A stretch of DNA of 64,000 bases, taken from NCBI RefSeq assembly GCF_988243305.1, contig NZ_OZ547136.1; one strand, 5' to 3'. Positions 1-64,000 of the stretch are shown here, piece after piece. How positions within the stretch are numbered: position 1 is the stretch's first letter; the number at the start of each line of letters is the position of its first letter. The position numbers were made by a program, and so were the translations under genes. Under the pieces are notes generated by a model, which was given only the letters and a program-made list of their open reading frames with translations, did not search any database and was not told the origin of the DNA.

Positions 1-362
1 TCGCGCTGGGCAATACCATTGATTTGACTGTAATTGCCCAGACAGGTTTGCTGGGGATCCTGTTGGGTGTGGCAGTAATTATCGTGACCGGTATTCCGTT
101 GATTATCGCCGATAAATTGATTGGCGGTGGCGATGGCACTGCCGGAATTGCCGCTTCCAGTTCCGCAGGGGCCGCGGTAGCGACACCTGTGCTGATTGCA
201 GAAATGGTGCCTGCGTTTAAACCGATGGCTCCGGCAGCAACTTCGCTGGTCGCGACGGCGGTCATTGTGACTTCGATTCTGGTGCCAATTCTTACCTCTA
301 TCTGGTCACGTAAAGTCAAAGCCAGAGCAGCGAAAATCGAAATTTTAGGTACGGTGAAATAA
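1..362 (+). CDS. kdgT: 2-keto-3-deoxygluconate permease, C-terminal part (5' end outside window)
   Basis: Open frame enters from the window edge; track ORF 24..362 is its tail. Very hydrophobic Gly/Ala/Ile/Val-rich membrane protein end. Lies directly upstream of yiiM, as in the K-12 gene order (recollection). Confidence 0.75.
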
Positions 363-510
363 ACCTGCTTCCTTAATCCCCACAGCCGGATGAACTAACG
401 TTCGTCCGGTTTGCTATTGAGTTCCTGCCTGGATACTTACCGCGAAAACAGCACGCCTGACATAAAATAAATATGGTCTAATGGGGAAATTTCTCGTGGA
501 GAGGGAACAG

Positions 511-1185
511 ATGCGATATCCGGTTGATGTATACACAGGCAAGATTCAGGCTTATCCCGAAGGCAAACCCAGCGCAATTGCTAAAATCCAGGTTGATGGT
601 GAGTTGATGCTGACGGAGCTGGGGCTGGAAGGTGACGAGCAGGCGGAGAAAAAGGTTCACGGCGGGCCAGACAGAGCGCTGTGTCATTATCCTCGTGAGC
701 ACTATCTCTACTGGGCGCGGGAATTTCCGGAACAGGCGGAGTTGTTTGTTGCGCCTGCGTTTGGCGAAAATCTCTCAACCGACGGTCTGACGGAAAGTAA
801 TGTTTATATTGGCGATATTTTCCGCTGGGGAGAGGCATTAATTCAGGTCAGCCAGCCACGCTCACCTTGCTATAAACTCAATTACCATTTTGATATCAGC
901 GATATAGCGCAGTTGATGCAAAACACGGGTAAAGTGGGGTGGTTGTATAGCGTGATTGCGCCAGGGTTGGTATCTGCTGATGCGCCGCTGGAGTTGGTTT
1001 CCCGTGTCAGTGATGTGACCGTGCAGGAGGCTGCCGCCATCGCATGGCATATGCCGTTTGATGACGAGCAGTATCACCGTTTACTCTCCGCCGCCGGGTT
1101 ATCGAAAAGCTGGACGCGGACGATGCAAAAGCGCCGACTGAGCGGCAAGATCGAAGATTTTTCCCGCCGGTTGTGGGGAAAATAA
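511..1185 (+). CDS. yiiM: MOSC-domain protein YiiM (N-hydroxylaminopurine detoxification)
   Basis: Track ORF 481..1185. The K-12-type N-terminus MRYPVDVYTGKIQAY begins at the internal ATG 511. Stop TAA at 1183-1185. Confidence 0.9.
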   Translation: MRYPVDVYTGKIQAYPEGKPSAIAKIQVDGELMLTELGLEGDEQAEKKVHGGPDRALCHYPREHYLYWAREFPEQAELFVAPAFGENLSTDGLTESNVYIGDIFRWGEALIQVSQPRSPCYKLNYHFDISDIAQLMQNTGKVGWLYSVIAPGLVSADAPLELVSRVSDVTVQEAAAIAWHMPFDDEQYHRLLSAAGLSKSWTRTMQKRRLSGKIEDFSRRLWGK

Positions 1186-1193
1186 TCCCCGGA

Positions 1194-1254
<61 letters not shown>

Positions 1255-1255
1255 G

Positions 1256-2496
<1,241 letters not shown>

Positions 2497-3020
2497 TGAA
2501 CTGCACCCCAAATGTTGGACATAATCTGACATCTGAAGGTGCAGTTTATGAAACATTCATTTGAAGTAAAACTTGCCGCTGTAAATCATTACCTGGCCGG
2601 TCATGCTGGCATCATTTCTACGGCAAAACTCTTTCAACTTTCTCACACCAGCCTCTCACACTGGATTAATCTTTTTCTTCTTCACGGTCCTCGGGCACTG
2701 GATTGCAGACACAGGCGTAGCTATTCTCCTGAAGATAAACTTTGCGTGGTTCTTTATGCTCTCGGGCATTCTGAGTCTCTACCCCGGGTAGCTGCCCGGT
2801 TTAACATTCCCAGCCACAACACGGTTAAAAACTGGATAAAAGGCTACCGCAAATCTGGTGATGAGGCCTTTATCAGGCGCAGGAAGGAGAAAAGCATGAC
2901 CCGTTCTGATGATACCCATGAAAACGAGGCAAACATGACGCCGGAAGAGATGAAGAATGAGCTGCGTTATCTTCGCGCAGAAAATGCATATCTGAAAGCC
3001 ATGCAGGAGCATCTCCTGGA

Positions 3021-3026
3021 AAAAAA

Positions 3027-3027
<1 letters not shown>
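3021..3027 (+). promoter_or_regulatory. -1 programmed ribosomal frameshift heptamer A_AAA_AAG (orfA to orfB)
   Basis: In the orfA frame the codons are GAA AAA AAG (3019-3027). The -1 frame is open from 3027 (GCG CCA GGA ...) straight into the track ORF 3174..3896, with no stop. Confidence 0.8.
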
Positions 3028-3928
<901 letters not shown>

Positions 3929-3946
3929 ATCAGCGTCGCATCAGGC
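3929..3946. repeat. REP/palindromic-unit right arm (continuation of 2479..2496); a further REP follows to ~3994
   Basis: ATCAGCGTCGCATCAGGC is complementary to the left arm. GCCGGATGCGGCGTAAACGCCTTATCCTGCCTAC downstream is a second REP-like unit (BIME). Confidence 0.8.
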
Positions 3947-4004
3947 ATCCTGCTCAAATGCCGGATGCGGCGTAAACGCCTTATCCTGCCTACAAATGCG
4001 GAGT

Positions 4005-5378
4005 TTAACTCCGCTTATACAGCGGCAACCAAATCACCAGCCGTAAACCGCCCAGCGGGCTGTCTTCCGCTTTAACCCAGCCACGATGCTGCTGAATGGC
4101 GGTTTCAACAATCGCCAGCCCCAAACCTGTACCGCCAGATTCACGATCGCGTGCTTCATCGGTCCGATAGAACGGACGGAAAATCTGTTCGCGATCTTCC
4201 GGGCTAACGCCAGGACCATCGTCGTCCACCGTAATGGTGATACCGTCTTTATCTACCGCAAAGCCCACTTCAATCTTCGTATGGGAATAACGCAGAGCAT
4301 TACGAACAATGTTTTCCAGCGCACTTTCCAGGGCGTTCGGATTGCCGTACAGCGGCCACGGCCCAGGCGGGAAGTTAACCATCAACGACTTGCCCATCTG
4401 CTCGGCTTCGAACGCCGCGTTATCCAGCACTTCGCCCCACAACTGGTTAGCTTTCAATGTCTCGCTTACCAGCGCGTTTTTCTGCTGATTACGTGACATC
4501 ACCAACAGATCGTTAATCATGCTGTCCAGACGTTGCGCTTCGGTTTCAATACGCTCCAGTTCCTTGCTTTCACCGCTACGACGGCGCAGTAACGCCGTAC
4601 CCAGTTGCAGACGCGTCAGCGGGGTGCGCAGCTCGTGAGAGATATCAGAAAGTAGACGCTGCTGAGAGGTCATCATGCGCTCCAGCGCGGTGACCATCTG
4701 GTTAAAACTGGCACCTGCGGCAAGGAATTCCTGTGGCCCCGCTTCCAGTTCCGGGTGCTGGCGTAAGTTTCCCTGGGCAACTTCATCGGCAGCGTTTTTC
4801 AGCTTACGCGCCGGTTTTGCCAGACTCCAGGCCAACCACAACAGCAACGGCGTACTGACCAGCATGGTGACAATCAGCAGTAATAGCGGGCGGTCAAACA
4901 GTAAGTTAATGAAATCGGATTGAGAACTGCTGGCCGGACGAATCAGATAAAGTTGGTAATTATCTTCGCCATCACGCACGGAGAACGGACCGACCAGTTC
5001 CACGCGCCCATACTTTTTCTTCTGCGGATGATCGGCGTTATCGGCCTGACCAATAAAGTTACGAATGATCTGCATTTCGCTGCGTTCAGCGCCGATCACG
5101 CGGCCTTCGGTGGTCACCAATAACAAACGCTGTCCTGGCGGTGCCCACTTATCAATCGCCCGGAACAGACGCCGCCACCACATTAAATCATTGGGCGGAT
5201 CGTTCGCCAGCTCCGCTTCGACATGCTGCTCAATCATCAGACCCTGACGCTGTTCGCTATCCAGAAGCTCGGTCATCTGGCGTGAATCGAGCTTGGGTAA
5301 CATCAAAACCAACATCAACACCAGCGCCAGCGTCAGCCAGAAGATGGCGAAGATGCGCGCGGTTAAGCTGCCTATCAT
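4005..5378 (-). CDS. cpxA: envelope-stress sensor histidine kinase CpxA
   Basis: Track ORF of 457 aa. Two TM segments, HAMP, the H-box SHELRTPLTRL, and an ATPase G-box DDDGPGV...GTGLGLAIV. Confidence 0.97.
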   Translation of the reverse strand: MIGSLTARIFAIFWLTLALVLMLVLMLPKLDSRQMTELLDSEQRQGLMIEQHVEAELANDPPNDLMWWRRLFRAIDKWAPPGQRLLLVTTEGRVIGAERSEMQIIRNFIGQADNADHPQKKKYGRVELVGPFSVRDGEDNYQLYLIRPASSSQSDFINLLFDRPLLLLIVTMLVSTPLLLWLAWSLAKPARKLKNAADEVAQGNLRQHPELEAGPQEFLAAGASFNQMVTALERMMTSQQRLLSDISHELRTPLTRLQLGTALLRRRSGESKELERIETEAQRLDSMINDLLVMSRNQQKNALVSETLKANQLWGEVLDNAAFEAEQMGKSLMVNFPPGPWPLYGNPNALESALENIVRNALRYSHTKIEVGFAVDKDGITITVDDDGPGVSPEDREQIFRPFYRTDEARDRESGGTGLGLAIVETAIQQHRGWVKAEDSPLGGLRLVIWLPLYKRS

Positions 5379-6073
5379 GAAGCAGAAACCATCAGATAGC
5401 CGCGACCACGCAAGGTTTTAAACCACGGGTGACCATCTTTACGATCCGGCAGTTTACGACGCAGGTTGGAAATGTGCATATCGATAGCGCGGTCGAAAGG
5501 CGTCAGACGTTTGCCCAGCACTTCCTGGCTTAAATGTTCACGGGAAACCACCTGACCCAGATGCTGTGCCAGCAAATAGAGCAGGGTAAACTCAGTACCG
5601 GTTAACTCCAGCGTTTGCCCGTCGAAGCTGGCTTCCTGACGGCCTGGATTCAGCACTAAGGCATCAACTTCCAGTGTCGGTGAACCGTTGTCGTTGTTTT
5701 GCTGTTGCTCGCTCCAGTGCGAACGGCGCAGGATCGCGCGAATACGTGCCACCAGCTCACGATCATTAAACGGTTTCGGGAGATAGTCATCTGCGCCCAG
5801 CTCAAGGCCGAGAACGCGATCAAGTTCACTGCCGCGCGCCGTCAACATAATGACAGGCGTCTGGTGTGTCTGGCGAAGTGCTTTTAATGTGTCGATACCA
5901 TTTTTCTTCGGCATCATTACATCAAGCAAAAGTAAATCAATGCTGTCGTCCAGAAGATCAAGCGCCTGTTCCCCATCGTGGGCAACAATCACATTGAAGC
6001 CTTCCATCTCGAGCAGCTCCTTTAATAGGGAAGTCAGCTCTCGGTCATCATCAACTAACAGGATTTTATTCAT
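5375..6073 (-). CDS. cpxR: response regulator CpxR (OmpR family)
   Basis: Track ORF of 232 aa starting MNKILLVDDDRELT, with a receiver domain and a winged-helix C-terminus. Overlaps the cpxA start by 4 nt. Confidence 0.97.
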   Translation of the reverse strand: MNKILLVDDDRELTSLLKELLEMEGFNVIVAHDGEQALDLLDDSIDLLLLDVMMPKKNGIDTLKALRQTHQTPVIMLTARGSELDRVLGLELGADDYLPKPFNDRELVARIRAILRRSHWSEQQQNNDNGSPTLEVDALVLNPGRQEASFDGQTLELTGTEFTLLYLLAQHLGQVVSREHLSQEVLGKRLTPFDRAIDMHISNLRRKLPDRKDGHPWFKTLRGRGYLMVSAS

Positions 6074-6128
6074 TGTTTAAATACCTCCGAGGCAGAAATT
6101 ACGTCATCAGACGTCGCTAATCCATGAC

Positions 6129-6143
6129 TTTACGTTGTTTTAC
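6129..6143 (-). promoter_or_regulatory. CpxR-P binding box GTAAA-N5-GTAAA in the cpxR/cpxP divergent promoter region
   Basis: The plus strand reads TTTACGTTGTTTTAC, which is GTAAAACAACGTAAA on the minus strand. This is an exact match to the tandem pentamer consensus. An extra GTAAA lies at 6174-6178. Confidence 0.8.
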
Positions 6144-6222
6144 ACCCCCTGACGCATGTTTGCAGCCTGAATCGTAAACTCTCTATCGTTGAATCGCGAC
6201 AGAAAGATTTTGGGAGCAAATG

Positions 6223-6723
6223 ATGCGCATAGTTACCGCTGCCGTCATGGCCTCAACGCTGGCAGTCAGTTCATTAAGCCACGCTGCTGAAGTCGGTTCA
6301 GGCGATAACTGGCATCCGGGTGAAGAACTTACGCAGCGCAGTACGCAGAGCCATATGTTCGACGGCATAAGTTTAACCGAACATCAGCGTCAGCAGATGC
6401 GAGATCTTATGCAACAGGCCCGGCACGAACAGCCTCCTGTTAATGTTAGCGAACTGGAGACAATGCATCGCCTTGTCACCGCAGAAAATTTTGATGAAAA
6501 CGCTGTGCGCGCACAGGCAGAAAAAATGGCGAATGAGCAAATTGCTCGTCAGGTTGAGATGGCAAAAGTCCGCAACCAAATGTATCGCCTGTTAACGCCG
6601 GAGCAGCAAGCGGTTTTAAACGAGAAACATCAACAACGAATGGAGCAGTTGCGCGACGTGACGCAATGGCAAAAAAGTTCATCGTTGAAGCTATTGAGTA
6701 GTAGCAACTCACGTTCCCAGTAG
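6223..6723 (+). CDS. cpxP: periplasmic Cpx pathway inhibitor/adaptor CpxP
   Basis: Track ORF 6220..6723. The K-12-type protein starts [11 protein letters not shown] at the second ATG (6223). Signal peptide and two LTXXQ motifs (LTEHQ, LTPEQ). Confidence 0.95.
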
Positions 6724-6732
6724 TAAACCCTG

Positions 6733-6790
6733 TTTTCCTTGCCATAGACACCATCCCTGTCTTCCCCCACATGATGTGGGGGTTTTTTTT
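6733..6790 (+). ncRNA. cpxQ: CpxQ sRNA (processed 3' UTR of cpxP mRNA)
   Basis: A 58-nt stretch, UUUUCCUUGCCAUAGACACCAUCCCUGUCUUCCCCCACAUGAUGUGGGGGUUUUUUUU, lies directly after the cpxP stop and ends in the terminator. It matches my recollection of CpxQ. The 5' end is set by RNase E processing and cannot be read from DNA. Confidence 0.6.
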
Positions 6791-6793
6791 ATC
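6747..6793 (+). repeat. prophage att core, copy 1 (int-proximal), 47 bp
   Basis: GACACCATCCCTGTCTTCCCCCACATGATGTGGGGGTTTTTTTTATC is identical to 38352..38398. The flanking bases differ on both sides. Confidence 0.92.
6764..6790 (+). terminator. cpxP/CpxQ intrinsic terminator
   Basis: CCCCCACAT-g-ATGTGGGGG hairpin followed by T8. Confidence 0.9.
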
Positions 6794-6875
6794 AATTACT
6801 TACATGCAATCAAAAGTAAAAACAGGTACTTATCGAAAGCTGTAAGGGTTTGGAGCGGTTTCAAAATTTCTTGAG

Positions 6876-6894
6876 TGTGGACACTATGTGGACA
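6876..6894 (+). promoter_or_regulatory. tandem TGTGGACA repeats, candidate integrase arm-type binding sites
   Basis: TGTGGACActaTGTGGACA sits between the att core and the int stop. The same motif pair recurs at 38285..38303 next to the other att copy. Confidence 0.55.
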
Positions 6895-6909
6895 TTCAGA
6901 GGGGGAAAT

Positions 6910-7890
6910 TTATAACGTCACTCCGCCTTTTAGTGGATTCAGAGCGACGGCATTTTGCAGATAGTCAGGCGCAAGGTGCGCATAGGCCATCGTCTGCTGA
7001 ATGCTCGCATGTCCCAGAATCTGTTGCAGTGCGATTATATTGCCCCCATTCATCATGAAATGGCTTGCGAATGTATGCCGCAGGATGTGGGTTGCCTGAT
7101 TGGGTGGTATATCAGGTTTCACTCTGCGTAAAATCCCGCAAAATTTCTCATAATCAACTTTGAATAATTTGGCGCTGGCCTCCTCTTTAACTTTTTTCTC
7201 CAGTTCCTCAGAAATCGGCACGGTTCGCTTTTTACCGTTTTTGGTTTTCAGGAAGGTAACCCTGCAATTTGTAATCTGTGCTGGTTTTAGCGTGGCAACT
7301 TCCGTCCATCTTCCTCCGGTGCTCAGACATAAAAGCGCGACAAGTAAGTCATCACCAGCCAAAACATTTAACAGTTTTTCGATTTCTGCTTTTTCCAGGA
7401 ACGTCATTTCAGGGTTGGCCTCCGCCAGTGGCGGCAGTCCGTGAATTGGGTGTTGCCCGGAAAATTCATCCAATTGAATTAATTTTGTGAACATGCCGGA
7501 TAATCGGTACATGTCACGGTTTATCGTTGCGGCACTGATACCATCACGTAGTCGCATGGAACGATAATCCATCAAAGCCCTTTTGCTCATCCTGCTCACT
7601 GGTATATCACCTATGCCGCTGATGGTTTTGAGTAGATGATTAAACTCTTTTGTTCCATGCTCGTGGTTTTGCCCGTGATATTTCCACCAGATGTCCAGCA
7701 ACTCACTCAAAGTCCGGCGGTCTGCTCGCTGGCCTCCCCATTCTTTCTGACTGGCATTGGCGATTGTGTATCGCTCAAATGCTAGTGCTTCAGCTTTTCT
7801 TTCGAATTTCCTGCGGATGCGTTTTCCGTCGCGACCGCGAGGTCTAATGTCCACTTCATAGCGACCATCATCGAGCTTCTTAATTGCCAT
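6910..7890 (-). CDS. int: P2-type tyrosine integrase
   Basis: Track ORF 6910..7920. The P2 Int-like N-terminus MAIKKLDDGRYEVDIRP starts at 7890, with GGAGGG 8 nt upstream. The C-terminus has the HxLRHTFASH...Y tyrosine-recombinase motifs. Confidence 0.93.
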   Translation of the reverse strand: MAIKKLDDGRYEVDIRPRGRDGKRIRRKFERKAEALAFERYTIANASQKEWGGQRADRRTLSELLDIWWKYHGQNHEHGTKEFNHLLKTISGIGDIPVSRMSKRALMDYRSMRLRDGISAATINRDMYRLSGMFTKLIQLDEFSGQHPIHGLPPLAEANPEMTFLEKAEIEKLLNVLAGDDLLVALLCLSTGGRWTEVATLKPAQITNCRVTFLKTKNGKKRTVPISEELEKKVKEEASAKLFKVDYEKFCGILRRVKPDIPPNQATHILRHTFASHFMMNGGNIIALQQILGHASIQQTMAYAHLAPDYLQNAVALNPLKGGVTL

Positions 7891-7959
7891 AAGAAAGCCC
7901 TCCGGCGCTGTATTCACCATCTTGGTAGCAAATGGTAAAAATGTAATCTTTATATAGAG

Positions 7960-8253
7960 TTAGCCAATCCTTTTCGCGGAGTGGTTGGACTCTGTTGACT
8001 CTGGCCCAATGTGCGCGAGAGCCGGTGCGATTTGTCCTGCGTCCGGCGCGGTTTTATCTGTCATAAGCCATAGAGCATATTTTTGGAATGTGGGATGCAT
8101 AGTGATTTTTAGCAAAGCTGTGCCACCGGGTTCAAAGTTTCCTCCTTCATATTTTTTAAGTGTGCTTAGCGGTAACTCTATGATTTCACAGAATTTTGAT
8201 TGGCTTAGCCCTTCAGCCTCACGCAAGGCCTTAATCTTTTCGCTTAATTTCAT
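7960..8253 (-). CDS. C: immunity repressor, P2 C-like (HTH), of a non-P2 immunity type
   Basis: 97-aa track ORF. HTH in the N-terminus (GLSQSKFCEIIELPLSTLKKYE). The C-terminal GQIAPALAH block is shared with P2 C (recollection); the rest diverges. Confidence 0.85.
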   Translation of the reverse strand: MKLSEKIKALREAEGLSQSKFCEIIELPLSTLKKYEGGNFEPGGTALLKITMHPTFQKYALWLMTDKTAPDAGQIAPALAHIGPESTESNHSAKRIG

Positions 8254-8308
8254 TTGACATGGTGCCTATATAGGGACTAAATTCCCTCAAAACTGGAACC
8301 TATATAGG
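8254..8308 (+). promoter_or_regulatory. early promoter/operator region (Pe/Pc switch)
   Basis: TTGACA at 8254-8259 points toward cox. The 10-bp palindrome CCTATATAGG occurs twice (8265-8274 and 8299-8308), 34 bp apart, between the divergent C and cox genes. Confidence 0.55.
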
Positions 8309-8374
8309 TTCCATTGATTTGAGAATAAACCAGCATCTAAACGGTTTTGAGTGGTTTAGAAAGGGCTGGATCCT

Positions 8375-8662
8375 ATGAGGGTACCATATATGGACGCTGA
8401 AAATTATGTGATTCAGTATCCGCTTGATGCGGTTCATGTGGATAAATTTGCTGATTTATTAGGGAAGCCAAAGACAGCCGTCAGTGAAATGGTGAAGGCA
8501 AATAAATTACCAATTATTGAATTGCGTGATCCTTGCAAACCGAAGGCTCGTGCCGGTGAAAAATGGGTTTTCATTCCTGAGTTTAATCGCGCTGTACGTG
8601 AGGCGTTTTATAACCGACCGGTTGAACAGCGTGATGCATGGCTTTTGTGGATGGGGTTGTGA
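8375..8662 (+). CDS. cox: Cox-like excisionase/early repressor
   Basis: 95-aa track ORF; an alternative ATG lies at 8390. The end ...RDAWLLWMGL resembles P2 Cox ...RDGWLMWLGL (recollection). It is the first rightward gene, opposite C. Confidence 0.8.
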   Translation: MRVPYMDAENYVIQYPLDAVHVDKFADLLGKPKTAVSEMVKANKLPIIELRDPCKPKARAGEKWVFIPEFNRAVREAFYNRPVEQRDAWLLWMGL

Positions 8663-8664
8663 TT

Positions 8665-8835
8665 ATGAATGAGCCGCGTTGTATTGCTCAGTTATTGCGT
8701 AACGAAAGCCCCAGGGCGATTGACTTCACTATCACCCACGGTAAGGGGCGTAAGGGAATCATTATCCGCACCAAAAAACAGAGTCCGTTAAAAAAGGCTC
8801 TGACCTTTCTGAAAAGCCGGAGGGTATGGAAATGA
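8665..8835 (+). CDS. small hypothetical early protein (P2 orf78 position)
   Basis: In the track ORF 8638..8835, ATG 8665 directly follows the cox stop (tgattATG). Supported by synteny only. Confidence 0.5.
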   Translation: MNEPRCIAQLLRNESPRAIDFTITHGKGRKGIIIRTKKQSPLKKALTFLKSRRVWK

Positions 8836-9332
8836 CAGTGATGACGCTCAATCTCGTTGAAAAACAGCCAGCAGCTATGCGCCGGATAATTGGCAAGCAT
8901 CTTGCCGTCCCTCGCTGGCAGGATACATGTGATTATTATAATCAGATGATGGAGCGCGAACGGCTAACGGTTTGCTTTCATGCACAGTTAAAACAGCGTC
9001 ACGCAACGATGCGTTTTGAAGAAATGAACGACGTCGAACGTGAACGACTGGTTTGTGCAATTGATGAATTGCGTGGCGCATTCTCAAAACGCCGTCAGGT
9101 CGGCGCAAGTGAGTATGCATATATTAGTTTTTTAACAGTCAGTCAGCGTCGTACTTTATTTATGCATGCGGGATTGACAGAAAAAGAATTCAATCAGCCG
9201 TACTGGCGAATTAATGAAGAATCATGTTACTGGCGTGATGCTTTATTCCGTGCATTACGTGAATTATTCAGTCTGTTTGAGTATGCACCGACAATTCTGA
9301 CGTCGGTAAAACCAGAGCAATATCTGCATTAA
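8826..9332 (+). CDS. B: P2 B-like replication protein (helicase loader function)
   Basis: 168-aa track ORF at the position and size of P2 B. The sequence MTVMTLNLVEKQPAAMRRIIGKHL... matches my recollection of P2 gpB. Confidence 0.82.
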   Translation: MEMTVMTLNLVEKQPAAMRRIIGKHLAVPRWQDTCDYYNQMMERERLTVCFHAQLKQRHATMRFEEMNDVERERLVCAIDELRGAFSKRRQVGASEYAYISFLTVSQRRTLFMHAGLTEKEFNQPYWRINEESCYWRDALFRALRELFSLFEYAPTILTSVKPEQYLH

Positions 9333-9395
9333 ATAATTAACCAGAGTTTTTAACGCACTTAATCGTGCGGGGCTTCTTTTTGCCTGGAGAAAGTC

Positions 9396-9620
9396 ATGCA
9401 TACAGTTTCTGAAAATCAGTGCGGTAAATACGCATTACTGCTGCAACAGGCCAGAACCGAAGCACAGGCCGACGCTGCGACGCGCTTTTCTTCTCATCTT
9501 GACGCCATGATTCGCCACATCACAAAGGCGGAGTTATCCCGCGTGGAGATAGTTGAGCTGCTCAGTCAGGAGTCGGAAAAATTTCACAATATCGGATTGT
9601 CTCGCGGGGAGGTGCTTTGA
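9396..9620 (+). CDS. hypothetical early protein (P2 orf80 position)
   Basis: 74-aa track ORF in the P2 early operon; GGAGA upstream. Confidence 0.65.
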
Positions 9621-9922
9621 TGTCCTGTTCTCGTTCGGTTGTATTACTGAATAACGCCTTAAAAATCGCCGTTATGAAAAATGGTGATTTGTCTCTTATT
9701 CAACTTGGTATTGATAAAGAGAAGCGCGAAATAACTGAATCTGTTATCGCGATTTATCAGAGTGAATTAAACCTCCTGTCTGATGTGGTCAATTTACTTG
9801 TTAAACGCGCTGTATTCCACAAGCAAATTTCCTCAGTGGATGAACTGACAAAATTAACGACAGAACTCGCCAGTTATTGCGCTGATGAATTTAAGAAGCT
9901 GAACGACAAAAGGAGCTGGTAA
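9617..9922 (+). CDS. hypothetical early protein (P2 orf81 position)
   Basis: 101-aa track ORF whose start overlaps the previous stop by 4 nt (translational coupling). Confidence 0.65.
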
Positions 9923-10146
9923 TGCCGGACAACGTGGATTTTATTCAGGAACAACAGGCTGAATTACTGGAGCGCCAGATTAACGCGGCAAGGGTAAAAC
10001 ATTGCGGTGTTTCTGCGCTGGTTTGCGAAGAGTGTGACGCGCCAATACCTGCTGCCCGTCGTGCGGCTTATCCGTCAGCCACGCGTTGTGTTTCCTGTCA
10101 GTCAGTCTTTGAAGCAAAAAACAAACATTACCGGAGAACGGCATGA
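9922..10146 (+). CDS. DksA/TraR-family C4 zinc-finger protein (P2 orf82 position)
   Basis: 74 aa with the CxxC-N17-CxxC pattern CEECDAPIPAARRAAYPSATRCVSCQ. Confidence 0.8.
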   Translation: MPDNVDFIQEQQAELLERQINAARVKHCGVSALVCEECDAPIPAARRAAYPSATRCVSCQSVFEAKNKHYRRTA

Positions 10147-10418
10147 GTATTCGTATTGAAATTGGCGAACGTTATGTCGTTACCAGTGACAGCTTTCAGT
10201 TTATTCTCCACGAGAAAAAGAGAGCGGAAAGCGGTAAAAACGCCGGTCAGGAATGGCTGGCGGTGGTTGGTTATTACCCGAAATTAGGCCAGCTCGTTTC
10301 CGGCCTGATGCATCACGATATTCTGACCGGAAGCGCAAAATCTTTTGCTGATTTAAACGCGCAGGTTGAGCAACTCAGCAAGCGTTGTTCAGAGGCTTTT
10401 GGCTCATATGGCCGTTAA
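10143..10418 (+). CDS. hypothetical early protein (P2 orf83 position)
   Basis: 91-aa track ORF coupled to its neighbours by overlapping start and stop codons. Confidence 0.65.
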   Translation: MSIRIEIGERYVVTSDSFQFILHEKKRAESGKNAGQEWLAVVGYYPKLGQLVSGLMHHDILTGSAKSFADLNAQVEQLSKRCSEAFGSYGR

Positions 10419-12684
10419 AGCCTCCGGGCGTTTTGTCCCTCCGTCAGCATTTACCGCAGGCACCGGTAAGGCGTTTACCGGTGCTTATGCATGGAACGCG
10501 CCACGCGAGGATGTCGGGCGCGAAAGACCTCTTACACGTGACGAGATGCGTCAGGTGCAAGGTGTTTTATCCACGATTAACCGCCTGCCTTACTTTTTGC
10601 GCTCGCTGTTTACTTCACGCTATGACTACATCCGGCGCAATAAAAGCCCGGTGCACGGGTTTTATTTCCTCACATCTACTTTTCAGCGTCGTTTATGGCC
10701 GCGCATTGAGCGTGTGAATCAGCGCCATGAAATGAACACCGACGCGTCGTTGCTGTTTCTGGCAGAGCGTGACCACTATGCGCGCCTGCCGGGAATGAAT
10801 GACAAGGAGCTGAAAAAGTTTGCCGCCCGTATCTCATCGCAGCTTTTCATGATGTATGAGGAACTCTGCGATGCATGGGTTGATGCGCATGGTGAAAAAG
10901 AATCGCTGTTTACGGATGAGGCGCAGGCTCACCTGTATGGTCATGTTGCTGGCGCTGCACGTGCTTTCAATATTTCCCCGCTCTACTGGAAAAAATACCG
11001 TAAAGGACAGATGACCACGAGGCAGGCATATTCTGCCATTGCCCGCCTGTTTAACGATGAGTGGTGGATTCATCAGCTTAAAGGCCAGCGTATGCGCTGG
11101 CATGAGGCGTTACTGATAGCTGTCGGGGAGGTCAATAAAGACCGTTCTCCTTATGCCAGTAAACACGCCATTCGTGATGTGCGTGCGCGCCGCCAGGCAA
11201 ATCTGGAATTTCTTAAATCGTGTGACCTTGAAAACAGGGAAACCGGCGAGCGCATCGACCTTATCAGTAAGGTGATGGGCAGTATTTCTAATCCTGAAAT
11301 TCGCCGGATGGAGCTGATGAACACCATTGCCGGTATTGAGCGTTACGCCGCCGCAGAGGGTGATGTGGGGATGTTTATCACGCTGACCGCGCCGTCAAAG
11401 TATCACCCGACACGTCAGGTCGGAAAAGGCGAAAGTAAAACCGTTCAGCTTAATCACGGCTGGAACGATGAGGCATTTAATCCAAAGGATGCGCAGCGTT
11501 ATCTCTGCCGTATCTGGAGCCTGATGCGCACGGCATTCAAGGATAATGATTTACAGGTCTACGGTTTGCGAGTCGTCGAGCCACACCACGACGGAACGCC
11601 GCACTGGCATATGATGCTTTTTTGTCATCCACGCCAGCGTAACCAGATTATCGAAATCATGCGTCGCTATGCGCTCAAAGAGGATGGCGACGAAAGAGGA
11701 GCCGCGCGAAACCGTTTTCAGGCAAAACACCTTAACCGGGGCGGTGCTGCGGGATATATCGCGAAATACATTTCAAAAAACATCGACGGCTATGCACTGG
11801 ATGGTCAGCTCGATAACGACACCGGCAGGCCGCTGAAAGACACTGCAGCGGCTGTTACCGCATGGGCGTCAACGTGGCGCATTCCGCAATTTAAAACGGT
11901 TGGCCTGCCGACAATGGGGGCTTACCGTGAACTACGCAAATTGCCTCGCGGCGTCAGCATTGCTGATGAGTTTGACGAGCGCGTCGAGGCTGCACGCGCC
12001 GCCGCAGACGGTGGTGATTTTGCGCTGTATATCAGCGCGCAGGGCGGGGCAAATGTCCCGCGCGATTGTCAGACTGTCAGGGTCGCCCGTAGTCTGTCGG
12101 ATGACGTTAACGAGTACGAGGAAGAAGTCGAGAGAGTGGTCGGCATTTACGCGCCGCATCTCGGCGCGCGTCATATTCATATCACCAGAACGACGGACTG
12201 GCGCATTGTGCCGAAAGTTCCGGTCGTTGAGCCTTTGACTTTAAAAAGCGGCATCGCCGCGCCTCGGAGTCCTGTCAATAACTGTGGAAAGCTCACCGGT
12301 GGTGATACTTCGTTACCGGCTCCCACACCTTCTGAGCACGCCGCAGCAGTGCTTAATCTGGTTGATGACGATGTTATCGAATGGAATGACCCGGAGGTCG
12401 TGAGGGCGCTCAGGGGCGCATTAAAACACGACCGGAGAACGCCAAACCGTCAGCAAAGAAACGGAAGCCCGTTAAAACCGCATGAAATTGCACCATCGGC
12501 CAGACTGACCCGGTCGGAACGATTGCAAATTACCCGTATCCGCGTTGATCTCGCTCAGAACGGTATCAGGCCGCAACGATGGGAGCTTGAGGCGCTGGCG
12601 CGTGGCGCGACCGTAAATTATGACGGGAAACCTTTCACTTATCAGGTCGCTGATGATTGGCCGGGATTTTTGTTACCCATTTGA
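10408..12684 (+). CDS. A: P2 A-like rolling-circle replication initiation endonuclease
   Basis: Track ORF 10366..12684. The P2 gpA N-terminus MAVKASGRFVPPSAF starts at 10408. Contains the HUH-type motif EPHHDGTPHWHMMLF and the active-site YIAKYISK tyrosines. Confidence 0.93.
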   Translation: MAVKASGRFVPPSAFTAGTGKAFTGAYAWNAPREDVGRERPLTRDEMRQVQGVLSTINRLPYFLRSLFTSRYDYIRRNKSPVHGFYFLTSTFQRRLWPRIERVNQRHEMNTDASLLFLAERDHYARLPGMNDKELKKFAARISSQLFMMYEELCDAWVDAHGEKESLFTDEAQAHLYGHVAGAARAFNISPLYWKKYRKGQMTTRQAYSAIARLFNDEWWIHQLKGQRMRWHEALLIAVGEVNKDRSPYASKHAIRDVRARRQANLEFLKSCDLENRETGERIDLISKVMGSISNPEIRRMELMNTIAGIERYAAAEGDVGMFITLTAPSKYHPTRQVGKGESKTVQLNHGWNDEAFNPKDAQRYLCRIWSLMRTAFKDNDLQVYGLRVVEPHHDGTPHWHMMLFCHPRQRNQIIEIMRRYALKEDGDERGAARNRFQAKHLNRGGAAGYIAKYISKNIDGYALDGQLDNDTGRPLKDTAAAVTAWASTWRIPQFKTVGLPTMGAYRELRKLPRGVSIADEFDERVEAARAAADGGDFALYISAQGGANVPRDCQTVRVARSLSDDVNEYEEEVERVVGIYAPHLGARHIHITRTTDWRIVPKVPVVEPLTLKSGIAAPRSPVNNCGKLTGGDTSLPAPTPSEHAAAVLNLVDDDVIEWNDPEVVRALRGALKHDRRTPNRQQRNGSPLKPHEIAPSARLTRSERLQITRIRVDLAQNGIRPQRWELEALARGATVNYDGKPFTYQVADDWPGFLLPI

Positions 12685-12943
12685 GTAAAAATACAGCGTG
12701 ATTTTATATGTCTTTGAATGGATTATGCGAAACACCTCTAAGGTAGATGAGGAGCAATAGCGTGTTGAATCAGAAGGCTAAATTGTATTGAATCGTTAGC
12801 ATGTAATTGAAGGCAGCTATTTGATTCGAGTCATAAAAGAGCATCTATTTCGGTTAATAAAACCATTGCGAGTGACTTTATGTCGAAGCATAATTCATCT
12901 CGAGCGAAGTCTTGCTAGTCTTTCATCGGATTGATGACGGGCG

Positions 12944-12975
12944 CAAAAAAACCACCCTGGCAGGTGGTTTTTTTG
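12944..12975. terminator. bidirectional intrinsic terminator
   Basis: A7-ACCACC-ctggca-GGTGGT-T7. The A-run and T-run flank the stem, so it can terminate transcription from either side. Confidence 0.75.
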
Positions 12976-12986
12976 TTTGAAGCATA

Positions 12987-13100
12987 CTAAAGAAAAATAC
13001 TTACATGGATATTACTGACGTTTACTGACAAACCACTCGGACTACCATATGGATAGCCAAAGAGGGCCAGAACGAGAATGCAGTAATAGCACTTCTTCAT
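12987..13100 (-). CDS. 37-codon hydrophobic mini-ORF (candidate small membrane/toxic peptide)
   Basis: Below the track's length cut-off. The minus strand reads AGGAGG-cgat-ATG AAG AAG TGC TAT TAC TGC ATT CTC GTT CTG GCC CTC TTT GGC ... TAG, giving MKKCYYCILVLALFGYPYGSPSGLSVNVSNIHVSIFL. The bidirectional terminator lies 12 nt after its stop. Confidence 0.45.
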   Translation of the reverse strand: MKKCYYCILVLALFGYPYGSPSGLSVNVSNIHVSIFL

Positions 13101-13822
13101 ATCGCCTCCTGTAAGCAGAGGGCAATTTCCGCCGATATATGCGCTTCTAAGGCGGAGTGACTATTGAGCGAAGTCTTGCCCTGAAATAATGCTCTGTTTA
13201 AACGCAAAGTGATCTGGCATATCACCGAACAGAGGACCTGAACAACACAACATATAGTATGTCGTTGTTTCTGGTTGCATTTTATGTTGTGTAATACTGG
13301 TTTTGCATCAAGGATGTTTGAGCTTTTTTTGATATAGCTCAAAGTAAAAAGCAGAGACTACGGATGATAAGGTCTTGAAAGCAATGTAAATTTTTTAAAG
13401 TTGTGAGTGGCTAGAAATGCACAGTTTCAATATGGCGGATTTAAACAAGTAATTAAAAATAGCGACACAAATTCCAATAAAATCATTAAGTTGCGTTTTC
13501 TGTGGAAACTTCGGTGACTCTGAAATTTTCTTTTAGTATCGCTGAGGTTTAACAACTCGCTGCGCAAGTAGTTAGTGTTTTTTTTAACTCAATATTCTGA
13601 TTTATAAGGTTTTTTATAAATCGTGGGCTGGTTGCGCATATTCATCTCGTGTTATCAGCAAAGATAAGCTCTATATGCAGAACTGAATGCATATATGATG
13701 TCGAAAATGTTATGGGAAAACGTGGATTAGTGTTATAGTAATGGCTGAAAAACAGCCTTGACATAAAATAACAACTGTGATATGGCTGTGCATACTTAAC
13801 TTTTTTAACGTAGGAGGCAACC

Positions 13823-14308
13823 ATGAGCTATGCAGCTAAAAAACTGCTTGACCGCTATTGGGATCGCCGACTACCTGTCGATCCGTTTAAGCTTGCTAAA
13901 GCGTGGGGTGCTCGTGTTGAAGCACTTGAGGAATCGGCTTATAACAACGATGGGTTAAGCGGTCTGGCTGTCATCAAAAAGGGTGTCCATAGGATTTATT
14001 TTGATTCTAGTGAACATTCTAATCGTCAACGTTTTACTGTTGCACACGAGTTAGGTCATCATGTGCTGGGGCATACCCAGGACGGAGAGTACCATCGGGA
14101 TAATGTCGGGAATTATTCAACAGGTGCTCGTGATTACCGTGAGGTTGAAGCAAACAAGTTTGCTGCTGAGTTGTTAATGCCTGAGTCTGCTATACGTCAA
14201 TTGGTATCCAGAGAAGGTATTGATAGCACTTTGAGATTAGCAAGCATCTTTAATGTATCAGAAGCCGCTATGCATTGGCGCTTAAAGAGCTTAGGAATGG
14301 CTTATTAA
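13823..14308 (+). CDS. ImmA/IrrE-family (Peptidase_M78/DUF955) zinc metallopeptidase
   Basis: 161-aa track ORF with AGGAGG 5 nt upstream. HEXXH motif in FTVAHELGHHVLGH, followed by EVEANKFAAELLMPE, the characteristic third-ligand/helix block of the family. Confidence 0.85.
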   Translation: MSYAAKKLLDRYWDRRLPVDPFKLAKAWGARVEALEESAYNNDGLSGLAVIKKGVHRIYFDSSEHSNRQRFTVAHELGHHVLGHTQDGEYHRDNVGNYSTGARDYREVEANKFAAELLMPESAIRQLVSREGIDSTLRLASIFNVSEAAMHWRLKSLGMAY

Positions 14309-14335
14309 TTAGCCTTTAACTTTTAACCTGTTTAA

Positions 14336-14374
14336 AATCACCTTTACGTTTGTACATGTAAGGGTGATTTTTTT
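14336..14374 (+). terminator. hairpin plus T7 between the peptidase gene and the 2-TM gene (terminator/attenuator that covers the downstream RBS)
   Basis: AATCACCTTTA (14336-14346) pairs with TAAGGGTGATT (14359-14369) over 11 bp, including one G-U. T7 runs directly into ATG 14375. The 3' arm contains the only SD-like AAGGGTGA for the next gene. Confidence 0.6.
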
Positions 14375-14974
14375 ATGGCTGATATTGATTTATCTGGACA
14401 GTCCCCAGAGCAAGGAACCACTCCTAAGGGCGATTTAGATCCTGATATCCTTATAAGGCGAGATAGACGGGATGGTATAGAGCGTAGAAGTATGCGATTA
14501 GTGCTCTCTGCCGTTGTGCTTTGTTTTGCTTGTACATTTCTATGGCAGGGGCTTAACTTTGCTTTGGCTGTTGGAAATGGCTTGCTGGAAGCGAAAAGCA
14601 GTATTGCCGCAGCGATAACACAAAAAGTAGATACACAAACTTGTGTTTCAGCAGAAAAATGTTCTGCTTTATCTTCGGATCCGAAGATGGCTGATGAGAG
14701 GATAACACCATCTTCAGACACTAATAAAGTTAGAAAATCTATTTCTGGTTTATCCACCGATTGGTTATCGGCCAGTTCTCTAATAGCTATTGTTGCATTC
14801 ATCCTTGGTGTGGGTTTAACTTTGCTTTTGACTCTTCTTAAATCAGCATTTCAACACCCGACAGATAAAGACTTTAGAACAAAGTCGACATCTAATACTA
14901 TTGAGTTGGCCACGCCAATCAGTGAATTAATAATTGGTGTTCTGAATATAATTAAAGACAAACTATCTAAGTAA
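14375..14974 (+). CDS. hypothetical two-transmembrane-helix protein
   Basis: 199-aa track ORF. Charged N-terminus, then hydrophobic helices LVLSAVVLCFACTFLWQGLNFALAV and LIAIVAFILGVGLTLLLTLL. I recognise no family. Confidence 0.65.
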   Translation: MADIDLSGQSPEQGTTPKGDLDPDILIRRDRRDGIERRSMRLVLSAVVLCFACTFLWQGLNFALAVGNGLLEAKSSIAAAITQKVDTQTCVSAEKCSALSSDPKMADERITPSSDTNKVRKSISGLSTDWLSASSLIAIVAFILGVGLTLLLTLLKSAFQHPTDKDFRTKSTSNTIELATPISELIIGVLNIIKDKLSK

Positions 14975-15016
14975 AGCATTAGTTGTGATTTTTTATTGGT
15001 TTTAGTGATAATACAT

Positions 15017-15049
15017 CTCCAGTACTTATTGTTACTGGAGAGTATTTTT
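15017..15049. terminator. hairpin between convergent genes
   Basis: CTCCAGTA-cttattgt-TACTGGAG followed by agTATTTTT. Lies between the stops at 14974 (+) and 15057 (-). Confidence 0.65.
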
Positions 15050-15056
15050 AGTCGTT

Positions 15057-15998
15057 TTATATTTTTAATGTTAGTGAATGATATTCACGAGAGTTCACGT
15101 TCGATGTGATGTAATCGGGGGCGTTAACACCAAGAATCGCAACGAGTAATCGGCAAATTAAAGCCTGCATTTGTTGTAATATGTCATCTCCATATTGATA
15201 ATTGTTAATAGTGGTAAAGCCAAGTGGTTGACCATGAAACATAGCTTCATGAAAGTTTTCATTGCGGATGTTTGTAATGTTTTTTTTACCTGTAACCCAT
15301 GATGGTCGTGGTATTCCATAAGTTTTGCAGATCCACTTCAAGCGCCTGGAGTGATTTAGAGTCTTTTCTGTACACTTGTTCTTTTCTGCCCATGTTAAAG
15401 CAAAGCAACTATCCAGTGCCATATAAAGATACTGGAATTTTTCGAAGCTAAGGTATTGTGGGTTTTGGGATAAAAATAGTGCATGCACTATTGCTGCTAT
15501 ATTTATTGGTGCGTGTTTGGTTTTTGTCTCGCTAGACATGTATTTGAGTGCTAATTCTATAACCTCTTTTTCAGAGCACTTGACCAGAATAAAGTCAGTT
15601 AATTTGCTGGGTTTTATTGGGGTTGCGTCTAAAAAACCGGCATCAGTAGTTGTTAATCTTATCCCTTTGAAAAAAGACAGACACCACACAGCAAAATTGA
15701 GAGTTTCTAGTGAAGATGTATTTTTTAATTTTAGTGAGTGTGTTTTGGGTAAGCCAAATACTCGTTGGCTAAAAGGCATTGTGGATATGCCTCCATTGAG
15801 GTTATATACTTCTTGGTTTCCTGGGTATATCCAACCGTTAATAACATTTCTGTGATTGTTTATAAGATTTGTTTTTTCCGCTAGACCGGGTAAAGTAAGT
15901 AAAGAAAAATCATCAGTTTCAACGTTAACTTCTACTGGATAGTATCCAAACTCAGCTTCAATATCATTGGATTGCTGTTCGTCAACTTTACCTTGCAT
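15057..15998 (-). CDS. hypothetical 313-aa protein with a C-terminal HEPN-like RNxxxH motif (candidate abortive-infection RNase)
   Basis: Track ORF with GGAG 8 nt upstream of the ATG. The codons CGC AAT GAA AAC TTT CAT at 15266..15249 encode RNENFH (R245-H250) in a predicted helical C-terminal region. AT-rich codon usage unlike the rest of the prophage. Confidence 0.6.
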   Translation of the reverse strand: MQGKVDEQQSNDIEAEFGYYPVEVNVETDDFSLLTLPGLAEKTNLINNHRNVINGWIYPGNQEVYNLNGGISTMPFSQRVFGLPKTHSLKLKNTSSLETLNFAVWCLSFFKGIRLTTTDAGFLDATPIKPSKLTDFILVKCSEKEVIELALKYMSSETKTKHAPINIAAIVHALFLSQNPQYLSFEKFQYLYMALDSCFALTWAEKNKCTEKTLNHSRRLKWICKTYGIPRPSWVTGKKNITNIRNENFHEAMFHGQPLGFTTINNYQYGDDILQQMQALICRLLVAILGVNAPDYITSNVNSREYHSLTLKI

Positions 15999-16236
15999 AC
16001 ATTGCTCCGGTCAAAAATAGGCTCGATAATTCTCGTAAGCCTATCATGTTCGCAAAGTATCCATACCTGTGGATTTTGTAAATTTAAGTTGATTTGTCAT
16101 TAAATAAGCCGTTGCATGCAACAAGTGAATGTTTTTGCATGCGTCGGGGATGTCCGTTCAGGCTGCGTGCGGTCAGGACTGGTGCGGATCCATAGTATCT
16201 ATGCAACTGCATTAAAACCGCCCCATGAAGCGGGCG

Positions 16237-16255
16237 GGCGAGGCGGGGAAAGCAC
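16237..16255 (+). other. cos: P2 cos cohesive-end sequence (19 nt)
   Basis: GGCGAGGCGGGGAAAGCAC is an exact match to my recollection of the P2 cohesive end. It is located just upstream of the Q/P packaging genes, as in P2. Confidence 0.85.
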
Positions 16256-16397
16256 TGCGCGCTGGCGGTGGTGCTGATTTTATTTTTTCAGCGTCTCAGC
16301 GCGTCGTGACGGCGTTTGGATTGTGCGCCGGGGCGTTGGTGTGTCTGTGGGGTGTTTTGTGCGGTGGTGAGCGTGTGAGGGCGTGATGACGGGGTGT

Positions 16398-16419
16398 AAA
16401 AAAGCCGCCCGCAGGCGGC
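16398..16419 (-). terminator. intrinsic terminator after gene Q
   Basis: The minus strand reads GCCGCC-tgcg-GGCGGC-TTTTTT, beginning 5 nt after the Q stop. Confidence 0.8.
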
Positions 16420-16424
16420 GATGT

Positions 16425-17459
16425 TCAGCCGTTGTCGGTGTCCAGTGAGTAGTTTTTAAAGCGGATGACCTCCTGACCGAGCCAGCCGTTTATCTCGCGG
16501 ATCCTGTCCTGTAACGGGATAAGCTCATTGCGGACAAAGACCTTTGCCACTTTCTCAATATCACCCAGCGACCCGACGTTCTCCGGCTTGCCGCCCATCA
16601 ACTGAAAAGGGATGCGGTGCGCGTCCAGCAGGTCTGCGGCGCTGGCTTTTTTGATATTAAAAAAATCGTCCTTCGTTGCCACTTCACTGAGCGGGATAAT
16701 TTTAATGCCGTCGGCTTTCCCTTGCGGGGCATAGAGAAACAGATTTTTAAAGTTGTTGCGGCCTTTCGACTTCACCATGTTTTCGCGGAGCATTTCGATA
16801 TCGTTGCGATCCTGCACGGCATCAGTGACGTACATGATGTATCCGGCATGTGCGCCGTTTTCGTAATACTTGCGGCGGAACAGCGTGGCCGACTCATTCA
16901 GCCAGGCAGAGTTAAGGGCGCTGAGATATTCCGGCAGGCCATACAGCTCCTGATTAATATCCGGCTCCAGCAGGTGAAACACGGAGCCGGGCGCGAAAGG
17001 TGTCGGCTCATGGAAGGACGGCACCCACCAGTAAACATCCTCTTCCACGCCACGGCGGGTATATTTTGCCGGTGAGGTTTCCAGTCTGATGACCTTACCG
17101 GTGGTGCTGTAACGCTTTTCCAGAAACGCATTACCGAACACCAGAAAATCCAGCACAAAGCGGCTGAAATCCTGCTGGGAAAGCCACGGGTGCGGAATAA
17201 ACGTTGAAGCCAGAATATTACGTTTGACGTAAATCGGTGAGCTGTGATGTACGGCAGCACGCAGGCTTTTTGCCAGACCGGTAAAGCTGACCGGTGGCTC
17301 ATACCATCTGCCGTTACTGATGCACTCGACGTAATCCAGAATGTCACGGCGGTCGAGTACCGGCACCGGTTCACCAAAGGTGAATGCCTCCATTTTCGGG
17401 GCGCTGGCGGTCATTTTTTTTGCCGCAGGTTGCGGTGTTTTCCCTTTTTTCTTGCTCAT
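16425..17459 (-). CDS. Q: portal protein
   Basis: 344-aa track ORF, the same length and position as P2 gpQ. Adjacent to cos and coupled to P. Confidence 0.93.
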   Translation of the reverse strand: MSKKKGKTPQPAAKKMTASAPKMEAFTFGEPVPVLDRRDILDYVECISNGRWYEPPVSFTGLAKSLRAAVHHSSPIYVKRNILASTFIPHPWLSQQDFSRFVLDFLVFGNAFLEKRYSTTGKVIRLETSPAKYTRRGVEEDVYWWVPSFHEPTPFAPGSVFHLLEPDINQELYGLPEYLSALNSAWLNESATLFRRKYYENGAHAGYIMYVTDAVQDRNDIEMLRENMVKSKGRNNFKNLFLYAPQGKADGIKIIPLSEVATKDDFFNIKKASAADLLDAHRIPFQLMGGKPENVGSLGDIEKVAKVFVRNELIPLQDRIREINGWLGQEVIRFKNYSLDTDNG

Positions 17460-19231
17460 TAGTAAAACTCCAGAATGGTGGATGTCAGCGGGGTGCTGAT
17501 ACCGGCGGTGAGTGGCTCATTTAACAGGGCGTGCATGGTCGCCCAGGCGAGATCGGCGTGGCTGGCTTCCTCGCTGCGGCTGGCCTCATAGGTGGCGCTG
17601 CGTCCGCTGCTGGTCATGGTCTTGCGGATAGCCATAAACGAGCTGGTGATGTCGGTGGCGCTGACGTCATATTCCAGACAGCCACGGCGAATAACGTCTT
17701 TTGCCTTGAGCACCATTGCGGTTTTCATTTCCGGCGTGTAGCGGATATCGCGTGCGGCGGGATAGAACGAGCGAACGAGCTGGAACACGCCGACACCGAG
17801 GCCGGTGGCATCAATTCCGATGTATTCGACGTTGTATTTTTCGGTGAGTTTGCGGATGGATTCAGCCTGGGTGGCAAAGTCCATGCCTTTCCACTGGTGA
17901 CGCTCAAGTATTCTGAATTTGCCACCGGCCACCACCGGCGGTGCCAGCACCACGCATCCGGCACTGTCGCCACGGTGTGACGGGTCGTAACCAATCCAGA
18001 CCGGGCGGGAGCCGAACGGATTCGCGGCAAACGGCGCATAGTCTTCCCATTCTTCCAGCGTGTCGACCATGCAGCGTTGCAGCTCCTCGAACGGGAACAC
18101 CGACGCCTTGTCGTCAACAAATTCACACATGAACAGGTTTTTAAAATCGTCGGCGCTGTTTTCGCGTTTAAGCTGCTCAATGTCGAACAGCGTGCAGCCA
18201 CCTTTCAGGGCGTCCTCAATGGTGACAATCTGCCGCCACTGACCGTCCGCACAGAGAAGCCCACCGGCAAGAGCGTTATGACTGACGTCGATTTCCACGC
18301 GTTCGGCGGCGCTGGCGCGTCCCCGGTTGAACAGTTCACCCGACCAGAACGGGTAGGCGTCGTGCGCCAGCGTGGACGGGGTGGAGAAATAGGTCGAGCG
18401 CAGGTGACTCTGTGAGGCCATACCTGATGCCACCTTACGCAGTACCTGAAAATTCGGTATCCAGAAAATCTCGTCGACGTACAGGTCGCCGTTATGGCTC
18501 TGCGCGGTGTTGGAGTTGGTGCCGAGAAAAATCAGTTTTGCGCCGTTATTGCCCAGGACAATTGGGTCACCGGTCAGGTCAACGTCAACCAGCCGGGCAA
18601 AGGCGATGATGTATTCGCGGAACACATACGCCTGCGTTTTACTGGCCGACAGAAAAATCTGGTTATGACCGGTTTTCAGGGCGCGCAGCAGCGCCTCGCG
18701 GGAAAAATAAAACGTCGCGCCAATCTGGCGGGATTTCAGGATATCGCGGATGCGGTGCTCAAGCCCTGCGCGATACCAGTGCAACTGATATTCGAAAGAC
18801 TGCTCAAAGAAAATCTGCTCCAGCTTTTCGATGGCCTCGTCACTGAAAAAATTCTTTTTCGGTTTGCGACGCCCGCCTTTGTTGCGGTTAGCGACGTTCG
18901 GATTAAAGTCTGCCTCGTTGCCGGTCTGACTGTAACGGTTGACCCGTGCCAGTCGTTCAATCTGGCGTCCGAGCAGGTCAATTTCCTTGAAGTCACCGCC
19001 GGTTTTCTGCGGTTTGATGATGAGCTGGGTCAGCCGCGCTTCCAGACTCATTTCGACACGGCTGATGGGGGCAACGCTGTCCCAGCCGTCGCGCTGTTTC
19101 CAGCTCTGCACCGTCGGGCGTTTCATCTGCAACATGGCGGCAATCTGCGGCACGGAAAATCCCTGCCAGTACAGCAGCGCCGCCTGACGACGCGGGTCGT
19201 GTAAAAGAGTGGTGTCTGTGGTGATGGTCAT
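17459..19231 (-). CDS. P: terminase large (ATPase) subunit
   Basis: Track ORF 17459..19261. The P2 gpP N-terminus MTITTDTTLLHDPRRQAALLYWQG starts at 19231, giving 590 aa. Confidence 0.93.
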   Translation of the reverse strand: MTITTDTTLLHDPRRQAALLYWQGFSVPQIAAMLQMKRPTVQSWKQRDGWDSVAPISRVEMSLEARLTQLIIKPQKTGGDFKEIDLLGRQIERLARVNRYSQTGNEADFNPNVANRNKGGRRKPKKNFFSDEAIEKLEQIFFEQSFEYQLHWYRAGLEHRIRDILKSRQIGATFYFSREALLRALKTGHNQIFLSASKTQAYVFREYIIAFARLVDVDLTGDPIVLGNNGAKLIFLGTNSNTAQSHNGDLYVDEIFWIPNFQVLRKVASGMASQSHLRSTYFSTPSTLAHDAYPFWSGELFNRGRASAAERVEIDVSHNALAGGLLCADGQWRQIVTIEDALKGGCTLFDIEQLKRENSADDFKNLFMCEFVDDKASVFPFEELQRCMVDTLEEWEDYAPFAANPFGSRPVWIGYDPSHRGDSAGCVVLAPPVVAGGKFRILERHQWKGMDFATQAESIRKLTEKYNVEYIGIDATGLGVGVFQLVRSFYPAARDIRYTPEMKTAMVLKAKDVIRRGCLEYDVSATDITSSFMAIRKTMTSSGRSATYEASRSEEASHADLAWATMHALLNEPLTAGISTPLTSTILEFY

Positions 19232-19404
19232 GAATACCTCGCCGTGATGAATACACGGCAAGGCTACTGAGTCGCGCCCCGCGATTCGCTAAGGTGCTGT
19301 TGTGTCAGTGATAAGCCATCCGGGACTGATGGCGGAGGATGCGCATCGTCGGGAAACTGATGCCGACATGTGACTCCTCTAATCACTATTCAGGACTCCT
19401 GACA

Positions 19405-20259
19405 ATGGCAAAAAAAGTCTCAAAATTCTTTCGTATCGGCGTAGAGGGTGACACCTGTGACGGGCGTGTCATCAGTGCGCAGGATATTCAGGAAATGGCC
19501 GAAACCTTTGACCCGCGAGTCTATGGTTGCCGCATTAACCTGGAACATCTGCGCGGCATCCTGCCTGACGGTATTTTTAAGCGTTATGGCGATGTGGCCG
19601 AACTGAAGGCCGAAAAGATTGACGATGATTCGGCGCTGAAAGGCAAATGGGCGCTGTTTGCGAAAATCACCCCGACCGATGACCTTATCGCGATGAACAA
19701 GGCCGCGCAGAAGGTCTATACCTCAATGGAAATTCAGCCGAACTTTGCCAATACCGGCAAATGTTATCTGGTGGGTCTGGCCGTCACCGATGACCCGGCA
19801 AGCCTCGGCACGGAATACCTGGAATTCTGCCGCACGGCAAAACACAACCCCCTGAACCGCTTCAAATTAAGCCCTGAAAACCTGATTTCAGTGGCAACGC
19901 CCGTTGAGCTGGAATTTGAAGACCTGCCTGAAACCGTGTTCACCGCCCTGACCGAAAAGGTGAAGTCCATTTTTGGCCGCAAACAGGCCAGCGATGACGC
20001 CCGTCTGAATGACGTGCATGAAGCGGTGACCGCTGTTGCTGAACATGTGCAGGAAAAACTGAGCGCCACTGAGCAGCGCCTCGCTGAGATGGAAACCGCT
20101 TTTTCCGCACTTAAGCAGGATGTGACTGACAGGGCGGATGAAACCAGCCAGGCATTCACCCGCCTGAAAAACAGTCTCGACCACACCGAAAGTCTGACCC
20201 AGCAGCGCCGCAGCAAGGCCACCGGTGGTGGCGGTGACGCCCTGATGACGAACTGCTGA
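19405..20259 (+). CDS. O: capsid scaffolding protein
   Basis: Track ORF 19339..20259. The start MAKKVSKFFRIGVEGDT at 19405 gives 284 aa, as for P2 gpO. Divergent from P. Confidence 0.92.
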   Translation: MAKKVSKFFRIGVEGDTCDGRVISAQDIQEMAETFDPRVYGCRINLEHLRGILPDGIFKRYGDVAELKAEKIDDDSALKGKWALFAKITPTDDLIAMNKAAQKVYTSMEIQPNFANTGKCYLVGLAVTDDPASLGTEYLEFCRTAKHNPLNRFKLSPENLISVATPVELEFEDLPETVFTALTEKVKSIFGRKQASDDARLNDVHEAVTAVAEHVQEKLSATEQRLAEMETAFSALKQDVTDRADETSQAFTRLKNSLDHTESLTQQRRSKATGGGGDALMTNC

Positions 20260-20317
20260 CCGGCGTCAGTCAGTCCGGGAAAACCTTCACGATTAACCCT
20301 TAATTTCAGGAAAAACT

Positions 20318-21391
20318 ATGCGCCAGGAAACCCGCTTTAAATTTAATGCCTACCTGTCCCGTGTTGCCGAACTGAACGGCATCGACGCCGGTGATGTGTC
20401 GAAAAAATTCACCGTTGAACCGTCGGTCACCCAGACCCTGATGAACACCATGCAGGAGTCCTCTGACTTTCTGACCCGCATCAACATTGTGCCGGTCAGC
20501 GAAATGAAAGGGGAAAAAATTGGCATCGGTGTCACCGGCTCCATCGCCAGCACCACCGACACCGCCGGTGGCACCGAGCGTCAGCCGAAGGACTTCTCGA
20601 AGCTGGCGTCAAACAAGTACGAATGCGACCAGATTAACTTCGATTTTTATATCCGCTACAAAACGCTGGACCTGTGGGCGCGTTATCAGGATTTCCAGCT
20701 CCGTGTCCGTAACGCCATTATCAAACGCCAGTCCCTTGATTTAATCATGGCCGGTTTTAACGGCGTGAGGCGTGCCGAAACCTCTGACCGCAGCAGCAAT
20801 CCGATGCTGCAGGATGTGGCGGTCGGCTGGCTGCAGAAATACCGCAATGAAGCCCCGGCGCGCGTGATGAGCAAGGTCACTGACGAGGAAGGACACACCA
20901 CCTCTGAGGTTATCCGCGTGGGTAAGGGCGGTGATTATGCCAGCCTTGACGCACTGGTGATGGATGCGACCAACAACCTGATTGAGCCGTGGTATCAGGA
21001 AGACCCTGACCTTGTGGTGATTGTGGGACGTCAGCTACTGGCGGACAAGTATTTTCCCATCGTCAACAAGGAGCAGGACAACAGCGAAATGCTGGCCGCT
21101 GACGTCATCATCAGCCAGAAACGCATCGGTAACCTGCCGGCGGTACGCGTCCCGTACTTTCCGGCGGATGCGATGCTCATCACAAAGCTGGAAAACCTGT
21201 CCATCTACTACATGGATGACAGCCATCGCCGCGTGATTGAGGAAAACCCGAAACTCGACCGCGTGGAGAACTACGAGTCAATGAACATTGATTACGTGGT
21301 GGAAGACTACGCCGCCGGTTGTCTGGTGGAAAAAATTAAGGTCGGTGATTTCTCCACACTGGCTAAAGCGACCGCAGAGCCGGGAGCGTAA
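20318..21391 (+). CDS. N: major capsid protein
   Basis: 357-aa track ORF at the position and length of P2 gpN. Confidence 0.93.
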   Translation: MRQETRFKFNAYLSRVAELNGIDAGDVSKKFTVEPSVTQTLMNTMQESSDFLTRINIVPVSEMKGEKIGIGVTGSIASTTDTAGGTERQPKDFSKLASNKYECDQINFDFYIRYKTLDLWARYQDFQLRVRNAIIKRQSLDLIMAGFNGVRRAETSDRSSNPMLQDVAVGWLQKYRNEAPARVMSKVTDEEGHTTSEVIRVGKGGDYASLDALVMDATNNLIEPWYQEDPDLVVIVGRQLLADKYFPIVNKEQDNSEMLAADVIISQKRIGNLPAVRVPYFPADAMLITKLENLSIYYMDDSHRRVIEENPKLDRVENYESMNIDYVVEDYAAGCLVEKIKVGDFSTLAKATAEPGA

Positions 21392-21394
21392 CCG

Positions 21395-22138
21395 ATGACG
21401 AGTCCCGCACAGCGCCACATGATGCGGGTCTCGGCAGCGATGACCGCGCAGCGGGAAGCCGCCCCGCTGCGACATGCAACTGTCTATGAGCAGATGCTGG
21501 TTAAGCTCGCCGCAGACCAGCGCACACTGAAAGCGATTTATTCAAAAGAGCTGAAGGCCGCGAAAAAACGCGAACTGCTGCCGTTCTGGTTGCCGTGGGT
21601 GAACGGCGTGCTGGAGCAGGGCAAAGGTGCACAGGATGACATTCTGATGACGGTCATGCTGTGGCGTCTGGATACCGGCGATATTGCCGGTGCGCTGGAG
21701 ATTGCCCGTTATGCCCTGAAGTACGGTCTGACCATGCCGGGTAAACACCGCCGTACCCCGCCGTACATGTTCACCGAGGAGGTAGCGCTCGCGGCCATGC
21801 GCGCTCACGCTGCCGGTGAGTCTGTGGATACCCGCCTGCTGACGGAGACCCTTGAACTGACCGCCACGGCTGACATGCCTGATGAAGTGCGCGCAAAGCT
21901 GCACAAAATCACCGGTCTGTTTCTGCGTGACGGTGGTGATGCCGCCGGTGCGCTGGCGCACCTGCAACGTGCGACACAGCTCGACTGTCAGGCAGGCGTC
22001 AAAAAAGAGATTGAACGACTGGAGCGGGAGCTGAAACCGAAGCCGGAGCCGCAGCCAAAAGCGGTCACCCGCGCCCTGCGTAAGACCCGGAGCGTGACAC
22101 CGGCAAAACGTGGACGCCCGAAAAAGAAAGCCAGTTAA
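21395..22138 (+). CDS. M: terminase small (endonuclease) subunit
   Basis: 247-aa track ORF at the position and length of P2 gpM. Basic C-terminal tail. Confidence 0.9.
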   Translation: MTSPAQRHMMRVSAAMTAQREAAPLRHATVYEQMLVKLAADQRTLKAIYSKELKAAKKRELLPFWLPWVNGVLEQGKGAQDDILMTVMLWRLDTGDIAGALEIARYALKYGLTMPGKHRRTPPYMFTEEVALAAMRAHAAGESVDTRLLTETLELTATADMPDEVRAKLHKITGLFLRDGGDAAGALAHLQRATQLDCQAGVKKEIERLERELKPKPEPQPKAVTRALRKTRSVTPAKRGRPKKKAS

Positions 22139-22237
22139 CAACCGAATGCGCCCCGCGCCAGGGCGGCACGCCGGTCAGTGAGGGTGAATCACCTGACACT
22201 GCACCGGCGTCCACCGCCCGACTTTTCAGAGGTAGTC

Positions 22238-22747
22238 ATGATGACGCTGATTATTCCGCGAAAGGAGGCTCCCGTGTCCGGTGAGGGTACGGTGGTCATC
22301 CCGCAACCGGCAGGCGACGAGCCGGTGATTAAAAACACGTTCTTTTTTCCCGATATCGACCCGAAGCGCGTCCGGGAACGTATGCGCCTTGAGCAGACCG
22401 TCGCCCCCGCCCGTCTGCGTGAGGCCATCAAGTCAGGCATGGCGGAGACGAATGCGGAGCTGTACGAGTACCGCGAACAGAAAATTGCTGCCGGTTTTAC
22501 GCGTCTGGCGGACGTCCCGGCGGACGACATCGACGGTGAAAGCATCAAAGTTTTTTACTACGAGCGCGCCGTGTGTGCGATGGCGACCGCATCGCTTTAT
22601 GAGCGTTATCGCGGCGTGGATGCCAGTGCGAAAGGCGACAAGAAGGCCGACAGCATTGACAGCACCATTGATGAGCTGTGGCGGGATATGCGCTGGGCGG
22701 TGGCGCGTATCCAGGACAAGCCGCGCTGCATCGTGAGTCAAATCTGA
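22238..22747 (+). CDS. L: head completion/stabilisation protein
   Basis: Track ORF 22178..22747. The P2 gpL start MMTLIIPRKEAPVSGEG at 22238 gives 169 aa. Confidence 0.9.
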   Translation: MMTLIIPRKEAPVSGEGTVVIPQPAGDEPVIKNTFFFPDIDPKRVRERMRLEQTVAPARLREAIKSGMAETNAELYEYREQKIAAGFTRLADVPADDIDGESIKVFYYERAVCAMATASLYERYRGVDASAKGDKKADSIDSTIDELWRDMRWAVARIQDKPRCIVSQI

Positions 22748-22950
22748 TGAAGACCTTTGCGCTACAGGGCGACACGCTCGACGCCATCTGTGTCCGGTAT
22801 TACGGGCGCACTGAGGGCGTGGTTGAGACCGTGCTCGCCGCAAATCCGGGACTGGCTGAACTGGGCGCGGTGCTGCCGCACGGCACCGCCGTCGAACTGC
22901 CCGACGTTCAGACCGCGCCCGTGGCTGAAACTGTCAATCTGTGGGAGTAA
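22747..22950 (+). CDS. X: tail protein X (LysM-like)
   Basis: Track ORF 22678..22950. The P2 gpX start MKTFALQGDTLDAICVRYYG at 22747 gives 67 aa. The ATGA overlaps the L stop. Confidence 0.9.
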   Translation: MKTFALQGDTLDAICVRYYGRTEGVVETVLAANPGLAELGAVLPHGTAVELPDVQTAPVAETVNLWE

Positions 22951-22953
22951 CGC

Positions 22954-23235
22954 ATGACAGCAGAAGAAAAAAGCGTCCTGTCGCTTTTCATGATTGGGGT
23001 GCTGATTGTTGTCGGCAAGGTGCTTGCCGGTGGTGAACCCATCACCCCGCGTCTGTTTATCGGGCGCATGTTGCTCGGTGGTTTTGTCTCGATGGTTGCC
23101 GGTGTTGTTCTGGTGCAGTTTCCTGACCTGTCACTGCCTGCGGTGTGCGGCATCGGCTCCATGCTGGGTATCGCCGGTTATCAGGTGATTGAGATTGCCA
23201 TTCAGCGCCGCTTTAAGGGCAGGGGGAAACCGTAA
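22954..23235 (+). CDS. Y: holin
   Basis: 93-aa track ORF with multiple TM helices, immediately upstream of the endolysin. Confidence 0.9.
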   Translation: MTAEEKSVLSLFMIGVLIVVGKVLAGGEPITPRLFIGRMLLGGFVSMVAGVVLVQFPDLSLPAVCGIGSMLGIAGYQVIEIAIQRRFKGRGKP

Positions 23236-23732
23236 TGCCGGTTATTAACACGCATCAGAATATCGCCGCCTTTCTCGACATGCTGGCCGTGTCCGAAGGG
23301 ACGGCAAACCATCCGCTGACGAAAAACCGGGGCTATGACGTGATAGTCACCGGACTGGACGGGAAGCCGGAAATTTTCACCGACTACAGTGACCACCCGT
23401 TCGCACATGGCCGACCGGCGAAGGTGTTTAACCGTCGCGGTGAAAAATCCACGGCCTCCGGTCGCTATCAGCAGCTTTACCTGTTCTGGCCGCATTACCG
23501 CAAACAGCTTGCCCTGCCGGATTTCAGTCCGTTGTCACAGGACAGACTTGCCATTCAGTTGATCCGCGAACGCGGTGCACTGGATGACATCCGGGCGGGA
23601 CGCATTGAGCGCGCCATTTCACGCTGTCGCAATATCTGGGCGTCCCTGCCGGGTGCCGGTTACGGTCAGCGTGAGCATTCACTGGAAAAACTGGTCACCG
23701 TCTGGCGTACCGCTGGCGGCGTACCGGCTTAA
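23235..23732 (+). CDS. K: endolysin (lambda-R-like transglycosylase/lysozyme fold)
   Basis: 165-aa track ORF with the catalytic-Glu context LDMLAVSEGT, at the P2 gpK position. Confidence 0.9.
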   Translation: MPVINTHQNIAAFLDMLAVSEGTANHPLTKNRGYDVIVTGLDGKPEIFTDYSDHPFAHGRPAKVFNRRGEKSTASGRYQQLYLFWPHYRKQLALPDFSPLSQDRLAIQLIRERGALDDIRAGRIERAISRCRNIWASLPGAGYGQREHSLEKLVTVWRTAGGVPA

Positions 23733-23746
23733 ACGGAGTAAACACC

Positions 23747-24172
23747 ATGAAGAAATTATCCCTTTCACTGATGCTGAACGTGTCGCTGGCGCTGATGCTG
23801 GCACTGTCCCTGATTTACCCGCAGAGCGTGGCCGTCAATTTTGTCGCCGCCTGGGCGATTCTGGCGACGGTTATCTGTGTGGTTGCCGGTGGTGTCGGCG
23901 TGTATGCCACTGAGTATGTGCTGGAACGCTACGGGCGGGAGCTGCCGCCGGAATCGCTGGCCGTGAAGATTGTCGCGTCGCTGTTTTTGCAGCCGGTGCC
24001 GTGGCGCAGACGGGCGGCGGCTCTGGTGGTGATGGTGGCGACGTTTATCTCGCTGGTCGCTGCCGGGTGGATTTTTACCGCGCTGATTTACCTCGTGGCG
24101 TCGGTGTTCTTCCGGTTGATACGCACGGCCTGTCGTCAGCGTTTTGAGGGGCGGGAACCATGTCAAAGCTGA
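23747..24172 (+). CDS. lysA: lysis timing membrane protein LysA
   Basis: 141-aa track ORF, strongly hydrophobic (4 TM), at the P2 lysA position. Confidence 0.85.
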   Translation: MKKLSLSLMLNVSLALMLALSLIYPQSVAVNFVAAWAILATVICVVAGGVGVYATEYVLERYGRELPPESLAVKIVASLFLQPVPWRRRAAALVVMVATFISLVAAGWIFTALIYLVASVFFRLIRTACRQRFEGREPCQS

Positions 24173-24585
24173 TGATTGTGCTGGTTGTGTTGTTATCACT
24201 GGCGGTGGCCGGTCTGTTTCTGGCGAAGCATGAAAACGCCAGCCTGCGCACCTCGCTGGACAGGGCGAACAACGTCGCCAGCGGGCAGCAGACGACCATC
24301 ACCATGCTGCAAAATCAGCTTCATGTTGCCATCACCAGGGCAGACAAAAACGAGCTGGCGCAGGTGGCACTGCGTCAGGAACTGGAGAACGCCGCGAAGC
24401 GTGAAGCACAGCGCGAGAAAACCATCACGAGGTTACTTAATGAAAACGAAGATTTTCGCCGCTGGTACGGTGCTGACCTGCCTGATGCTGTGCGCCGGTT
24501 GCACCAGCGCCCCGCCTGCACTGACGCCAGTGATTGTCGCCAACGCCTGCCCGAAAGTGAGCCTTTGCCCGATGCCGGGCAGTGA
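24160..24585 (+). CDS. lysB: i-spanin (Rz-like) LysB
   Basis: 141-aa track ORF with an N-terminal TM anchor, then a coiled-coil periplasmic domain. Confidence 0.85.
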   Translation: MSKLMIVLVVLLSLAVAGLFLAKHENASLRTSLDRANNVASGQQTTITMLQNQLHVAITRADKNELAQVALRQELENAAKREAQREKTITRLLNENEDFRRWYGADLPDAVRRLHQRPACTDASDCRQRLPESEPLPDAGQ

Positions 24586-24730
24586 CCCGCAGACGAACGG
24601 CGATTTAAGTGCCGATATCCGGCAGCTTGAGAACGCGCTGGCACGCTGTGCCAGCCAGGTAAAAATGATTAAACACTGTCAGGACGAAAACGATGCTCAA
24701 ACCCGACAGCCTGCGCAGGGCGCTGACTGA
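24440..24730 (+). CDS. lysC: o-spanin lipoprotein (Rz1-like) LysC, starting inside lysB in the +1 frame
   Basis: Internal ATG 24440 of the track ORF 24176..24730. MKTKIFAAGTVLTCLMLCAGC carries a lipobox (LCAG|C). 96 aa, Pro-rich. Overlaps the lysB 3' end and extends into R. Confidence 0.8.
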   Translation: MKTKIFAAGTVLTCLMLCAGCTSAPPALTPVIVANACPKVSLCPMPGSDPQTNGDLSADIRQLENALARCASQVKMIKHCQDENDAQTRQPAQGAD

Positions 24731-25160
24731 TGCCGTCACGGTGCTGAAAACTAACCCCGATATGTTGCGGATATTCGTGGATAACGGGAGTATTGCCTCC
24801 ACGCTGGCGACGTCGCTGTCATTCGAAAAACGTTACACGCTCAATGTGATTGTGACCGACTTTACCGGTGATTTTGACCTGCTCATCGTGCCGGTGCTGG
24901 CGTGGCTGCGGGAAAATCAGCCCGACATCATGACCACCGACGAAGGCCAGAAAAAGGGCTTCACGTTTTATGCGGACATCAACAATGACAGCAGCTTTGA
25001 TATCAGCATCAGCCTGATGCTGACCGAGCGCACGCTGGTCAGTGAGGTGGACGGCGCGCTGCATGTGAAGAATATCCCGGAACCCCCGCCGCCGGAGCCG
25101 GTCACCCGCCCGATGGAGCTTTATATCAATGGTGAACTGGTGAGTAAGTGGGATGAATGA
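24693..25160 (+). CDS. R: tail completion protein R
   Basis: 155-aa track ORF at the P2 gpR position and length. Confidence 0.88.
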   Translation: MLKPDSLRRALTDAVTVLKTNPDMLRIFVDNGSIASTLATSLSFEKRYTLNVIVTDFTGDFDLLIVPVLAWLRENQPDIMTTDEGQKKGFTFYADINNDSSFDISISLMLTERTLVSEVDGALHVKNIPEPPPPEPVTRPMELYINGELVSKWDE

Positions 25161-25605
25161 GTTTAAGCGTTTTGAAGACCGGCTGACCGGACTGATTGAG
25201 TCGCTGTCACCGTCAGGGCGTCGGCGACTGAGCGCCGAACTGGCGAAACGTCTGCGTCAGAGTCAGCAGCGCCGGGTGATGGCACAGAAAGCCCCGGACG
25301 GCACACCCTACGCACCACGCCAGCAGCAGAGCGCCAGAAAAAAGACCGGTCGCGTTAAGCGAAAAATGTTTGCGAAACTTATCACCAGTCGTTTTTTGCA
25401 TATCCGCGCCAGCCCGGAGCAGGCATCAATGGAGTTTTACGGCGGGAAGTCGCCGAAAATCGCCAGTGTGCATCAGTTCGGTCTGTCGGAAGAAAACCGG
25501 AAAGACGGTAAGAAAATTGATTATCCGGCGCGTCCTCTGCTCGGCTTTACCGGTGAGGATGTGCAGATGATTGAAGAGATTATCCTGGCTCACCTCGACC
25601 GTTAG
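25153..25605 (+). CDS. S: tail completion protein S
   Basis: 150-aa track ORF at the P2 gpS position and length. Confidence 0.88.
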   Translation: MNEFKRFEDRLTGLIESLSPSGRRRLSAELAKRLRQSQQRRVMAQKAPDGTPYAPRQQQSARKKTGRVKRKMFAKLITSRFLHIRASPEQASMEFYGGKSPKIASVHQFGLSEENRKDGKKIDYPARPLLGFTGEDVQMIEEIILAHLDR

Positions 25606-25671
25606 TTGTGCCATTCCCGACACCTCATCGTCACATTGCCGCCGGTATGACCCGGCGGCATCCTTCCCGTT

Positions 25672-26307
25672 ATGAACACTCTCGCAAATATTCAGGAACT
25701 CGCGCGCGCACTGCGCAATATGATTCGCACCGGCATTATCGTCGAAACCGACCTTAACGCCGGTCGCTGCCGTGTGCAGACCGGCGGCATGTGCACCGAC
25801 TGGCTTCAGTGGCTGACCCATCGCGCAGGACGTTCGCGCACATGGTGGGCACCTTCCGTGGGGGAACAGGTGCTGATTCTGGCCGTGGGTGGTGAACTCG
25901 ACACGGCGTTCGTTCTGCCGGGGATTTATTCCGGCGATAACCCCTCGCCGTCTGTGTCGGCGGATGCCCTGCATATCCGTTTCCCTGACGGGGCGGTGAT
26001 TGAGTATGAACCCGAAACCAGTGCACTCACGGTAAGCGGAATTAAAACGGCCAGCGTGACGGCTTCTGATTCTGTTACTGCCACGGTACCGGTGGTCACG
26101 GTGAAAGCGTCAACCCGTGTCACCCTGGACACACCGGAAGTGGTCTGCACTAACAAACTGACTACCGGCACGCTGGAAGTGCAGAAGGGCGGGACGATGC
26201 GCGGCAACATTGAACACACCGGCGGTGAACTCTCATCAAACGGTAAGGTACTGCATACCCACAAACACCCCGGCGACAGCGGCGGCACAACCGGGAGTCC
26301 TCTATGA
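25672..26307 (+). CDS. V: baseplate central spike protein V
   Basis: 211-aa track ORF at the P2 gpV position and length. Confidence 0.9.
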   Translation: MNTLANIQELARALRNMIRTGIIVETDLNAGRCRVQTGGMCTDWLQWLTHRAGRSRTWWAPSVGEQVLILAVGGELDTAFVLPGIYSGDNPSPSVSADALHIRFPDGAVIEYEPETSALTVSGIKTASVTASDSVTATVPVVTVKASTRVTLDTPEVVCTNKLTTGTLEVQKGGTMRGNIEHTGGELSSNGKVLHTHKHPGDSGGTTGSPL

Positions 26308-26651
26308 CAGCGCGTTATCTCGGAATGAATCGCAGTGATGGCCTGACGGTCACTGACCTTGAGCATATCAGCCAGAGTATCGGCGATATCCTGCGCACAC
26401 CGGTCGGCTCACGGGTGATGCGTCGTGATTACGGCTCGTTGCTGGCGTCAATGATTGACCAGCCGCAGACTCCGGCGCTTGAGTTGCAGATTAAGGTCGC
26501 CTGTTACATGGCAGTGCTGAAATGGGAACCCCGCGTCACCCTGTCATCCGTCACCACTGAGCGCAGTTTTGACGGGCGAATGACGGTCACGTTAACCGGC
26601 CAGCACAACGACACCGGCCAGCCACTTTCGTTAACCATCCCTGTGAGTTGA
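26304..26651 (+). CDS. W: baseplate wedge protein W (gp25-like)
   Basis: 115-aa track ORF at the P2 gpW position and length. Confidence 0.9.
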   Translation: MTARYLGMNRSDGLTVTDLEHISQSIGDILRTPVGSRVMRRDYGSLLASMIDQPQTPALELQIKVACYMAVLKWEPRVTLSSVTTERSFDGRMTVTLTGQHNDTGQPLSLTIPVS

Positions 26652-26655
26652 AATC

Positions 26656-27564
26656 ATGCCGATTATCGACCTGAACCAGCTACCCGCACCGGATGTGGTC
26701 GAGGAGCTGGACTTTGAAACCATTCTCGCCGAACGCAAGGCGACACTGATTTCCCTTTACCCGGAAGACCAGCAGGAGGCGGTCGCCCGTACCCTGACGC
26801 TGGAATCCGAGCCTCTCGTCAAACTGCTGGAGGAAAATGCTTATCGTGAGCTTATCTGGCGTCAGCGTGTGAATGAGGCCGCACGGGCGGTGATGCTGGC
26901 CTGTGCAGCCGGTAATGACCTTGATGTGATTGGTGCCAATTACAACACCACGCGCCTGATTATCACCCCGGCAGATGATTCGACCATCCCGCCGACACCG
27001 GCAGTGATGGAGTCTGACACCGATTATCGTCTGCGTATTCAGCAGGCGTTTGAGGGCTTAAGCGTCGCCGGGTCGGTGGGAGCCTATCAGTATCATGGTC
27101 GCAGTGCTGACGGGCGTGTCGCGGATATCTCTGTCACCAGTCCGTCTCCGGCCTGCGTCACTATCTCCGTGCTGTCACGTGAAAATAACGGCGTCGCATC
27201 CGAAGACCTGCTGGCCGTGGTGCGTAACGCCCTTAATGGCGAGGACGTCAGGCCGGTAGCCGACCGCGTGACCGTGCAGTCTGCCGCCATTGTCGAATAT
27301 CAGATAAACGCCACGCTTTACCTTTACCCAGGTCCCGAAAGCGAACCCATCCGCGCTGCTGCCGTGAAAAAACTGGAAGCGTACATCACGGCACAGCACC
27401 GGCTTGGGCGCGACATCCGTCTGTCTGCCATTTATGCCGCTTTGCATGTGGAAGGCGTGCAGCGTGTCGAACTGACTGCACCTCTGGCTGACATTGTGCT
27501 CAACAGTACGCAGGCGTCTTTCTGCACCGAATACAGCGTCGTGACCGGAGGCTCGGATGAGTGA
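26656..27564 (+). CDS. J: baseplate wedge protein J
   Basis: 302-aa track ORF at the P2 gpJ position and length. Confidence 0.9.
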   Translation: MPIIDLNQLPAPDVVEELDFETILAERKATLISLYPEDQQEAVARTLTLESEPLVKLLEENAYRELIWRQRVNEAARAVMLACAAGNDLDVIGANYNTTRLIITPADDSTIPPTPAVMESDTDYRLRIQQAFEGLSVAGSVGAYQYHGRSADGRVADISVTSPSPACVTISVLSRENNGVASEDLLAVVRNALNGEDVRPVADRVTVQSAAIVEYQINATLYLYPGPESEPIRAAAVKKLEAYITAQHRLGRDIRLSAIYAALHVEGVQRVELTAPLADIVLNSTQASFCTEYSVVTGGSDE

Positions 27565-28168
27565 TTCGCGCCTGCTGCCGACTGGCTCATCACCGCTTGA
27601 AGTCGCCGCCGCAAAAGCCTGTGCAGAAATTGAAAAAACGCCGGTCAGTATTCGTGAGCTGTGGAACCCGGATACCTGTCCGGCAAATCTGCTGCCGTGG
27701 CTGGCGTGGTCATTTTCGGTTGACCGCTGGGATGATAAGTGGCCGGAAGCGACAAAACGCGCTGTTATCCGCGATGCGTATTTCATTCACTGCCATAAGG
27801 GCACTATAGGCGCAATCCGTCGTGTGGTGGAGCCGCTCGGCTATCTGATTGAGGTGAGGGAGTGGTGGCAACTCAATGAGGAGCCGGGGACGTTCCGCAT
27901 CGTTGTTGGCGTGCTTGAGCAGGGTATTACCGAGGAAATGTATCAGGAGCTGGAGCGCCTCGTTGCTGATGCAAAACCTGCAAGCCGCCATCTGACGGGA
28001 CTGGCTATCAGTTTAAGTACAACCGGCAACATTTTTGCCGGTGCAGGATGCTATCACGGTGACGCCCTGACGGTTTATCCCTACACCCCGGAGGCCATTA
28101 TTGTCGGAGGGGATTATTTCCCGGCCTCGGCCATTCATTTAATTGATAACCTGAGAGTAAACGCATGA
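27557..28168 (+). CDS. I: baseplate/tail-fibre attachment protein I
   Basis: 203-aa track ORF at the P2 gpI position. It is longer than my recollection of P2 gpI (176 aa). Confidence 0.85.
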   Translation: MSDSRLLPTGSSPLEVAAAKACAEIEKTPVSIRELWNPDTCPANLLPWLAWSFSVDRWDDKWPEATKRAVIRDAYFIHCHKGTIGAIRRVVEPLGYLIEVREWWQLNEEPGTFRIVVGVLEQGITEEMYQELERLVADAKPASRHLTGLAISLSTTGNIFAGAGCYHGDALTVYPYTPEAIIVGGDYFPASAIHLIDNLRVNA

Positions 28169-29529
28169 CAGTGAAATACTACGCCATTCTGACTATTCAG
28201 GGCGCAGCACGGCTGGCTAACGCGACGATGCTCGGCAGTAAGCTGAATCTGACGCAAATGGCCGTTGGTGATGCGAATGGTGTCTTGCCGACACCAGACC
28301 CGGCACAGACAAAACTGATTAACCAGAAACGCATTGCACCGCTGAATCTTCTTAGTGTTGACCCGAACAACCAGAGCCAGATTATTGCGGAGCAAATCAT
28401 CCCTGAGAGCGAGGGCGGATTCTGGATCCGTGAGATTGGGCTTTATGATGATGAAGGCGTACTCATTGCGGTGGCGAACTGCCCGGAAACGTACAAACCG
28501 CAGTTGCAGGAAGGCAGCGGTCGTACCCAGACTATCCGCATGATTCTGGTTGTCACGAATACCGAAGCCATCACGCTGAAAATCGACCCGTCGGTGGTAC
28601 TGGCGACCCGTAAATACGTGGATGATGAAGTCCTGGAATTAAAGCTGTATGTGGATGACCAGATGAGAAACCACATTGCCGCACAGGATCCTCATACCCA
28701 GTATGCGCAGAAACATAATCCGACATTTACCGGAGAACCAAAAGCGCCGACGCCTGCCGCAGGAAATAACACCACGCGGATTGCGACCACTGAGTTTGTT
28801 CAGGCCGCTATTACCGCTCTGATTAACGGTGCGCCAGCCACACTGGACACACTGAAAGAAATTGCCGCGGCCATTAACAATGACCCGAAATTCAGCACCA
28901 CCATTAACAATGCGCTGTCAGGTAAGCAGCCACTGGATGAGACGCTGACTCATTTGAGTGGAAAGGATGTAGCTGGTCTTCTCGCATACCTTGGTTTGGG
29001 AGAAGGTTCGGCATTACCCGTTGGCGTGCCTGTTCCGTGGCCTTCCGCCACTCCGCCAACAGGCTGGCTGAAATGCAACGGTGCCGCTTTTTCTGCTGAA
29101 GAATACCCGGAACTGGCAAAGGCTTATCCGACAAATAAATTGCCTGATTTACGTGGTGAGTTTATTCGTGGCTGGGATGACGGGCGTGGTGTGGATGCGG
29201 GACGTGCCTTGCTAAGTCTTCAGGATGACTCTTTTGAAGCGCACAGGCATGAGTCCTTTTTTTACGCGGGTATTTCTCGCAATGAAATACCATTAAAAAA
29301 TCTTCCAAGTTCAGACGAGATGCTGACTTTAAGTTCTACAACTAATGCCTTGTCCCCGGACGGTATTGATGCCACTAATTCGTTAATTGGTAATGATGAT
29401 TACAACTGTCTGATTGAAGGAAATAAAAATAACAAACGAACAGCGACGGGGTTGAGTACCAGTATTGTCGGTGCAGCAGAGACACGCCCACGTAATATTT
29501 CATTTAATTACATTGTGAGGGCTGCATGA
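28165..29529 (+). CDS. H: tail fibre protein H: constant N-terminus fused to the currently expressed variable C-terminus (tail-collar type)
   Basis: 454-aa track ORF. The N-terminus resembles the P2/Mu fibre shaft. After LAYLGLGE, the C-terminus (PVGVPVPWPSATPPTGWLKCNGAAFSAEEYPELAKAY...LPDLRGEFIRGWDDGRG) is a phage tail-collar fibre domain, as in Mu S/P1 S. Confidence 0.9.
   Translation: MTVKYYAILTIQGAARLANATMLGSKLNLTQMAVGDANGVLPTPDPAQTKLINQKRIAPLNLLSVDPNNQSQIIAEQIIPESEGGFWIREIGLYDDEGVLIAVANCPETYKPQLQEGSGRTQTIRMILVVTNTEAITLKIDPSVVLATRKYVDDEVLELKLYVDDQMRNHIAAQDPHTQYAQKHNPTFTGEPKAPTPAAGNNTTRIATTEFVQAAITALINGAPATLDTLKEIAAAINNDPKFSTTINNALSGKQPLDETLTHLSGKDVAGLLAYLGLGEGSALPVGVPVPWPSATPPTGWLKCNGAAFSAEEYPELAKAYPTNKLPDLRGEFIRGWDDGRGVDAGRALLSLQDDSFEAHRHESFFYAGISRNEIPLKNLPSSDEMLTLSSTTNALSPDGIDATNSLIGNDDYNCLIEGNKNNKRTATGLSTSIVGAAETRPRNISFNYIVRAA
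28979..29004 (+). promoter_or_regulatory. 26-bp invertase crossover site (cix/gix/pix-like), left
   Basis: TTCTCGCATACC-TT-GGTTTGGGAGAA: two 12-bp imperfect inverted half-sites around a central TT. Lies inside H at the constant/variable junction. 15 bp (TTGGTTTGGGAGAAG) is repeated in inverted orientation at 30902..30916. Confidence 0.8.
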
Positions 29530-30131
29530 TGTATAACGCCATCTTGAATAGTAAACTTATTGCCACAAAGGCAGGAGAGATTACCGTTTATAACTATGAC
29601 AGTGAGACACGGGAGTATATTTCTGCATCAACTGAATATCTTGCTGTGGGTGTCGGTATCCCTGCATATTCCTGTTTAGATGCTCCTGGCACACATAAGG
29701 CTGGTTATGCAATCTGCCGTTCGGCAGATTTAAACTCATGGGAATATGTGCCAGACCATCGCGGTGAAATCATCTATAGCACCGAAACAGGAGAATCGAA
29801 AGAAATCACAGCTCCGGGTGATTATCCTGAAAATACAACCACTATCGCCCCGTTAACGCCATACGATGAATGGGATGGTGAGAAATGGGTAACAGATACT
29901 GTGGCACAGCATAGCGCCGCAGTAGGCGCGGCAGAAGCACAGCGCCAGTCACTGATTGATGCAGCAATGGCTTCCATTAGTCTGATTCAGCTGAAATTAC
30001 AGGCCGGACGGAAGTTGACGCAGGCAGAAACAACCAGCCTTAACGCTGTGCTGGATTACATTGACGCGGTGACGGCAACTGATACCAGCACCGCGCCTGA
30101 TGTCATCTGGCCTGAACTGCCGGAGGCGTAG
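29526..30131 (+). CDS. G: tail fibre assembly chaperone (G/Tfa/U-like), partner of the expressed H variant
   Basis: 201-aa track ORF overlapping the H stop. Its C-terminal ...LDYIDAVTATDTSTAPDVIWPELPE resembles the Tfa/Mu U family ending. Confidence 0.85.
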   Translation: MMYNAILNSKLIATKAGEITVYNYDSETREYISASTEYLAVGVGIPAYSCLDAPGTHKAGYAICRSADLNSWEYVPDHRGEIIYSTETGESKEITAPGDYPENTTTIAPLTPYDEWDGEKWVTDTVAQHSAAVGAAEAQRQSLIDAAMASISLIQLKLQAGRKLTQAETTSLNAVLDYIDAVTATDTSTAPDVIWPELPEA

Positions 30132-30543
30132 GCCATTCAATATCTGGCGCACCGGAAGTATCGACCAGCTCCAGTGCGTCCAGATAATCCAGCCACAAAT
30201 TATATTGCGCCAGTTCCTCACCTTTCAGACGACCAATAGCCGCTTTACCAGGCCATTGTTTACTGTTCATGTATTCGTTGGCCTGGTTAATCAATTGCTG
30301 TTTTTCCAGTTCGGCTGCAGCAATCTGTTCCTCATGTGTTGGTGGTGGAATTTCAGACCATGCAGGAAAACCATTTTCTCCAGCGATGCGGATTTTCCCT
30401 TCCGGCGGTAATCCGGAAAACTCAATATACACCTGCTCGTCAACTTCAACAGCATCATCTGGCCATGATTCAGCTTGAGTGTAATCCTCTTTCATCTCCA
30501 GCGGATAGAAAGAGTTTGTAGTCGCGGAATATATATAATTCAT
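30103..30543 (-). CDS. alternative tail fibre assembly chaperone (G'/U'-like), silent in this orientation
   Basis: 146-aa track ORF on the opposite strand inside the invertible segment. It ends ...LDYLDALELVDTSGAPDIEWPTPP, the same family ending as G. Its 3' end overlaps the G 3' end by 29 bp. Confidence 0.82.
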   Translation of the reverse strand: MNYIYSATTNSFYPLEMKEDYTQAESWPDDAVEVDEQVYIEFSGLPPEGKIRIAGENGFPAWSEIPPPTHEEQIAAAELEKQQLINQANEYMNSKQWPGKAAIGRLKGEELAQYNLWLDYLDALELVDTSGAPDIEWPTPPAVQAR

Positions 30544-30564
30544 TTCTCATTCCATATAGCTAAA

Positions 30565-30915
30565 TTAACAGCCTAACGCTAAAAATGAAGCGCCGAGACC
30601 TGGAGTACTGGCTCTGGATATAAATTTAACCGGGTCGGGACTAAAACCTGCACAGGCAATATAACCAACAGCCCCGCTATCTGGTGTGTAGTCTTGTGAG
30701 ACCAAAACACGCAGACATCTGTTTGGAAATGCAATCGGGAAATGGGTTACTACATCCTGTGCAATGCCTGGTGCGCCGATTGAGCCCCACTGAAGAATAA
30801 AACCTGATGGTAATTTTTGATATCCAGTACCTGAAACAGAAAGCGTGAAGCTACCCATATCAGGTATCTGATTCGCCCCTGTCCCTACATTCCTTTTAGC
30901 CGCTTCTCCCAAACC
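30565..30915 (-). CDS. alternative tail fibre C-terminal cassette (Hv'), start-less; fused in frame to H after inversion
   Basis: This is part of the track ORF 30565..30957. The GGT TTG GGA GAA codons at the crossover are in the same frame as in H, so inversion gives ...[26 protein letters not shown]...[13 protein letters not shown].... The portion 30916..30957 lies outside the segment and is not a real N-terminus. Confidence 0.8.
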
Positions 30916-30929
30916 AACGTTTATGAAAA
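30904..30929 (-). promoter_or_regulatory. 26-bp invertase crossover site, right (inverted relative to 28979..29004)
   Basis: The plus strand reads TTCTCCCAAACC-AA-CGTTTATGAAAA. The reverse complement shares the core and one full half-site with the left site. Confidence 0.8.
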
Positions 30930-30984
30930 TGCAGAGATAACGGGCAACTGGCATCATCTCCGGTTTTTATTCAGGGGGATGCTC

Positions 30985-31578
30985 ATGCTTATTGGCTATG
31001 TACGCGTGTCAACAAATGACCAGAACACGGAATTGCAGCGTAACGCGCTGGAGTGCGCAGGATGCGAGCGGATTTTTGAGGATAAAATCAGCGGCACGAA
31101 GTCCGACCGACCGGGACTGAAAAAACTGCTCAGAACATTATCATCAGGTGACACTCTGGTAGTCTGGAAGCTGGACCGGCTGGGGCGTAGTATGCGGCAT
31201 CTGGTCATTCTGGTTGAGGAGCTGCGCGAACGCGGCGTTAATTTTCGCAGCCTGACAGATGCTATTGATACCAGCACGCCGATGGGGCGTTTTTTCTTTC
31301 ATGTGATGGGTGCCCTGGCTGAAATGGAACGAGAACTCATTGTCGAGCGGACTCGCGCCGGACTGGAAGCGGCCAGAGCTAAAGGTCGTATTGGTGGCAG
31401 ACGTCCGAAGCTCACCGCGAGTGAGTGGGAACAGGCAGGACGGTTGCTGGTTGCGGGTGAATCACGTCAACGCGTGGCGCTGATTTTTGATATTGGCCTG
31501 TCCACGCTCTATAAAAAATTCCCCTCATCAGCGGCAAAGAATAAATTGTGTCATCCCTTAGCCAACCGGGACAAATAG
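30985..31578 (+). CDS. serine DNA invertase (Pin/Gin/Cin/Hin family)
   Basis: Track ORF 30979..31578. ATG 30985 has GGGGG 6 nt upstream and gives MLIGYVRVSTNDQNT (catalytic Ser motif). The rest is collinear with Pin/Gin by recollection (DRLGRS, GRFFFHVMGALAEMERE, C-terminal HTH ...STLYKK). Confidence 0.92.
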   Translation: MLIGYVRVSTNDQNTELQRNALECAGCERIFEDKISGTKSDRPGLKKLLRTLSSGDTLVVWKLDRLGRSMRHLVILVEELRERGVNFRSLTDAIDTSTPMGRFFFHVMGALAEMERELIVERTRAGLEAARAKGRIGGRRPKLTASEWEQAGRLLVAGESRQRVALIFDIGLSTLYKKFPSSAAKNKLCHPLANRDK

Positions 31579-31637
31579 CCTGACATCTCCGGCACAACTG
31601 AAAATATCACTCACCCATTAACCACGGAGTTAAACGG

Positions 31638-32828
31638 ATGAGTGACTATCATCACGGCGTGCAGGTGCTGGAGATTAACGACGGCACCCGTGTCATTTCC
31701 ACCGTATCCACTGCCATTGTTGGCATGGTCTGCACGGCCAGCGATGCGGATGCGGAAACCTTCCCCCTCAATAAACCGGTGCTGATTACCAATGTGCAGA
31801 GTGCAATTGCAAAGGCCGGTAAAAAAGGCACGCTGGCGGCATCGTTGCAGGCTATCGCCGACCAGTCAAAACCGGTCACCGTTGTCGTGCGTGTGGAAGA
31901 CGGCACCGGCGACGACGAGGAAACAAAACTCGCGCAGACCGTTTCCAATATCATCGGCACCACCGACGAAAACGGTCAGTACACCGGACTGAAAGCCCTG
32001 CTGGCGGCGGAGTCTGTTACCGGTGTTAAACCGCGTATTCTCGGCGTGCCGGGACTGGACACCAAAGAGGTGGCTGTTGCACTGGCATCAGTCTGTCAGA
32101 AGCTGCGCGCTTTCGGGTATATCAGCGCATGGGGCTGTAAAACCATTTCCGAGGTGAAAGCCTACCGCCAGAATTTCAGCCAGCGTGAGCTGATGGTCAT
32201 CTGGCCGGATTTCCTCGCATGGGATACGGTCACCAGTACAACCGCCACCGCGTATGCCACCGCCCGTGCGCTGGGTCTGCGCGCTAAAATCGACCAGGAG
32301 CAGGGCTGGCATAAAACGCTGTCCAACGTCGGGGTAAACGGTGTTACCGGCATCAGCGCCTCTGTATTCTGGGATTTGCAGGAGTCCGGCACCGATGCTG
32401 ACCTGCTTAACGAGTCAGGCGTCACTACGCTGATTCGCCGCGACGGTTTCCGATTCTGGGGTAACCGTACCTGCTCTGATGACCCGCTGTTCCTCTTTGA
32501 AAACTACACCCGCACCGCGCAGGTGCTGGCCGACACGATGGCTGAGGCGCACATGTGGGCGGTGGACAAGCCCATCACCGCAACGCTGATTCGCGACATC
32601 GTTGACGGCATCAATGCCAAATTCCGTGAGCTGAAAACAAACGGCTATATCGTGGATGCGACCTGCTGGTTCAGCGAAGAATCCAACGATGCGGAAACCC
32701 TCAAGGCCGGAAAACTGTATATCGACTACGACTATACTCCGGTGCCTCCTCTCGAAAACCTGACCCTGCGCCAGCGTATTACCGATAAATACCTGGCAAA
32801 TCTGGTCACCTCGGTTAACAGCAATTAA
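31638..32828 (+). CDS. FI: contractile tail sheath protein
   Basis: 396-aa track ORF at the P2 gpFI position and length. Confidence 0.93.
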   Translation: MSDYHHGVQVLEINDGTRVISTVSTAIVGMVCTASDADAETFPLNKPVLITNVQSAIAKAGKKGTLAASLQAIADQSKPVTVVVRVEDGTGDDEETKLAQTVSNIIGTTDENGQYTGLKALLAAESVTGVKPRILGVPGLDTKEVAVALASVCQKLRAFGYISAWGCKTISEVKAYRQNFSQRELMVIWPDFLAWDTVTSTTATAYATARALGLRAKIDQEQGWHKTLSNVGVNGVTGISASVFWDLQESGTDADLLNESGVTTLIRRDGFRFWGNRTCSDDPLFLFENYTRTAQVLADTMAEAHMWAVDKPITATLIRDIVDGINAKFRELKTNGYIVDATCWFSEESNDAETLKAGKLYIDYDYTPVPPLENLTLRQRITDKYLANLVTSVNSN

Positions 32829-32840
32829 GGAGCCTGACCG

Positions 32841-33359
32841 ATGGCAATGCCGCGCAAACTCAAGTTAATGAACGTCTTTCTGAACGGCTACAGCTATCAG
32901 GGCGTTGCAAAGTCCGTCACGCTGCCAAAACTGACCCGTAAGCTCGAAAACTATCGCGGTGCGGGGATGAACGGCAGCGCACCGGTAGACCTCGGCCTTG
33001 ATGACGATGCGCTGTCAATGGAGTGGTCGCTCGGGGGCTTCCCGGATTCGGTTATCTGGGAGCTTTACGCCGCAACCGGCGTGGATGCCGTGCCGATTCG
33101 TTTTGCAGGCTCTTACCAGCGCGACGATACCGGCGAAACTGTGGCCGTCGAAGTGGTCATGCGTGGACGTCAAAAAGAAATTGACACCGGCGAGGGTAAA
33201 CAGGGAGAAGACACCGAGTCGAAAATCTCCGTGGTCTGCACCTATTTCCGGCTGACGATGGACGGTAAGGAGCTGGTCGAAATCGACACCATCAACATGA
33301 TTGAGAAGGTGAACGGCGTCGACCGGCTGGAGCAACACCGCCGCAATATCGGCCTGTGA
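32841..33359 (+). CDS. FII: tail tube protein
   Basis: 172-aa track ORF at the P2 gpFII position and length. Confidence 0.93.
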   Translation: MAMPRKLKLMNVFLNGYSYQGVAKSVTLPKLTRKLENYRGAGMNGSAPVDLGLDDDALSMEWSLGGFPDSVIWELYAATGVDAVPIRFAGSYQRDDTGETVAVEVVMRGRQKEIDTGEGKQGEDTESKISVVCTYFRLTMDGKELVEIDTINMIEKVNGVDRLEQHRRNIGL

Positions 33360-33415
33360 TTTTCATCCGGTCAGCCTGGCTGACCGGTTAACCCCGATTC
33401 AGAAGTGAGAAAACC

Positions 33416-33691
33416 ATGAACAAAGAAAATGTGATTACCCTGGACAATCCGGTCAAGCGTGGTGAGCAGGTTATCGAACAGGTCACGCTGATGAAACCTA
33501 ATGCCGGGACGCTGCGCGGTGTCAGTCTGGCTGCGGTCGCAAACTCCGAAGTCGATGCACTGATTAAAGTGCTGCCGCGCATGACGGCACCGATGCTGAC
33601 CGAGCAGGAAGTCGCCGCGCTGGAACTGCCTGACCTTGTGGCGCTGGCCGGTAAGGTGGTCGGTTTTTTGTCGCCGAACTCGGTGCAGTGA
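33416..33691 (+). CDS. E: tail assembly chaperone E
   Basis: 91-aa track ORF at the P2 gpE position and length. Confidence 0.9.
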   Translation: MNKENVITLDNPVKRGEQVIEQVTLMKPNAGTLRGVSLAAVANSEVDALIKVLPRMTAPMLTEQEVAALELPDLVALAGKVVGFLSPNSVQ

Positions 33692-33843
33692 CGTTTCCGA
33701 AAAATCTGTCGGTCGATGACCTGATGGCGGATGTGGCAGTGATATTTCACTGGCCGCCATCAGAACTGTATCCCATGAGTCTGACCGAACTCATCACATG
33801 GCGCGAAAAGGCGCTCCGGCGAAGCGGAAACACGAATGAGTAA
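33416..33843 (+). CDS. E+E': tail assembly chaperone E+E' (-1 frameshift product)
   Basis: The slippery T_TTT_TTG lies at 33664-33670, in the E frame (GGT TTT TTG). The -1 frame is open from 33670 (VAELGAVTFPKNLSVDDLMADVAVIFHWPPSELYPMSLTELITWREKALRRSGNTNE) to TAA 33841-33843, overlapping the T start. Confidence 0.85.
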
Positions 33844-36283
33844 CAATGTAAAATTACAGGTATTGCTCAGGGCTGTTGACCAGGCATCCCGCCCGTTTAA
33901 ATCCATCCGTACAGCGAGCAAGTCGCTGTCGGGGGATATCCGGGAAACACAAAAATCACTGCGCGAGCTGAACGGTCACGCATCCCGTATTGAGGGATTT
34001 CGCAAGACCAGCGCACAGCTTGCCGTGACTGGTCATGCACTTGAAAAGGCACGGCAGGAAGCCGAAGCCCTTGCCACACAGTTTAAAAACACTGAACGTC
34101 CGACCCGTGCTCAGGCGAAAGTGCTGGAATCCGCAAAGCGTGCGGCGGAGGACTTACAGGCGAAATATAACCGCCTGACAGATTCCATTAAACGCCAGCA
34201 GCGGGAACTGGCCGCTGTGGGAATTAATACCCGCAATCTTGCACATGATGAGCAGGGACTGAAAAACCGTATCAGTGAAACCACCGCACAGCTTAACCGT
34301 CAGCGTGACGCGCTGGCGCGTGTCAGTGCACAACAGGCAAAACTTAACGCAGTAAAACAGCGTTATCAGGCCGGAAAGGAACTGGCCGGAAATATGGCCT
34401 CAGTGGGCGCTGCCGGTGTGGGGATTGCTGCTGCGGGAACGATGGCCGGAGTTAAGCTGCTGATGCCCGGTTATGAGTTTGCGCAGAAAAACTCAGAATT
34501 GCAGGCTGTGCTCGGTGTGGCAAAAGACTCCGCCGAAATGGCTGCACTACGCAAGCAGGCGCGCCAGCTCGGCGACAATACCGCAGCCTCGGCAGATGAT
34601 GCAGCCGGTGCGCAGATTATTATTGCGAAAGCCGGTGGGGATGTTGATGCCATTCAGGCGGCAACGCCGGTCACGCTGAATATGGCGCTGGCGAACCGTC
34701 GCACGATGGAAGAAAACGCCGCCCTGCTGATGGGGATGAAATCCGCCTTTCAGCTTTCAAACGATAAGGTCGCTCATATCGGGGATGTTCTCTCCATGAC
34801 GATGAACAAAACCGCCGCCGATTTTGACGGCATGAGCGATGCGCTGACCTATGCCGCACCTGTGGCAAAAAATGCCGGTGTCAGCATTGAAGAAACCGCC
34901 GCAATGGTCGGGGCGCTGCATGATGCAAAAATTACAGGCTCAATGGCGGGGACGGGAAGCCGTGCCGTGTTAAGTCGCCTGCAGGCACCAACGGGAAAAG
35001 CATGGGATGCACTCAAAGAGCTTGGTGTGAAAACCTCAGACAGTAAGGGAAACACCCGACCAGTATTTACCATTCTGAAAGAAATGCAGGCCAGTTTTGA
35101 GAAAAACCGGCTCGGTACTGCCCAGCAGGCTGAATACATGAAAACCATTTTCGGGGAGGAGGCCAGTTCAGCCGCCGCCGTGCTGATGACTGCCGCCTCA
35201 ACCGGAAAGCTGGACAAACTGACCGCTGCGTTTAAAGCCTCAGACGGAAAGACCGCAGAACTGGTAAATATCATGCAGGACAACCTCGGAGGTGACTTTA
35301 AGGAGTTTCAGTCCGCTTATGAGGCGGTGGGGACTGACCTGTTTGACCAGCAGGAAGGCGCACTGCGTAATCTCACGCAGACGGCCACAAAGTATGTGTT
35401 AAAACTCGACGGCTGGATCCAGAAAAACAAATCACTGGCGTCAACCATCGGCATCATTGTCGGTGGCGCGCTGGCGCTTATTGGCATCATCGGTGCCATT
35501 GGTCTTGTAGCCTGGCCGGTTATCACCGGCATCAATGCCATTATCGCGGCAGCAGGCGCAATGGGGGCAATCTTCACGACGGTTAGCAGTGCTGTTATGA
35601 CCGCCATCGGGGCGATTAGCTGGCCGGTTGTGGCCGTGGTGGCCGCCATTGTCGCCGGGGCGTTGCTTATCCGTAAATACTGGGAGCCTGTCAGCGCATT
35701 CTTTGGCGGTGTGGTTGAAGGGCTGAAAGCGGCATTTGCGCCGGTGGGGGAGCTGTTCACGCCACTGAAACCGGTGTTTGACTGGCTGGGCGAAAAGTTA
35801 CAGGCCGCGTGGCAGTGGTTTAAAAACCTGATTGCCCCCGTCAAAGCCACCCAGGACACCCTGAACCGTTGTCGTGACACGGGTGTCATGTTCGGGCAGG
35901 CACTGGCTGACGCGTTGATGCTGCCGCTTAATGCGTTCAACAAACTGCGCAGCGGTATTGACTGGGTACTGGAAAAACTCGGTGTTATCAACAAAGAGTC
36001 AGACACACTTGACCAGACCGCCGCCAGAACTCAAGCCGCCACGTATGGCAGCGGTGGTTATATTCCGGCGACCAGCTCTTATGCAGGCTATCAGGCTTAT
36101 CAGCCGGTCACGGCACCGGCTGGCCGCTCTTATGTGGACCAGAGTAAAAACGAATATCACATCAGCCTGACGGGTGGCACTGCGCCGGGGACACAGCTTG
36201 ACCGCCAGTTACAGGATGCGCTCGAAAAATACGAGCGGGATAAACGTGCGCGCGCCCGTGCCAGCATGATGCATGACGGTTAA
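33836..36283 (+). CDS. T: tail tape measure protein
   Basis: 815-aa track ORF, Ala/Gly-rich with hydrophobic segments, at the P2 gpT position and length. Confidence 0.93.
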   Translation: MSNNVKLQVLLRAVDQASRPFKSIRTASKSLSGDIRETQKSLRELNGHASRIEGFRKTSAQLAVTGHALEKARQEAEALATQFKNTERPTRAQAKVLESAKRAAEDLQAKYNRLTDSIKRQQRELAAVGINTRNLAHDEQGLKNRISETTAQLNRQRDALARVSAQQAKLNAVKQRYQAGKELAGNMASVGAAGVGIAAAGTMAGVKLLMPGYEFAQKNSELQAVLGVAKDSAEMAALRKQARQLGDNTAASADDAAGAQIIIAKAGGDVDAIQAATPVTLNMALANRRTMEENAALLMGMKSAFQLSNDKVAHIGDVLSMTMNKTAADFDGMSDALTYAAPVAKNAGVSIEETAAMVGALHDAKITGSMAGTGSRAVLSRLQAPTGKAWDALKELGVKTSDSKGNTRPVFTILKEMQASFEKNRLGTAQQAEYMKTIFGEEASSAAAVLMTAASTGKLDKLTAAFKASDGKTAELVNIMQDNLGGDFKEFQSAYEAVGTDLFDQQEGALRNLTQTATKYVLKLDGWIQKNKSLASTIGIIVGGALALIGIIGAIGLVAWPVITGINAIIAAAGAMGAIFTTVSSAVMTAIGAISWPVVAVVAAIVAGALLIRKYWEPVSAFFGGVVEGLKAAFAPVGELFTPLKPVFDWLGEKLQAAWQWFKNLIAPVKATQDTLNRCRDTGVMFGQALADALMLPLNAFNKLRSGIDWVLEKLGVINKESDTLDQTAARTQAATYGSGGYIPATSSYAGYQAYQPVTAPAGRSYVDQSKNEYHISLTGGTAPGTQLDRQLQDALEKYERDKRARARASMMHDG

Positions 36284-36297
36284 GGAGGTGACGAAAA

Positions 36298-36777
36298 ATG
36301 ATGCTCGCGTTAGGTATGTTTGTTTTTATGCGCCAGACGCTGCCACACCAGACCATGCAGCGTGAATCAGATTATCGCTGGCCGTCAAATTCCCGTATCG
36401 GTAAACGGGATGCCTACCAGTTTCTCGGTGTTGGCGAGGAAAACATGACGCTTGCCGGTGTGCTTTATCCCGAACTGACCGGCGGCAAGCTGACGATGAC
36501 CACGCTCAGGATGATGGCTGAGGAGGGGCGGGCGTGGCCGTTACTGGATGGCACCGGCATGATTTACGGCATGTATGTCATCAGCAGGGTGAGTGAAACA
36601 GGGAGAATTTTCTTTGCAGACGGCACACCCCGAAAAATTGATTTTACGCTGTCGCTCACCCGCGTTGATGAATCACTGGCCGCGCTTTATGGCGATATCG
36701 GTAAACAGGCAGAATCGCTCATCGGTAAGGCTGGCAGTATGGCGACTAAATTCATGGATATGACGGGGGCGGGATAA
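36298..36777 (+). CDS. U: tail protein U
   Basis: 159-aa track ORF at the P2 gpU position and length. Confidence 0.9.
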   Translation: MMLALGMFVFMRQTLPHQTMQRESDYRWPSNSRIGKRDAYQFLGVGEENMTLAGVLYPELTGGKLTMTTLRMMAEEGRAWPLLDGTGMIYGMYVISRVSETGRIFFADGTPRKIDFTLSLTRVDESLAALYGDIGKQAESLIGKAGSMATKFMDMTGAG

Positions 36778-37940
36778 TGCTGGATGCACTGACATTTGAT
36801 GCAGGCAGTACGCTGACGCCGGATTACATGCTGATGCTCGACAGCAGGGATATTACCGGCAATATCAGCGACCGTCTGATGAGCATGACCCTGACGGATA
36901 ACCGGGGCTTTGAGGCTGACCAGCTTGATATTGAACTGAACGATGCCGACGGGCAGGTCGGGCTGCCGGTTCGTGGCGCTGTCCTGACGGTGTATATCGG
37001 CTGGAAAGGTTTTGCCCTGGTATGCAAAGGGAAATTTACCGTTGATGAGGTTGAACACCGGGGCGCGCCGGATGTGGTTACCATCCGCGCCCGGAGTGCA
37101 GATTTTCGCGGGACGCTCAATTCCCGCCGGGAAGGCTCATGGCATGACACCACGCTCGGTGCGATTGTTGAGGCGATAGCCTCCCGTAACAGGCTGGAAG
37201 CCAGTGTCACTCCGTCACTGGCCGGAATTAAAATCCCGCACATCGACCAGTCGCAGGAGTCTGATGCGAAATTCCTGACCCGTCTTGCTGAACGCAACGG
37301 CGGCGAGGTGTCGGTAAAAATGGGAAAACTGTTGTTTCTCAAAGCGGGGCAGGGGGTGACGGCCAGCGGTAAAAAAATCCCGCAGGTCACCATAACCCGC
37401 AGCGACGGCGACCGCCATCATTTTGCGATTGCTGACCGTGGAGCCTATACCGGCGTAACGGCAAAGTGGTTACACACCAAAGACCCGAAACCACAAAAGC
37501 AGAAGGTAAAACTGAAACGCAAAAAGAAAGAAAAACACCTGCGCGCACTGGAGCACCCGAAAGCAAAACCGGTCACGCAGAAGAAAGCGCCAAAAGTACC
37601 GGAAGCGCGCGAAGGTGAATACATGGCCGGTGAGGCTGACAACGTTTTTGCCCTGACTACGGTATATGCCACGAAAGCGCAGGCCATGCGCGCCGCTCAG
37701 GCGAAGTGGGATAAACTGCAACGGGGGGTGGCGGAGTTCTCCATCAGCCTGGCTACCGGTCGGGCTGATATTTACACGGAAACGCCGGTCAGAGTGTCAG
37801 GCTTTAAGCGCGTCATAGACGAGCAGGACTGGACAATTACTAAGGTGACACATTTTCTGAATAATAGCGGCTTCACGACGTCCTTAGAGCTTGAGGTCAG
37901 GCTTTCTGATGTGGAGTACGAAACAGAAGATTATGAGTGA
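36777..37940 (+). CDS. D: tail/baseplate hub protein D
   Basis: 387-aa track ORF at the P2 gpD position and length. Confidence 0.9.
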   Translation: MLDALTFDAGSTLTPDYMLMLDSRDITGNISDRLMSMTLTDNRGFEADQLDIELNDADGQVGLPVRGAVLTVYIGWKGFALVCKGKFTVDEVEHRGAPDVVTIRARSADFRGTLNSRREGSWHDTTLGAIVEAIASRNRLEASVTPSLAGIKIPHIDQSQESDAKFLTRLAERNGGEVSVKMGKLLFLKAGQGVTASGKKIPQVTITRSDGDRHHFAIADRGAYTGVTAKWLHTKDPKPQKQKVKLKRKKKEKHLRALEHPKAKPVTQKKAPKVPEAREGEYMAGEADNVFALTTVYATKAQAMRAAQAKWDKLQRGVAEFSISLATGRADIYTETPVRVSGFKRVIDEQDWTITKVTHFLNNSGFTTSLELEVRLSDVEYETEDYE

Positions 37941-38021
37941 TGTATTTTGTTTATCTGTTTGTTTTATAAGGATAAGTTAACTAAAATGGCACTATCAACA
38001 AAACTGGAAGAGGTGCTCGCG

Positions 38022-38240
38022 ATGTTTCATTGTCCTTTATGCCAGCATGCCGCACATGCGCGTACAAGCCGCTATATCACTGACACGACAAAAGAGCGTT
38101 ATCACCAGTGTCAGAACGTGAATTGCAGCGCCACGTTCATCACCTATGAGTCGGTACAGAGATACATCGTGAAGCCGGGAGAAGTCCACGCCGTAAGGCC
38201 GCACCCGTTGCCGTCAGGGCAGCAAATTATGTGGATGTGA
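38022..38240 (+). CDS. ogr: late-gene transcription activator Ogr (Zn finger)
   Basis: Track ORF 37947..38240. The internal start MFHCPLCQHAAHARTSRYITDTTKERYHQCQNVNCSATF at 38022 gives 72 aa with the CxxC...CxxxxC motif of P2 Ogr. Confidence 0.92.
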   Translation: MFHCPLCQHAAHARTSRYITDTTKERYHQCQNVNCSATFITYESVQRYIVKPGEVHAVRPHPLPSGQQIMWM

Positions 38241-38250
38241 TCACAAAAAT

Positions 38251-38276
38251 AGCCCCTCAGTTGAGGGGCTTTATTT
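38251..38276 (+). terminator. intrinsic terminator after ogr
   Basis: AGCCCCTCA-gt-TGAGGGGCT followed by TTATTT. Confidence 0.75.
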
Positions 38277-38284
38277 ATGGTCGA

Positions 38285-38303
38285 TGTGGACGCTATGTGG
38301 ACA
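38285..38303 (+). promoter_or_regulatory. tandem TGTGGAC(G/A) repeats, candidate integrase arm-type sites (second arm)
   Basis: TGTGGACGctaTGTGGACA has the same motif, spacing and orientation as 6876..6894. Confidence 0.55.
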
Positions 38304-38351
38304 GCGGTTGACATAAATCCATTTATATCATCAGGTTAGGTGCTTTTTTGT

Positions 38352-38398
38352 GACACCATCCCTGTCTTCCCCCACATGATGTGGGGGTTTTTTTTATC
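38352..38398 (+). repeat. prophage att core, copy 2 (ogr-proximal), 47 bp
   Basis: Identical to 6747..6793. Carries a second copy of the last 44 nt of CpxQ, including the terminator hairpin and T8. Confidence 0.92.
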
Positions 38399-38476
38399 CT
38401 CAATTTGCCTGCTGCTTAATGCATTGCAGATGATTTGCTTCCGTTATACTAGCGTCAGTTGATAGCGGGAGTATTT

Positions 38477-39379
38477 ATGAATCAATCTTATGGACGGCTG
38501 GTCAGTCGGGCGGCGATTGCTGCAACGGCGATGGCTTCACTGCTATTGCTGATTAAAATTTTTGCATGGTGGTATACCGGGTCGGTGAGTATTCTCGCCG
38601 CGCTGGTGGATTCGCTGGTGGATATCGGCGCGTCGTTGACGAATTTACTGGTGGTGCGATATTCCCTGCAACCTGCCGACGATAATCACTCGTTTGGTCA
38701 CGGTAAAGCTGAGTCCCTCGCGGCGCTGGCGCAAAGTATGTTTATCTCCGGTTCGGCACTATTCCTCTTTTTGACGGGTATTCAACATCTGATATCTCCA
38801 ACACCGATGACAGATCCAGGCGTCGGGGTAATCGTGACAATTGTGGCGCTAATTTGTACGATTATCCTTGTCTCGTTTCAGCGGTGGGTGGTGCGCCGGA
38901 CGCAAAGCCAGGCGGTGCGGGCTGATATGCTACATTACCAGTCTGATGTTATGATGAACGGCGCAATTCTGCTGGCGCTGGGGTTGTCCTGGTACGGCTG
39001 GCATCGCGCCGATGCTCTGTTTGCATTGGGAATCGGCATCTATATTTTATATAGCGCGTTACGCATGGGATATGAGGCGGTACAGTCATTACTGGATCGC
39101 GCATTGCCTGATGAAGAACGGCAAGAAATTATTGATATCGTGACTTCCTGGCCGGGTGTTAGCGGCGCTCACGATCTTCGCACGCGGCAGTCAGGGCCGA
39201 CCCGCTTTATTCAGATTCATTTGGAAATGGAAGACTCTCTGCCTTTGGTTCAGGCACATATGGTGGCGGATCAGGTAGAGCAGGCTATTTTACGGCGTTT
39301 TCCGGGATCGGATGTGATTATCCATCAGGACCCCTGTTCCGTCGTACCCAGGGAGGGTAAACGGTCTATGCTTTCATAA
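38477..39379 (+). CDS. fieF: cation-diffusion-facilitator Fe/Zn efflux transporter FieF (YiiP)
   Basis: Track ORF 38459..39379. The K-12 start [20 protein letters not shown] at 38477 gives 300 aa. Confidence 0.95.
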
Positions 39380-39559
39380 TCAGTATAAAAGAGAGCCAGA
39401 CCCGCATTTTGTGTATAAAATACCGCCATTTGGCCTGACCTGAATCAATTCAGCAGGAAGTGATTGTTATACTATTTGCACATTCGTTGGATCACTTCGA
39501 TGTGCAAGAAGACTTCCGGCAACAGATTTCATTTTGCATTCCAAAGTTCAGAGGTAGTC

Positions 39560-40522
39560 ATGATTAAGAAAATCGGTGTGTTGACAAGCGGCGGTGATGC
39601 GCCAGGCATGAACGCCGCAATTCGCGGGGTTGTTCGTTCTGCGCTGACAGAAGGTCTGGAAGTAATGGGCATTTATGACGGCTATCTGGGTCTGTATGAA
39701 GACCGTATGGTACAGCTAGACCGTTACAGCGTTTCTGACATGATCAACCGTGGCGGTACGTTCCTCGGTTCTGCGCGTTTCCCGGAATTCCGCGACGAGA
39801 ACATCCGCGCCGTGGCTATCGAAAACCTGAAAAAACGTGGTATCGACGCGCTGGTGGTTATCGGCGGTGACGGTTCCTACATGGGTGCAATGCGTCTGAC
39901 CGAAATGGGCTTCCCGTGCATCGGCCTGCCGGGCACTATCGACAACGACATCAAAGGCACTGACTACACTATCGGTTTCTTCACTGCGCTGAGCACCGTT
40001 GTAGAAGCGATCGACCGTCTGCGTGACACCTCTTCTTCTCACCAGCGTATTTCCGTGGTGGAAGTGATGGGCCGTTATTGTGGCGATCTGACCCTGGCTG
40101 CGGCCATTGCCGGTGGCTGTGAATTCGTTGTGGTTCCGGAAGTTGAATTCAGCCGTGAAGACCTGGTAAACGAAATCAAAGCGGGTATCGCGAAAGGTAA
40201 AAAACACGCGATCGTGGCGATTACCGAACATATGTGTGATGTTGACGAACTGGCGCATTTCATCGAGAAAGAAACCGGTCGTGAAACCCGCGCAACTGTG
40301 CTGGGCCACATCCAGCGCGGTGGTTCTCCGGTGCCTTACGACCGTATTCTGGCTTCCCGTATGGGCGCTTACGCTATCGATCTGCTGCTGGCAGGTTACG
40401 GCGGTCGTTGCGTAGGTATCCAGAACGAACAGCTGGTTCACCACGACATCATCGACGCTATCGAAAACATGAAGCGTCCGTTCAAAGGCGACTGGCTGGA
40501 CTGCGCGAAAAAACTGTATTAA
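39560..40522 (+). CDS. pfkA: 6-phosphofructokinase I
   Basis: Track ORF 39464..40522. The start [23 protein letters not shown] at 39560 gives 320 aa. Confidence 0.97.
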
Positions 40523-40576
40523 TGATTTCGGAAAAAGGCAGATTCCTTTAGCCTGAAACCGATGACAGAAGCAAAA

Positions 40577-40680
40577 AGGCCTGATGCGCTTCGCTTATCA
40601 GGCCTACATGAATTCTATAATCTATTGAATTTGCAAACTTTTATAGGTCGGATAAGGCGTTTGTGCCGCATCCGGCATGG
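40577..40680. repeat. REP/BIME cluster downstream of pfkA
   Basis: The palindrome AGGCCTGATGCGCTTCGCTTATCAGGCCT lies at 40577-40605. A second REP-like unit, GGTCGGATAAGGCGTTTGTGCCGCATCCGGCATGG, lies at about 40646-40680. Confidence 0.8.
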
Positions 40681-40706
40681 ACAAAGCGCACTTTGTCAGC
40701 AATATG

Positions 40707-40729
40707 AGGCGGATTTCTTCCGCCTTTTT
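40707..40729 (+). terminator. intrinsic terminator-like hairpin after the BIME
   Basis: AGGCGGA-tttct-TCCGCCT followed by TTTT. Confidence 0.6.
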
Positions 40730-40841
40730 AATCCCCCAACATATACCCGCAAGTTATAGCCAATCTTTTTTTATTCTTTAATGTTTGGTTAACCTTCTGG
40801 CACGCTTTGCTCATCACAACACAACATAAGAGAGTCGGGCG

Positions 40842-41831
40842 ATGAACAAGTGGGGCGTAGGGTTAACATTTTTGCTGGCGGCAACCAGCGTTATGGCAAA
40901 GGATATTCAGCTTCTTAACGTTTCATATGATCCAACGCGCGAATTGTACGAACAGTACAACACGGCATTCAGCGCCCACTGGAAACAGCAAACTGGCGAT
41001 AACGTGGTGATCCGTCAGTCCCACGGTGGTTCAGGCAAACAAGCGACGTCGGTAATCAACGGTATTGAAGCTGATGTTGTCACGCTGGCTCTGGCCTATG
41101 ACGTGGACGCGATTGCGGAACGCGGGCGGATTGATAAAGAGTGGATCAAACGTCTGCCGGATAACTCCGCACCGTACACTTCCACCATTGTTTTCCTGGT
41201 GCGTAAGGGCAATCCGAAGCAGATCCATGACTGGAACGATCTGATTAAACCGGGTGTTTCGGTGATCACGCCTAATCCGAAAAGCTCTGGTGGCGCGCGC
41301 TGGAACTACCTGGCTGCCTGGGGCTACGCGCTGCACCACAACAACAACGATCAGGCAAAAGCGCAGGATTTTGTTCGGGCACTTTATAAAAACGTCGAAG
41401 TTCTGGATTCTGGCGCGCGCGGCTCCACTAATACCTTTGTCGAGCGCGGGATTGGCGATGTACTGATCGCCTGGGAAAACGAAGCTCTGCTGGCAGCGAA
41501 TGAGCTGGGGAAAGATAAATTCGAAATCGTTACGCCGAGTGAGTCTATCCTCGCAGAGCCAACCGTGTCGGTGGTCGATAAAGTGGTCGAGAAAAAAGGC
41601 ACCAAAGAGGTGGCGGAAGCCTACCTGAAATATCTCTACTCGCCAGAAGGTCAGGAAATTGCCGCGAAAAACTACTACCGTCCGCGCGATGCTGAGGTGG
41701 CGAAAAAGTACGAAAATGCGTTTCCAAAGCTGAAGTTATTCACCATTGATGAAGAGTTCGGCGGCTGGACGAAAGCGCAAAAAGAGCATTTTGCTAACGG
41801 CGGTACGTTCGATCAGATTAGCAAACGCTGA
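40842..41831 (+). CDS. sbp: periplasmic sulfate-binding protein
   Basis: 329-aa track ORF with a signal peptide. Matches my recollection of K-12 Sbp; the gene order fits. Confidence 0.95.
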
Positions 41832-41937
41832 TTTCTCCAGGATAATTATCAAACCCGGTGGTTTCTCGCGACCGGGTTTTTTATTTGTCACGATTTTGCG
41901 TTACCCTTGCATCTCTTTGAGGTACAGGGAAAAAAAG

Positions 41938-42693
41938 ATGAAAAAAGCGGGTCTTCTTTTTTTGGTGATGATAGTTATCGCCGTTGTGGCTGCCGGTATT
42001 GGTTACTGGAAATTAACCGGTGAAGAGTCGGATACATTACGTAAGATTGTCCTTGAGGAATGTTTGCCCAATCAGCAGCAAAATCAAAATCCTTCGCCAT
42101 GTGCGGAAGTCAAACCCAATGCCGGATACGTGGTTTTAAAAGATCTTAATGGCCCACTGCAATATCTGTTGATGCCAACGTATCGTATTAACGGAACTGA
42201 AAGTCCTTTGTTGACCGATCCTTCAACGCCGAACTTCTTTTGGTTGGCCTGGCAGGCGCGTGATTTTATGAGCAAAAAATACGGTCAGTCGGTTCCCGAT
42301 CGCGCGGTTTCTTTGGCGATCAACTCTCGCACCGGGCGTACGCAAAACCATTTTCATATTCATATCTCTTGTATTCGTCCTGATGTGCGCGAACAGCTGG
42401 ATAACAATCTGGCTAACATCAGCAGCCGCTGGTTGCCACTGCCAGGTGGTTTGCGTGGGCATGAGTACCTGGCGCGTCGGGTAACGGAAAGCGAACTGGT
42501 ACAACGCAGCCCATTTATGATGCTTGCAGAGGAAGTGCCTGAGGCGCGGGAACATATGGGAAGCTACGGGCTGGCGATGGTGCGGCAGAGTGATAATTCG
42601 TTTGTTTTGCTGGCGACACAACGAAATCTACTGACGCTGAACCGTGCTTCAGCCGAGGAAATCCAGGATCATCAGTGTGAGATTTTGCGTTAA
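41938..42693 (+). CDS. cdh: CDP-diacylglycerol pyrophosphatase
   Basis: Track ORF 41746..42693. The start [20 protein letters not shown] at 41938 gives 251 aa. Contains the [11 protein letters not shown]-like motif. Confidence 0.93.
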
Positions 42694-42715
42694 GGCGAGG
42701 AGTTAAGGAAAGTAA

Positions 42716-42738
42716 GTGCCGGATATGAAATCCGGCAC
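42716..42738. terminator. bidirectional hairpin between convergent cdh and tpiA
   Basis: GTGCCGGA-tatgaaa-TCCGGCAC. Confidence 0.7.
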
Positions 42739-42747
42739 CTGTCAGAC

Positions 42748-43515
42748 TTAAGCCTGTTTAGCCGCTTCTGCAGCTTTAACGATCACTGCGAAAGCGTCAG
42801 CTTTCAGAGAAGCACCGCCAACCAGCGCGCCGTCGATGTCTGGCTGAGCAAACAGTTCTGCAGCGTTAGACGCGTTTACAGAGCCGCCGTACTGGATGAT
42901 CACTTGTTCAGCGATGTTAGCGTCAACTTTAGCGATGTGGTCACGGATGAATTTGTGAACAGCCTGTGCCTGCGCCGGAGTTGCAGATTTGCCAGTACCG
43001 ATTGCCCATACGGGTTCGTAAGCGATTACCGCACCTTCGAATGCTGCAGCACCCTGAGTTTTCAGTACCGCGTCGATCTGACGTGCGCAAACTTCTTCAG
43101 TTTTGCCCGCTTCGTTTTCAGCTTCGGTTTCACCGATGCACAGAACCGGAGTCAGACCCTGCTCTTTCAGCACCGCGAATTTTTTCGCGATCAGTTCGTC
43201 AGACTCTTTGTGGTAAGTACGACGTTCAGAGTGGCCGATGATGATGTACTGTGCGCCGATGTCTTTCAGCATAGCAGCAGAGGTTTCACCGGTGAATGCG
43301 CCGGACAGGTTCAGGTCCACGTTTTGCGCACCCAGCATGATGTGGCTGCCTTCAGCTTCACGCTTCGCCATATCGATGTACATTTCCGGTGGTGCGATTG
43401 CAACCGCACAGCCAGCAACACCTGCCAGCTCTTTACGCAGGTTAGAAACCAGCTCGTGAACCATGTGGCGGCTGCCGTTCAGTTTCCAGTTACCCATCAC
43501 TAAAGGATGTCGCAT
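42748..43515 (-). CDS. tpiA: triosephosphate isomerase
   Basis: 255-aa track ORF starting [14 protein letters not shown]; also contains ...[11 protein letters not shown].... Confidence 0.98.
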
Positions 43516-43622
43516 TTTAATTCTCCACGCTTATAAGCGAATAAAGGAAGATGGCCGCCCCGCAGGGCAGCAGGTCTGTGAAACAGTATAGAGATTCATC
43601 GGCACAAAGGCTTTGCTTTTTG

Positions 43623-44222
43623 TCATTTATTCAAACCTTCAAGCGATTCAGATAGCGCCAGCTTAATCGGTTCAACAGCGAAGGTCAGCCCCTTTTCGCC
43701 GTTGTCCGCGACAACATAACGCAGTGCACCTTCTGTCTCGGTGTAATAACGTTTGTTTTTCCCCGCCGTTAGTAGCGACTGCAGTTTTTTCTGGCTTTGT
43801 GTTTTGGTCATTAATGGGGTGAGTGTGCGGATCACCGCTGCCATGTATTCCTGAGCTTTCGCTTTCGCGGCTTTTTGCTCTGGCCCCTGGATGGGTAGCC
43901 AGGTCATTTGAATGCTTTTGATTTTTAAGGTACCGCGCTCCAGCGCTGTAGAAGCATACAAGTTCTCATTAATTTTACTGGCAGCACGAGTGAGATTGGC
44001 TTTGTCGGGACTGCTGTCGATGGCACGAAATTCGTTCAGTGGCAGGCTGGGATTCTGGCTGTTAAAGTCTTCTCTAAACTGGCTGATGGAGAGATCGAAA
44101 GTAGGGGCTCCAGCCAGCAGATAAGGCGCGGTCGTTGCCGTATCTGGTGTTTGTGCATGCGCCGTTGTTGTAACGGTTAATGCAGAACATAAGAGAAAAA
44201 ACAGCGTACACCCTGGCTTCAT
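43623..44222 (-). CDS. yiiQ: DUF1454-family periplasmic protein YiiQ
   Basis: 199-aa track ORF with a signal peptide; K-12 gene order. Confidence 0.88.
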   Translation of the reverse strand: MKPGCTLFFLLCSALTVTTTAHAQTPDTATTAPYLLAGAPTFDLSISQFREDFNSQNPSLPLNEFRAIDSSPDKANLTRAASKINENLYASTALERGTLKIKSIQMTWLPIQGPEQKAAKAKAQEYMAAVIRTLTPLMTKTQSQKKLQSLLTAGKNKRYYTETEGALRYVVADNGEKGLTFAVEPIKLALSESLEGLNK

Positions 44223-44322
44223 TGACAGTACCTTTTGTTATGACTGGCTCCGATTAAAACGATATCTGTCGCCCTTGTCAAAAGGGTAGAATCCTGGAAA
44301 AGACAACCATCAAGGAACTTAC

Positions 44323-44763
44323 ATGACCATACAGCAATGGTTATTCTCATTTAAAGGGCGTATTGGACGCCGTGATTTCTGGATTTGGATAGGCCTGTGG
44401 TTCGCAGGCATGCTGGTGCTTTTCTCACTGGCGGGTAAAAATTTACTCGATATTCAGACTGCGGCGTTTTGCCTTGTGTGCTTGCTTTGGCCAACAGCGG
44501 CAGTAACCGTTAAGCGCTTGCATGATCGCGGGCGTTCCGGCGCATGGGCATTTCTGATGATTGTGGCGTGGATGCTGCTGGCGGGTAACTGGGCGATTTT
44601 ACCGGGTGTCTGGCAATGGGCGGTGGGGCGTTTTGTCCCGACGTTGATTCTGGTGATGATGCTTATCGATCTTGGTGCGTTTGTTGGCACACAAGGCGAA
44701 AATAAATATGGTAAAGATACCCAGGATGTGAAGTATAAAGCCGACAATAAATCAAGTAATTAA
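44323..44763 (+). CDS. yiiR: DUF805-family inner membrane protein YiiR
   Basis: 146-aa track ORF with GRIGRRDFW, the DUF805 signature. Confidence 0.88.
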   Translation: MTIQQWLFSFKGRIGRRDFWIWIGLWFAGMLVLFSLAGKNLLDIQTAAFCLVCLLWPTAAVTVKRLHDRGRSGAWAFLMIVAWMLLAGNWAILPGVWQWAVGRFVPTLILVMMLIDLGAFVGTQGENKYGKDTQDVKYKADNKSSN

Positions 44764-44973
44764 CCTTTAATATATCTCTTACTGCTATTTTTTTCCGGGA
44801 TTGTTATTTCCTAGATGCAAATGACAATGCCCGGAAAATCCTTCTGAGCTCTTCACCTTAAGCAATATCAAAAAAATGGTAATCCATAAGATCATTACTT
44901 GTTTGTTCTTCCCTTAACGGCGCATTATTCTTAAGTCGTAATCGACAGAGAGGCGAATATACAGAGGTGCCCT

Positions 44974-45273
44974 ATGAAAGATGTCGTAGATAAATGCAGT
45001 ACTAAAGGATGTGCGATTGATATCGGTACGGTGATTGATAACGACAACTGTACCAGTAAGTTTTCGCGCTTTTTTGCCACCCGCGAAGAAGCAGAGTCCT
45101 TTATGACCAAACTGAAAGAGCTTGCCGCCGCTGCATCCTCTGCAGATGAAGGGGCCAGCGTGGCCTATAAGATTAAGGATCTGGAGGGGCAAGTTGAGCT
45201 TGATGCGGCCTTCACCTTCTCATGCCAGGCCGAGATGATTATTTTTGAGTTATCACTGCGTTCGTTAGCTTGA
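44974..45273 (+). CDS. yiiS: UPF0381 protein YiiS
   Basis: 99-aa track ORF; K-12 gene order. Confidence 0.85.
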
Positions 45274-45299
45274 TGGAGTTGCTTTAGAAGGAGTTAAAC

Positions 45300-45728
45300 A
45301 TGGCTTATAAACACATTGGCGTGGCAATTTCCGGGAATGAAGAAGATGCCTTACTGGTGAATAAAGCCCTGGAGCTCGCCAGACATAATGACGCTCACCT
45401 GACGTTAATTCATATTGATGATGGCTTAAGCGAGTTGTATCCGGGTATCTACTTCCCTGCAACAGAAGATATTCTTCAATTGTTGAAGAATAAGTCGGAT
45501 AACAAGCTGTATAAACTGACGAAAAATATTCAATGGCCGAAGACAAAACTGCGTATTGAACGCGGAGAAATGCCGGAAACACTGCTGGAAATTATGCAAA
45601 AAGAGCAGTGCGACCTCCTTGTCTGTGGTCATCACCACTCATTTATCAACCGTTTGATGCCGGCATACCGCGGGATGATCAATAAGTTGAGTGCGGACCT
45701 GCTCATCGTGCCGTTTATCGATAAGTAA
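45300..45728 (+). CDS. uspD: universal stress protein D
   Basis: 142-aa track ORF with a Usp fold ([20 protein letters not shown]...). Confidence 0.93.
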
Positions 45729-45732
45729 CCGC

Positions 45733-46479
45733 TTACCAGTAATGCTCCGCTGTCATGTGGCCCGGTCGACGACGTAAATGTTTCGTCATCTGCCGGGTTT
45801 CTTTTAGCAGTTGTTGCGTATCGCGCACCATTTGCGGATTACCACACAGCATCACATGACTGGTTTCTTTATCCATTGGCAGGCCAACCGCGTTTTCCAG
45901 TTCACCGCTTTCAATTAACGCCGGTATTCGCCCGGTGAGCGAACTCGCAGCCGTTTCCCGACTGACCACCGTCTGAATGCGCAGTTTCCCCTCATAGCGT
46001 TTTTCCAGTTCCTGCATCAGCGGTAAATAGCTTAAGTCGGCGGCATATCGTGCGGCGTGAACCAGCACCAGGTTTTTGAAGCGATCTAAATCTTTGCCCA
46101 ATTGCAGAATCGATAAATAAGGGCCAATCGCTGTACCGGTTGCCAGCATCCATAGCGTTTCGCAATCTGGTACTTCATCCAGAACAAAGAAGCCAGCTGC
46201 TTCGCTAACCACCTGCACTTCATCGCCCGGTTTTAGTGCCGCCAATTGTGGGCTTAATTTGCCATCGGGGACGGTGACCAGGTAAAACTCCAGATCGGGA
46301 TTATCGGGCGAGTTAACATAGGAGTAGGCGCGCTGGACGCGTTCGCCGTCGATTTCAAGGCCAAGCTTGGTGAATTGCCCGGCGGTAAACGGAAGCACGG
46401 GGGCGTGAACGGTGAGACTAAACAGGGCGTCGGTCCAGTTCTGCACTTTAGTGACTTTGCCTGTTACCCAATCAGCCAT
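45733..46479 (-). CDS. fpr: ferredoxin/flavodoxin-NADP+ reductase
   Basis: 248-aa track ORF with RAYSYVN (FAD binding) and the terminal ...MTAEHYW. Confidence 0.95.
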   Translation of the reverse strand: MADWVTGKVTKVQNWTDALFSLTVHAPVLPFTAGQFTKLGLEIDGERVQRAYSYVNSPDNPDLEFYLVTVPDGKLSPQLAALKPGDEVQVVSEAAGFFVLDEVPDCETLWMLATGTAIGPYLSILQLGKDLDRFKNLVLVHAARYAADLSYLPLMQELEKRYEGKLRIQTVVSRETAASSLTGRIPALIESGELENAVGLPMDKETSHVMLCGNPQMVRDTQQLLKETRQMTKHLRRRPGHMTAEHYW

Positions 46480-46575
46480 GTTTTTCTCCTGTTTTGATTG
46501 ACTTGCCTTATCTTCGTTCTCCGAAAAAAAAAATTCCAGTCCCGAAGGACTGGAAGGCTCAATCGATCAAATCAC

Positions 46576-61717: not shown

Positions 61718-64000
61718 ATGAGTGTGATTGCGCAGGCAGGGGCGAAAGGTCGTCAACTGCATAAATTTGGTGGCAGTAGTCTGGCTGATGTGAAGTGTTA
61801 TTTGCGTGTCGCGGGCATTATGGCGGAGTACTCTCAGCCTGACGATATGATGGTGGTTTCCGCCGCCGGTAGCACCACTAACCAGCTGATTAACTGGTTG
61901 AAACTAAGCCAGACCGATCGTCTCTCTGCGCATCAGATTCAACAAACGCTGCGTCGCTATCAGTGCGATCTGATTAGCGGCCTGCTACCCGCCGAAGAAG
62001 CCGATAGCCTCATTAGTGCCTTTATCAGCGATCTTGAGCGCCTGGCGGCGCTGCTCGACAGCGGTATTAACGACGCGGTGTATGCGGAAGTGGTGGGCCA
62101 CGGCGAAGTGTGGTCGGCGCGCCTGATGTCTGCGGTGCTTAATCAACAAGGGCTGTCAGCGGCCTGGCTTGATGCCCGCGAGTTTTTACGCGCTGAACGC
62201 GCTGCGCAACCGCAGGTTGATGAAGGGCTTTCTTACCCGTTGCTGCAACAGCTACTGGTACAACATCCAGGCAAACGTCTGGTGGTGACCGGGTTTATCA
62301 GCCGTAACAACGCCGGTGAAACGGTGCTGCTGGGGCGTAACGGTTCCGACTATTCCGCGACACAAATCGGTGCGCTGGCGGGTGTTTCTCGTGTAACCAT
62401 CTGGAGCGACGTCGCCGGGGTATACAGTGCCGACCCGCGTAAAGTGAAAGATGCCTGTCTGCTGCCATTGCTGCGTCTGGATGAGGCCAGCGAACTGGCG
62501 CGTCTGGCGGCTCCCGTTCTTCACGCCCGTACTTTACAGCCAGTTTCTGGCAGCGAAATCGACCTGCAGCTGCGCTGTAGCTACACGCCGGATCAAGGTT
62601 CCACGCGCATTGAACGCGTGCTGGCCTCCGGTACTGGTGCGCGTATTGTCACCAGCCACGATGATGTCTGTTTGATTGAGTTCCAGGTGCCCGCCAGTCA
62701 GGATTTCAAACTGGCGCATAAAGAGATCGACCAAATCCTGAAACGTGCTCAGGTGCGCCCACTGGCGGTTGGCGTGCATAACGATCGCCAGTTGCTGCAA
62801 TTTTGCTACACCTCAGAAGTCGCTGACAGTGCGCTGAAAATTCTCGACGAAGCGGGATTACCTGGCGAACTGCGCCTGCGTCAGGGGCTGGCGCTGGTGG
62901 CGATGGTTGGGGCGGGCGTAACCCGTAACCCGCTGCATTGCCACCGCTTCTGGCAGCAACTGAAAGGCCAGCCGGTCGAATTTACCTGGCAGTCGGATGA
63001 CGGCATCAGCCTGGTGGCAGTACTGCGCACCGGACCGACCGAAAGCCTGATTCAGGGGCTGCATCAGTCCGTCTTCCGCGCAGAAAAACGCATCGGCCTG
63101 GTATTGTTCGGCAAGGGCAATATCGGTTCCCGCTGGCTGGAACTGTTCGCCCGTGAGCAGAGCACGCTCTCGGCGCGTACCGGCTTTGAATTTGTGCTGG
63201 CAGGCGTGGTGGACAGCCGCCGCAGTCTGTTGAGTTATGACGGGCTGGACGCCAGCCGCGCGTTAGCCTTCTTCAACGATGAAGCGGTCGAGCAGGATGA
63301 AGAGTCGCTGTTCCTGTGGATGCGCGCCCATCCGTATGATGATTTAGTGGTGTTGGACGTTACCGCTAGCCAGCAGCTTGCTGACCAGTATCTCGATTTT
63401 GCCAGCCACGGTTTCCACGTCATCAGCGCCAACAAACTGGCGGGAGCCAGCGACAGCAATAAATATCGCCAGATCCACGACGCCTTCGAAAAAACCGGGC
63501 GTCACTGGCTGTACAACGCCACCGTCGGTGCGGGCTTGCCGATCAACCATACCGTGCGCGATCTGATCGACAGCGGCGATACTATTTTGTCGATCAGTGG
63601 GATCTTCTCCGGCACGCTCTCCTGGCTGTTCCTGCAATTCGACGGTAGCGTGCCGTTTACCGAGCTGGTGGATCAGGCGTGGCAGCAGGGCTTAACCGAG
63701 CCTGATCCGCGTGATGACCTTTCCGGCAAAGACGTGATGCGCAAGCTGGTGATTCTGGCGCGTGAAGCGGGTTACGACATCGAACCAGATCAGGTGCGCG
63801 TGGAATCGCTGGTGCCTGCCCATTGCGAAGGCGGTAGCATCGACCATTTCTTTGAAAACGGCGATGAACTTAACGAGCAGATGGTGCAACGACTGGAAGC
63901 GGCCCGCGAAATGGGGCTGGTGCTGCGCTATGTGGCGCGTTTCGATGCCAATGGCAAAGCGCGTGTGGGCGTGGAAGCGGTGCGTGAAGACCATCCGCTG
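61718..64000 (+). CDS. metL: bifunctional aspartokinase II/homoserine dehydrogenase II, N-terminal ~760 codons (3' end outside window)
   Basis: ATG 61718 lies 2 nt after the metB stop. The frame stays open to the window end, which explains its absence from a stop-delimited ORF track. It begins MSVIAQAGAKGRQLHKFGGSSLADVKCY. Confidence 0.93.
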   Translation, partial: MSVIAQAGAKGRQLHKFGGSSLADVKCYLRVAGIMAEYSQPDDMMVVSAAGSTTNQLINWLKLSQTDRLSAHQIQQTLRRYQCDLISGLLPAEEADSLISAFISDLERLAALLDSGINDAVYAEVVGHGEVWSARLMSAVLNQQGLSAAWLDAREFLRAERAAQPQVDEGLSYPLLQQLLVQHPGKRLVVTGFISRNNAGETVLLGRNGSDYSATQIGALAGVSRVTIWSDVAGVYSADPRKVKDACLLPLLRLDEASELARLAAPVLHARTLQPVSGSEIDLQLRCSYTPDQGSTRIERVLASGTGARIVTSHDDVCLIEFQVPASQDFKLAHKEIDQILKRAQVRPLAVGVHNDRQLLQFCYTSEVADSALKILDEAGLPGELRLRQGLALVAMVGAGVTRNPLHCHRFWQQLKGQPVEFTWQSDDGISLVAVLRTGPTESLIQGLHQSVFRAEKRIGLVLFGKGNIGSRWLELFAREQSTLSARTGFEFVLAGVVDSRRSLLSYDGLDASRALAFFNDEAVEQDEESLFLWMRAHPYDDLVVLDVTASQQLADQYLDFASHGFHVISANKLAGASDSNKYRQIHDAFEKTGRHWLYNATVGAGLPINHTVRDLIDSGDTILSISGIFSGTLSWLFLQFDGSVPFTELVDQAWQQGLTEPDPRDDLSGKDVMRKLVILAREAGYDIEPDQVRVESLVPAHCEGGSIDHFFENGDELNEQMVQRLEAAREMGLVLRYVARFDANGKARVGVEAVREDHPL

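Follow-up and report, generated by a model that had tools for sequence, protein, structure and literature searches.

A P2-family prophage of probable WPhi type attached inside the CpxQ small RNA gene, where phage DNA appears to supply the 3' end of the RNA

What becomes of a small regulatory RNA, and of the terminator that it shares with a protein gene, when a prophage is integrated inside both? The question is raised by a stretch of 64,000 nucleotides (contig NZ_OZ547136.1 of assembly GCF_988243305.1; hereafter the window), in which a P2-like prophage stands between cpxP and fieF. CpxQ is a 58-nt RNA that RNase E releases from the cpxP 3' UTR, with its 5' end as the seed (PMC6755755). RNase E processing, Hfq binding and the repression of nhaB, skp and cfa have been described for it (PMC6755755, PMC9438474, PMC4817254), and the CpxQ region is exceptionally conserved among enterobacteria (PMC9438474). 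In the window, cpxP occupies positions 6223-6723 on the plus strand according to the list of open reading frames and the RefSeq annotation of the near-identical lysogen MNCRE44, whose start is followed here (an in-frame ATG lies also at 6220). The MG1655 record gives the ncRNA cpxQ (b4716) as 58 nt, from TTTTCCTTG to GGGGGTTTTTTTT, and its counterpart in the window is found at 6733-6790 on the plus strand, with agreement at 57 of the 58 positions. The sole difference falls at 6774 (attR counterpart 38379), which is C in K-12 and A in the window, and which comes third in the 3-nt loop of the terminator in the predicted fold. Rfam at the gathering threshold gave no match to a CpxQ family anywhere near 6733, so that the identification of the sRNA is based on the annotation of MG1655 and on the literature. 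RNA folding predicts a single-stranded 5' end, a small hairpin and the terminator; the latter, at 6764-6790 on the plus strand, is the intrinsic terminator of both cpxP and CpxQ and consists of a hairpin with an 8-bp stem (CCCCCACA/TGTGGGGG, 6764-6782) followed by T8 (6783-6790). The conserved internal stretch, the terminator and the U-tail together form the usual Hfq-binding part of such sRNAs.

The prophage is bracketed by a perfect direct repeat of 47 nt (GACACCATCCCTGTCTTCCCCCACATGATGTGGGGGTTTTTTTTATC), at 6747-6793 and 38352-38398. Sequence comparison shows mismatching bases on both sides of it, and it is the only perfect long direct repeat within the window. About 1e-19 such pairs would be expected by chance in 64 kb, and on this ground a chance repeat was rejected. 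The first copy, attL, starts at the 24th base past the cpxP stop codon (TAG, 6721-6723) and covers nt 15-58 of CpxQ, that is, its last 44 nt, plus ATC. In all these points the original prediction was right: it had placed a perfect 47-bp repeat around a P2-like prophage, starting 24 nt after the cpxP stop, and had recognised in it the last 44 nt of a 58-nt CpxQ plus 3 nt, which the MG1655 cpxQ annotation bears out. The hairpin and T8 are predicted as a terminator at the second copy, attR, as well. Beyond attR lies fieF (yiiP; 38477-39379, plus strand), the upstream region of which is unaltered from the end of the core onward. When 6100-6793 was joined to 38399-39400 and compared with the empty cpxP-fieF junction of K-12-like sequence, the alignment was free of gaps, with 11 substitutions in 1696 nt, and the insertion is therefore precise.

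Between the two copies lies a prophage body of 31,558 bp (6794-38351) with the P2 gene order from int to ogr: integrase, C, Cox, B and A, then a cargo region, then portal, terminase, capsid, lysis, baseplate, tail-fibre, sheath, tube, D and ogr. Judged by its gene content (int, C, cox, B, A, the late genes from portal to D, and ogr), the element is an apparently complete P2-family prophage. The gene next to attL (6910-7890, minus strand) encodes a P2-type tyrosine integrase of 326 aa, recognised by Pfam as Int_N and Phage_integrase and annotated as 'phage integrase' by RefSeq in a near-identical lysogen, exactly where an integrase had been predicted. It is followed by the C immunity repressor, an HTH protein (7960-8253, minus strand; Pfam and the RefSeq annotation of a related lysogen), and by Cox, excision directionality factor and repressor (8390-8662, plus strand; Pfam Phage_Cox and RefSeq annotation). 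At the far end stands the late-gene activator ogr (38022-38240, plus strand; Pfam Ogr_Delta, and ogrK of RefSeq in related lysogens), which has a terminator of its own at 38251-38270.

Some features of the prophage body and its surroundings are recorded here for their own sake. The cargo region (12685-16424, between replication gene A and portal) contains an M78/IrrE-type metalloprotease gene (13823-14308) matching the CapP-like and RmrA models of PADLOC, together with two ORFs of PHROG families of unknown function, at 14375-14974 (phrog_8096) and 15057-15998 (phrog_5937); among the cargo ORFs, PADLOC and Pfam recognise the protease only. In related lysogens the same slot is filled differently, in M217 and 4/2-1 for instance with a DEAD/DEAH helicase. 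In the region 30103-31578, oppositely oriented ORFs, annotated as tail-fibre assembly and gp53-like in related lysogens, stand beside a DNA invertase of the resolvase type (30979-31578; Pfam Resolvase and HTH_7), which points to a tail-fibre segment that can be inverted; the invertase of MNCRE44 is a pseudogene, being truncated. M217, 4/2-1 and MNCRE44 (loci L004, L005 and L006) have, between ogr and their P arm, an extra 642-bp gene (hypothetical protein WP_000416606.1) that is absent from the window, where ogr is followed by its terminator and then directly by the P arm. ISEc12 is found inside the replication endonuclease gene of M217 and beside the intact endonuclease gene of 4/2-1; both prophages contain an ISEc22 remnant, and M217 additionally IS150. 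From its sequence the M217 prophage, at least, looks defective, though its att junctions are intact. The only matches that Rfam gave in the window at the gathering threshold fall downstream of the prophage and correspond to ordinary chromosomal features, namely the ClpQY (hslVU) promoter element (54292-54349, minus strand) and the L31 ribosomal-protein leader (58961-59013, plus strand).

The exact 47-mer is present between ogr and int in the WPhi records AJ245959 and AY135739, and WPhi as well as four attP forms from IMG/VR, checked base by base, have the E. coli-type core. The Int of the window is 98.5-98.8% identical to WPhi Int, and the stretch from ogr to the core is 99% identical to WPhi. 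The element thus resembles WPhi in the 47-mer core between ogr and int, in the arm-site consensus and in the chromosomal place; it differs from it in the first 30 nt of the P' arm and in the early region (int through C, cox and B), which is 98-99% identical to the Yersinia phages HQ103 and L-413C and related Peduovirus records, with L-413C/HQ103 as the closest group and WPhi absent from the 25 best matches. It is very probably a WPhi/L-413C-type P2-family prophage (Peduovirus) at its normal attB inside the CpxQ gene, the phage supplying a replacement 3' end. Liu and Haggard-Ljungquist reportedly described the WPhi core, a 47-nt identity at 88.6 min, in 1999 in J Virol 73:9816. The site of WPhi and L-413C is MG1655 4104392, with identical cores, and no attB matching the WPhi core of L-413C was found in Yersinia genomes (PMC3448106). 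In addition, a prophage table contains the entry 'cpxP-fieF: Wphi1 (P2)' (PMC3032704), and elements about 31 kb long have been recorded in the cpxP-fieF interval (PMC7609406; also a 2026 Salmonella Infantis preprint). Phage type, core and chromosomal site are already described, and the attachment site is not a new one. A full-text literature search, with most subscription journals outside its scope, found no paper linking CpxQ to phage integration, and the CpxQ overlap of the WPhi site seems to be the only aspect unremarked in the searchable literature. The papers on the WPhi site do not mention the sRNA because CpxQ was named only in 2016.

Which DNA the 3' end of CpxQ consists of in a lysogen can be read from the loop base, the 28th of the core, which differs between the K-12 host and the phage core. 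Both copies in the window have A, the commoner host allele, so that the window alone cannot tell phage from host DNA and the assignment rests on other lysogens. A sample of 5426 complete E. coli genomes yielded 790-792 cpxP-int junctions, 784 ogr-side junctions and 4591 empty sites, each of the latter with a single copy of the core, as expected if the 47-mer is the attachment site; lysogens at cpxP-fieF amount to about 14.5% of these genomes. Alleles were counted as exact 95-nt matches, at attL for C only. A was found at 3215 and C at 894 of the 4591 empty sites, and A at 384 and C at 152 of the 783-784 attR junctions. The host C allele was exact in none of 526 attL junctions (Fisher p = 2.5e-37 for the C-allele counts at attL versus attR). 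In the lysogens M217 and 4/2-1, the sequence of which was inspected directly, attL has A and attR has C. WPhi and every attP form seen have A, K-12 has C, and among the IMG/VR contigs A is present in all attL (about 30) and in four attP forms, and C in three attR. Since attL is never C and attR often is, the strand exchange must lie to the left of the hairpin loop, and the allele distribution indicates that the hairpin and U-tail which CpxQ has next to cpxP come from the phage and that the host's own 3' part is found at attR. Neither of the two 95-mers is matched exactly at some 480 empty sites and 250 attR junctions.

These counts also decide how far the original prediction of a 47-bp phage-borne replacement can stand. 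The replacement is real, attL being A and attR C in C hosts, but its extent was overstated, only the 26-46 bp to the right of the crossover being phage DNA; in CpxQ at attL, at least 15 nt at the 5' end would be host DNA, and the hairpin and U8 phage DNA. The further claim, that integration regenerates the cpxP 3' UTR, CpxQ and the terminator at the int-proximal junction, holds as it was made, attL of the window being identical to the commonest empty-site allele. The cpxP terminator and the CpxQ sequence are consequently unaltered in the window.

The place of the crossover can be bounded further by a comparison across species, in which one genome per species was scanned and at least 120 loci of 8 kb each were listed. 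On the left, the P arms of several phage lineages depart from the host sequence just before ACACC. On the right, in addition to the loop polymorphism, attL hairpins differ from native hairpins from core position 22 onward, in a comparison of attL with the empty sites of related species sharing the same flank rather than with attR of the same genome; among the at least 120 loci listed, there was no attR partner of a lysogen of another genus. Examples are a Rahnella flank joined to a Buttiauxella-like hairpin (L201) and an Enterobacter flank with TCATGATGA in place of ACATGATGT (L195), and smaller hairpin differences from species sharing the cpxP flank are seen at L191 and L183. Together these limits enclose a 20-bp stretch, ACACCATCCCTGTCTTCCCC (6748-6767), within which we infer that strands are exchanged, the right bound being derived from the empty sites of related species. 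Among the matches listed, TTTTCCTTGCCATAGACACCATCCCTGTCTTCCCC is invariant in about 110 Enterobacterales species, and the hairpin varies with compensating changes. No polymorphism that would narrow the crossover inside 6748-6767 was found in about 200 sites.

Inside the bounded stretch falls the dyad AGACA-CCATCCC-TGTCT (6746-6762), which in the RNA fold is the small CpxQ hairpin, with a 5-bp stem and a 7-nt loop (6751-6757), and which in the DNA offers candidate core-type Int sites around a 7-bp overlap. The anticodon stem-loop, which likewise has 5 bp in its stem and 7 nt in its loop, is a classic place of crossover in tRNA att sites. That CCATCCC (6751-6757) is the overlap is proposed tentatively, at somewhat less than even chances, from the symmetry of the dyad. 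Two candidate arm-type Int sites, TGTGGACA, stand in the P' arm (6794-6909) at 6876-6883 and 6887-6894, and two more, TGTGGACG (38285-38292) and TGTGGACA (38296-38303), in the P arm (38271-38351), so that the sites are paired on both arms; the P2-type arm-site consensus is tgTGGaCa (PMC3448106). The P arm also contains, near the core, a motif match to an IHF site, TATCATCAGGTTA (38326-38338), and other lineages, too, have retained this IHF-like motif, TCA-N4-GTTRG, in their P arms.

The same arrangement is spread over several genera. Among the matches listed, 44 attL loci have an Int homologue (55-100% identity) at a distance of about 150 bp from the core, and the hosts of these loci include E. 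coli, Salmonella, Enterobacter, Klebsiella-like bacteria, Kosakonia, Yokenella, Serratia, Rahnella, Rosenbergiella and Pantoea-like bacteria, among others. Whatever the sequence of the hairpin, a complete hairpin and T-run are present in all 44, and at least three families of P/P' arms share the E. coli 47-mer. The spread of this integrase clade across Enterobacterales is attributed to its target being a 20-bp stretch that is invariant across the order. Variation of the terminator was noted along with this. Variants beyond the A/C loop are found at L188, L191, L192, L194, L196, L200, L203, L207, L041, L094 and L183; GGGG with T9 instead of GGGGG with T8 is seen at both attL and attR, and an interrupted tail, GGGGGTCTTTTTTTT, at some attL junctions (L041, L094, L183). 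In the window, the tail in question is the T8 at 6783-6790 and its attR counterpart at 38388-38395. In Serratia sp. L9 (L081, 7463-7810), a 66-aa integrase remnant stands beside a CpxQ with the E. coli-type hairpin ACATGATGT and not the Serratia-type GCCATGATGGC, which looks like a decayed prophage whose phage-borne hairpin has been left permanently in the host sRNA gene.

From these elements the following course of integration is proposed. The phage attP would include CpxQ nt 15-58 plus 3 nt, located between ogr and int and flanked by P2-type Int arm sites and an IHF-like site. The tyrosine integrase would exchange strands somewhere in 6748-6767, most likely in the 7-bp loop, and the resulting attL would be a chimera, with the 5' seed of CpxQ from the host and the terminator hairpin and U-tail from the phage. 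The host's 3' part would be shifted by 31.6 kb to attR, ahead of fieF, as a CpxQ fragment (nt 15-58) that is without 5' seed and RNase E site and that may act as a second terminator. In this way cpxP would keep a terminator and CpxQ its full length, by the same logic as at tRNA and tmRNA att sites; as in other att sites in RNA genes, the crossover lies upstream of the RNA 3' end, and the identity block ends 3 nt past T8. The sequence of attL suggests that CpxQ is made and functional in lysogens. No sigma-70-like promoter is predicted to drive the fragment at attR, which probably joins the ogr terminator in keeping phage read-through away from fieF. From the int stop to the core, the minus strand has no predicted terminator, and the hairpin read on that strand is not followed by a T-run, so that antisense transcription into CpxQ would be possible.

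Other readings of the locus differ widely in probability. A repeat that arose as a transposition target duplication, by homologous recombination or as an assembly artefact has nothing in its favour except the bare existence of a direct repeat, and its probability is negligible: in free phage genomes the repeat sequence occurs once, with an arm on either side, it stands singly at the empty site of thousands of genomes, a tyrosine integrase, Cox and arm sites adjoin the core, and about 790 independent complete assemblies have identical junctions. Transposon target duplication and assembly artefact were rejected on the single-copy attP and attB forms, the adjoining integrase module and the number of assemblies. 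More serious, if still unlikely, is the view that the phage simply targets an intergenic terminator and that the overlap with CpxQ is incidental, the identity block being a by-product of repeated integration and excision and not of selection. P2-type integrases act mostly between genes (PMC3448106), 17 years passed between the description of the site and the naming of CpxQ, and the block gives cpxP its terminator back as well, which might be of importance by itself. Against this, the bounds on the crossover enclose the invariant CpxQ body (6748-6767) and not the variable hairpin, and the 44 listed attL loci, with Int identity down to 55%, all have the complete hairpin and T-run, as would be expected under selection for an intact 3' end.

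The preferred reading, an attachment that leaves CpxQ intact, has also to be weighed against the opposite one, in which CpxQ or CpxP is lowered or changed by a foreign hairpin, by an altered U-tail or by transcripts running antisense from the C-int operon, and the Cpx response is affected by the prophage. Some attL junctions do have a weaker stem or a T-run that is interrupted (G4T9 in L191 and L194, GGGGGTCTTTTTTTT in L041, L094 and L183), and no terminator is predicted for the minus strand on the way from the int stop to the core; yet attL of the window is base for base the commonest empty-site allele, the E. coli polymorphism affects the third base of a 3-nt loop, and in every variant seen the stem is still rich in G+C and 7 T or more remain, so that an altered CpxQ is rated a little less probable still than an incidental overlap. 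Finally, the CpxQ fragment lies about 110 nt downstream of ogr both in the free phage and at attR, and it could in principle be more than a spare part: transcripts that read through the modest ogr terminator and end in CpxQ nt 15-58 might mimic CpxQ or compete with it for Hfq, or antisense transcripts from C-int might pass through CpxQ, and P2-family phages would by such means tune the inner-membrane stress response. This is a speculation to which very little probability is given.

Under the preferred reading, the site takes its place among known phage attachment sites in RNA genes. Within the same phage family, the 3' part of an sRNA gene serves as attB also at cyaR and rybB in E. coli W, B and Crooks (PMC3032704, Table 2); compared by literature only, these sites differ from the CpxQ site in the RNA, the core and the specificity of Int. 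Among tRNA and tmRNA genes, phage 186 uses tRNA-Ile, HP1 tRNA-Leu, and Fels-2 and SopEPhi ssrA (PMC3448106). With them the CpxQ site shares an identity block that extends from the crossover to the RNA 3' end, a 3' end supplied by the element and a host fragment displaced to the far junction; its candidate crossover place, a 7-nt loop on a 5-bp stem, would be like an anticodon stem-loop. However, CpxQ is an Hfq-dependent sRNA from an mRNA 3' UTR, so that the block doubles as the terminator of a protein gene, and the integrase acting at CpxQ is of P2 type and not of 186 type. Lambda is similar in having a tyrosine integrase, arm sites, IHF and a directionality factor, but its attB core is short (15 bp, between gal and bio) and lies outside genes, where no regeneration is needed. 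What is added here to the knowledge of this site is an allele-based proof of the phage-derived 3' end of CpxQ, a confinement of the crossover to 20 bp and the occurrence in many genera, which are useful details and no new principle.

The value of the finding lies mainly in annotation and in the planning of experiments. A prophage stands at the CpxQ site in about one in seven complete E. coli genomes, with a CpxQ terminator that is, on the allele evidence, phage DNA. In lysogens a truncated second CpxQ 3' fragment stands ahead of fieF, which affects read mapping, the design of probes and deletions of cpxQ. The natural hairpin swaps can be used to ask what the 3' module of CpxQ needs, and CpxQ is added to cyaR, rybB and ssrA as a regulatory RNA gene serving phage attachment.

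Follow-up and report, generated by a model that had tools for sequence, protein, structure and literature searches.

What does a P2-like prophage carry between its replication gene A and its cos site, and does this cargo form one system or several? The window analyzed here is a stretch of 64,000 nucleotides (contig NZ_OZ547136.1), in which this interval is occupied by an island at positions 12685-16236.

An AT-rich mosaic between gene A and cos

The island is bordered on the left by P2 gene A (ORF 10366-12684, stop at 12684; Pfam Phage_GPA match of 4e-124) and on the right by cos (16237-16255, plus strand), which is an exact match to the 19-nt P2 cohesive-end sequence (GGCGAGGCGGGGAAAGCAC). 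The portal gene Q lies beyond it at 16425-17459 on the minus strand. G+C content is 38.8% in the island versus 53.7% in gene A and 55.5% in Q and P, and is the lowest among all 3.4-kb windows of the 64 kb. An earlier note, made from the sequence alone, had described an AT-rich island between the A stop and cos, had tallied 22 G+C in positions 15061-15120 and had placed the locus at the hypervariable tin/old hotspot of P2. Composition and borders were confirmed, the tally is exact, and the hotspot assignment is supported. Cassette exchange between conserved flanks, also proposed there, is borne out by comparison of the A-cos interval, with the flanks matched in 2160 of 5426 complete E. coli genomes and the entire island in only 45. 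The note's gene calls (an ImmA/IrrE protein, a 2-TM protein and an RNxxxH protein) proved correct, and its 1.1-kb ORF-poor stretch with a mini-ORF corresponds to a region devoid of annotated genes that holds a 37-codon ORF at 13100..12987.

The island is real cargo and a mosaic of three independently distributed modules rather than one system. The spacer that constitutes module 1 occurs without modules 2 and 3 before an AAA ATPase gene in E. coli W and before a SIR2 gene in strain M172-1. P2-EC67, phage vB_EcoM-613R3 and about 49 additional E. coli genomes have ORF313 (module 3) but not the ImmA-2TM pair (module 2), and O121 and DC1 have the pair but not ORF313. Rousset et al. 2022 also entered ImmA-2TM and ORF313 as separate systems (#21 and #11). 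The expectation of one or two modules therefore held for the two independent protein modules and missed a third, small RNA/peptide module. Three hairpins are present, at 12941-12975 (bidirectional), 14334-14374 and 15016-15041 (bidirectional, between the convergent 2TM and ORF313 genes). As the note had anticipated, each module has its own terminator-like signals; each also has promoter-like signals and is probably expressed from the prophage.

A candidate small RNA and peptide gene in the spacer

Module 1 is an unannotated spacer (12685-13450), common to 149 complete E. coli genomes at about 86-99% identity, where it always lies directly after gene A with different cargo downstream. It also occurs in 392 Klebsiella/Enterobacter plasmids. 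A sigma-70-type promoter (TTGCGA-17 nt-CATAAT; 12866-12894, plus strand) is predicted to drive a candidate sRNA of ~76 nt (12901-12976, plus strand) with a folding z of -4.2; in the plasmid copies the promoter hexamers and spacing are kept, while the spacer sequence has diverged. The predicted transcript ends at a shared, bidirectional intrinsic terminator (AAAAAAACCACC-ctggca-GGTGGTTTTTTT; 12941-12975), which is also a putative insulator of the cargo from the early operon. On the minus strand is a 37-codon hydrophobic ORF (12987-13100; MKKCYYCILVLALFGYPYGSPSGLSVNVSNIHVSIFL) with a GGAGG Shine-Dalgarno, the product of which is a candidate type I toxin or small membrane peptide. The ORF has 37 codons in every copy and is conserved at the protein level with synonymous changes. 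Through its 5' end (12902-12915; GAGCGAAGTCTTGC) the candidate sRNA could pair with the mini-ORF mRNA, whose 5'UTR contains a complementary target site (13166-13179, minus strand; GCAAGACTTCGCUC on the mRNA) 66 nt before the ATG; the two sites are direct-repeat copies of each other. Conservation points to a -10 element for this mRNA at 13279-13284 (minus strand), reading TAAAAT, or TAGAAT in some copies. Prophage and plasmid copies of the mini-ORF share only 59-65% protein identity; across that distance the ORF keeps its length and its Shine-Dalgarno, and the terminator, the hexamers of the sRNA promoter and the two repeat copies are likewise retained. The leader hairpin displays one compensatory change (CCGCC/GGCGG to CCACC/GGTGG). 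No Rfam or NCBIfam family was matched by the candidate sRNA or the peptide.

This layout resembles that of a type I toxin-antitoxin locus. A minus-strand mRNA with a long leader would encode the 37-aa hydrophobic peptide, and the 5' end of the convergent sRNA would pair with 14-17 nt of the leader, resulting in less peptide being made. A short hydrophobic ORF after a long structured leader, together with a separately transcribed small RNA whose 5' end pairs with a short leader stretch, is characteristic of chromosomal type I loci with a trans-acting sRNA, and both features are shared with tisB/istR-1, zorO/orzO, shoB/ohsC and dinQ/agrB. In those loci the sRNA gene is divergent, whereas here it is convergent, downstream of the ORF and joined to it by a common terminator. 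Module 1 may serve in element stabilisation, or in toxicity triggered by stress or infection.

The ImmA and 2TM gene pair

The first gene of module 2 (13823-14308, plus strand) encodes a 161-aa ImmA/IrrE (M78) zinc metallopeptidase that consists of the protease domain only, with the active-site motif H75-E76-x-x-H79 and E109. It matches Pfam Peptidase_M78 above cut-off (3.8e-21), PADLOC capP (1e-30) and the CapP structure 7t5t (7.6e-7). A putative promoter at 13758-13786 (plus strand; TTGACA, a 17-nt spacer including TG, and TATGGC) is kept in the P2-DC1/O121 and Pectobacterium copies, and the gene has a strong AGGAGG Shine-Dalgarno. Between ImmA and 2TM, a terminator-like hairpin with a T-run (14334-14374, plus strand) ends at the 2TM ATG and contains an SD-like GGTGA within its 3' arm. 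This covarying hairpin always abuts the 2TM ATG, its structure being kept in 7 lineages with six different stem sequences. The second gene (14375-14974, plus strand) encodes a 199-aa two-transmembrane protein, predicted to be N-in/C-in, with hydrophobic segments at about residues 42-64 and 126-154. Its N-terminus bears a conserved motif (M-x-D-[IV]-DLS-G); further features are a Pro-rich linker, a loop with two Cys, a TM2 that is very conserved and an amphipathic helix at the C-terminus. It had no match in PADLOC, NCBIfam or Pfam, and its structure model is poor (pLDDT 64).

Elsewhere the two genes, mostly separated by a comparable ~70-nt gap, lie at one end of a prophage in Pectobacterium and in K. 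grimontii and are carried by a Serratia islet, a Vibrio element and a Mu-like prophage of Aeromonas; in a P. aeruginosa prophage they directly follow a cI-like S24 repressor gene. ImmA/2TM identities to the window copy (88/63, 86/55, 63/51 and 46/31%) diverge in parallel. By sequence comparison, ImmA and 2TM are thus a co-diverging pair that travels as one unit among P2-like, Mu-like and other prophages and islands.

ImmA-2TM is most likely a protease-gated membrane effector. A minimal cytoplasmic protease would be overproduced from its consensus -35 hexamer and AGGAGG Shine-Dalgarno, whereas 2TM expression would be throttled by the hairpin, which would also bury the 2TM Shine-Dalgarno. ImmA would act on a cytoplasmic tail of 2TM, the best candidate site being the conserved N-terminal DLS-G motif; the classical substrates of ImmA-type proteases are helix-turn-helix repressors, which counts against 2TM in this role. 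Infection would alter this control and allow 2TM to oligomerise via TM2, so that the inner membrane would be depolarised or permeabilised, with abortive infection or exclusion as the outcome, as for lambda RexAB. RexAB, too, is a two-gene prophage system in which a soluble protein is partnered by a small polytopic membrane protein, and since lambda rexAB directly follows the cI repressor gene, the P. aeruginosa ImmA-2TM pair occupies the equivalent position. The two systems differ in that they have no sequence or fold relationship and that the soluble partner here is a protease; RexAB-like depolarisation by 2TM is an inference only. The Hydrolase + 3TM and RT-nitrilase + 1TM systems of Rousset et al. 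are likewise sensor-plus-membrane-effector abortive infection pairs. An ImmA-2TM variant is also present in DC1, a P2-like phage that Rousset et al. isolated, and protection against their eight-phage panel was reported only for the AC1 lysogen, which is weak negative evidence on an anti-phage role.

Two other readings of the pair were weighed. It is unlikely, if still worth considering, that ImmA-2TM is an addiction module of toxin-antitoxin type rather than a defence system, in which the membrane protein would be the toxin, the abundant protease would be a proteolytic antitoxin that degrades it continuously, and cells that lose the element would die. Antitoxin-first operons do have a similar order of genes and a similar asymmetry of expression, seen here in a strong ImmA Shine-Dalgarno and a 2TM gene behind a terminator hairpin; many different mobile elements have the pair at their edges, a Desulfovibrio homologue is labelled "toxin" by one database source, and Makarova and colleagues are said to have predicted COG2856/M78 proteins as toxin-antitoxin components in 2009. 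However, post-segregational killing depends on a labile antitoxin, a role to which a stable enzyme is poorly suited, and many toxin-antitoxin systems are abortive-infection systems, so that this reading overlaps with the protease-gated effector. It is quite improbable that ImmA is the prophage's own regulator, an anti-repressor protease that cleaves the immunity repressor on a signal, with 2TM as membrane-anchored sensor or protease inhibitor, as modelled on ImmA/ImmR, IrrE/DdrO and CapP/CapH. These comprise the closest characterised family, as the capP match and the CapP and IrrE structure matches indicate; they share the HExxH plus downstream E and an association with defence systems and mobile elements. 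Phage vB_EcoM-613R3 has "UV induction of prophage" and DinI annotations in the same interval, and the P. aeruginosa pair follows a repressor gene. Those proteases have an HTH partner, whereas ImmA here has a two-TM partner; no helix-turn-helix partner was found anywhere in the island, and no LexA box upstream. ImmA (161 aa) is also without the GAF domain that CapP and IrrE (291-301 aa) possess; it has no cysteine switch, containing no Cys at all, and no CBASS or other effector operon follows it. Carriers of the pair include prophages of unrelated types and the non-prophage Serratia islet, settings in which the only constant possible substrate is 2TM, which diverges together with ImmA.

ORF313 and the island as a whole

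ORF313 (15057-15998, minus strand) is a convergent, stand-alone gene of 313 codons with a GGAG Shine-Dalgarno 8 nt upstream of its ATG. Its AlphaFold2 model (pLDDT 83.7, pTM 0.84) shows a beta-rich domain at the N-terminus and a HEPN-like helical domain at the C-terminus; the latter carries R245-x4-H250-E251, in which the motif reads R245-N-E-N-F-H250. R245-N-x3-H250-E251 is invariant in 30 homologues; in 48 more distant ones H250 is invariant and R245/N246 are kept at at least 90%. The family comprises 641 representative clusters, always of about 300 aa and stand-alone. In P. aeruginosa islands homologues have Gabija as their neighbour, and in Acinetobacter a DUF4238 gene; Rousset et al. 2022 validated one DUF4238 protein as a defence system. 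ORF313 is predicted to be a single-gene HEPN-type ribonuclease. Its N-terminal domain would probably sense a trigger or auto-inhibit the enzyme; once activated, and presumably as a dimer like other HEPN nucleases, the protein would use its Rx4H site to cleave RNA, and infection would be aborted. Single-gene HEPN abortive infection or defence proteins include AbiV, AbiF/D, ApeA, HepS of Gifsy-1, Tha and DS-11; searched against the PADLOC, Pfam and PDB models of these proteins, ORF313 gave no significant sequence match, and it differs from them in its N-terminal domain, which has no recognised relative.

That the helical domain is instead a non-catalytic HEPN-like or unrelated bundle, with a binding or regulatory role, is very unlikely. 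Many HEPN domains are indeed non-catalytic, as in sacsin and the kanamycin-nucleotidyltransferase partner proteins. ORF313 had no match in PADLOC, NCBIfam or Pfam, including no significant Pfam HEPN match, a Foldseek search gave no significant PDB match, and pLDDT around the motif is only 54-67. Against this, loss of the R/H pair is usual in HEPN domains that are non-catalytic, and R245, N246, H250 and E251 are (near-)invariant in the family down to 26% identity. The most improbable reading by far is that the island has no selected function in this prophage and is drifting AT-rich junk or decaying remnants of hotspot recombination. RefSeq annotates no gene in 1.1 kb of it, a P2/P4 study (NAR 2026) described many small intergenic pseudogene remnants in these loci, and one strain has an IS element and a truncated gene A at the locus. 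However, the three ORFs are intact and at least 99% identical in 45-46 genomes, each has homologues down to 30-45% identity with motifs and lengths kept, and the "empty" spacer is conserved against distant plasmid copies at the protein and promoter level, so that the conservation data already largely refute this reading.

The locus had been called a novel candidate, which did not hold: ORF313 was deposited as P2-EC67 ORF313, and Table S5B of Rousset et al. 2022 lists it as system #11 (218 occurrences) and Peptidase_M78 + 2TM as system #21 (148 occurrences), at the same locus between gpA and gpQ. The ORF313 entry is one residue apart from the protein here and ImmA is identical; the 2TM entry is near-identical, with a few substitutions, but begins at an internal start and lacks the N-terminal 40 aa, which homologues conserve. 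Both sequences are absent from the tables of tested systems in that study, and no tool or paper linked modules 2 and 3 to a validated defence system. The earlier note could assign the combination to no named system, and PADLOC has no model covering 2TM or ORF313.

The two protein modules of this island have thus been catalogued since 2022, in entries made up of Pfam labels and counts only, with no fold, mechanism, name or test. An anti-phage function of modules 2 and 3 is plausible from their context. The sequence analysis itself establishes how the modules are built, conserved and distributed, the pairing and the resemblance in fold, whereas all activities and the anti-phage role are inferred. 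With slightly better than even confidence, the island is best explained as three-module hotspot cargo, in which a toxin-antitoxin-like cassette would be carried alongside a protease-gated membrane effector and a HEPN ribonuclease.

An exchangeable island between gene A and cos

The island (12685-16236) is bounded by replication gene A (ORF 10366-12684; Pfam Phage_GPA match, 4.4e-124) and by the 19-nt P2 cohesive-end sequence, cos, which occurs a single time, as an exact match, at 16237-16255. Portal and terminase genes are located 3' of cos on the minus strand, and the portal gene is also annotated in identical E. coli loci. The earlier note had placed this DNA in the P2 A-cos (tin/old) hotspot, and the Phage_GPA match, the exact cos at 16237 and the portal gene bear that placement out. 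The G+C content of 12685-16236 is 38.8%, versus 53.7% for A and 55.5% for Q+P, making the island the lowest-G+C 3.4-kb stretch in the 64-kb window; a previous tally of 22 G+C for the line 15061-15120 was exact on recount. All four of the reported contents were found, namely a 1.1-kb annotation-free stretch with a 37-codon ORF, an ImmA/IrrE gene (13823-14308), a two-transmembrane (2TM) gene (14375-14974), and a convergent 313-aa gene (ORF313; 15057-15998, minus strand) that carries RNENFH. Hairpins are located at 12941-12975, 14334-14374 and 15016-15041.

Comparison of the A-cos interval across P2-like prophages, which the earlier note had proposed, revealed conserved flanks and exchangeable content. 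The flanks were matched in 2160 of 5426 complete E. coli genomes and the whole island in 45 of the 5426, as expected of a cassette. Elsewhere the site is occupied by other cargo, such as an AAA ATPase, SIR2, tum/dinI or an IS element. The 750 nt that adjoin A recur at 86-99% identity in 149 genomes and are invariably right behind A, and the cargo 3' of this shared spacer varies: E. coli W has an AAA ATPase pair, M172-1 a SIR2 protein and a further strain an IS element. ORF313 occurs without the ImmA-2TM pair in P2-EC67 (deposited as "ORF313" beside ORF73 and ORF226), in phage vB_EcoM-613R3 (beside tum and dinI) and, as a 77-80% allele, in approximately 49 complete genomes. Conversely, an O121 strain and the P2-like phage DC1 have ImmA-2TM but no ORF313. 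The possibility that the whole island is one system was therefore rejected, since its modules are distributed independently of one another. Three modules make up this mosaic island: the spacer with its 37-codon ORF, the ImmA-2TM pair, and ORF313.

Two side observations concern the arrangement of the hotspot. In E. coli W (5240-5650 of the compared locus) and M172-1 (5330-5590), the cos region (GCATGCAACAAGTGAATG...GGCGAGGCGGGGAAAGCAC) is directly 3' of the shared spacer, and the cargo (AAA ATPase pair and SIR2, respectively) is found between cos and Q, so cargo is possible on either side of cos, as in P4. A decayed copy of the locus in E. coli CUPS TF 6/1_01 (3013-6332) has a truncated gene A, retains approximately 600 nt of the spacer, and has an ISVsa5 element inserted ahead of the portal gene.

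Both protein modules were catalogued in 2022 without a name. In Table S5B of Rousset et al. 2022 (PMC9122126), ORF313 appears as system #11 (218 occurrences, without a Pfam label) and Peptidase_M78 plus 2TM as system #21 (148 occurrences); neither the ORF313 nor the M78-2TM sequences are in that study's tables of tested systems. The locus is thus less novel than had been assumed. A 2026 NAR study of P2/P4 hotspots tested P4 unknowns only, and the island proteins are absent from those DefensePredictor supplements that were searched. A PADLOC check of the three proteins, also proposed earlier, was positive for ImmA alone, and there only for generic M78 components (capP, RmrA, PDC-M69B and PD-Lambda-2_B in PADLOC-DB v2). 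2TM and ORF313 had no match at E ≤1 in the same database, whose models include ApeA, Abi families, PD- and PDC-. A candidate anti-phage locus is a reasonable but unproven reading of the island.

A short M78 protease and its membrane partner

ImmA, at 161 aa, has a bona fide M78 protease domain, as judged from its sequence. It scores 75.6 bits against Pfam Peptidase_M78 (PF06114; cut-off 22, E 3.8e-21), and its predicted zinc site, H75-E76-L-G-H79 plus E109, aligns with the site of CapP. These residues are kept in five lineages, except for a His at position 109 in Serratia. Among PADLOC models capP comes nearest (1e-30), and among solved structures CapP 7t5t (7.6e-7); the alignments cover positions 8-153 of 242 in the capP profile and, in the 291-aa CapP, residues 75-155. 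Despite this likeness, ImmA does not belong to a CapH/CapP-type regulator pair. CapH/CapP has an adjacent HTH repressor as substrate, whereas no ORF of at least 30 aa in 12685-16236 has an HTH match; CapP and IrrE carry a C-terminal GAF domain that the 161-aa ImmA does not have; and ImmA contains no cysteine, which also sets it apart from that system. Finally, CapH/CapP regulates a neighbouring defence operon, CBASS or other, whereas 2TM is here the sole downstream gene of the operon.

The one constant partner of ImmA is the 2TM protein, whose family is small (53 clusters). The family members share an M-x-D-[IV]-DLS-G motif at the N-terminus, a linker rich in Pro, an ERRxMR segment ahead of TM1, two loop cysteines, a near-invariant TM2 (AFILGVGLTLLLTLLK) and an amphipathic helix at the C-terminus. 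An N-in/C-in topology is suggested by the positive-inside rule together with the loop cysteines; the structure model has a pLDDT of 64. An apparently different ImmA partner in phage DC1 was rejected, as it is the same 2TM family annotated from an internal start.

The two genes move together. They are found at the end of a Pectobacterium prophage, within a Serratia islet, and in a recombinase-flanked element of Vibrio harveyi. Pairs with a more distant ImmA occur in a Mu-like prophage of Aeromonas (between mor and lysis genes), at the end of an HP1/P2-like prophage in K. grimontii, and in Maridesulfovibrio. The partners match the 2TM family profile at 1e-39 (Aeromonas), 1e-35 (K. grimontii) and 5e-5 (P. 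aeruginosa). In the P. aeruginosa prophage (2507-4434 of compared loci L032/L033), a 170-aa short ImmA and a 135-aa 2TM partner with the same DLS-G motif are co-oriented with, and directly downstream of, a cI-like S24 repressor gene. The equivalent position behind the repressor gene in lambda is occupied by rexAB. The two proteins diverge in parallel, with ImmA/2TM identities of 88/63, 86/55, 63/51 and 46/31%. The Serratia locus (7463-9246) contains a second M78 module approximately 1.8 kb downstream of the pair, in which a 371-aa HTH_3-Peptidase_M78 fusion comes after a 223-aa protein; this islet, between the phn operon and nrdD, consequently has two different M78-based pairs.

Expression of 2TM appears to be held under unusual hairpin control. 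In seven lineages, a GC-rich hairpin plus T-run ends 0-2 nt 5' of the 2TM ATG, and its stems vary in sequence while the structure is kept (TCACCTTTAC, TCACCATTATC, TCACCATCAT, AGCCCTCA and AAGCCACC(T)). The sole Shine-Dalgarno-like element of the 2TM gene is within the 3' arm of this hairpin. The ImmA gene, in contrast, has an AGGAGG Shine-Dalgarno sequence and a TTGACA -35 hexamer, and with signals so unequal, expression should be skewed strongly towards the protease over 2TM. SOS control of ImmA was rejected, since no CTGT-N8-ACAG (LexA) box lies near its promoter; the nearest site with one mismatch is at 13194, inside the spacer module. Across the whole window, 34 such sites with at most one mismatch were counted versus 19.4 ± 3.6 in shuffles, none of which reached 34.

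The best reading of ImmA-2TM is a protease-gated membrane effector, which would act by abortive infection or exclusion. A toxin-antitoxin or addiction module is a possible alternative and a prophage regulator is another. There is also a weak negative for defence, in that DC1 carries a variant of the pair, yet only the AC1 lysogen was reported as protective in an eight-phage test (PMC9122126).

ORF313, a predicted HEPN protein

Homologues of ORF313 are spread across Gammaproteobacteria and fall into 603 clusters when grouped at 90% identity, with 641 representatives at 50%. Among the homologues listed, nearly all are no longer than approximately 300 aa, and those of full length span the entire profile. 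An alignment of 30 homologues shows R245-N246-x3-H250-E251 to be invariant (30/30), and the motif here, R245-N-E-N-F-H250, fits Rx4-6H. Among 48 more distant homologues, with identities down to 26%, H250 remains invariant and R245 and N246 are each conserved at no less than 90%. H216 and R219 are likewise conserved among homologues. The AlphaFold2 model (pLDDT 83.7, pTM 0.84) consists of a beta-rich N-terminal domain (approximately residues 1-135) and a helical C-terminal domain. On the basis of the Rx4H conservation and this model, we consider it fairly likely that ORF313 is a HEPN-fold protein, and probably a catalytic one.

Profile searches bear on this assignment as follows. Curated HEPN sequence models, such as Pfam HEPN_Apea, matched 0 of the 30 close members; among the 48 distant members, one reached HEPN_RiboL-PSP (E 0.074) and one HEPN_Apea (E 0.15), and a single UniRef entry among the relatives bears the name "Apea-like HEPN". 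ORF313 itself had no significant match to Pfam, NCBIfam, PADLOC or PDB profiles, and its model had none in Foldseek searches of BFVD and PDB. Matches to ribonucleotide reductase R2 (E 0.01) and to RyR domains (per-domain E 2-11) were put down to chance. The N-terminus of the family (residues 1-60, FGYYP...GWIYPG) bears a weak likeness to the bacterial RyR-repeat domain (PDB 6ug5, 3nrt), and because the per-domain E is 0.17 at best (single-domain chain) and 2-11 for the chimera, the likeness is not significant and serves as a lead only.

The genomic context of the homologues supports a role in conflict. In P. aeruginosa integrative islands (6001-12960 of compared loci L017-L020), they are found approximately 3 kb from a Gabija pair, an OLD-like TOPRIM ATPase and a UvrD helicase; the same islands also carry DUF932, and one of the four loci carries ParB_N. 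In Acinetobacter (4907-6957 of the compared locus), the homologue is immediately 3' of a DUF4238 gene, and a DUF4238 protein is among the validated defence systems of Rousset et al. 2022 (PMC9122126); in Aeromonas it is a single-gene insertion. It is hypothesized that ORF313 is a stand-alone HEPN RNase, fused to a sensor, and that it would act by aborting infection.

A small-peptide cassette shared with plasmids

The 37-codon ORF (13100..12987, minus strand) encodes MKKCYYCILVLALFGYPYGSPSGLSVNVSNIHVSIFL, is preceded by a GGAGG Shine-Dalgarno sequence, and has a perfect bidirectional terminator at its 3' side. Using tblastn, full-length homologues of the peptide (59-65% identity) were identified in 392 PLSDB plasmids; nearly all are large and conjugative and come from Klebsiella, with others from Enterobacter. 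The PLSDB gene table, which is incomplete, lists no gene at the site in the plasmid copies, and the cassette has no annotation in the complete E. coli RefSeq genomes checked. The peptide had no NCBIfam or Pfam match, and the peptide and repeat strings were found in no paper in a search of literature text. A scan of genome contigs for the two-copy repeat returned two loci only, of which that in Citrobacter freundii is real and that in a Muribaculaceae MAG is a chance repeat.

The cassette lies at 12860-13290 of the window and also in compared loci L025 (2300-2740), L026, L029, L030 and L031. Nine copies of it from prophage, plasmid and Citrobacter sources were aligned. The ORF is 37 codons long in 9/9 copies, with a core of CILVL[AT]LFGYP and synonymous codon changes, and this short hydrophobic ORF is under purifying selection. 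Also conserved in the nine copies are a -10 element, TA(A/G)AAT, approximately 180 nt upstream of the ORF, the terminator, and the hairpins of the leader; in E. coli W, one of these hairpins carries a compensatory change from G-C to A-U. The opposite strand has a conserved predicted promoter, TTGCG(A/G)-17 nt-CATAAT, in which the spacer sequence has diverged. This promoter and the shared terminator predict a candidate sRNA of approximately 76 nt (12901-12976) convergent to the ORF. Its 5' bases, GAGCGAAGTCTTGC, are the exact complement of the leader segment 13166-13179, the complementarity being 14 nt in the window copy and 17 nt in plasmid copies, and the candidate sRNA folds better than 200 of 200 shuffles (z = -4.2). 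In Rfam at E ≤1, there were sub-threshold matches only (RNAI, Phe leader and P9), all on the terminator. The type I toxin-antitoxin loci tisB/istR-1 and zorO/orzO, which employ trans-acting sRNAs, have the same architecture, although their arrangement is divergent and that of this cassette is convergent. By analogy, the cassette resembles a type I toxin-antitoxin locus with a candidate sRNA.

It is conceivable, if rather unlikely, that the short ImmA and its DLS-motif 2TM partner represent an unrecognised and widespread class of prophage-borne immune or exclusion systems (P2-like, Mu-like and other prophages and islands of Enterobacterales, Aeromonas, Vibrio and Pseudomonas). A minimal M78 protease would gate a membrane-permeabilising effector by cutting its cytoplasmic tail, the effector dose would be held down by the conserved terminator/Shine-Dalgarno-sequestering hairpin, and the adjoining cassette would belong to a new type I toxin-antitoxin family common to P2-like phages and large Klebsiella plasmids.

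The present analysis adds the three-module structure, the HEPN hypothesis for ORF313, the spread of ImmA-2TM with its unusual hairpin control, and a previously unannotated type I toxin-antitoxin-like cassette shared with Klebsiella plasmids. P2-like prophages occur in a large proportion of E. coli genomes, the A-cos hotspot is a proven source of new immune systems, and systems #11 and #21 are among its commoner cargoes, yet still unnamed. Hypotheses that can be tested by mutation are now available for both, namely the putative HEPN Rx4H site of ORF313 and, for a pair that extends far beyond P2, a HExxH protease acting on its 2TM partner. The "empty" 1.1 kb conceals a conserved small-peptide and candidate sRNA cassette that hundreds of clinical Klebsiella plasmids also carry and that could aid their maintenance.

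Follow-up and report, generated by a model that had tools for sequence, protein, structure and literature searches.

The interval between positions 12685 and 13822 of the window, by which we mean the whole 64-kb stretch of DNA analyzed here, contains no annotated gene in any of the 149 RefSeq E. coli genomes that have it (PGAP annotation; 0/149), in agreement with an earlier sequence-only reading that had described it as poor in open reading frames. A mini-ORF with its Shine-Dalgarno sequence, a terminator and a repeated 14-mer, which that reading had proposed as the parts of a toxin-antitoxin pair, were all located again at the positions it had given. Comparison with homologous loci reveals that the segment 12855-13395 is conserved across unrelated elements, while the first ~200 nt 3' of gpA are variable. 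The conserved unit (~570 bp) retains 60-75% identity across unrelated mobile elements and similarity stops at its edges. In all probability, then, 12855-13395 is a self-contained, horizontally mobile cassette made up of two convergent genes with one bidirectional terminator in common, and its retention in unrelated elements rules out a degraded pseudogene or backbone spacer. The cassette has no match in Pfam, NCBIfam, PHROGs, PADLOC or Rfam, literature string searches with the peptide and the seed returned nothing relevant, and the peptide appears in databases exclusively as 'hypothetical protein'.

The mini-ORF and its structured leader

The mini-ORF (12987..13100, minus strand) comprises 37 codons and a stop and encodes the candidate toxin, MKKCYYCILVLALFGYPYGSPSGLSVNVSNIHVSIFL. 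As noted from sequence inspection, the Shine-Dalgarno AGGAGG (13105..13110, minus strand) lies 4 nt 5' of its ATG; in P2-type loci both elements are invariant and the intervening spacer is variable. A phmmer search of 1.84 billion representatives returned 8 homologues, of which four correspond to ORFs of 37-38 aa or to longer calls that terminate in such an ORF, and further homologues of 37-39 aa were taken from the fetched loci. Relatives keep 37-39 codons despite saturated synonymous sites, with pairwise dN/dS values of 0.08-0.5 and an excess of third-position changes. As judged by these substitution patterns, the mini-ORF is a genuine coding gene under purifying selection. Three other reading frames, two lying upstream on the minus strand (39 aa, 13280..13161; 81 aa, 13342..13097) and one of 37 aa on the plus strand (12821..12934), were rejected as unconserved, since the E. 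coli W type has a frame-shifting indel of 2 nt and other loci have unrelated flanks.

The encoded peptides (37-39 aa, GRAVY 0.85-0.87) have the attributes generally expected of type I toxins, namely a length below 60 aa, a hydrophobic or membrane-directed character and a real gene behind them. Residues M1, C7, I8, L11, L13, G15, Y16, P17, S22, S25 and S29 are invariant (alignment A2). The peptide had been described as a basic start followed by a hydrophobic helix. The basic N-terminus stands, but the hydrophobic character does not extend beyond the N-terminal ~15 residues. The hydrophobic segment itself counts ~13 residues, few for a transmembrane helix, and the C-terminal half carries a conserved polar, alternating motif (GYPxGSxSGxSVxVSxIxVSI). 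Such a strongly conserved polar C-terminus is atypical of type I toxins and could reflect a specific, non-toxic function.

Upstream of the mini-ORF, a C-rich anti-Shine-Dalgarno stretch (CCCUCU, 13122-13117, minus strand) precedes the Shine-Dalgarno; the Shine-Dalgarno region is predicted to be partly paired, with an unpaired probability of 0.2-0.55 in 8 homologues. Two hairpins further organize the 5' UTR on this strand. SL3 (UCCGCC...GGCGGA, 13128..13156; helix 5) occupies the interval between the 14-mer target described below and the Shine-Dalgarno, and presents compensatory variants (CCACC/GGTGG and CCTTCAG/CTGAAGG), while SL2 (CUCUGUU-GGUGAU...AUCACU-AACAGAG, 13192..13234; helices 1-2) shows changes on both sides in five of its seven outer pairs. 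Across the leader alignment, 94% of cells are paired, as opposed to 40-51% when the partners are slid, and 10 pairs display double changes, a figure reached in 0/500 shuffles. The presence of an invariant G·U pair in SL2 identifies the minus strand as the RNA. On the strength of this covariation, the mRNA leader is a structured RNA.

Transcription of the mini-ORF is tentatively assigned to a candidate -10 element (TAAAAT, 13284..13279, minus strand), which appears as TARAAT in 38/38 distinct upstream sequences. The accompanying -35 (TGCAAA) is weak, and the candidate promoter is absent from the consensus-scan list. A start near 13272 on the minus strand, which is a guess, would yield a leader of ~172 nt. 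Farther upstream (13285..13395, minus strand), the alignment delineates a series of blocks (TTTGATGCAAA, AAACAT, ATCAAWAAA, TTTTTACYTTG and TTTACAT) that make up the right-hand end of the ~570-bp unit and at which homology among P2-type, plasmid, inovirus and telomere-phage copies ends. These blocks might serve as an UP element, as sites for regulators or as another promoter (TTGnnC-17-AAACAT), in which last case the mRNA would start at ~13310 instead. Inspection by eye provided no convincing match to a LexA box, an Ogr-type late promoter or an IHF site near the mRNA promoter.

The small RNA gene and its predicted pairing with the leader

The plus strand of the cassette opens with a putative promoter (12855..12894) supported by a consensus scan and by conservation. 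It consists of an A-rich upstream block (TAATAAAA, 12855-12862), a -35 (TTGCGA, 12866-12871) and, after a 17-nt spacer, a -10 (CATAAT, 12889-12894). Both hexamers and their spacing (TTGCGR-17-CATAAT) remain unchanged across the copies from P2, plasmids, inoviruses, the telomere phage and conjugative elements, while the flanks diverge; the upstream block is conserved in divergent loci, bar the single-base variants TAATAAAT in Klebsiella plasmids and CAATAAAA in L042. The sequence-only reading had recognized no convincing promoter by eye, whereas the consensus scan does list TTGCGA-17-CATAAT (12866-12894) on the plus strand. Given the location of this promoter-like site, a small RNA would start at or adjoining the first 14-mer, and a distance of 7 nt to the -10 leads to a predicted sRNA of ~73-75 nt (12902..12976, plus strand), the candidate antitoxin. 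Its 5' end is a single-stranded seed (12902-12916) beginning 6-7 nt past the -10, followed by a middle hairpin (12918-12942), in which pairing is kept by compensatory changes in 4 pairs across 9 distinct homologues, and by a terminator hairpin with its U-run (12944-12976). The fold has a minimum free energy of -31.6 kcal/mol (z = -4.8). With its own conserved promoter, covarying hairpin and terminator, the predicted plus-strand transcript is an independent sRNA gene.

Both genes run into the same intrinsic terminator (A7-CCACC-CTGGCA-GGTGG-T7, 12944..12975), whose structure begins 11-12 nt past the mini-ORF stop codon, where a bidirectional terminator had been anticipated. The arms (12944-12956 and 12963-12975) are 13 nt long and 100% complementary around a 6-nt loop, and the element, loop included, is invariant in every family member. 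It is the predicted end point of both convergent transcripts, and also the first strong terminator after gpA.

The 14-mer GAGCGAAGTCTTGC occurs exactly twice in the window, each time on the plus strand, at 12902-12915, where it constitutes the sRNA seed, and at 13166-13179, where its complement GCAAGACUUCGCUC lies in the mRNA leader (minus strand), 66-79 nt upstream of the AUG. The copies are spaced 264 nt apart. The suspicion that such a repeat was unlikely by chance proved well founded: with up to one mismatch tolerated, 100 shuffles put the expectation at 0.02 matches, and two occurred in none of them. Lack of conservation in homologous loci had been named as an observation that would speak against a pairing role, and the repeat turns out to be conserved, with changes occurring in both copies. 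A second haplotype, GAGCAAAGCCTTAC, bears the same three changes at both sites in L059, L102, L083, L086 and L057. Among 15 distinct cognate pairs of copy 1 and copy 2, the 14-nt core amounts to 203 Watson-Crick pairs, 6 G·U pairs and 1 terminal mismatch, and each of the six G·U pairs stems from a T/C or G/A difference that fits only the orientation with the sRNA on the plus strand and the mRNA on the minus strand. An sRNA with the second, A-type seed cannot pair with a G-type mRNA, the predicted energies being -14 to -17 kcal/mol for this combination versus -32 to -36 for cognate mRNAs. Since no more than two haplotypes of the seed came to light, covariation at all three positions may correspond to a single evolutionary event.

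The possibility that the seed forms an internal hairpin of the sRNA was rejected. In the A-type variant, CA pairs disrupt the 5-bp hairpin that is predicted, and the covariation must hence be intermolecular. In L057, moreover, the two genes are ~900 bp apart (1187 nt from copy to copy) and the variant seed is still common to both, which argues for pairing in trans. The target appears well disposed for such an interaction, with its 3' half (UCGCUC) placed in a predicted hairpin loop and its last 6 nt predicted to be unpaired with a probability of 0.9-1.0 in the window mRNA and 0.8-1.0 in most homologues. By the evidence of these substitutions, the two 14-mers are RNA pairing sites that co-evolve, and the cassette thus shows, between predicted transcripts, the adjacent RNA gene and evolutionarily maintained complementarity (15 cognate pairs) that are generic to type I systems. 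The earlier proposal that a convergent RNA pairs with the 5' UTR of the mini-ORF hence finds support in the changes shared by both copies, in their G·U compatibility, in the sRNA promoter and in the selection acting on the ORF. The series of G-type seeds, wobble intermediates and A-type seeds also amounts to a natural compensatory series in which to follow the evolution of sRNA-target specificity.

Distribution, proposed function and alternatives

Extending the search for the peptide to other P2-like hotspots, as had been suggested, reveals P2-like prophages with the cassette in 149 of 5426 E. coli genomes, and the cassette in ~7% of the P2-type gpA loci of this species (152/2030 places). In these prophages it is housed in the P2 accessory hotspot, of which it is the sole cargo in L007. 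It is also present in about 397 Klebsiella plasmid records, mostly conjugative IncF, and in an N15-like telomere phage-plasmid, filamentous phages (inoviruses) and traI-linked conjugative elements. The carriers include ST131 lysogens, Klebsiella hosts of pKPN-e44-type plasmids and E. coli W, in which the ORF is annotated as ECW_m2278. Across all these carriers the cassette is almost never annotated, sRNA and ORF always co-occur, and at no locus did the ORF lack its sRNA. In K. pneumoniae MGH 78578, for which dRNA-seq and RIL-seq data are available (PMC10907235), the cassette is absent from pKPN3, the one plasmid to which this search was confined. The range of carriers as a whole is what addiction or type I toxin-antitoxin modules typically show.

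Taken together, a mobile cassette in which a toxin mRNA converges on a repressing sRNA is the explanation that we deem the most probable for the locus as a whole. Its architecture supports, by analogy, a type I toxin-antitoxin pair, and it is from this design that we infer toxicity and repression. The minus strand would produce an mRNA of ~330 nt, with a structured leader of ~172 nt, a partly sequestered Shine-Dalgarno and the 37-codon ORF, whereas the plus strand would yield a constitutively promoted sRNA of ~73 nt. The single-stranded 5' end of the latter (GAGCGAAGUCUUGCU) would anneal to the leader at 66-79 nt from the AUG on its upstream side, in a duplex of 14-17 bp probably nucleated at the loop-exposed UCGCUC. 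Because this duplex lies far from the ribosome-binding site, its mode of action is taken from other systems: as in tisB/IstR-1, zorO/OrzO and timP/TimR, it may block ribosome loading at a standby-type site, promote RNase III cleavage, or both. The labile sRNA, for as long as it is made, would thereby keep a membrane-damaging peptide off. Where the cassette lies in a P2-type prophage, the antitoxin sequence would be present, in addition, at the 3' end of the early-operon transcript that runs through gpA. More tentatively, and with some doubt, the cassette might represent an unrecognized, widely mobile type I family with an accessory hotspot function. In P2-type prophages this could be abortive infection or competition among elements, the antitoxin sequence in the gpA transcript sparing the lytic programme of the prophage its own suicide switch, and in Klebsiella IncF plasmids and phage-plasmids it could be post-segregational killing.

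The peptide might instead be no toxin. The cassette would then encode a genuine small protein/sRNA pair, with a membrane or periplasmic effector whose dose is set by the sRNA, and would constitute cargo rather than an addiction or suicide module; superinfection or entry exclusion and modulation of a host membrane protein could be examples of such a role. Both ends of the peptide, the C-terminus with its conserved polar motif and the N-terminus with its likeness to a signal peptide, point to a specific interaction, residence in the P2 accessory hotspot, at times as sole cargo, accords with a cargo function, and the harmlessness to growth of losing timR with native timP in place indicates that such pairs need not kill at native levels (PMC7667032). 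Nonetheless, we regard this reading as rather unlikely. Silencing in several layers (a sequestered Shine-Dalgarno, a long structured leader and a weak mRNA promoter facing a strong sRNA promoter) is what characterizes toxic products, the large conjugative plasmids and the phage-plasmid on which the cassette is enriched are settings that reward post-segregational killing, and the ORF was never encountered without its sRNA.

It is very unlikely that the sRNA, or the gpA 3' UTR during lytic growth, activates the mini-ORF by opening helix 3 (GGC/GCC) and the fold that sequesters the Shine-Dalgarno. The target does overlap the 5' arm of a leader helix closing the multibranch just upstream of the anti-Shine-Dalgarno, and a P2 early lytic transcript would include the seed, as the interval between gpA and 12944 has no strong terminator. 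Characterized pairs with this layout (TimR, IstR-1, OrzO, OhsC), however, all repress (PMC7667032), and the sRNA promoter, which has the look of a strong, constitutive one, is kept in plasmids, where there is no lytic cycle. Fainter still is the chance that the 14-mers are DNA-level sites, such as operators or recombination or binding sites, read by one protein, with RNA pairing being incidental. Joint change of direct repeats would also be expected of paired protein-binding sites, and the existence of only two haplotypes is compatible with it, but such sites predict no bias towards the type of change observed, all six single-copy differences being transitions that preserve G·U pairing for a plus-strand sRNA and a minus-strand mRNA. 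Furthermore, the predicted +1 of a conserved promoter coincides exactly with copy 1, copy 2 occupies a loop within a covarying RNA structure, no DNA-binding protein is encoded in the cassette in spite of its presence in five unrelated kinds of mobile element, and 1187 bp separate the sites in L057. The notion that nothing here is functional (the stretch being hotspot DNA in decay, the repeat a product of chance, the ORF spurious and the terminator that of the early operon) draws on the lack of PGAP genes in 149 genomes and of matches in Rfam, Pfam, NCBIfam, PHROGs and PADLOC, but is refuted by the comparative data and hardly merits any credence, given a repeat beyond chance expectation, an ORF under purifying selection, RNA covariation on both strands and a 570-bp unit with 60-75% identity in unrelated elements and boundaries at the cassette.

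Should the peptide of the preferred toxin-antitoxin reading be toxic, one more family would join the short list of enterobacterial type I systems; even if it is not, the cassette provides a clean new small-protein/sRNA pair. Annotation pipelines skip the cassette, many of whose Klebsiella carriers are large IncF plasmids, conjugative and from clinical isolates, and its study could bear on plasmid persistence, on the biology of phage hotspots and on how 'non-coding' gaps beside defence cargo are read.

Comparison with known systems

The closest analogue of the cassette is timP/TimR of Salmonella and E. coli (formerly ryfA/RyfB, STnc2070), an experimentally proven system in which a 38-aa, N-terminally hydrophobic toxin is translated behind a ~144-nt leader (the ORF beginning at +145), an sRNA that ends in a terminator pairs by its extreme 5' end over ~18 nt with this leader far from the ribosome-binding site, sRNA and target covary between species, and deletion of timR with native timP kept leaves growth unaffected (PMC7667032). 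The resemblance lies in a peptide of 38-41 aa whose N-terminus is basic, whose hydrophobic stretch is signal-like and contains CI[VL]L and whose C-terminus is polar and rich in Ser/Asn, in a long leader with which the 5' end of an sRNA pairs far from the ribosome-binding site, and in the covariation of sRNA and target. On the other hand, timR is divergent from and upstream of timP in K-12, whereas the cassette genes converge on a common terminator, and timPR is a fixed chromosomal locus (sseA-sseB), whereas the cassette travels on phages and plasmids. No homology to TimP could be detected: hhalign gives a probability of 6% with only 11 N-terminal residues aligned, five family peptides have no match to NCBIfam NF040796 (toxic_TimP) at E<=10, a model on which K-12 TimP scores 86.8 bits, and the Rfam ryfA model (RF00126) has no match at E<=10.

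Similarly, tisB/IstR-1, zorO/OrzO, shoB/OhsC and dinQ/AgrB share with the cassette a short sRNA seed, a distal site in a long structured leader, a sequestered Shine-Dalgarno and a small hydrophobic peptide as product, but they are divergent and chromosomal, as opposed to a convergent, mobile unit with no evident LexA box. No match was obtained to the Pfam, NCBIfam and Rfam models of hok/sok, Ldr, Ibs, ShoB, TisB, ZorO and DinQ, and Rfam at E<=10 yields only weak, terminator-driven matches. One such likeness concerns ColE1-type RNAI, as one subgroup of ColE1-like plasmids has an RNAI/RNAII stem-loop identical to the hairpin AAAAACCACC-CTGGCA-GGTGGTTTTT. The Rfam RNAI model (RF00106) scores 27.8 (minus strand) and 22.2 bits, short of its gathering threshold of 47, and kinship was ruled out, the hairpin alone being in common and the flanks unrelated; the cassette, moreover, lacks the replication primer context of ColE1 RNAI.

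In overall layout, the counterpart of the cassette is found in the par system (fst/RNA II) of the Enterococcus plasmid pAD1, a plasmid-borne stabilization module in which a toxin mRNA and an antitoxin RNA converge on one bidirectional intrinsic terminator and complementarity arises from direct DNA repeats flanking it. Membership in the Fst family itself is not apparent, as the peptide matches no Pfam family at E<=1 and the target, 66-79 nt upstream of the AUG, does not overlap the initiation region. While par uses two repeats (DRa and DRb), one of them overlapping the fst initiation region, the cassette resorts to just one, placed 66 nt ahead of the AUG, and it differs from par in its Gram-negative host range. 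Convergent genes, a common bidirectional terminator and direct repeats giving rise to 5' complementarity are nevertheless all present, and the cassette, if it operates as proposed, would bring to light a par-like convergent direct-repeat architecture previously undescribed in enterobacteria.

Covariation of the two repeat copies

The sequence-only reading had proposed that a 14-nt repeat ties a minus-strand mini-ORF, the candidate toxin gene, to a convergent plus-strand small RNA (sRNA), the candidate antitoxin. As claimed there, the 14-mer GAGCGAAGTCTTGC occurs exactly twice in the 64-kb window, both times on the plus strand: copy 1 (12902-12915) is the putative sRNA seed, and copy 2 (13166-13179) its putative target in the leader (5' UTR) of the mini-ORF mRNA. 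The chance expectation for such a 14-mer, allowing one mismatch, is 0.02 matches in 64 kb. The repeat is also conserved in homologous loci, where a locus-by-locus comparison gave 15 distinct cognate pairs of copies 1 and 2 with mirrored changes. Five loci (L057, L059, L102, L083 and L086) carry GAGCAAAGCCTTAC at both sites; this A-type haplotype departs from the 14-mer of the window (G-type) by three substitutions, each mirrored in the partner copy. Differences confined to one copy, six in all, fall at positions 9, 13 and 14 in other loci, and every one of them is T in copy 1 against C in copy 2, or G against A. With copy 1 on a plus-strand RNA and copy 2 on a minus-strand RNA, these differences pair as U·G or G·U, whereas the reverse orientation would turn them into C·A or A·C mismatches. 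Over the cognate pairs, the core comprises 203 Watson-Crick pairs, 6 wobbles and a single mismatch, located at the terminal position in retron-Ec48-type loci; in diverged copies the match lengthens to 16-17 nt (TGAGCGAAGTCTTGYCAC). Predicted duplexes of A-type sRNAs reach -32 to -36 kcal/mol with their own leaders, as opposed to -14 to -17 kcal/mol with G-type leaders. At the level of sequence, this covariation, with G·U pairs arising only in the proposed orientation, supports the suggested sRNA-leader pairing and shows the two 14-mers to co-evolve as an RNA duplex.

L057 (4623-6000) comes from the MAG of an uncultured Enterobacter; an ORF of 217 aa that matches nothing in Pfam is inserted there between the sRNA and peptide genes, and the terminator hairpin is duplicated, one per gene. 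Since the two genes are separated by this ORF and both keep the variant seed, pairing would act in trans.

The peptide gene, its leader and the small RNA gene

The 37-codon ORF (13100..12987, minus strand), with AGGAGG 4 nt before its ATG, was confirmed. Among P2-type copies its substitutions are mostly synonymous and its stop varies from TAG to TAA, the RBS and ATG being invariant and the 4-nt spacer between them variable. A phmmer search of 1.84 billion representatives returned relatives of 37-38 aa with 56-59% identity, and the fetched loci contributed further ones (among others MKRLSYCIILLTLLGYPLGSQSGWSVDISNISVSIVM, MNRLCLCILVLTLFGYPVGSQSGWSVNVSHINVNISL and MNRRDCVCLFVLALISQLVVGQGSWMIYIHQISLSIQVH). 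Across nine members, 37-39 codons long throughout, differences cluster at third codon positions and dN/dS is 0.08-0.5 for the pairs with estimable dS, dS being saturated in the rest; this pattern shows the mini-ORF to be a genuine gene. The peptide starts with basic residues and has a hydrophobic stretch of ~13 residues and a conserved polar C-terminal motif. It has no match in Pfam, NCBIfam, PHROGs or PADLOC, and its database entries are all named 'hypothetical protein'.

In the RNAalifold prediction for nine leaders, the target lies within a multibranch, accompanied by two strong hairpins. Paired leader cells amount to 94%, against 40-51% after sliding partners by 1-3 columns; ten leader pairs show changes on both sides, a figure equalled in 0 of 500 shuffles, and an invariant G·U pair would become A·C on the opposite strand. 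By these measures the leader is a structured RNA of the minus strand. In most members the target's 3' half (UCGCUC), the complement of sRNA bases 1-6, is predicted to be unpaired, and the SD, adjoining a conserved C-rich anti-SD stretch, to be partly paired. Transcription from a conserved candidate -10 (TARAAT, 13284..13279, minus strand), accompanied by a weak -35, would make the leader ~172 nt long; an alternative promoter may lie further upstream.

No convincing promoter had been recognized by eye, and here the earlier view must be amended: a consensus scan lists TTGCGA-17-CATAAT on the plus strand (12866-12894), a position that would set transcription start at or beside the first base of copy 1. 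This candidate promoter is conserved in every context, even without gpA, as an A-rich block (TAATAAAA in most copies, with a one-base difference on Klebsiella plasmids and in L042), a -35 TTGCGR, a 17-nt spacer and a -10 CATAAT located 6-7 nt from the seed; spacing, seed and terminator are likewise kept in all contexts. The shared bidirectional terminator is, as described, a perfect A7-stem-T7 hairpin (12944-12975). Ten distinct sRNA versions (66-75 nt) combine a single-stranded seed, a middle hairpin and the invariant terminator, the middle hairpin varying in sequence with its pairing maintained, by compensatory changes at four pairs, and the window sRNA has a predicted fold of -31.6 kcal/mol (z = -4.8). 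By these sequence features the plus-strand RNA is a gene in its own right.

Prophage setting, mobility and host range

The window holds a P2-like prophage in which the replication endonuclease gene gpA stops at 12684 and is directly followed by 1.14 kb free of ORFs. To the right, after 420 nt that contain no ORF (13400-13822), comes a cargo of three genes (13823-15998), and beyond it the portal gene on the minus strand; the cassette sits in the accessory region between gpA and portal that is variable in P2-type phages. The cargo encodes a CapP-like M78 metalloprotease (13823-14308; PADLOC capP, 1e-30) that lacks a CapH-like HTH partner, a membrane protein of 199 aa (phrog_8096) and, in convergent orientation, a protein of 313 aa (phrog_5937). 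Ahead of the sRNA promoter, the ~170 nt that follow the gpA stop (12685-12850) are missing from non-P2 copies and fall into two well-separated haplotypes in P2-type prophages; because no terminator was found within them, early-operon transcripts should run into the sRNA sequence.

The 1138-nt gap is present in 149 of 5426 complete E. coli genomes, unannotated in all 149; with gpA at 2030 places in 1724 genomes, it is an accessory stretch of ~7% of P2-type gpA loci. Only its first ~765 nt are common to prophages with different cargo, be it retron Ec48, an ImmA/CapP set, a 333-aa protein or, in E. coli W, an AAA-ATPase pair, and the strain EC12 prophage has the cassette without any other cargo. 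In P2-type alignments the first ~200 nt vary, and the stretch from promoter through sRNA, terminator and ORF to leader is near-invariant. In E. coli AHB22 (L005:4838-6726), retron Ec48, with reverse transcriptase and membrane effector, fills the slot right of the cassette; in E. coli CUPS TF 6/1_01 (L009:4100-4140), the IS4-family element ISVsa5 has inserted right where the -35 of the peptide mRNA promoter is predicted, with sRNA, ORF and leader intact and gpA truncated in the same prophage. Over 20 complete E. coli assemblies start exactly at the gpA start codon (e.g. NZ_CP154401.1 1-2277), as deduced from gap matches at 2278..3414, and were apparently rotated onto this prophage gene instead of dnaA.

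The mobile unit spans ~570 bp, homology ending at its edges, and the ORF was not seen without the sRNA in any locus. Besides P2-type prophages, its carriers include a telomere phage-plasmid of N15-like type that encodes TelK and a CI-like repressor (L019), filamentous phages (beside Zot and secretin genes) and elements bearing traI and an integrase along with a dsbA-like gene (L057, L059). In PLSDB, blastn matches 519 plasmid records, part of which probably match ColE1-type plasmids through the terminator only; 397 of the 519 are near-identical to a Klebsiella version, mostly on conjugative IncF plasmids, and none has the copy annotated. On K. pneumoniae pGN-2 (L082:1-3346) a CBASS-like operon (nucleotidyltransferase, ThiF-type E1, JAB/MPN protein, 3'-5' exonuclease) is found ~1.7 kb away from the cassette, an arrangement that recalls the cassette's place beside defence cargo in P2 prophages. 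One metagenome contig (L106) has two cassettes (3355-3438 and 6277-6358) with differing sRNA and peptide variants. Contigs of 0.4-3.9 kb with the 26-nt terminator hairpin (L047-L056, L060-L081) occur in Streptomyces, Micromonospora, Kocuria, Chloroflexota, Clostridium, Hymenobacter and other assemblies, and look like plasmid contamination.

Relation to known systems

Sequence comparison supports the cassette as a real mobile pair of small protein gene and antisense sRNA, of type I toxin-antitoxin design. Its distribution is wide and clinically relevant, and its seed variants constitute a natural compensatory series. It belongs to no named family. The weak Rfam RNAI match (27.8 bits, threshold 47) stems from a terminator hairpin identical to the RNAI/RNAII stem-loop of one ColE1-like plasmid subgroup, and the likeness stops at that hairpin.

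In architecture, the closest system is pAD1 par (fst/RNA II), with its convergent genes, direct repeats and shared bidirectional terminator; in contrast to it, the cassette has a peptide that does not match Fst and a repeat located at a distance from the RBS. The closest functional analogue is TimP/TimR, in which a 38-41-aa N-terminally hydrophobic toxin has a long leader and the 5' end of the TimR sRNA pairs over 18 nt inside it (PMC7667032). The cassette likewise combines a small N-terminally hydrophobic peptide, a long leader and an sRNA predicted to pair there through its 5' end. Membership in TimP/TimR fails, with no NF040796 match, 6% in hhalign, no Rfam ryfA match and the opposite gene arrangement. 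Finally, tisB/IstR-1 and zorO/OrzO resemble the cassette in a distal pairing site together with a sequestered SD, the features of standby-site logic.

Follow-up and report, generated by a model that had tools for sequence, protein, structure and literature searches.

A stand-alone M78 peptidase and a two-helix membrane protein in the cargo hotspot of a P2-like prophage: a candidate toxin–antitoxin-type defence cassette

The window analysed here is a stretch of 64,000 nucleotides from contig NZ_OZ547136.1 (assembly GCF_988243305.1). Gene annotation and Pfam place a two-gene cassette in it, within the gpA-to-portal cargo hotspot of a P2-like prophage. A zinc peptidase gene is followed, after a gap of exactly 66 nt and on the same (+) strand, by the gene of a two-TM membrane protein, hereafter the 2-TM protein. 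The cassette and its elements are listed below.

13704..13822, + strand: left boundary of the cassette with a putative promoter and 5′ leader; homology shared with non-E. coli loci starts at about 13704
13758-13763, + strand: predicted −35 element TTGACA, separated from the −10 by a 17-nt spacer
13778-13786, + strand: predicted extended −10 element TGaTATGGC, from the sequence
13812-13817, + strand: Shine–Dalgarno (SD) sequence AGGAGG of the peptidase gene, strong and, by folding, unstructured
13823..14308, + strand: M78 (ImmA/IrrE-type) zinc peptidase, stand-alone single domain, 161 aa (Pfam PF06114, PADLOC, PDB relatives)
14045-14059, + strand: HELGH of the peptidase, from the sequence
14141-14143, + strand: putative third ligand E107 of the peptidase, from the sequence
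14334..14371, + strand: terminator-like hairpin of 16 bp including an A-U extension; 14334-14349 pairs with 14356-14371 around a 6-nt loop (14350-14355)
14360..14367, + strand: SD-like site of the 2-TM gene, GUAAGGGU / AAGGGTGA, at about −17 to −10; its best anti-SD site, −5.0 kcal/mol
14368..14374, + strand: run of seven T between the core stem and the start codon ATG 14375
14375..14974, + strand: two-TM inner-membrane protein, 199 aa, orphan family phrog_8096 (hydrophobicity, alignment, AF2)
14387..14398, + strand: short linear motif D-L-S-G of the 2-TM protein (residues 5-8), within its disordered cytoplasmic tail (tail motif statistics)
about 14486-14572, + strand: TM1, residues ~38-66, a hydrophobic segment
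about 14750-14854, + strand: TM2, residues ~126-160, a hydrophobic segment
15016..15041, no strand assigned: 9-bp-stem hairpin (inverted repeat) separating the 2-TM gene from the convergent ORF313; a scan classes it as terminator-like on both strands

The gpA-to-portal interval of P2-like prophages is a defence hotspot (PMC9122126). Comparison with non-E. coli loci places the cassette edge about 120 nt 5′ of the peptidase gene, and the leader elements TTGACA, TGnTAAGGC and GTAGGAGGCAACCATG are kept across the aligned loci. At the other end, the hairpin at 15016..15041 is likely the 3′ terminator of the cassette. The first-pass annotation of this DNA had described a 161-aa HEXXH peptidase ORF, a 199-aa protein with two hydrophobic helices 66 nt downstream of it and no adjacent XRE/HTH gene, and this description is correct: the two ORFs lie at 13823-14308 and 14375-14974, and none of the small ORFs on either side (46, 60 and 81 aa) matches a Pfam family. 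Furthermore, Pfam finds no HTH in any ORF of at least 40 aa within about 1.1 kb upstream or downstream of the peptidase. The 81-aa upstream ORF (13097-13342, minus strand) was considered as a hidden partner and rejected; in addition to the missing Pfam match, 5 of its 7 substitutions change an amino acid and there is no third-position bias. The peptidase and 2-TM ORFs share one reading frame. The cassette occurs in about 1% of complete E. coli genomes.

The assignment of the first gene product is straightforward. Its sequence includes AHELGHHVLGH and EANKFAAELLMPE, and it matches Pfam Peptidase_M78 (PF06114) with an E-value of 3.8e-21 and 75.6 bits against a cut-off of 22. A profile search of the PDB returns IrrE and CapP structures as relatives, and the RefSeq protein at the matching position of a 99.8%-identical copy is WP_000119270, an ImmA/IrrE family metallo-endopeptidase. 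H75, E76, H79 and E107 are invariant in nine peptidase sequences, down to 43% identity. The best PADLOC match is capP (1e-30), of which only positions 8-153 of 242 are covered; 15 RmrA models also match, by their peptidase domain only (e.g. positions 146-267 of 363). The chain stops at residue 161 with the peptidase domain, and it contains no HTH (Pfam), no GAF domain and no cysteine. Allele comparison indicates that the gene is under purifying selection: 105 nucleotide differences from the copy at locus L002 amount to only 20 amino acid changes. Its SD sequence is open, with an anti-SD pairing energy of −10.2 kcal/mol.

The M78 HExxH peptidase fold is common to the window protein and to the peptidases of ImmA-ImmR (ICEBs1), IrrE-DdrO (Deinococcus) and CapP-CapH (CBASS). 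Like the window peptidase, ImmA is a single-domain enzyme, with a length of about 170 aa. In IrrE and CapP the peptidase is joined to HTH and GAF domains, whose interdomain groove senses ssDNA; a cysteine switch is a further feature of CapP (PMC13228613). In contrast, the window peptidase has no central HTH, no C-terminal GAF domain and no cysteine-switch loop; as both the GAF domain and the cysteine switch are missing, ssDNA sensing in the manner of CapP and IrrE cannot apply. ImmA, IrrE and CapP cleave the HTH repressor encoded next to them, whereas the window locus has no adjacent HTH gene. Such a gene is also absent from most of the related loci examined. The peptidase could nevertheless act in trans as an anti-repressor, cleaving an HTH repressor encoded elsewhere in the element, while the 2-TM protein would anchor or regulate it and so convert a membrane signal into induction. 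The precedent of ImmA, IrrE and CapP favours this explanation, and in P. aeruginosa the pair lies immediately downstream of an S24 cI-like repressor. However, the peptidase has no HTH neighbour in the window or at most loci, and the cassette boundary lies about 120 nt upstream of it. The carriers are unrelated and their repressors differ or are absent, which makes a fixed trans target unlikely. Of all the explanations considered we give this one the least credence.

The 2-TM protein is far less familiar. The positive-inside rule predicts an N-in/C-in topology, and the protein ends in a C-terminal amphipathic helix. The AF2 model has a mean pLDDT of 63, with helices at residues 23-89, 116-159 and 180-198. 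TM2 (AFILGVGLTLxLTLLK) is nearly invariant while the N-terminal tail and the inter-TM loop are hypervariable; in many family members the periplasmic loop comprises merely 4-12 residues. No relatives were found in Pfam, PADLOC, NCBIfam or the PDB, Foldseek against the PDB gave nothing better than E=1.8, and known toxin families, RmrT models included, do not match. PADLOC likewise matches none of the 2-TM relatives from Aeromonas, Hydrogenophaga and Pseudomonas sp., and the P. aeruginosa one only marginally (PglZ, E=2.6e-4). The family is small: it forms only 57 clusters in 1.84 billion representatives, none of which contains a peptidase-2TM fusion. A scan of species-representative genomes with the 2-TM alignment as a single pattern matched nine stretches, none of them confirmed; close copies are evidently absent from these genomes.

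Two short motifs stand out in the cytoplasmic parts. The N-terminal pattern D-[LFYMI]-[SAG]-x, which was defined post hoc, is present in 56 of 89 tails after dereplication, whereas shuffling predicts 8.8, and a motif of the D-L-S-G type is seen again in the mini 2-TM partners of distant peptidases. We infer that this tail motif is a candidate contact site for the peptidase. The second, ERRxMR, is a juxtamembrane motif. Two other ideas about this protein were discarded. A dual start is not supported, since the internal Met is kept in 16 of 19 loci but lacks a consistent SD. Nor is the protein a convincing holin: three partner proteins gave sub-threshold matches to Phage_holin_3_6, but across the family such matches occur in only 4 of 47 members, no more often than matches to other generic membrane families, and the cassette occupies cargo positions, plasmids and islands devoid of lysis genes, with an endolysin neighbour only in an Aeromonas Mu-like prophage.

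The two genes, which the first-pass annotation had treated as a functional pair, are conserved as neighbours elsewhere. The peptidase gene lies directly upstream of the 2-TM gene in 16 of 16 IMG/VR loci, and the pair recurs in all other 2-TM neighbourhoods examined, namely those of five further lineages (Pectobacterium, Serratia, an Enterobacter plasmid, Vibrio and Acinetobacter). Peptidase relatives with a 2-TM partner are also found in Aeromonas, Klebsiella, Pseudomonas and Maridesulfovibrio. Seen from the peptidase side, a small 2-TM partner accompanies the enzyme in at least 15 of 80 distant loci, and in 11 of the 13 assessable loci at 41% peptidase identity or above. The carriers comprise P2-like, Mu-like and lambdoid prophages, satellites, plasmids and chromosomal islands. 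At one locus the cassette follows a satellite-type DUF927 primase, with cas genes adjoining; on one plasmid it lies near Zeta-toxin, HNH and YobI-ATPase genes; further copies sit in recombinase islands, and another is 1.8 kb from a canonical HTH-M78 pair.

Other partners of distant peptidase relatives are SbcB-like exonucleases and Beta proteins (Pfam PF14350; PADLOC beta and PD-Lambda-2_C). Single-domain M78 peptidases occupy at least 531 loci in GTDB representatives. By its gene neighbourhoods, the peptidase family is a hub with swappable partners, and the earlier suggestion that the 2-TM protein is a putative membrane effector fits this arrangement. The Beta pairings of distant stand-alone relatives invite comparison with PD-Lambda-2 and P4 gop-beta-cII; PADLOC holds an M78-containing PD-Lambda-2_B model alongside the Beta-protein PD-Lambda-2_C model. 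These pairings show the peptidase to be a module common to defence-type systems. PD-Lambda-2 is experimentally validated. The same is true of gop-beta-cII, whose Gop protein has two TM helices (PMC9122126). However, PD-Lambda-2 consists of three genes and its M78 protein measures about 400 aa (PADLOC profile length), whereas the window cassette has a 2-TM protein in place of a Beta protein. The earlier view that an M78 protein with a non-HTH partner departs from the rule is right in part: no HTH gene adjoins the peptidase, but the arrangement is precedented by RosmerTA, PD-Lambda-2_B and PD-Lambda-2_C.

Small inner-membrane proteins of prophages, such as HK97 gp15, T4 Imm and P22 SieA, act in superinfection exclusion. 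By analogy, the hypervariable periplasmic loop of the 2-TM protein could stop specific incoming phages at DNA entry or at a different envelope step while the cell survives; the peptidase would tune the level of its partner or process it. The cassette occupies a prophage moron site, its loop and tail vary strongly against conserved TM helices, and near-identical cassettes share an unchanged peptidase gene (0 nt differences) but differ by 5 nt and 3 aa in the 2-TM gene. In addition, a narrow specificity would account for a negative panel of eight phages. Nonetheless, a loop of 4-12 residues in many members argues that it is not the core functional element, and exclusion explains neither why the protein is so strictly coupled to a cytoplasmic peptidase with intact catalytic residues nor the exonuclease and Beta pairings of that same enzyme. 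We therefore consider it distinctly unlikely.

The spacer between the two genes carries a further feature. The first-pass annotation had reported an 11-bp hairpin at 14336-14369 with the sole SD-like site in its 3′ arm; this stem is the core of a 16-bp structure (14334-14371), followed by a T7 run that ends at ATG 14375, and the best anti-SD site of the 2-TM gene is indeed fully paired there. The core stem reads TCACC.../...GGTGA, then U7, and all eight nucleotides of the SD-like site are paired, wholly inside the 3′ arm. The calculated folding energy is −25.1 kcal/mol (z=−4.4) in a 101-nt context; the 45 nt that precede the ATG fold at −18.4 kcal/mol (z=−6.4). Among divergent loci, 13 of 14 distinct spacers contain an equivalent hairpin (z −2.8 to −7.6), and 13 of 14 bury the SD, with 86-100% of the site paired. 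In the in-register subset, on which covariation was computed because a MAFFT alignment of all hairpins misplaced the Vibrio and L030 arms, 92.7% of cells pair and 6 of 16 pairs are changed on both sides; none of 500 shuffles reaches the observed score, and slid registers give 31-67% paired cells. The z-scores and the SD pairing were computed sequence by sequence. On this comparative evidence, the hairpin is an RNA structure conserved with compensatory changes. Non-homologous stems take its place in Vibrio, Aeromonas, Klebsiella and distant viral loci.

A U-run of 5-8 is found in every hairpin-bearing locus except L030. With its G-C stem and adjoining U-run, the hairpin has the composition expected of an intrinsic (Rho-independent) terminator. 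A simple terminator scanner does not list the hairpin at 14334-14371, probably because the A/U stem extension consumes the T-tail; the same scanner classes the equivalent hairpins of Vibrio and Aeromonas (L010 and L031) as terminator-like. Nothing in the interval 12600-16500 exceeds the Rfam gathering thresholds. The lambda S sdi stem-loop and the RBS hairpin of T4 gene e sequester an SD and thereby limit or time translation. The window hairpin resembles them as a stable, SD-containing stem-loop just 5′ of a gene whose small product would be of the membrane-active or lysis type, but unlike them it also has a canonical U-run. The first-pass annotation had suggested a conditional gate by terminator read-through and RBS unmasking; what can be read from these features is instead a constitutive damping of 2-TM synthesis by the hairpin. 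An RNA thermometer was rejected, as stems of 13-16 bp at −13 to −20 kcal/mol (9-bp stems: −11 to −15) would be too stable at physiological temperature. Neither an alternative, anti-terminator fold nor a dual start nor an internal promoter could be shown for the hairpin region. Many family members have no hairpin, among them those of Pseudomonas, Maridesulfovibrio and many Beta- and Alphaproteobacteria, and their genes overlap by 4-17 nt instead. Its absence from many members makes it a lineage-specific addition that lies outside the core mechanism.

A stem with a U-run resembles an ordinary intrinsic terminator, and the two genes could be independent: the hairpin would then end the peptidase transcript, and the 2-TM gene would form its own unit, perhaps with a weak promoter abutting the hairpin. 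A −10-like TAnAAT adjoins the 5′ arm in 8 of 15 loci, where 2.1 would be expected. However, these hexamers are confined to two related clades, have weak −35 elements and are confounded with, and explained by, the A/U stem extension, so that an internal promoter is a weak lead. Adjacency and gene order are moreover kept across phyla, and the overlaps of 4-17 nt in many relatives point to co-translation. Independence of the two genes is thus very unlikely.

The closest comparison is RosmerTA (RmrT/RmrA; Millman et al. 2022, preprint; Ernits et al. 2023, PMC10440598). Its toxin in Gordonia phage Kita depolarises the membrane and provides narrow-spectrum defence, and its ImmA-domain antitoxins show a partner-swapping pattern (PMC10440598). 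In RosmerTA the M78 protein acts genetically as the antitoxin, and rmrA is essential in three Pectobacteriaceae strains. Both RosmerTA and the window cassette are two-gene modules of mobile elements and prophages that combine an M78 protein with a swappable partner devoid of known domains; gene order is variable in both, and at least one RmrT acts on membranes. The differences are nevertheless clear. RmrA proteins have about 360-400 aa and an N-terminal XRE-type HTH, whereas the window protein has 161 aa and consists of the peptidase only. The 2-TM protein matches no RmrT model, although this is a weak test given the diversity of RmrT families. The terminator-like, SD-sequestering hairpin is not a described RosmerTA feature, and for the window cassette both toxicity and defence are presumed.

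Taken as a whole, the cassette looks like an uncharacterised relative of known toxin–antitoxin (TA)-type anti-phage systems. We tentatively read it as an HTH-less module of RosmerTA-like or TA-type abortive infection, in which a peptidase regulator controls a membrane effector, and give this reading somewhat less than an even chance. The cassette would be a self-contained two-gene cargo of phages, satellites, plasmids and islands, with the single-domain ImmA-type peptidase as regulator and the 2-TM protein as an effector that most likely disturbs the membrane. Made in excess from its strong, open ribosome binding site, the peptidase would hold the 2-TM protein harmless by direct action on the cytoplasmic tail, where contact or cleavage might occur at the N-terminal D-L-S-G and the juxtamembrane ERRxMR. 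The effector would be released by an infection cue through which the peptidase is blocked or titrated or is no longer made. In the branch comprising Enterobacterales, Vibrio and Aeromonas, the hairpin would cut effector synthesis by intrinsic termination and SD occlusion, and the damped effector supply would ensure a high peptidase-to-effector ratio.

Several lines favour this regulator–effector reading: the defence-hotspot site, the conserved pairing and a hub architecture matching RosmerTA; the precedent of the Kita toxin and the essentiality of rmrA; the invariant catalytic residues and the purifying selection on the peptidase gene; the missing GAF domain and cysteine switch; and the asymmetry of the SD sites (−10.2 kcal/mol and open for the peptidase, −5.0 kcal/mol and buried for the 2-TM gene). 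It is weakened by the negative outcome of the closest experiment, on a cloned variant of the cassette (pFR104, from strain TA280), by the lack of a known toxin or holin match for the 2-TM protein, by the signal-activated cleavage known from other M78 peptidases, by a non-essential clpP in TA280 and by the many family members that lack the hairpin.

The direction of control could also be reversed. The 2-TM protein may be an inert pro-effector until a phage-cued peptidase cleaves its cytoplasmic tail and thereby allows a pore to form, with abortive infection as the outcome, comparable to the protease-activated bacterial gasdermins. The characterised M78 relatives (ImmA-ImmR, IrrE-DdrO and CapP-CapH) are all signal-activated and cleave the product of the neighbouring gene, a precedent that favours activation over constitutive neutralisation. 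Moreover, the 2-TM tails are long and disordered with conserved short motifs, and a low effector expression would curb accidental firing. On the other hand, the peptidase has neither a sensor domain (GAF, HTH) nor a cysteine switch, and a cleavage at D-L-S-G, located at residues 5-16, would trim only a few residues. The M78 protein of RosmerTA is genetically an antitoxin, and no defence is recorded for pFR104. Activation by cleavage appears rather unlikely.

If the preferred reading, with the peptidase as a restraining regulator, is true, the cassette represents a minimal ImmA-peptidase architecture for defence or TA, in which a peptidase domain without DNA-binding or sensor domain controls the effector directly. 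The uses of M78 peptidases would widen from repressor cleavage to effector control, and a function would be assigned to this E. coli cassette (about 1% of complete genomes) as well as to the related proteobacterial pairs. A more ambitious proposal, which we consider unlikely as a whole, is that single-domain HTH-less M78 proteins are a distinct and widespread class of immune regulators that control effectors (2-TM, SbcB-like, Beta) directly and post-translationally instead of through cleavage of a transcriptional repressor. Here D-L-[SAG]-x-G would be a docking or pseudo-substrate site, and the enterobacterial hairpin an infection-responsive switch. Phage-induced antitermination or processing of the RNA could open it, or transcription from a start within the 5′ arm could bypass it. 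Experiments can build on the D-L-S-G motif of the tail, the ERRxMR motif, the near-invariant TM2 and the covariation-backed hairpin.

The cassette itself is already known. It appears as ‘Peptidase + TM’ in the catalogue of Rousset et al. (2022), who cloned it from E. coli TA280 as pFR104 (PMC9122126, Tables S2B and S5A). The clone was placed under its native promoter and the defence panel comprised eight phages; Table S2B lists it among the additional tested systems and not the validated ones (PMC9122126). The pFR104 protein 1 has the same sequence as the L002 peptidase, which shares 88% identity with that of the window; the clone and the window cassette are the same system. The clpP gene is not essential in the cassette carrier TA280, in contrast to E101 and TA054 (CRISPRi, core genes targeted only); a ClpP dependence of a RosmerTA-type module is therefore not evident. 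The present analysis adds the hairpin, the N-terminal motif and the distribution outside E. coli P2 phages, none of which is part of that study (PMC9122126). It also corrects the gene model: the pFR104 entry takes protein 2 from an internal Met and assigns it ‘1 TM’, whereas the 2-TM protein of the window starts at 14375 and has two TM helices. WP_000119270 is listed at least 23 times in Table S5A (PMC9122126).

The two genes at 13823-14974 form a real, conserved and mobile unit whose structured regulatory spacer is supported by covariation; it has been noticed by earlier work but not yet characterised. It resides in a P2-like prophage, in the interval between gpA and the portal gene. This interval is a variable cargo hotspot of P2-like phages and harbors old and tin in P2 itself (PMC9122126). 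Here, the cargo is composed of a plus-strand two-gene cassette and a convergent 313-aa gene:

10366-12684: replication gene A (Phage_GPA, E=4e-124)
13823-14308, plus strand: peptidase, cassette gene 1
14375-14974, plus strand: 2-TM gene, cassette gene 2
15057-15998, minus strand: ORF313, 313 aa (phrog_5937)
16425-17459, minus strand: portal gene
17459-19261, minus strand: large terminase

ORF313 is the ORF313 of P2-EC67 (AM157369). It has no Pfam, PADLOC or NCBIfam match. P2-EC67 and Yersinia P2-like phages carry it without the cassette, phage P2DC1 carries the cassette without it, and ORF313 is thus a module independent of the cassette. The two converge on a common hairpin (15016-15041). In cassette copies outside E. 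coli the homology begins at ~13704, which delimits a mobile unit of ~1.3 kb containing a putative promoter, the peptidase gene, the spacer, the 2-TM gene and the likely terminator at 15016-15041.

The window and P2DC1 share 92-100% identity in the non-coding block at 12805-13400, beside a peptidase gene with only ~78% nucleotide identity. Within the block, a perfect 13-bp hairpin with a T-run at 12944-12975 probably terminates gpA; there is also an inverted repeat (13236-13301) and, on the minus strand at 12943-13053, an RNAI-like Rfam match below threshold. An 81-aa ORF inside the block has no coding signature. Among phage records the block occurs only in cassette carriers, and it is absent from the cassette loci outside E. 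coli.

The architecture of the cassette combines a stand-alone peptidase with a membrane protein. As proposed in the first-pass annotation, the 161-aa product is a true member of the M78 peptidase family (Pfam PF06114, E=3.8e-21; phrog_87 ‘metallo-protease’), with IrrE and CapP as relatives in the PDB. Residues H75, E76, H79 and E107 are unchanged in sequences with as little as 43% identity. The protein is a single domain devoid of HTH, GAF domain and cysteine, so that neither the ssDNA-sensing groove of IrrE and CapP nor the cysteine switch of CapP (PMC13228613) is applicable. The usual HTH partner is indeed missing, as no nearby ORF encodes an HTH; a trans-acting anti-repressor role of the peptidase is very unlikely. 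Its RBS (GTAGGAGGCAACCATG) is invariant, open and strong, and is preceded by a conserved -35 TTGACA and an extended -10. The expression asymmetry of the cassette is visible in the anti-SD pairing, which amounts to -10.2 kcal/mol for the peptidase SD versus -5.0 kcal/mol for the 2-TM SD.

The two hydrophobic segments described for the 199-aa protein are both strong. No relative was found in Pfam, NCBIfam, PADLOC or the PDB, and the only PHROG is unannotated. The TM2 motif AFILGVGLTLxLTLLK hardly changes between E. coli and Acinetobacter, TM1 retains an FLxxGL motif and the C-terminus forms a conserved amphipathic helix. Length and sequence are highly variable in the N-terminal tail and in the loop between the TM helices. 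In the ‘mini’ versions, in which distant peptidases abut or overlap a small 2-TM partner, the loop is only a few residues long and therefore cannot be the core functional element. This argues against superinfection exclusion at the membrane level, a role we consider rather unlikely.

Both TM helices have basic residues on their N- and C-terminal sides. By the positive-inside rule, the predicted topology is N-in/C-in, which would place both tails on the cytoplasmic side with the peptidase. In the disordered N-tail, 56 of 89 dereplicated sequences contain the short motif D-[LFYMI]-[SAG]-x where 8.8 would be expected, an enrichment somewhat inflated by the post hoc definition of the motif. Often it reads DLSG followed by xxP, and it is seen again in the mini partners of distant peptidases. 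This motif and the juxtamembrane (E/D)RRxMR are the best candidates for peptidase contact sites. An internal start at Met40 (14492-14494, within ERRxMR) or at the equivalent position is used in Table S2B of Rousset et al. 2022 and in many public gene calls; this choice drops the N-tail with its conserved motif and leaves a single TM helix. The internal start codon has no consistent SD across loci. The conserved upstream ORF, the N-tail motif and the geometry of hairpin and ATG support the start at 14375 and two TM helices.

Conservation of the pair is evident from the side of both genes. The 2-TM family is small. It yielded 55 matches in 5.8 billion clusters, and 1.84 billion representatives contain 57 of its clusters at 50% identity, none of them with fusion proteins. 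A 161-164 aa M78 peptidase lies immediately 5′ of the 2-TM gene in all neighbourhoods examined: a Pectobacterium phage remnant, a Serratia island, an Enterobacter plasmid, recombinase islands of Vibrio harveyi and V. parahaemolyticus, and a satellite-like element of Acinetobacter baumannii. The same order is found in 16/16 IMG/VR loci. The peptidase side gives the same picture: in Aeromonas (Mu-like prophage), Klebsiella grimontii, Pseudomonas aeruginosa and Maridesulfovibrio, a 2-TM protein follows a peptidase relative of 42-51% identity.

The spacer hairpin comprises 16 bp including an A-U extension (14334-14371; z = -4.4 to -6.4 versus dinucleotide shuffles). Consistent with the initial description, seven T follow it and end at the ATG, and the best anti-SD pairing site is wholly inside the paired 3′ arm. 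A hairpin of 9-16 bp that ends 2-4 nt 5′ of the ATG is present in 13 of 14 distinct spacers, each with 86-100% of its SD-like site within the paired 3′ arm. Three stem families of differing sequence occupy this one position: TCACC.../...GGTGA in Enterobacterales, GCCCTCA/TGAGGGC in Vibrio, and GCCACC/GGTGGC in Aeromonas, Klebsiella and two distant viral loci. Every family is followed by a U-run (weaker in comparison locus L030), and an independent scanner scored the Vibrio and Aeromonas hairpins as terminator-like. When aligned in register, 92.7% of cells are paired and 6/16 stem pairs are changed on both sides; none of 500 shuffles reached the observed covariation, and the paired fraction drops to 31-67% in slid controls. 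That two independent genes simply flank an ordinary terminator is improbable.

The hairpin is conserved within one large branch. It is absent in Acinetobacter, where a 30-nt AT-rich gap takes its place, and in all mini versions, and we therefore read it as lineage-specific. The first-pass observation holds on every point, and the earlier interpretation is supported in part. The hairpin is not central to the mechanism. It may represent a lineage-specific means of achieving a high peptidase-to-effector ratio in place of translational coupling. The sequence bears no sign of conditional hairpin action, and no alternative RNA structure was found for the region. A -10-like hexamer (TAAAAT, TAGAAT or TACAAT; 14333-14338 in the window) abuts the 5′ arm in 8/15 loci versus 2.1 expected; in a transcript starting from it the SD would be unpaired, as the 5′ arm would be missing. 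This possible promoter is a weak lead, given its restriction to two clades, the poor -35 elements and the confounding A/U stem extension.

The peptidase is not bound to one type of partner. Of 80 distant loci (33-48% identity) retained from a scan of species-representative genomes, at least 15 encode a small 2-TM partner of 119-256 aa, usually with an overlap of 4-17 nt at the peptidase stop codon. These loci come from Alpha-, Beta-, Gamma- and Deltaproteobacteria and one Acidobacterium. Eight others carry a same-strand SbcB-type exonuclease (RNase_T + Exonuc_X-T_C; PADLOC RTasSbcB, E=6e-111) and six a same-strand Beta protein (PF14350; PADLOC ‘beta’ + PD-Lambda-2_C). These two partner types (loci L055-L065 and L082; L073, L075, L077, L088, L096 and L109) usually overlap the peptidase stop codon as well, and the peptidase-exonuclease pairing may be an undescribed two-gene system. 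Such variety reveals hub behaviour, the stand-alone peptidase being a module with interchangeable partners, a property also of RosmerTA ImmA-domain antitoxins (Ernits et al., PMC10440598).

RosmerTA systems consist of a Zn-peptidase antitoxin and diverse toxins (Millman et al. preprint). The cassette lacks the tested defining features of RosmerTA and of ImmA/ImmR-type pairs and thus belongs to neither. It is best filed as an HTH-less, RosmerTA-like membrane-effector variant of the ImmA-peptidase toxin-antitoxin/defence architecture. In our proposal, the 2-TM protein would be a membrane-acting effector, the peptidase would control it directly via the cytoplasmic tail, and the hairpin would hold effector synthesis low. 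We tentatively favour, at somewhat below even chances, an antitoxin-like direction in which the peptidase restrains the effector, on account of RosmerTA genetics, the predicted peptidase excess and the lack of a sensor domain. In three Pectobacteriaceae strains rmrA is essential. A related prophage toxin-antitoxin module makes clpP essential in E. coli E101 and TA054, but clpP is non-essential in TA280. The reverse direction, a signal-activated peptidase cleaving an inert pro-effector, is a serious if less likely rival since ImmA, IrrE and CapP are all signal-activated in that way.

‘Peptidase_M78 + hypothetical’ was catalogued in the P2 hotspot by Rousset et al. 2022 (PMC9122126). WP_000119270, the peptidase of a 99.8%-identical RefSeq copy, occurs at least 23 times in Table S5A, and the TA280 variant was cloned as pFR104 ‘Peptidase + TM’ (PMC9122126). 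It was placed among the ‘additional tested systems’ (Table S2B), not the ‘validated defense systems’ (Table S2A); only 3/8 additional P2-hotspot systems gave defence in the eight-phage test (PMC9122126). The negative result lowers our confidence in a defence role. It is compatible with narrow specificity, as in the RosmerTA member of Gordonia phage Kita, which has a membrane-depolarising toxin and defends against only two BASEL phages (PMC10440598). In the literature, with journals partly covered, we found no paper on the hairpin, the N-tail motif or the HTH-less M78 + 2-TM family as such.

Several loci place the cassette in distinctive surroundings. In a P. aeruginosa prophage (L033/L034, 3007-4934), a mini cassette (170-aa peptidase, 135-aa 2-TM protein, 13-nt gap, no hairpin) lies on the same strand as an S24 cI-like repressor and directly 3′ of it, reminiscent of rexAB beside cI in lambda. 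The Aeromonas Mu-like prophage (L032, 3419-5810) has it between the Mor regulator and GH108 endolysin genes, the sole locus seen with the cassette adjoining lysis genes. In A. baumannii (L013, 2184-6714 and 10923-12714), it occupies the cargo end of the satellite-like element. A DUF927 primase and an SSB gene precede the cassette there, and it adjoins cas1, csy4 and csy3 genes (Pfam names), which we read as a type I-F CRISPR-Cas locus. Lastly, a canonical RosmerTA-like pair (a 223-aa protein of unknown function and a 371-aa HTH_3 + Peptidase_M78 protein) is located 1.8 kb downstream of the HTH-less cassette in Serratia (L006, 8463-10246), placing two M78-based modules on one island.

Follow-up and report, generated by a model that had tools for sequence, protein, structure and literature searches.

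The ORF313 gene of a P2-type hotspot encodes a 313-residue protein that appears to be a one-gene anti-phage HEPN RNase, that is, a two-domain protein in a P2-hotspot cassette that would sense infection through its N-terminal domain and cleave RNA (likely tRNA anticodon loops), with abortive infection as the outcome; we hold this view, which draws on analogy with characterized HEPN systems, with moderate confidence. The window, that is, the whole stretch of DNA that was analyzed, comprises 64,000 nucleotides of contig NZ_OZ547136.1 (NCBI RefSeq assembly GCF_988243305.1). If confirmed, the assignment would give a name and a function to a gene that ranks 11th in frequency among the cargoes of the P2 defense hotspot in E. 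coli, and it would fill an annotation gap of at least 666 clusters (50% identity) missed by Pfam, NCBIfam, and PADLOC.

The ORF313 cassette and its hotspot

The open reading frame starts with ATG and coincides exactly with a RefSeq entry annotated as 'hypothetical protein'; the features of the locus are collected in Table 1. An initial annotation, made from the sequence, had described a convergent, AT-rich open reading frame with its own GGAG, and its coordinates, GC content, and ribosome-binding site are all as described. The convergent partner encodes a 199-aa protein at 14375..14974 (+), and the GC content of the ORF313 cassette is 36–39% vs 52–59% for the flanking phage backbone. A ribosome-binding site is annotated at the matching place for the P2-EC67 homologue, and the 5' region of the cassette includes a weak sigma-70-like site (ATGACA-16-CAAAAT at 16100..16073). 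The hairpin that follows the stop codon (dG −17 kcal/mol, z −6.2) looks, from its sequence, like an intrinsic terminator for both strands that is part of the cassette; an Rfam scan of the hotspot gave nothing above gathering scores. Together, the 5' region, the ribosome-binding site, the gene, and the terminator hairpin make up a self-contained cassette of ~1.1 kb (roughly 14,980–16,111) that is horizontally mobile and is inserted beside cos. With one gene, 313 aa, a predicted promoter of its own, and a terminator, ORF313 would be among the smallest predicted sensor-plus-HEPN immune proteins, and this small single-gene format makes genetics and structural work straightforward.

Table 1. Features of the ORF313 locus (positions in the window; a dot marks features given without a strand).
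Feature	Position	Strand	Remarks
9-bp-stem hairpin	15016..15041	.	Just 3' of the ORF313 stop codon, between convergent genes
CDS of the 313-aa protein	15057..15998	-	ORF313 family; phrog_5937; P2-hotspot system #11 of Rousset et al.
C-terminal all-helical domain	15099..15572	-	Predicted HEPN fold, ~residues 143–300
Predicted catalytic motif R245-N-E-N-F-H250-E251	15246..15266	-	Rx4H, N after R, acidic residue after H
Codon of invariant E186	15441..15443	-	Long second core helix, 184–206; 63/63
N-terminal alpha/beta domain	15579..15971	-	~Residues 10–140; highly conserved, confidently modeled
Cassette-specific 5' region	15999..16111	-	Conservation extends to the ORF313 homologues in P2-EC67 and vB_EcoM-613R3
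GGAG ribosome-binding site	16005..16008	-	6 nt 5' of ATG
TGCAT repeats TTGCATGCAA ... GTGAATG ... TTGCATGCGT	16112..16144	.	First conserved backbone of the cos-flanking region, outside the cassette
P2-type 19-nt cohesive end GGCGAGGCGGGGAAAGCAC	16237..16255	+	Linear P2 records begin at window 16237

ORF313 is variable cargo of the gpA–gpQ hotspot in a P2-like prophage: gpA is located at 10366–12684, the portal gene (Q) at 16425–17459, and cos between them. The position of the cohesive end identifies the hotspot as the cos-proximal one, for which the validated cargoes include old, tin, DUF4238, and DprA-PRTase, among others (PMC9122126). Two palindromic, GCATGC-centered TTGCATGC motifs spaced 23 bp apart upstream of ORF313 had been proposed to form an operator. 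Both are present as described (TTGCATGCAA at 16112–16121 and TTGCATGCGT at 16135–16144, 23 bp start to start); the operator is not upheld, because the same motifs accompany other cargoes in P2, 186-like phages, and the P4 satellite. An operator specific for ORF313 at these repeats is thus ruled out: they are cos-flank backbone common to all three. Within the window, the octamer TTGCATGC occurs no more often than by chance (four found vs 6.2 expected) and is meaningful only through comparison with other sequences; in P2, the mapped −35 element of the old promoter (Pold) overlaps the first repeat. That the repeats beside cos are backbone and not cargo regulation matters for the delimitation of cassettes in the cloning of P2-hotspot systems with a 'native promoter'.

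The candidate HEPN domain and the N-terminal domain

From its conservation and a predicted structural model, the C-terminal half of ORF313 is a well-supported candidate for a divergent HEPN domain with a predicted RNase site. The reading of R-N-E-N-F-H at residues 245–250 (15266..15249), followed by EAMFHG, was the basis of the initial annotation and is correct when repeated from the translation. The motif had been regarded as weak evidence when taken alone, and shuffling agrees: in 20,000 shuffles of the ORF313 protein, Rx4-6H arises in 50% and RNxxxH in 1.9%. Because Rx4-6H is so frequent by chance, the motif is meaningful only through comparison with homologues. In an alignment of 63 sequences down to 25% identity, R245 and H250, the conservation of which had been suggested as a check, are both invariant (63/63 each); N246 is retained in 60/63, and position 251 is E in 58/63 and D in four more. 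RNxxxH[E/D] is read in 208 of the 219 near-full-length relatives, and Rx4H is kept at the equivalent relative position (0.77 ± 0.03 of the length) in 214/219 members of 270–420 aa.

HEPN domains are defined by Rx4-6H with a polar residue (N, D, or H) immediately after the R and by a further acidic residue, conserved in helix 2 and close to the motif; canonically, the motif is located at the end of a short helix and the start of a flexible loop that precedes the last long helix (PMC3710099). The ORF313 family has Rx4-6H with a polar residue after the R, and E186, as placed by the model, may correspond to the acidic helix-2 residue. According to DSSP on the predicted model, R245 and N246 end a short helix (242–247), H250 is in coil, and a long helix (273–288) follows; an insert helix precedes the motif, and the pLDDT is <50 over residues 246–259, that is, in the motif segment itself. 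The initial annotation is upheld in part: the computational checks that it had named as possible refutations favor the HEPN suggestion, with the motif of the model at a place consistent with the HEPN topology, and the operator and the orphan status are not supported. Foldseek with the full model found no match in the PDB (nothing below E 0.78). Profile searches over PDB sequences likewise found no HEPN chain. With the Pfam HEPN models, none of the 63 relatives gave a significant match (at best, HEPN_Apea in 1/63 at E 0.15 and RiboL-PSP in 1/63 at E 0.074), and an hhalign comparison of the family profile with a single Hypoth_Ymh (Ymh-type) HEPN sequence from the same hotspot, which as a one-sequence comparison carries no information, returned a probability of 0.15%.

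The N-terminal domain is probably a sensor or regulatory domain. Among the 63 relatives, H87 and G112 are invariant, and F17, G18, P21, W56, F81, T86, F102, R114, and D135 are at least 90% conserved; R79 (54/63) and D124 (50/63) are less conserved. No structural relative of this domain was recognized in the PDB. Rather improbably, in our estimation, the domain could be a new infection sensor for a novel cue (such as a small molecule, a nucleic-acid intermediate, or a phage protein) or a second catalytic center; in either case, ORF313 would represent a mechanistically new HEPN immune class instead of another HepS/ApeA analogue. As a domain without a known fold, it could lead to the discovery of a new abortive-infection trigger.

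Family, genome neighbors, and alternative explanations

ORF313 had been called an orphan, and this was wrong: clustering at 90% gave 603 homologues, and clustering at 50% identity gave 666 clusters. The family is spread across Proteobacteria, its members are uniformly ~290–330 aa, and no domain fusions were found in the longer ones. Scans of the ORF313 protein together with 42 close and 63 distant relatives against Pfam, NCBIfam, and PADLOC identified no significant family; in PADLOC-DB v2.0.0, no model matches the ORF313 protein and none is significant among the 63 relatives. The gene is present in 98/5426 complete E. coli genomes (~1.8%); plasmids and chromosomal islands, rather than P2-like phages, harbor most of the family. 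Rousset et al. (2022) list it in Table S5B as the unnamed single-gene P2-hotspot system #11, with 218 occurrences, or ~1% of P2 hotspots (218/18,150; PMC9122126). The protein is absent from their tables of tested systems (PMC9122126) and from the DefensePredictor supplements, and literature searches yielded no characterization.

The neighbors of ORF313 vary among P2-EC67, vB_EcoM-613R3, E. coli SF-468, and the present window, and the immediate neighbors differ across 10 genera. The hotspot location on which the initial annotation had relied is confirmed for the P2 gpA–gpQ defense hotspot, and elsewhere the gene is found in defense islands. Homologues are located ~3 kb from a Gabija-like pair in P. 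aeruginosa, ~600 bp from Avs3 in Xanthomonas, and 28 bp from PDC-S49 in Stenotrophomonas, and on a Burkholderia plasmid the homologue is adjoined by DUF4238, an FRG-domain gene, and an integrase. A raw survey of 135 neighbors, made without a background control, includes matches to Drt5, Hhe, and a CBASS effector with JAB and CapP, as well as integrases, conjugation genes, and phage genes; in Aeromonas, the homologue is found among ordinary chromosomal genes beside an AlkZ-like gene, with no obvious defense neighbors. Across the 23 loci scanned, we found no conserved partner gene, no neighbor related to either ORF313 domain, and no nucleotidyltransferase among the most frequent neighbor families. 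As judged from these loci, ORF313 is a single-gene module.

The same loci argue against an explanation that we consider unlikely, namely that ORF313 is a HEPN RNase with no role in phage defense, that is, a toxin for stabilization of (or addiction to) a mobile element or a lysogenic-conversion factor that acts on host RNA in stress or growth control. In no lineage is an antitoxin-like partner conserved beside ORF313, a lone constitutive toxin would not be maintainable, and the preferred sites of the gene are validated defense hotspots and islands.

Less probable still is a HEPN-like fold without nuclease activity, with ORF313 acting in ligand binding, scaffolding, or regulation. Noncatalytic HEPN domains exist, e.g., those fused to nucleotidyltransferases and that of MtlR; the family profiles of catalytic HEPN domains fail to detect ORF313, and its motif region is poorly modeled, as such a factor would allow. 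However, the R, the N, the H, the following acidic residue, and the Glu in helix 2 are essentially invariant over the divergence of the 666 clusters, and HEPN domains that are noncatalytic typically lose Rx4-6H (PMC3710099).

We assign very little weight to a counter-defense or fitness function for P2-like phages, e.g., the processing of phage or host transcripts by an RNase activity in the lytic cycle: although ORF313 is phage-encoded beside cos and old of P2 is driven from this same stretch of backbone, the gene is non-essential cargo with the low frequencies given above, and the majority of its family resides outside P2-like phages, on plasmids and islands by defense genes. It is similarly improbable that ORF313 is one part of a three-gene system with the adjacent genes for an ImmA/IrrE (Peptidase_M78) protease and a 2-TM protein, e.g., with the protease regulating an effector: the three genes co-occur in 45 complete E. 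coli genomes as well as in the present window, a 'hypothetical + hypothetical + Peptidase_M78' arrangement appears in Table S5A of Rousset et al., and the ImmA protein resembles CapP, the protease regulator of CBASS, but ORF313 converges with the ImmA-TM genes, and each side has a terminator of its own (that of the ImmA-TM module in Peduovirus P2 OU784750, which has the pair without ORF313, differs from the ORF313 hairpin), ORF313 is found without the pair in further P2-like phages and in all of the remaining genera examined, and Rousset et al. curate the two separately (#11 for ORF313, #21 for Peptidase_M78 + 2TM). A functional link was rejected because each occurs without the other.

Proposed mechanism and known systems

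HEPN domains dimerize to form a composite active site that acts as a metal-independent RNase and yields a 2',3'-cyclic phosphate product. For ORF313 as an anti-phage RNase, we propose that R245-N-x3-H250-E251 and E186 would form such a metal-independent site in a protein that is made constitutively in the lysogen and held inactive. Infection by another phage would provide a cue, recognized by the N-terminal domain or in a pocket where the domains meet; recognition would then lead to assembly of the composite active site through HEPN dimerization. Cellular RNA would be cleaved, most likely, by analogy, in tRNA anticodon loops, so that translation is arrested and the infection aborted; this would protect both the lysogen population and the resident prophage.

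HepT/MntA and other HEPN toxins of toxin-antitoxin systems are ~130–140 aa and invariably come with an MNT antitoxin; in contrast, no such neighbor was found for ORF313, with no nucleotidyltransferase among the most frequent neighbor families of the 23 loci scanned. ORF313 shares the slot by cos with P2 old, tin, and the other gpA–gpQ cargoes, which like it are AT-rich and swappable (PMC9122126), and like old in P2 it is transcribed away from the cos-flank repeats; however, OLD is an ABC ATPase-TOPRIM protein and is unrelated. The validated 'hp + hp + hp' system of Rousset et al. was also considered as the identity of ORF313 and rejected, the proteins being unrelated.

Among the closest known systems are HepS, ApeA, DARNA, and DS-11, solo or sensor-fused HEPN proteins that are proven abortive-infection tRNA anticodon nucleases and are inactive until triggered (PMC13043305; 10.64898/2026.01.26.701840; 10.64898/2026.02.22.705581; PMC13092281). 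HepS, the HEPN Solo defense element of the Salmonella Gifsy-1 prophage, senses a siphovirus tail-tip protein; it is a bare HEPN domain with the motif at R100-H105, and its homologues are restricted to <250 aa (PMC13043305). ORF313 exceeds this length, has an additional conserved N-terminal domain of 140 residues with the motif at 245–250, and has no detected sequence similarity to HepS.

ApeA (Gao et al. 2020), in which a ligand pocket apart from the active site switches on tRNA anticodon cleavage (10.64898/2026.01.26.701840), resembles the system proposed for ORF313 as a single-protein HEPN defense with the HEPN domain C-terminal to noncatalytic domains and as a single-gene cargo, in its case of both P2 and P4 hotspots. 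However, the ~580 residues of ApeA form an N-terminal, a Mid, and a split-HEPN domain, and the protein assembles into decamers or dodecamers (10.64898/2026.01.26.701840); ORF313 is a two-domain protein without the three-domain, ~580-aa organization, and its N-terminal domain is unrelated and much smaller. HEPN_Apea (PF18739) has no match to the ORF313 protein at E ≤ 1 and none in the 42 close relatives, the single distant match being that noted above; in UniRef, one 46%-identical homologue has been named automatically 'Apea-like HEPN domain-containing protein'.

DARNA, which combines HEPN and sensor in one protein, senses ssDNA presented by phage SSB and is inactive until triggered (10.64898/2026.02.22.705581), and DS-11, a CBS-HEPN protein, senses an adenine nucleotide and loses defense when its HEPN catalytic residues are mutated (PMC13092281). 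Both are, like ORF313, one-protein systems in which HEPN is fused to a sensor (proposed in the case of ORF313); however, DARNA (456 aa) has an N-terminal HEPN and a C-terminal Pds5-like domain, a domain order unlike that of ORF313, and neither the Pds5-like sensor of DARNA nor the CBS sensor of DS-11 resembles the ORF313 N-terminal domain. DARNA, ApeA, and HepS are thus rejected on architecture as the identity of ORF313; by motif and by analogy, the ORF313 family is instead a candidate to join HepS, ApeA, and DARNA among the solo HEPN abortive-infection proteins.

The ORF313 cassette in the P2 hotspot

The window is a P2-like prophage; the positions of its gpA and portal genes and of the cohesive end therefore place ORF313, the 313-aa gene under study, in the cos-proximal gpA–gpQ locus. 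In P2 itself the cargo of this locus is old and tin, and the locus is a hotspot for anti-phage systems, with 1,650 arrangements among 18,150 loci (Rousset et al., PMC9122126). The coordinates, ATG and GGAG site of ORF313 in the initial annotation stand; RefSeq has the same ORF, as a 'hypothetical protein', in E. coli DNA that is 99.8% identical. The convergent orientation and AT-richness described there are borne out by the facing 199-aa gene and by a GC content of 36–39% vs 52–59% in the DNA on either side.

Features of the window around ORF313
Feature	Position	Strand	Remarks
gpA replication endonuclease	10366-12684		
AT-rich 1.1-kb stretch	12685-13822		gpA stop to ImmA start; without annotation
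ImmA + TM cargo module	13823-14974	+	second cargo in same hotspot
199-aa gene	14375..14974		converges with ORF313
Stable hairpin	15016-15041		3' of ORF313 stop codon; dG -17 kcal/mol, z -6.2
ORF313	15057..15998	-	313 aa, ATG start
RNENFH	15266..15249	-	residues 245-250 of ORF313; EAMFHG comes after
GGAG ribosome-binding site	16008..16005	-	six bases 5' of ORF313 ATG
TGCAT repeats	16112-16144		also in P2 (L006) 3440-3475, related loci L004 and L005, and P4
19-nt P2 cohesive end GGCGAGGCGGGGAAAGCAC	16237-16255		linear P2 records start exactly at this point
Portal protein	16425-17459		
Terminase ATPase	17459-19261		

The adjacent module, that is, a 1.1-kb non-coding stretch followed by genes for an ImmA/IrrE Peptidase_M78 protein and a 2-TM protein, has an 87%-identical counterpart in Peduovirus P2 OU784750; there a terminator of its own comes after the module, and the cos repeats come next, without ORF313 in between. 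Conversely, in P2-EC67 (named 'ORF313' there), vB_EcoM-613R3 and E. coli SF-468, the genes next to the ORF313 homologue are unrelated ones. ORF313 is therefore an independent cassette of ~1.1 kb (roughly 14,980–16,111). Alignment identifies 15999–16111 as the region that travels with the gene; its only promoter-type feature is a weak sigma-70-like site. Rousset et al. partition the locus as we do: in their Table S5B, single-gene system #11 is the ORF313 protein (one residue different, unnamed domain, 218 occurrences), and the Peptidase_M78 + 2-TM pair is a separate entry, system #21 (PMC9122126). The ORF313 protein has no entry in their tables of cloned systems (PMC9122126); their validated 'hp + hp + hp' system is not ORF313, its proteins being unrelated.

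The ImmA/IrrE protein of the second cargo (161 aa) matches PADLOC capP (E 1e-30) without an adjacent HTH partner; the membrane protein encoded 3' of it (199 aa) belongs to phrog_8096. As system #21, the pair is a candidate with 148 occurrences in the P2 hotspot (Rousset et al., PMC9122126); the representative of its membrane protein has an internal Met start (MRLVLSAV...), 40 residues after the start that RefSeq gives. The stretch between gpA and ImmA contains no ORF >81 aa and no Rfam match over threshold (the best, RNAI-like, scores 27.8 bits vs a gathering score of 47); because it is kept (87%) with ImmA + TM in OU784750, it is part of that module; it may act as a long leader or a non-coding RNA, or be a decayed gene.

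Upstream of ORF313, the palindromic motifs TTGCATGCAA (16112) and TTGCATGCGT (16135) are present with the 23-bp spacing first described; the octamer TTGCATGC was observed 4 times in the window vs 6.2 expected. The proposal that the palindromes are an operator specific to ORF313 is rejected, since they are backbone and occur with other cargoes: P2-like phages without ORF313 align to the window from 16113 on, that is, from the start of the first palindrome, and in the alignment the same TGCAT repeat set adjoins cos in P2 (cargo old), a 186-like Yersinia phage and OU784750. The P4 satellite, in which the cos region is the sole part shared with P2 (PMC9122126), also carries TGCAT repeats (...CCATGCATCGATAAGGTGCATGGCTTTGCATGCGTTT...; P4 sequences in PMC9122126 Table S2). 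Regardless of cargo, P2, 186-like phages and P4 keep three repeats that contain TGCAT, ~95–125 bp from the point where cos is cut, and in P2 the TTGAAT -35 hexamer of Pold, placed by mapped old-tin transcript starts, falls inside the first. This makes the repeats a conserved element of the cos flank, which may be a backbone promoter for the cos-proximal cargo gene, a terminase/packaging signal, or both.

The protein family and its predicted HEPN-type domain

The ORF313 protein, initially labeled an orphan, belongs to a large family: a word-indexed search found 603 homologues, and an exhaustive profile-based search gave 666 clusters (50% identity level), of which 196 scored under E 1e-30; nearly all are ~290–330 aa and span both halves of the protein. 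The members are hypothetical in all sources, except for one automatic UniRef name ('Apea-like HEPN domain-containing protein') on an Acinetobacter homologue that is 46% identical; the PHROGs entry, phrog_5937, is of unknown function. Scans of Pfam, NCBIfam and PADLOC returned no family for the protein or its relatives, and neither PADLOC v2 nor the HEPN models of Pfam include the family; the only faint profile matches were HEPN_RiboL-PSP (E 0.074) and HEPN_Apea (E 0.15), each in one of 63 members. The longer members contain no additional Pfam domain, and we found no published characterization of the family.

The RNENFH sequence and the EAMFHG after it are located as claimed. Taken singly, this HEPN-type motif and the octamer are both within chance expectation; in shuffles of the protein, Rx4-6H occurs in 50% and RNxxxH in 1.9%. 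In an alignment of 63 sequences, down to 25% identity, full invariance is limited to seven columns (H87, G112, E186, R245, H250, G260 and R283); N246 is found in 60 sequences and E251 in 58, with Asp in four others. Among 219 members of 270–420 aa, 208 have RNxxxH[E/D], located at 0.77 +/- 0.03 of the protein length, and another six have Rx4H in the same region; at least four of the five exceptions align to the family profile only upstream of the motif. Conservation of R245 and H250 in homologues was a check named in the initial annotation, and its central guess, a predicted HEPN RNase for defense, withstands the computational tests that it named.

The alignment-based AlphaFold2 model (pLDDT 83, pTM 0.84) divides the protein into an N-terminal domain of alpha/beta type and a C-terminal domain made up entirely of helices; Foldseek of the model against the PDB gave no match. 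Canonical HEPN domains have a polar residue after the motif R, a conserved acidic residue in helix 2 and, frequently, inserts between helices 2 and 3 (PMC3710099). In the model, R245-N246 ends helix 242–247, H250 is in a low-confidence loop ahead of long helix 273–288, invariant E186 is within long helix 184–206, and there is an extra helix, 216–227. The ORF313 protein is the product of a mobile single-gene cassette found in defense hotspots. It combines a predicted HEPN-fold domain, very probably catalytic, whose catalytic-type motif is invariant, with a second, conserved domain of unrecognized fold.

Distribution and genome context

Of 5,426 complete E. coli genomes, 98 carry ORF313, always on the chromosome (46 near-identical, 52 a variant at 60–80% DNA identity); plasmid-borne relatives occur in Providencia, Acinetobacter, Burkholderia and Bradyrhizobium. 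In all genera, the nearest neighbors vary from genus to genus. The homologue in P. aeruginosa is ~3 kb from a Gabija-like pair (OLD-TOPRIM ATPase + UvrD helicase) in an island that also contains ParB and DUF932 genes; one plasmid-borne Burkholderia homologue adjoins FRG-domain, integrase and DUF4238 genes, the last validated by Rousset et al. (PMC9122126). In Xanthomonas hortorum an Avs3-like gene ends ~600 bp upstream, in Stenotrophomonas a PDC-S49 KAP NTPase gene begins 28 bp downstream, and on an Acinetobacter plasmid toxin-antitoxin pairs surround the homologue. Among 135 neighboring ORFs from 23 loci, strong defense matches include Drt5, Hhe, Avs3, Drt8, DpdC, MkoA, several PADLOC candidates and a CBASS phospholipase effector with JAB and CapP; strong mobile-element matches include integrases, AlpA, conjugation genes and P2- and P22-type phage genes. 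The survey had no background control, so this evidence for a defense context is qualitative. No neighbor protein in the 23 loci is related to either ORF313 domain.

The exception is Aeromonas, with the homologue among ordinary chromosomal genes: in A. veronii and relatives (L012–L015, 6684–8963) it lies ~100 bp 3' of a gene for an AlkZ-like (PF06224) protein, in the same orientation and near a small variable insert, the only context seen without mobile-element or defense genes.

Large (~1,100 aa) hypothetical proteins without a PADLOC match adjoin the homologues at L018 (2502–5816; Burkholderia cenocepacia HI2424 plasmid) and L020 (1107–4448), in islands with DUF4238, FRG-domain or integrase genes; these may be further unannotated defense genes. 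Two neighbor proteins from the 23 loci (set A6) contain a Pfam RyR domain (E 1.8e-11), and the N-terminal ~58 positions of the ORF313 family profile show a weak match to a Bacteroides RyR-domain protein in the PDB (E 0.17–0.5) and to a two-copy RyR chimera (E 0.0025); the two observations may be coincidence.

Proposed function and comparison with known HEPN systems

Established HEPN biology and solo-HEPN systems suggest that dimerization of the HEPN domain would form a composite, metal-independent RNase site. The protein would be present in the lysogen and held inactive until its N-terminal domain or an inter-domain pocket senses an infection cue; the active enzyme would then cleave cellular RNA, most probably tRNA anticodon loops, leading to a translation stop and abortive infection. 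The analogues are HepS (PMC13043305), ApeA (10.64898/2026.01.26.701840), DARNA (10.64898/2026.02.22.705581) and DS-11 (PMC13092281), known single-protein HEPN defense systems. We favor the assignment of ORF313 as a single-gene anti-phage HEPN RNase; by analogy, tRNA is a tentative choice of target. As a candidate, ORF313 is well founded, abundant and easy to test, though unsurprising.

The ORF313 protein belongs to none of the named HEPN families. HepT toxins (~135 aa) have an MNT antitoxin as partner. ApeA is larger (~580 aa, three domains), and the ORF313 protein gives no match to its Pfam model. HepS is a bare HEPN, with homologues restricted by its authors to <250 aa and the motif at residues 100–105. 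DARNA has its HEPN domain at the N-terminus and a ssDNA sensor of 300 residues at the C-terminus. Conceptually, ORF313 is a further sensor-plus-HEPN abortive-infection candidate; the new element is its N-terminal domain.

Follow-up and report, generated by a model that had tools for sequence, protein, structure and literature searches.

An e14-like DNA inversion module predicted to switch the tail-fibre end of a P2-like prophage of E. coli

Invertible tail-fibre modules are known from several phages and prophages. The P segment of e14 in E. coli K-12 carries stfP-tfaP and tfaE-stfE beside pinE, and its flipping was measured at ~1:1 by sequencing clonal cultures (PMC4272514). The G segment of Mu with its invertase Gin and the C segment of P1 and P7 with Cin follow one layout, in which the constant fibre N-terminus lies outside the segment, two Sv/U cassettes lie inside, and the invertase gene lies outside with an enhancer in its 5' part. 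Among P2-like phages, Fels-2 (Felsduovirus, Peduoviridae) of Salmonella Typhimurium LT2 has the order H, G, G' (minus strand), H' (minus strand), DNA invertase and FI. Inversion was also detected in clonal cultures for a P2-like prophage remnant of EPEC E2348/69 (NC_011601, 2977580–2979467; Goldberg et al, 2014, PMC4272514). The Z/fun hotspot of these phages has been described as a place where invertases are frequent (2024 preprint, bioRxiv 10.1101/2024.10.15.618418), and a DNA invertase is annotated in the same slot in phage pro483 and in the "P2" prophage of O157:H43 strain T22. P2 itself has a fixed H of 669 aa and its own G. As a preliminary description of the present locus had stated, it carries fun(Z) between G and FI and has no such switch; no invertase lies in that slot, and a relic gix-like 26-mer inside H is all that remains.

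The locus analysed here belongs to a P2-like prophage of ~31.6 kb that is inserted between cpxP and fieF of E. coli and is contained in the window, the whole 64-kb stretch of DNA under study. The prophage appears complete: it carries an integrase and gpA, genes for portal, capsid and tail, ogr, and intact att repeats. We identified in its tail operon every structural element of a Gin/Cin/Pin-type switch, each present and intact, and the ORF list and Pfam domains show that all five genes of the module are undamaged. At a probability of roughly 93%, we read the locus as a site-specific inversion system of the Pin type, which has two states and exchanges the end of the tail fibre that binds the receptor. 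The features are as follows.

28165–29529, plus strand: gene H, which in the present orientation encodes a tail fibre of 454 aa (ORF list; Pfam Phage_tail_fib at residues 1–150, Collar at 287–334)
28979–29004: left crossover site, 12-2-12 layout, core TT at 28991–28992, within the H codons for ...LLAYLGLGE
28993–30915: invertible segment, 1923 bp between the core dinucleotides (in silico inversion; natural inverted versions in ABW_A19 and GPEC1210)
29526–30131, plus strand: TfaE-like tail-fibre assembly chaperone for the present C-terminus (Pfam Caudo_TAP, E = 3e-31)
30103–30543, minus strand: chaperone for the alternative C-terminus (Pfam Caudo_TAP, E = 3e-38)
30565–30915, minus strand: alternative fibre C-terminus, Gp53-like_C (Pfam PF21882, E = 4.5e-15)
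30904–30929: right crossover site, core AA at 30916–30917, the same 26 bp as the site beside pinE in e14
30985–31578, plus strand: serine DNA invertase of the Pin/Gin type, 197 aa, outside the segment (Pfam Resolvase at 3–135, HTH_7 at 138–181)
31007–31069: putative recombinational enhancer, two Fis-like 15-mers whose starts are 48 bp apart
31539–31569, plus strand: sequence homologous to the site at which the P2 late promoter pF is bound by its activator (P2 annotation and alignment)
31638–32828, plus strand: FI, the gene for the tail sheath, in the P2 backbone downstream of the module (Phage_sheath_1 and allied Pfam domains; P2 identity)

The two crossover sites are each composed of 12-bp imperfect inverted half-sites around a 2-bp core, and they face each other in inverted orientation with matching cores. 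The left site reads TTCTCGCATACC-TT-GGTTTGGGAGAA and the right site TTCTCCCAAACC-AA-CGTTTATGAAAA. One matches the reverse complement of the other at 21 of 26 positions, and both contain the identical 15-bp run TTGGTTTGGGAGAAG. Within each site the outer halves are imperfect, so that the half-sites agree at 10 of 12 positions on the left and 8 of 12 on the right. When the whole 64 kb was scanned for a 19-nt site pattern at up to three mismatches, only these two sites were recovered, the left one matching on both strands. The same scan recovered the Mu gix sites at their annotated boundaries, and shuffled sequence gave a mean of 0.08 matches, with none of 100 shuffles reaching three. The pair is real and lies far above chance. 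Another P2-like prophage of EPEC carries a shufflon with three sites. We found no third crossover site in the 64 kb at up to three mismatches to the 19-nt pattern, nor between 27 and 33 kb at up to 8 mismatches in 26; the three-site architecture was therefore rejected in favour of a simple two-state switch.

The reading frames through these sites are open in both orientations. Residues 1–276 of H form the constant part outside the switch, and residues from 277 onward make up the exchangeable tail-collar-type C-terminus, which is 67% identical to StfE of e14. Its chaperone gene, whose start overlaps the H stop codon, encodes a protein 90.5% identical to TfaE. On the minus strand, the Gp53-like_C fibre end lacks its own start, and its expression requires an inversion that joins it to H codon 280. 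The corresponding "gp53-like" ORF of the minus strand, listed as 30565–30957, should be annotated as the silent alternative end of H and not as a separate gene. Inversion in silico produced an open H' of 392 aa, reading ...LLAYLGLGE|AAKRNVG..., and ABW_A19 and GPEC1210 each have an annotated, intact H' gene of this length. The constant N-terminus thus lies outside the segment and two C-termini lie inside it on opposite strands, both in frame (454 and 392 aa), each followed by its own chaperone (two Caudo_TAP proteins on opposite strands). The two chaperone genes overlap tail-to-tail by 29 bp (30103–30131), and an overlap of the same length is found in e14, EPEC and ABW_A19.

Most of what the preliminary description had claimed for this segment was reproduced. 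Recomputation returned its two inverted 12-2-12 sites of 26 bp with 15 identical bp, and the recomputed inversion yielded the in-frame fusion that it had proposed on both sides. The Pfam domains agree with its assignment of the current H end and chaperone to the plus strand and of another fibre end (which contains the 13-residue stretch that it had singled out) and chaperone to the minus strand, and the 29-bp overlap was located as described. Its count of 175 versus 117 exchanged residues was close, the second number being inexact: GLGE is followed by 174 residues as the segment now lies and by 112 once it is inverted; counted from G277, the figures are 178 and 116.

The invertase shares 85.6% of its residues with PinE and 78.3% with Gin, and the Gin structures 3UJ3 and 4M6F match its residues 1–184 with E = 1e-94. 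Its N-terminus, MLIGYVRVS, includes the catalytic Ser9, and the catalytic domain is accompanied by a C-terminal helix-turn-helix. An in-frame ATG is also present at 30979; the start at 30985, 55 bp past the right site, is the one backed by alignment with Gin and PinE. Residues that are uniquely conserved in invertases versus resolvases and that make the contacts to Fis and the enhancer have been listed for Hin as K47, K/R48, K/R51, Q151, R154 and L155 (PMC3798978). The window invertase has K46, K47, R50, Q150, R153 and L154 at these positions (Gin numbering, which equals Hin minus 1). By sequence comparison, the module is assigned to the e14/Pin-like family.

Within the 5' part of the invertase gene, we identified two Fis-like 15-mers, TGTCAACAAATGACC at 31007–31021 and GCGCAGGATGCGAGC at 31055–31069 (gene nt 23–37 and 71–85), the second with a G+C-rich centre. 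The pair is in register with the same pair in pinE and gin, and both 15-mers lie within gene nt 19–86, which the GenBank annotation of P7 assigns to the cin enhancer. Synonymous codon identity was 54% in the putative enhancer interval and 40% elsewhere, a comparison confounded by the very conserved N-terminal protein sequence. These features suggest that a Fis enhancer is likely located at nt 23–85 of the gene, and the switch would then depend on Fis and this enhancer.

Natural inversion at the same sites is seen in near-identical prophages. Between the sister isolates GPEC1209 and GPEC1210, inversion of the segment is the only difference: the flanks are 100% identical, and 1873 bp are inverted, with 99.95% identity between the two orientations. 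Both breakpoints map to the 15–18 bp that the same two 26-mers share. The 26-mers are letter-identical to those of the window, and 193 of the 197 invertase residues agree between these isolates and the window. Apart from a divergent stretch of ~290 bp, ABW_A19 is collinear with the window inverted in silico. Among complete E. coli genomes, 316 contain the present left junction and 29 the inverted junction as computed; of 5426 such genomes, at least 183 have the module at a coverage of 80% or more. The preliminary view of the locus as a Cin/Gin/Pin-type switch in a P2-like tail operon at the Z/fun position is borne out by the complete layout, by the occurrence of both orientations in near-identical prophages and by breakpoints inside the two sites. 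Its invertase gene starting at 30985, 55 bp outside the right site, proved intact with an alignment-backed start. The Fis-like pair was found in the part of that gene where it had suggested looking for an enhancer, and the enhancer itself is a predicted one.

We considered whether the architecture might be frozen in the window copy, in which case inversion would have ceased, for instance because the invertase is poorly expressed, the outer half-sites are degenerate or the enhancer is defective, and the minus-strand cassette would be a silent relic. A single orientation is seen in the assembled sequence of the window, and the imperfect outer half-sites and the roughly tenfold excess of the present over the inverted junction among complete genomes (316 versus 29) would also fit such a copy. 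A scan of the 55-bp spacer upstream of the invertase gene found no sigma-70-like promoter, which points the same way; promoter-like and terminator-like matches in the region, including a weak hairpin with a T-run at 30946–30965, were in total no more numerous than in shuffles. Loss of activity is nevertheless very unlikely, given that all five genes are intact, that the catalytic and Fis-contact residues of the invertase are present and that the sites are letter-identical to those of the GPEC1209/GPEC1210 pair, which differs by exactly this inversion and has an invertase with 4 differences from the window protein in 197 residues. Action in trans is also possible for related invertases. The tail-fibre switch of this P2-like prophage is real and, in all likelihood, functional, and we infer that the segment inverts in the source strain as well.

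The two orientations in different genomes could in principle also have arisen by general (RecA) recombination, or by assembly error, between inverted homologous sequences. The chaperone genes do have homologous, inverted 3' ends (18 nt at 83%), and assemblers can mis-orient segments between repeats. The GPEC breakpoints, on the other hand, fall in the 15–18 bp shared by the 26-bp sites and not in the chaperone homology, and we rejected general recombination between the chaperone 3' ends because of this mapping. A match of 15 bp would be too short for RecA to recombine efficiently. Beside the segment lies a dedicated invertase gene, the same junctions recur across many independent complete genomes, and clonal co-existence of both orientations has been demonstrated for the e14 and EPEC modules; this origin is exceedingly improbable. 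It is just as hard to credit that a working switch serves mainly the lysogen, by diversifying a domesticated tailocin-like particle or through another host-beneficial function: the flipping EPEC module does sit in a truncated prophage remnant, and host use of such heterogeneity was speculated on by the authors of PMC4272514, but the window prophage appears complete, which makes an ordinary role in phage host range the simplest reading.

For the site-specific switch that we favour, the following mechanism is proposed. Dimers of the invertase would bind the two 26-bp sites and, assisted by Fis bound at the putative enhancer in the 5' portion of their own gene, cut at the central dinucleotides and rotate the 1923-bp segment. 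In the present orientation, H codons 1–280 would lead into the tail-collar-type C-terminus, followed by the TfaE-like chaperone. After inversion, the same 280 codons would continue in frame into the Gp53-like C-terminus to give H', followed by the TfaP-like chaperone. A lysogen population would then release virions with either fibre tip, presumably differing in receptor specificity. Because the C-terminal domains belong to different families (Collar versus Gp53-like_C), inversion is likely to alter host range, with a different range for each orientation. Lysogens carrying this prophage should be expected to form a mixed population producing two kinds of virion, which is relevant to host-range prediction and to assembly of the region.

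The module occupies the fun(Z) slot, between G and FI, of a P2-like tail backbone (Tail_P2_I and sheath domains present) that is ~95% identical to P2: 94.6% over V-W-J-I and 95.8% from pF into FI, resuming at 31558. The stretch that begins at the left site and runs through the invertase gene is an e14-like cassette; it takes the place of the end of H, G and fun(Z) of P2 as far as pF. The homologue of the pF activator site forms the right edge of the insertion and is overlain by the last 13 codons of the invertase gene. Since the module edge cuts this site and the invertase codons overlap it, invertase expression and Ogr-activated late transcription of FI could influence each other, although we regard such coupling as unlikely. 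Late activation might alter read-through of the invertase gene, for example, or the sequence change on the 5' side of the activator site might adjust how FI is expressed; were this the case, switching would be tied to the lytic programme. The overlap may be no more than a recombination scar.

Compared with the systems described above, the locus shares its layout and proposed mechanism with Mu and P1/P7. Those phages belong to different families, their segments are larger (about 3–4 kb), and the Mu gix half-sites TTATCCAAAACC/TTCCTGTAAACC differ from the window half-sites. Fels-2 has the same slot and layout, and its invertase gene region is ~76% identical to that of the window at the DNA level. 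Its cassettes are different and larger, and its invertase gene ends ~100 bp before FI and, unlike that of the window, does not overlap the promoter region. The EPEC remnant has the same order of cassettes, invertase and FI, 81.5% identity over 4.5 kb, and the same inner half-site plus core, TTGGTTTGGGAGAA; it is truncated just left of the left site, is without the constant part of H and has a different invertase C-terminus. The e14 P segment has the same gene order, the same chaperone overlap and a right crossover site identical to that of the window over 26 bp. Its StfP is only 31% identical to the second cassette of the window (Gp53-like_C), and we rejected the identification of the two, although the accompanying chaperone is nonetheless 62% identical to TfaP. 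The window invertase is 13 residues longer than PinE because its ORF runs into the P2 pF region. Whereas e14 is a defective lambdoid element, the window module is part of a complete P2-like tail operon. The mechanism put forward in the preliminary description stands, and the P2-like setting, which it implied to be notable, already has several documented precedents: the switch is an ordinary device, its mechanism is textbook knowledge and its occurrence at the same slot of P2-like phages is documented.

We identified two 26-bp crossover sites at the coordinates proposed in the preliminary description. The left site and the reverse-complemented right site are equal at 21 of 26 positions, and their unbroken shared run (TTGGTTTGGGAGAAG) is 15 bp, as had been claimed. 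A 19-nt site pattern with ≤3 mismatches matched only these two sites in the 64-kb window; shuffled sequences gave a mean of 0.08 matches, and three matches occurred in 0 of 100 shuffles. The same scan placed the gix sites of Mu precisely on the G-segment boundaries given in its annotation and recovered both sites of the e14 P segment, of which the one adjoining pinE is identical to the right site of the window (26/26 bp). The features of the module are as follows.

28165–29529, H, tail fibre of 454 aa (Pfam Phage_tail_fib at residues 1–150, Collar at 287–334)
28979–29004, left crossover site, 26 bp, TTCTCGCATACC-TT-GGTTTGGGAGAA
29526–30131, plus strand, first chaperone (Pfam Caudo_TAP)
30103–30543, minus strand, second chaperone (Pfam Caudo_TAP)
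minus strand, alternative fibre end (Gp53-like_C)
30904–30929, right crossover site, 26 bp, TTCTCCCAAACC-AA-CGTTTATGAAAA
from 30985, invertase (Resolvase and HTH_7)

This layout of two tips, two chaperones overlapping tail-to-tail by 29 bp, and an invertase starting at 30985 agrees with that described earlier. The chaperone overlap is also kept in e14, EPEC and ABW_A19, and an 18-nt inverted repeat (83%; 30050–30067 and 30176–30193) is present because the convergent chaperone genes encode the homologous C-terminal motifs LDYIDA and LDYLDA. When the segment was inverted in silico between the core dinucleotides, H remained open as a 392-aa protein in which ...LLAYLGLGE continues into the alternative end, in line with the in-frame swap that had been predicted. 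The residues beyond GLGE number 174 in the present form and 112 in the inverted form, close to the 175 and 117 originally estimated but not exactly the same.

The invertase shares 85.6% of its residues with PinE and 78.3% with Gin, and matches the Gin crystal-structure sequences with E = 1e-94. Residues uniquely conserved in Fis/enhancer-dependent invertases correspond to Hin K47, K/R48, K/R51, Q151, R154 and L155 (McLean et al., PMC3798978); the window enzyme contains their counterparts K46, K47, R50, Q150, R153 and L154 in addition to Ser9. Compared with e14, identity is 90.5% between the plus-strand chaperone and TfaE, 67% between the collar-type tip and StfE and 62% between the minus-strand chaperone and TfaP, whereas the minus-strand fibre tip is of another type. 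The switch is a classical Gin/Cin/Pin/Hin-type device.

Within the invertase gene, a pair of Fis-like 15-mers occupies nt 23–37 (31007–31021) and nt 71–85 (31055–31069), with starts 48 bp apart and ~97 bp separating the centre of the first from the right crossover point. No other such pair outscores it in the window, ABW_A19 or pinE; in gin it comes second (17.4 versus 17.6). The pair is in identical register in all of them and lies inside the interval annotated in P7 as the putative cin enhancer (gene nt 19–86). Synonymous codon identity among six invertase genes was 54% over codons 7–29 versus 40% over codons 30–135, which is consistent with an enhancer but is not proof of one, since the same stretch is strongly conserved at the protein level as well.

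Inversion was assessed from complete E. coli genomes. At ≥80% coverage, a 600-bp query spanning the present left junction was found in 316 genomes and the computed inverted junction in 29, with identity up to 99.3% in one piece; genomes carrying the inverted junction have it annotated as an intact tail protein. In ABW_A19, the entire locus is in the opposite orientation and is collinear with the inverted window in two blocks (96.3% and 97.0%), departing from it only in a ~290-bp divergent stretch in the collar-type cassette. The sister chicken isolates GPEC1209 (NZ_CM142785) and GPEC1210 (NZ_CM142786) have 100% identical flanks of 4449 and 3945 bp around a 1873-bp segment that is inverted between them at 99.95% identity. 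Their alignment overlaps of 15 and 18 bp fall inside two 26-mers identical to the window sites, and their invertase matches that of the window at 193/197 residues. This pair, in which one prophage is present with its switch in either state, is a natural record of inversion at these very sites and provides a ready natural control for switch studies. These breakpoints rule out the alternative that inversion arose by homologous recombination between the 3′ ends of the chaperone genes.

Most likely, the adjacent Pin-type invertase, assisted by Fis at the putative enhancer, would invert the segment site-specifically, exchanging the last 174 fibre residues for the alternative 112 together with the matching chaperone. 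The switch is probably active in this strain, and may alter host range. The original observation of an invertible tail-fibre switch was confirmed, and its interpretation is supported by the sites, frames, genes and natural inversion.

The module belongs to a ~31.6-kb P2-like prophage. The host chromosome is that of E. coli (flanking sequence 99.7% identical), and the prophage is delimited by a 46-bp direct repeat (GACACCATCCCTGTCTTCCCCCACATGATGTGGGGGTTTTTTTTAT) corresponding to attL and attR.

6220–6723, cpxP, chromosomal neighbour at one end
6747–6792 and 38352–38397, 46-bp repeats
6910–7920, minus strand, integrase
10366–12684, gpA
13823–14308, M78 peptidase similar to CapP and RmrA
14375–14974, plus strand, ORF resembling a membrane protein
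15057–15998, minus strand, ORF
16425–17459, portal
just inside the right prophage end, ogr-like zinc-finger ORF
38459–39379, fieF, chromosomal neighbour at the other end

Between gpA and portal, the other P2 hotspot (old/tin position; 12700–16400, G+C 38–45%) holds the M78 peptidase and two ORFs (14375–14974 and 15057–15998) that had no match in Pfam or PADLOC; this is possibly uncharacterised defence or regulatory cargo.

P2 (NC_001895) is 94.6% identical to the window over V-W-J-I up to 27993, and identity is regained at 31558 (95.8%), slightly upstream of FI. Since fun(Z) occupies the G–FI interval in P2 and the second cassette and invertase fill it here, the module was correctly assigned to the Z/fun position. 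Its right edge lies inside the homologue of the activator-binding site that is annotated at the late promoter pF of P2; the invertase ORF is therefore 13 codons longer than pinE (197 versus 184 aa), its final 13 codons overlying that site (31539–31578). ABW_A19 and GPEC1209 likewise have the extended ORF (197 aa), whereas in Fels-2 and the EPEC remnant the invertase genes end earlier or differently. P2 gene H itself holds a gix-like 26-mer (TTATCGAATATCTCGGTTTACAGGAA; 13857–13882) sharing the core and right half with Mu gix, with four left-half differences. This relic suggests that the P2 fibre may have descended from a once-invertible arrangement.

Among 5426 complete E. coli genomes, at least 183 cover ≥80% of the 5.3-kb region that holds the module. 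The I-H-switch-FI region also occurs at ~97% identity in plasmid records NZ_CP018956, NZ_CP146689 and NZ_CP104682 (66–216 kb), with 328 matching places on plasmids in total, so P2-like tail modules with the switch are also plasmid-borne.

The device and its occurrence in P2-like phages are already known. The Z/fun hotspot often carries a DNA invertase with adjacent genes inverted (2024 preprint, 10.1101/2024.10.15.618418), and DNA invertases are annotated in this slot in phage pro483, the "P2" prophage of O157:H43 T22, phage S164 and a Salmonella phage. The gene order in Fels-2 is H, G, G′ (minus), H′ (minus), invertase and FI, again at this position. Goldberg et al. (2014, PMC4272514) detected both orientations side by side in clonal cultures, in e14 and in two P2-like prophage loci of EPEC E2348/69, and the simple two-site locus of that strain (NC_011601 2977580–2979467) has the gene order of the window and is 81.5% identical to it over 4.5 kb.
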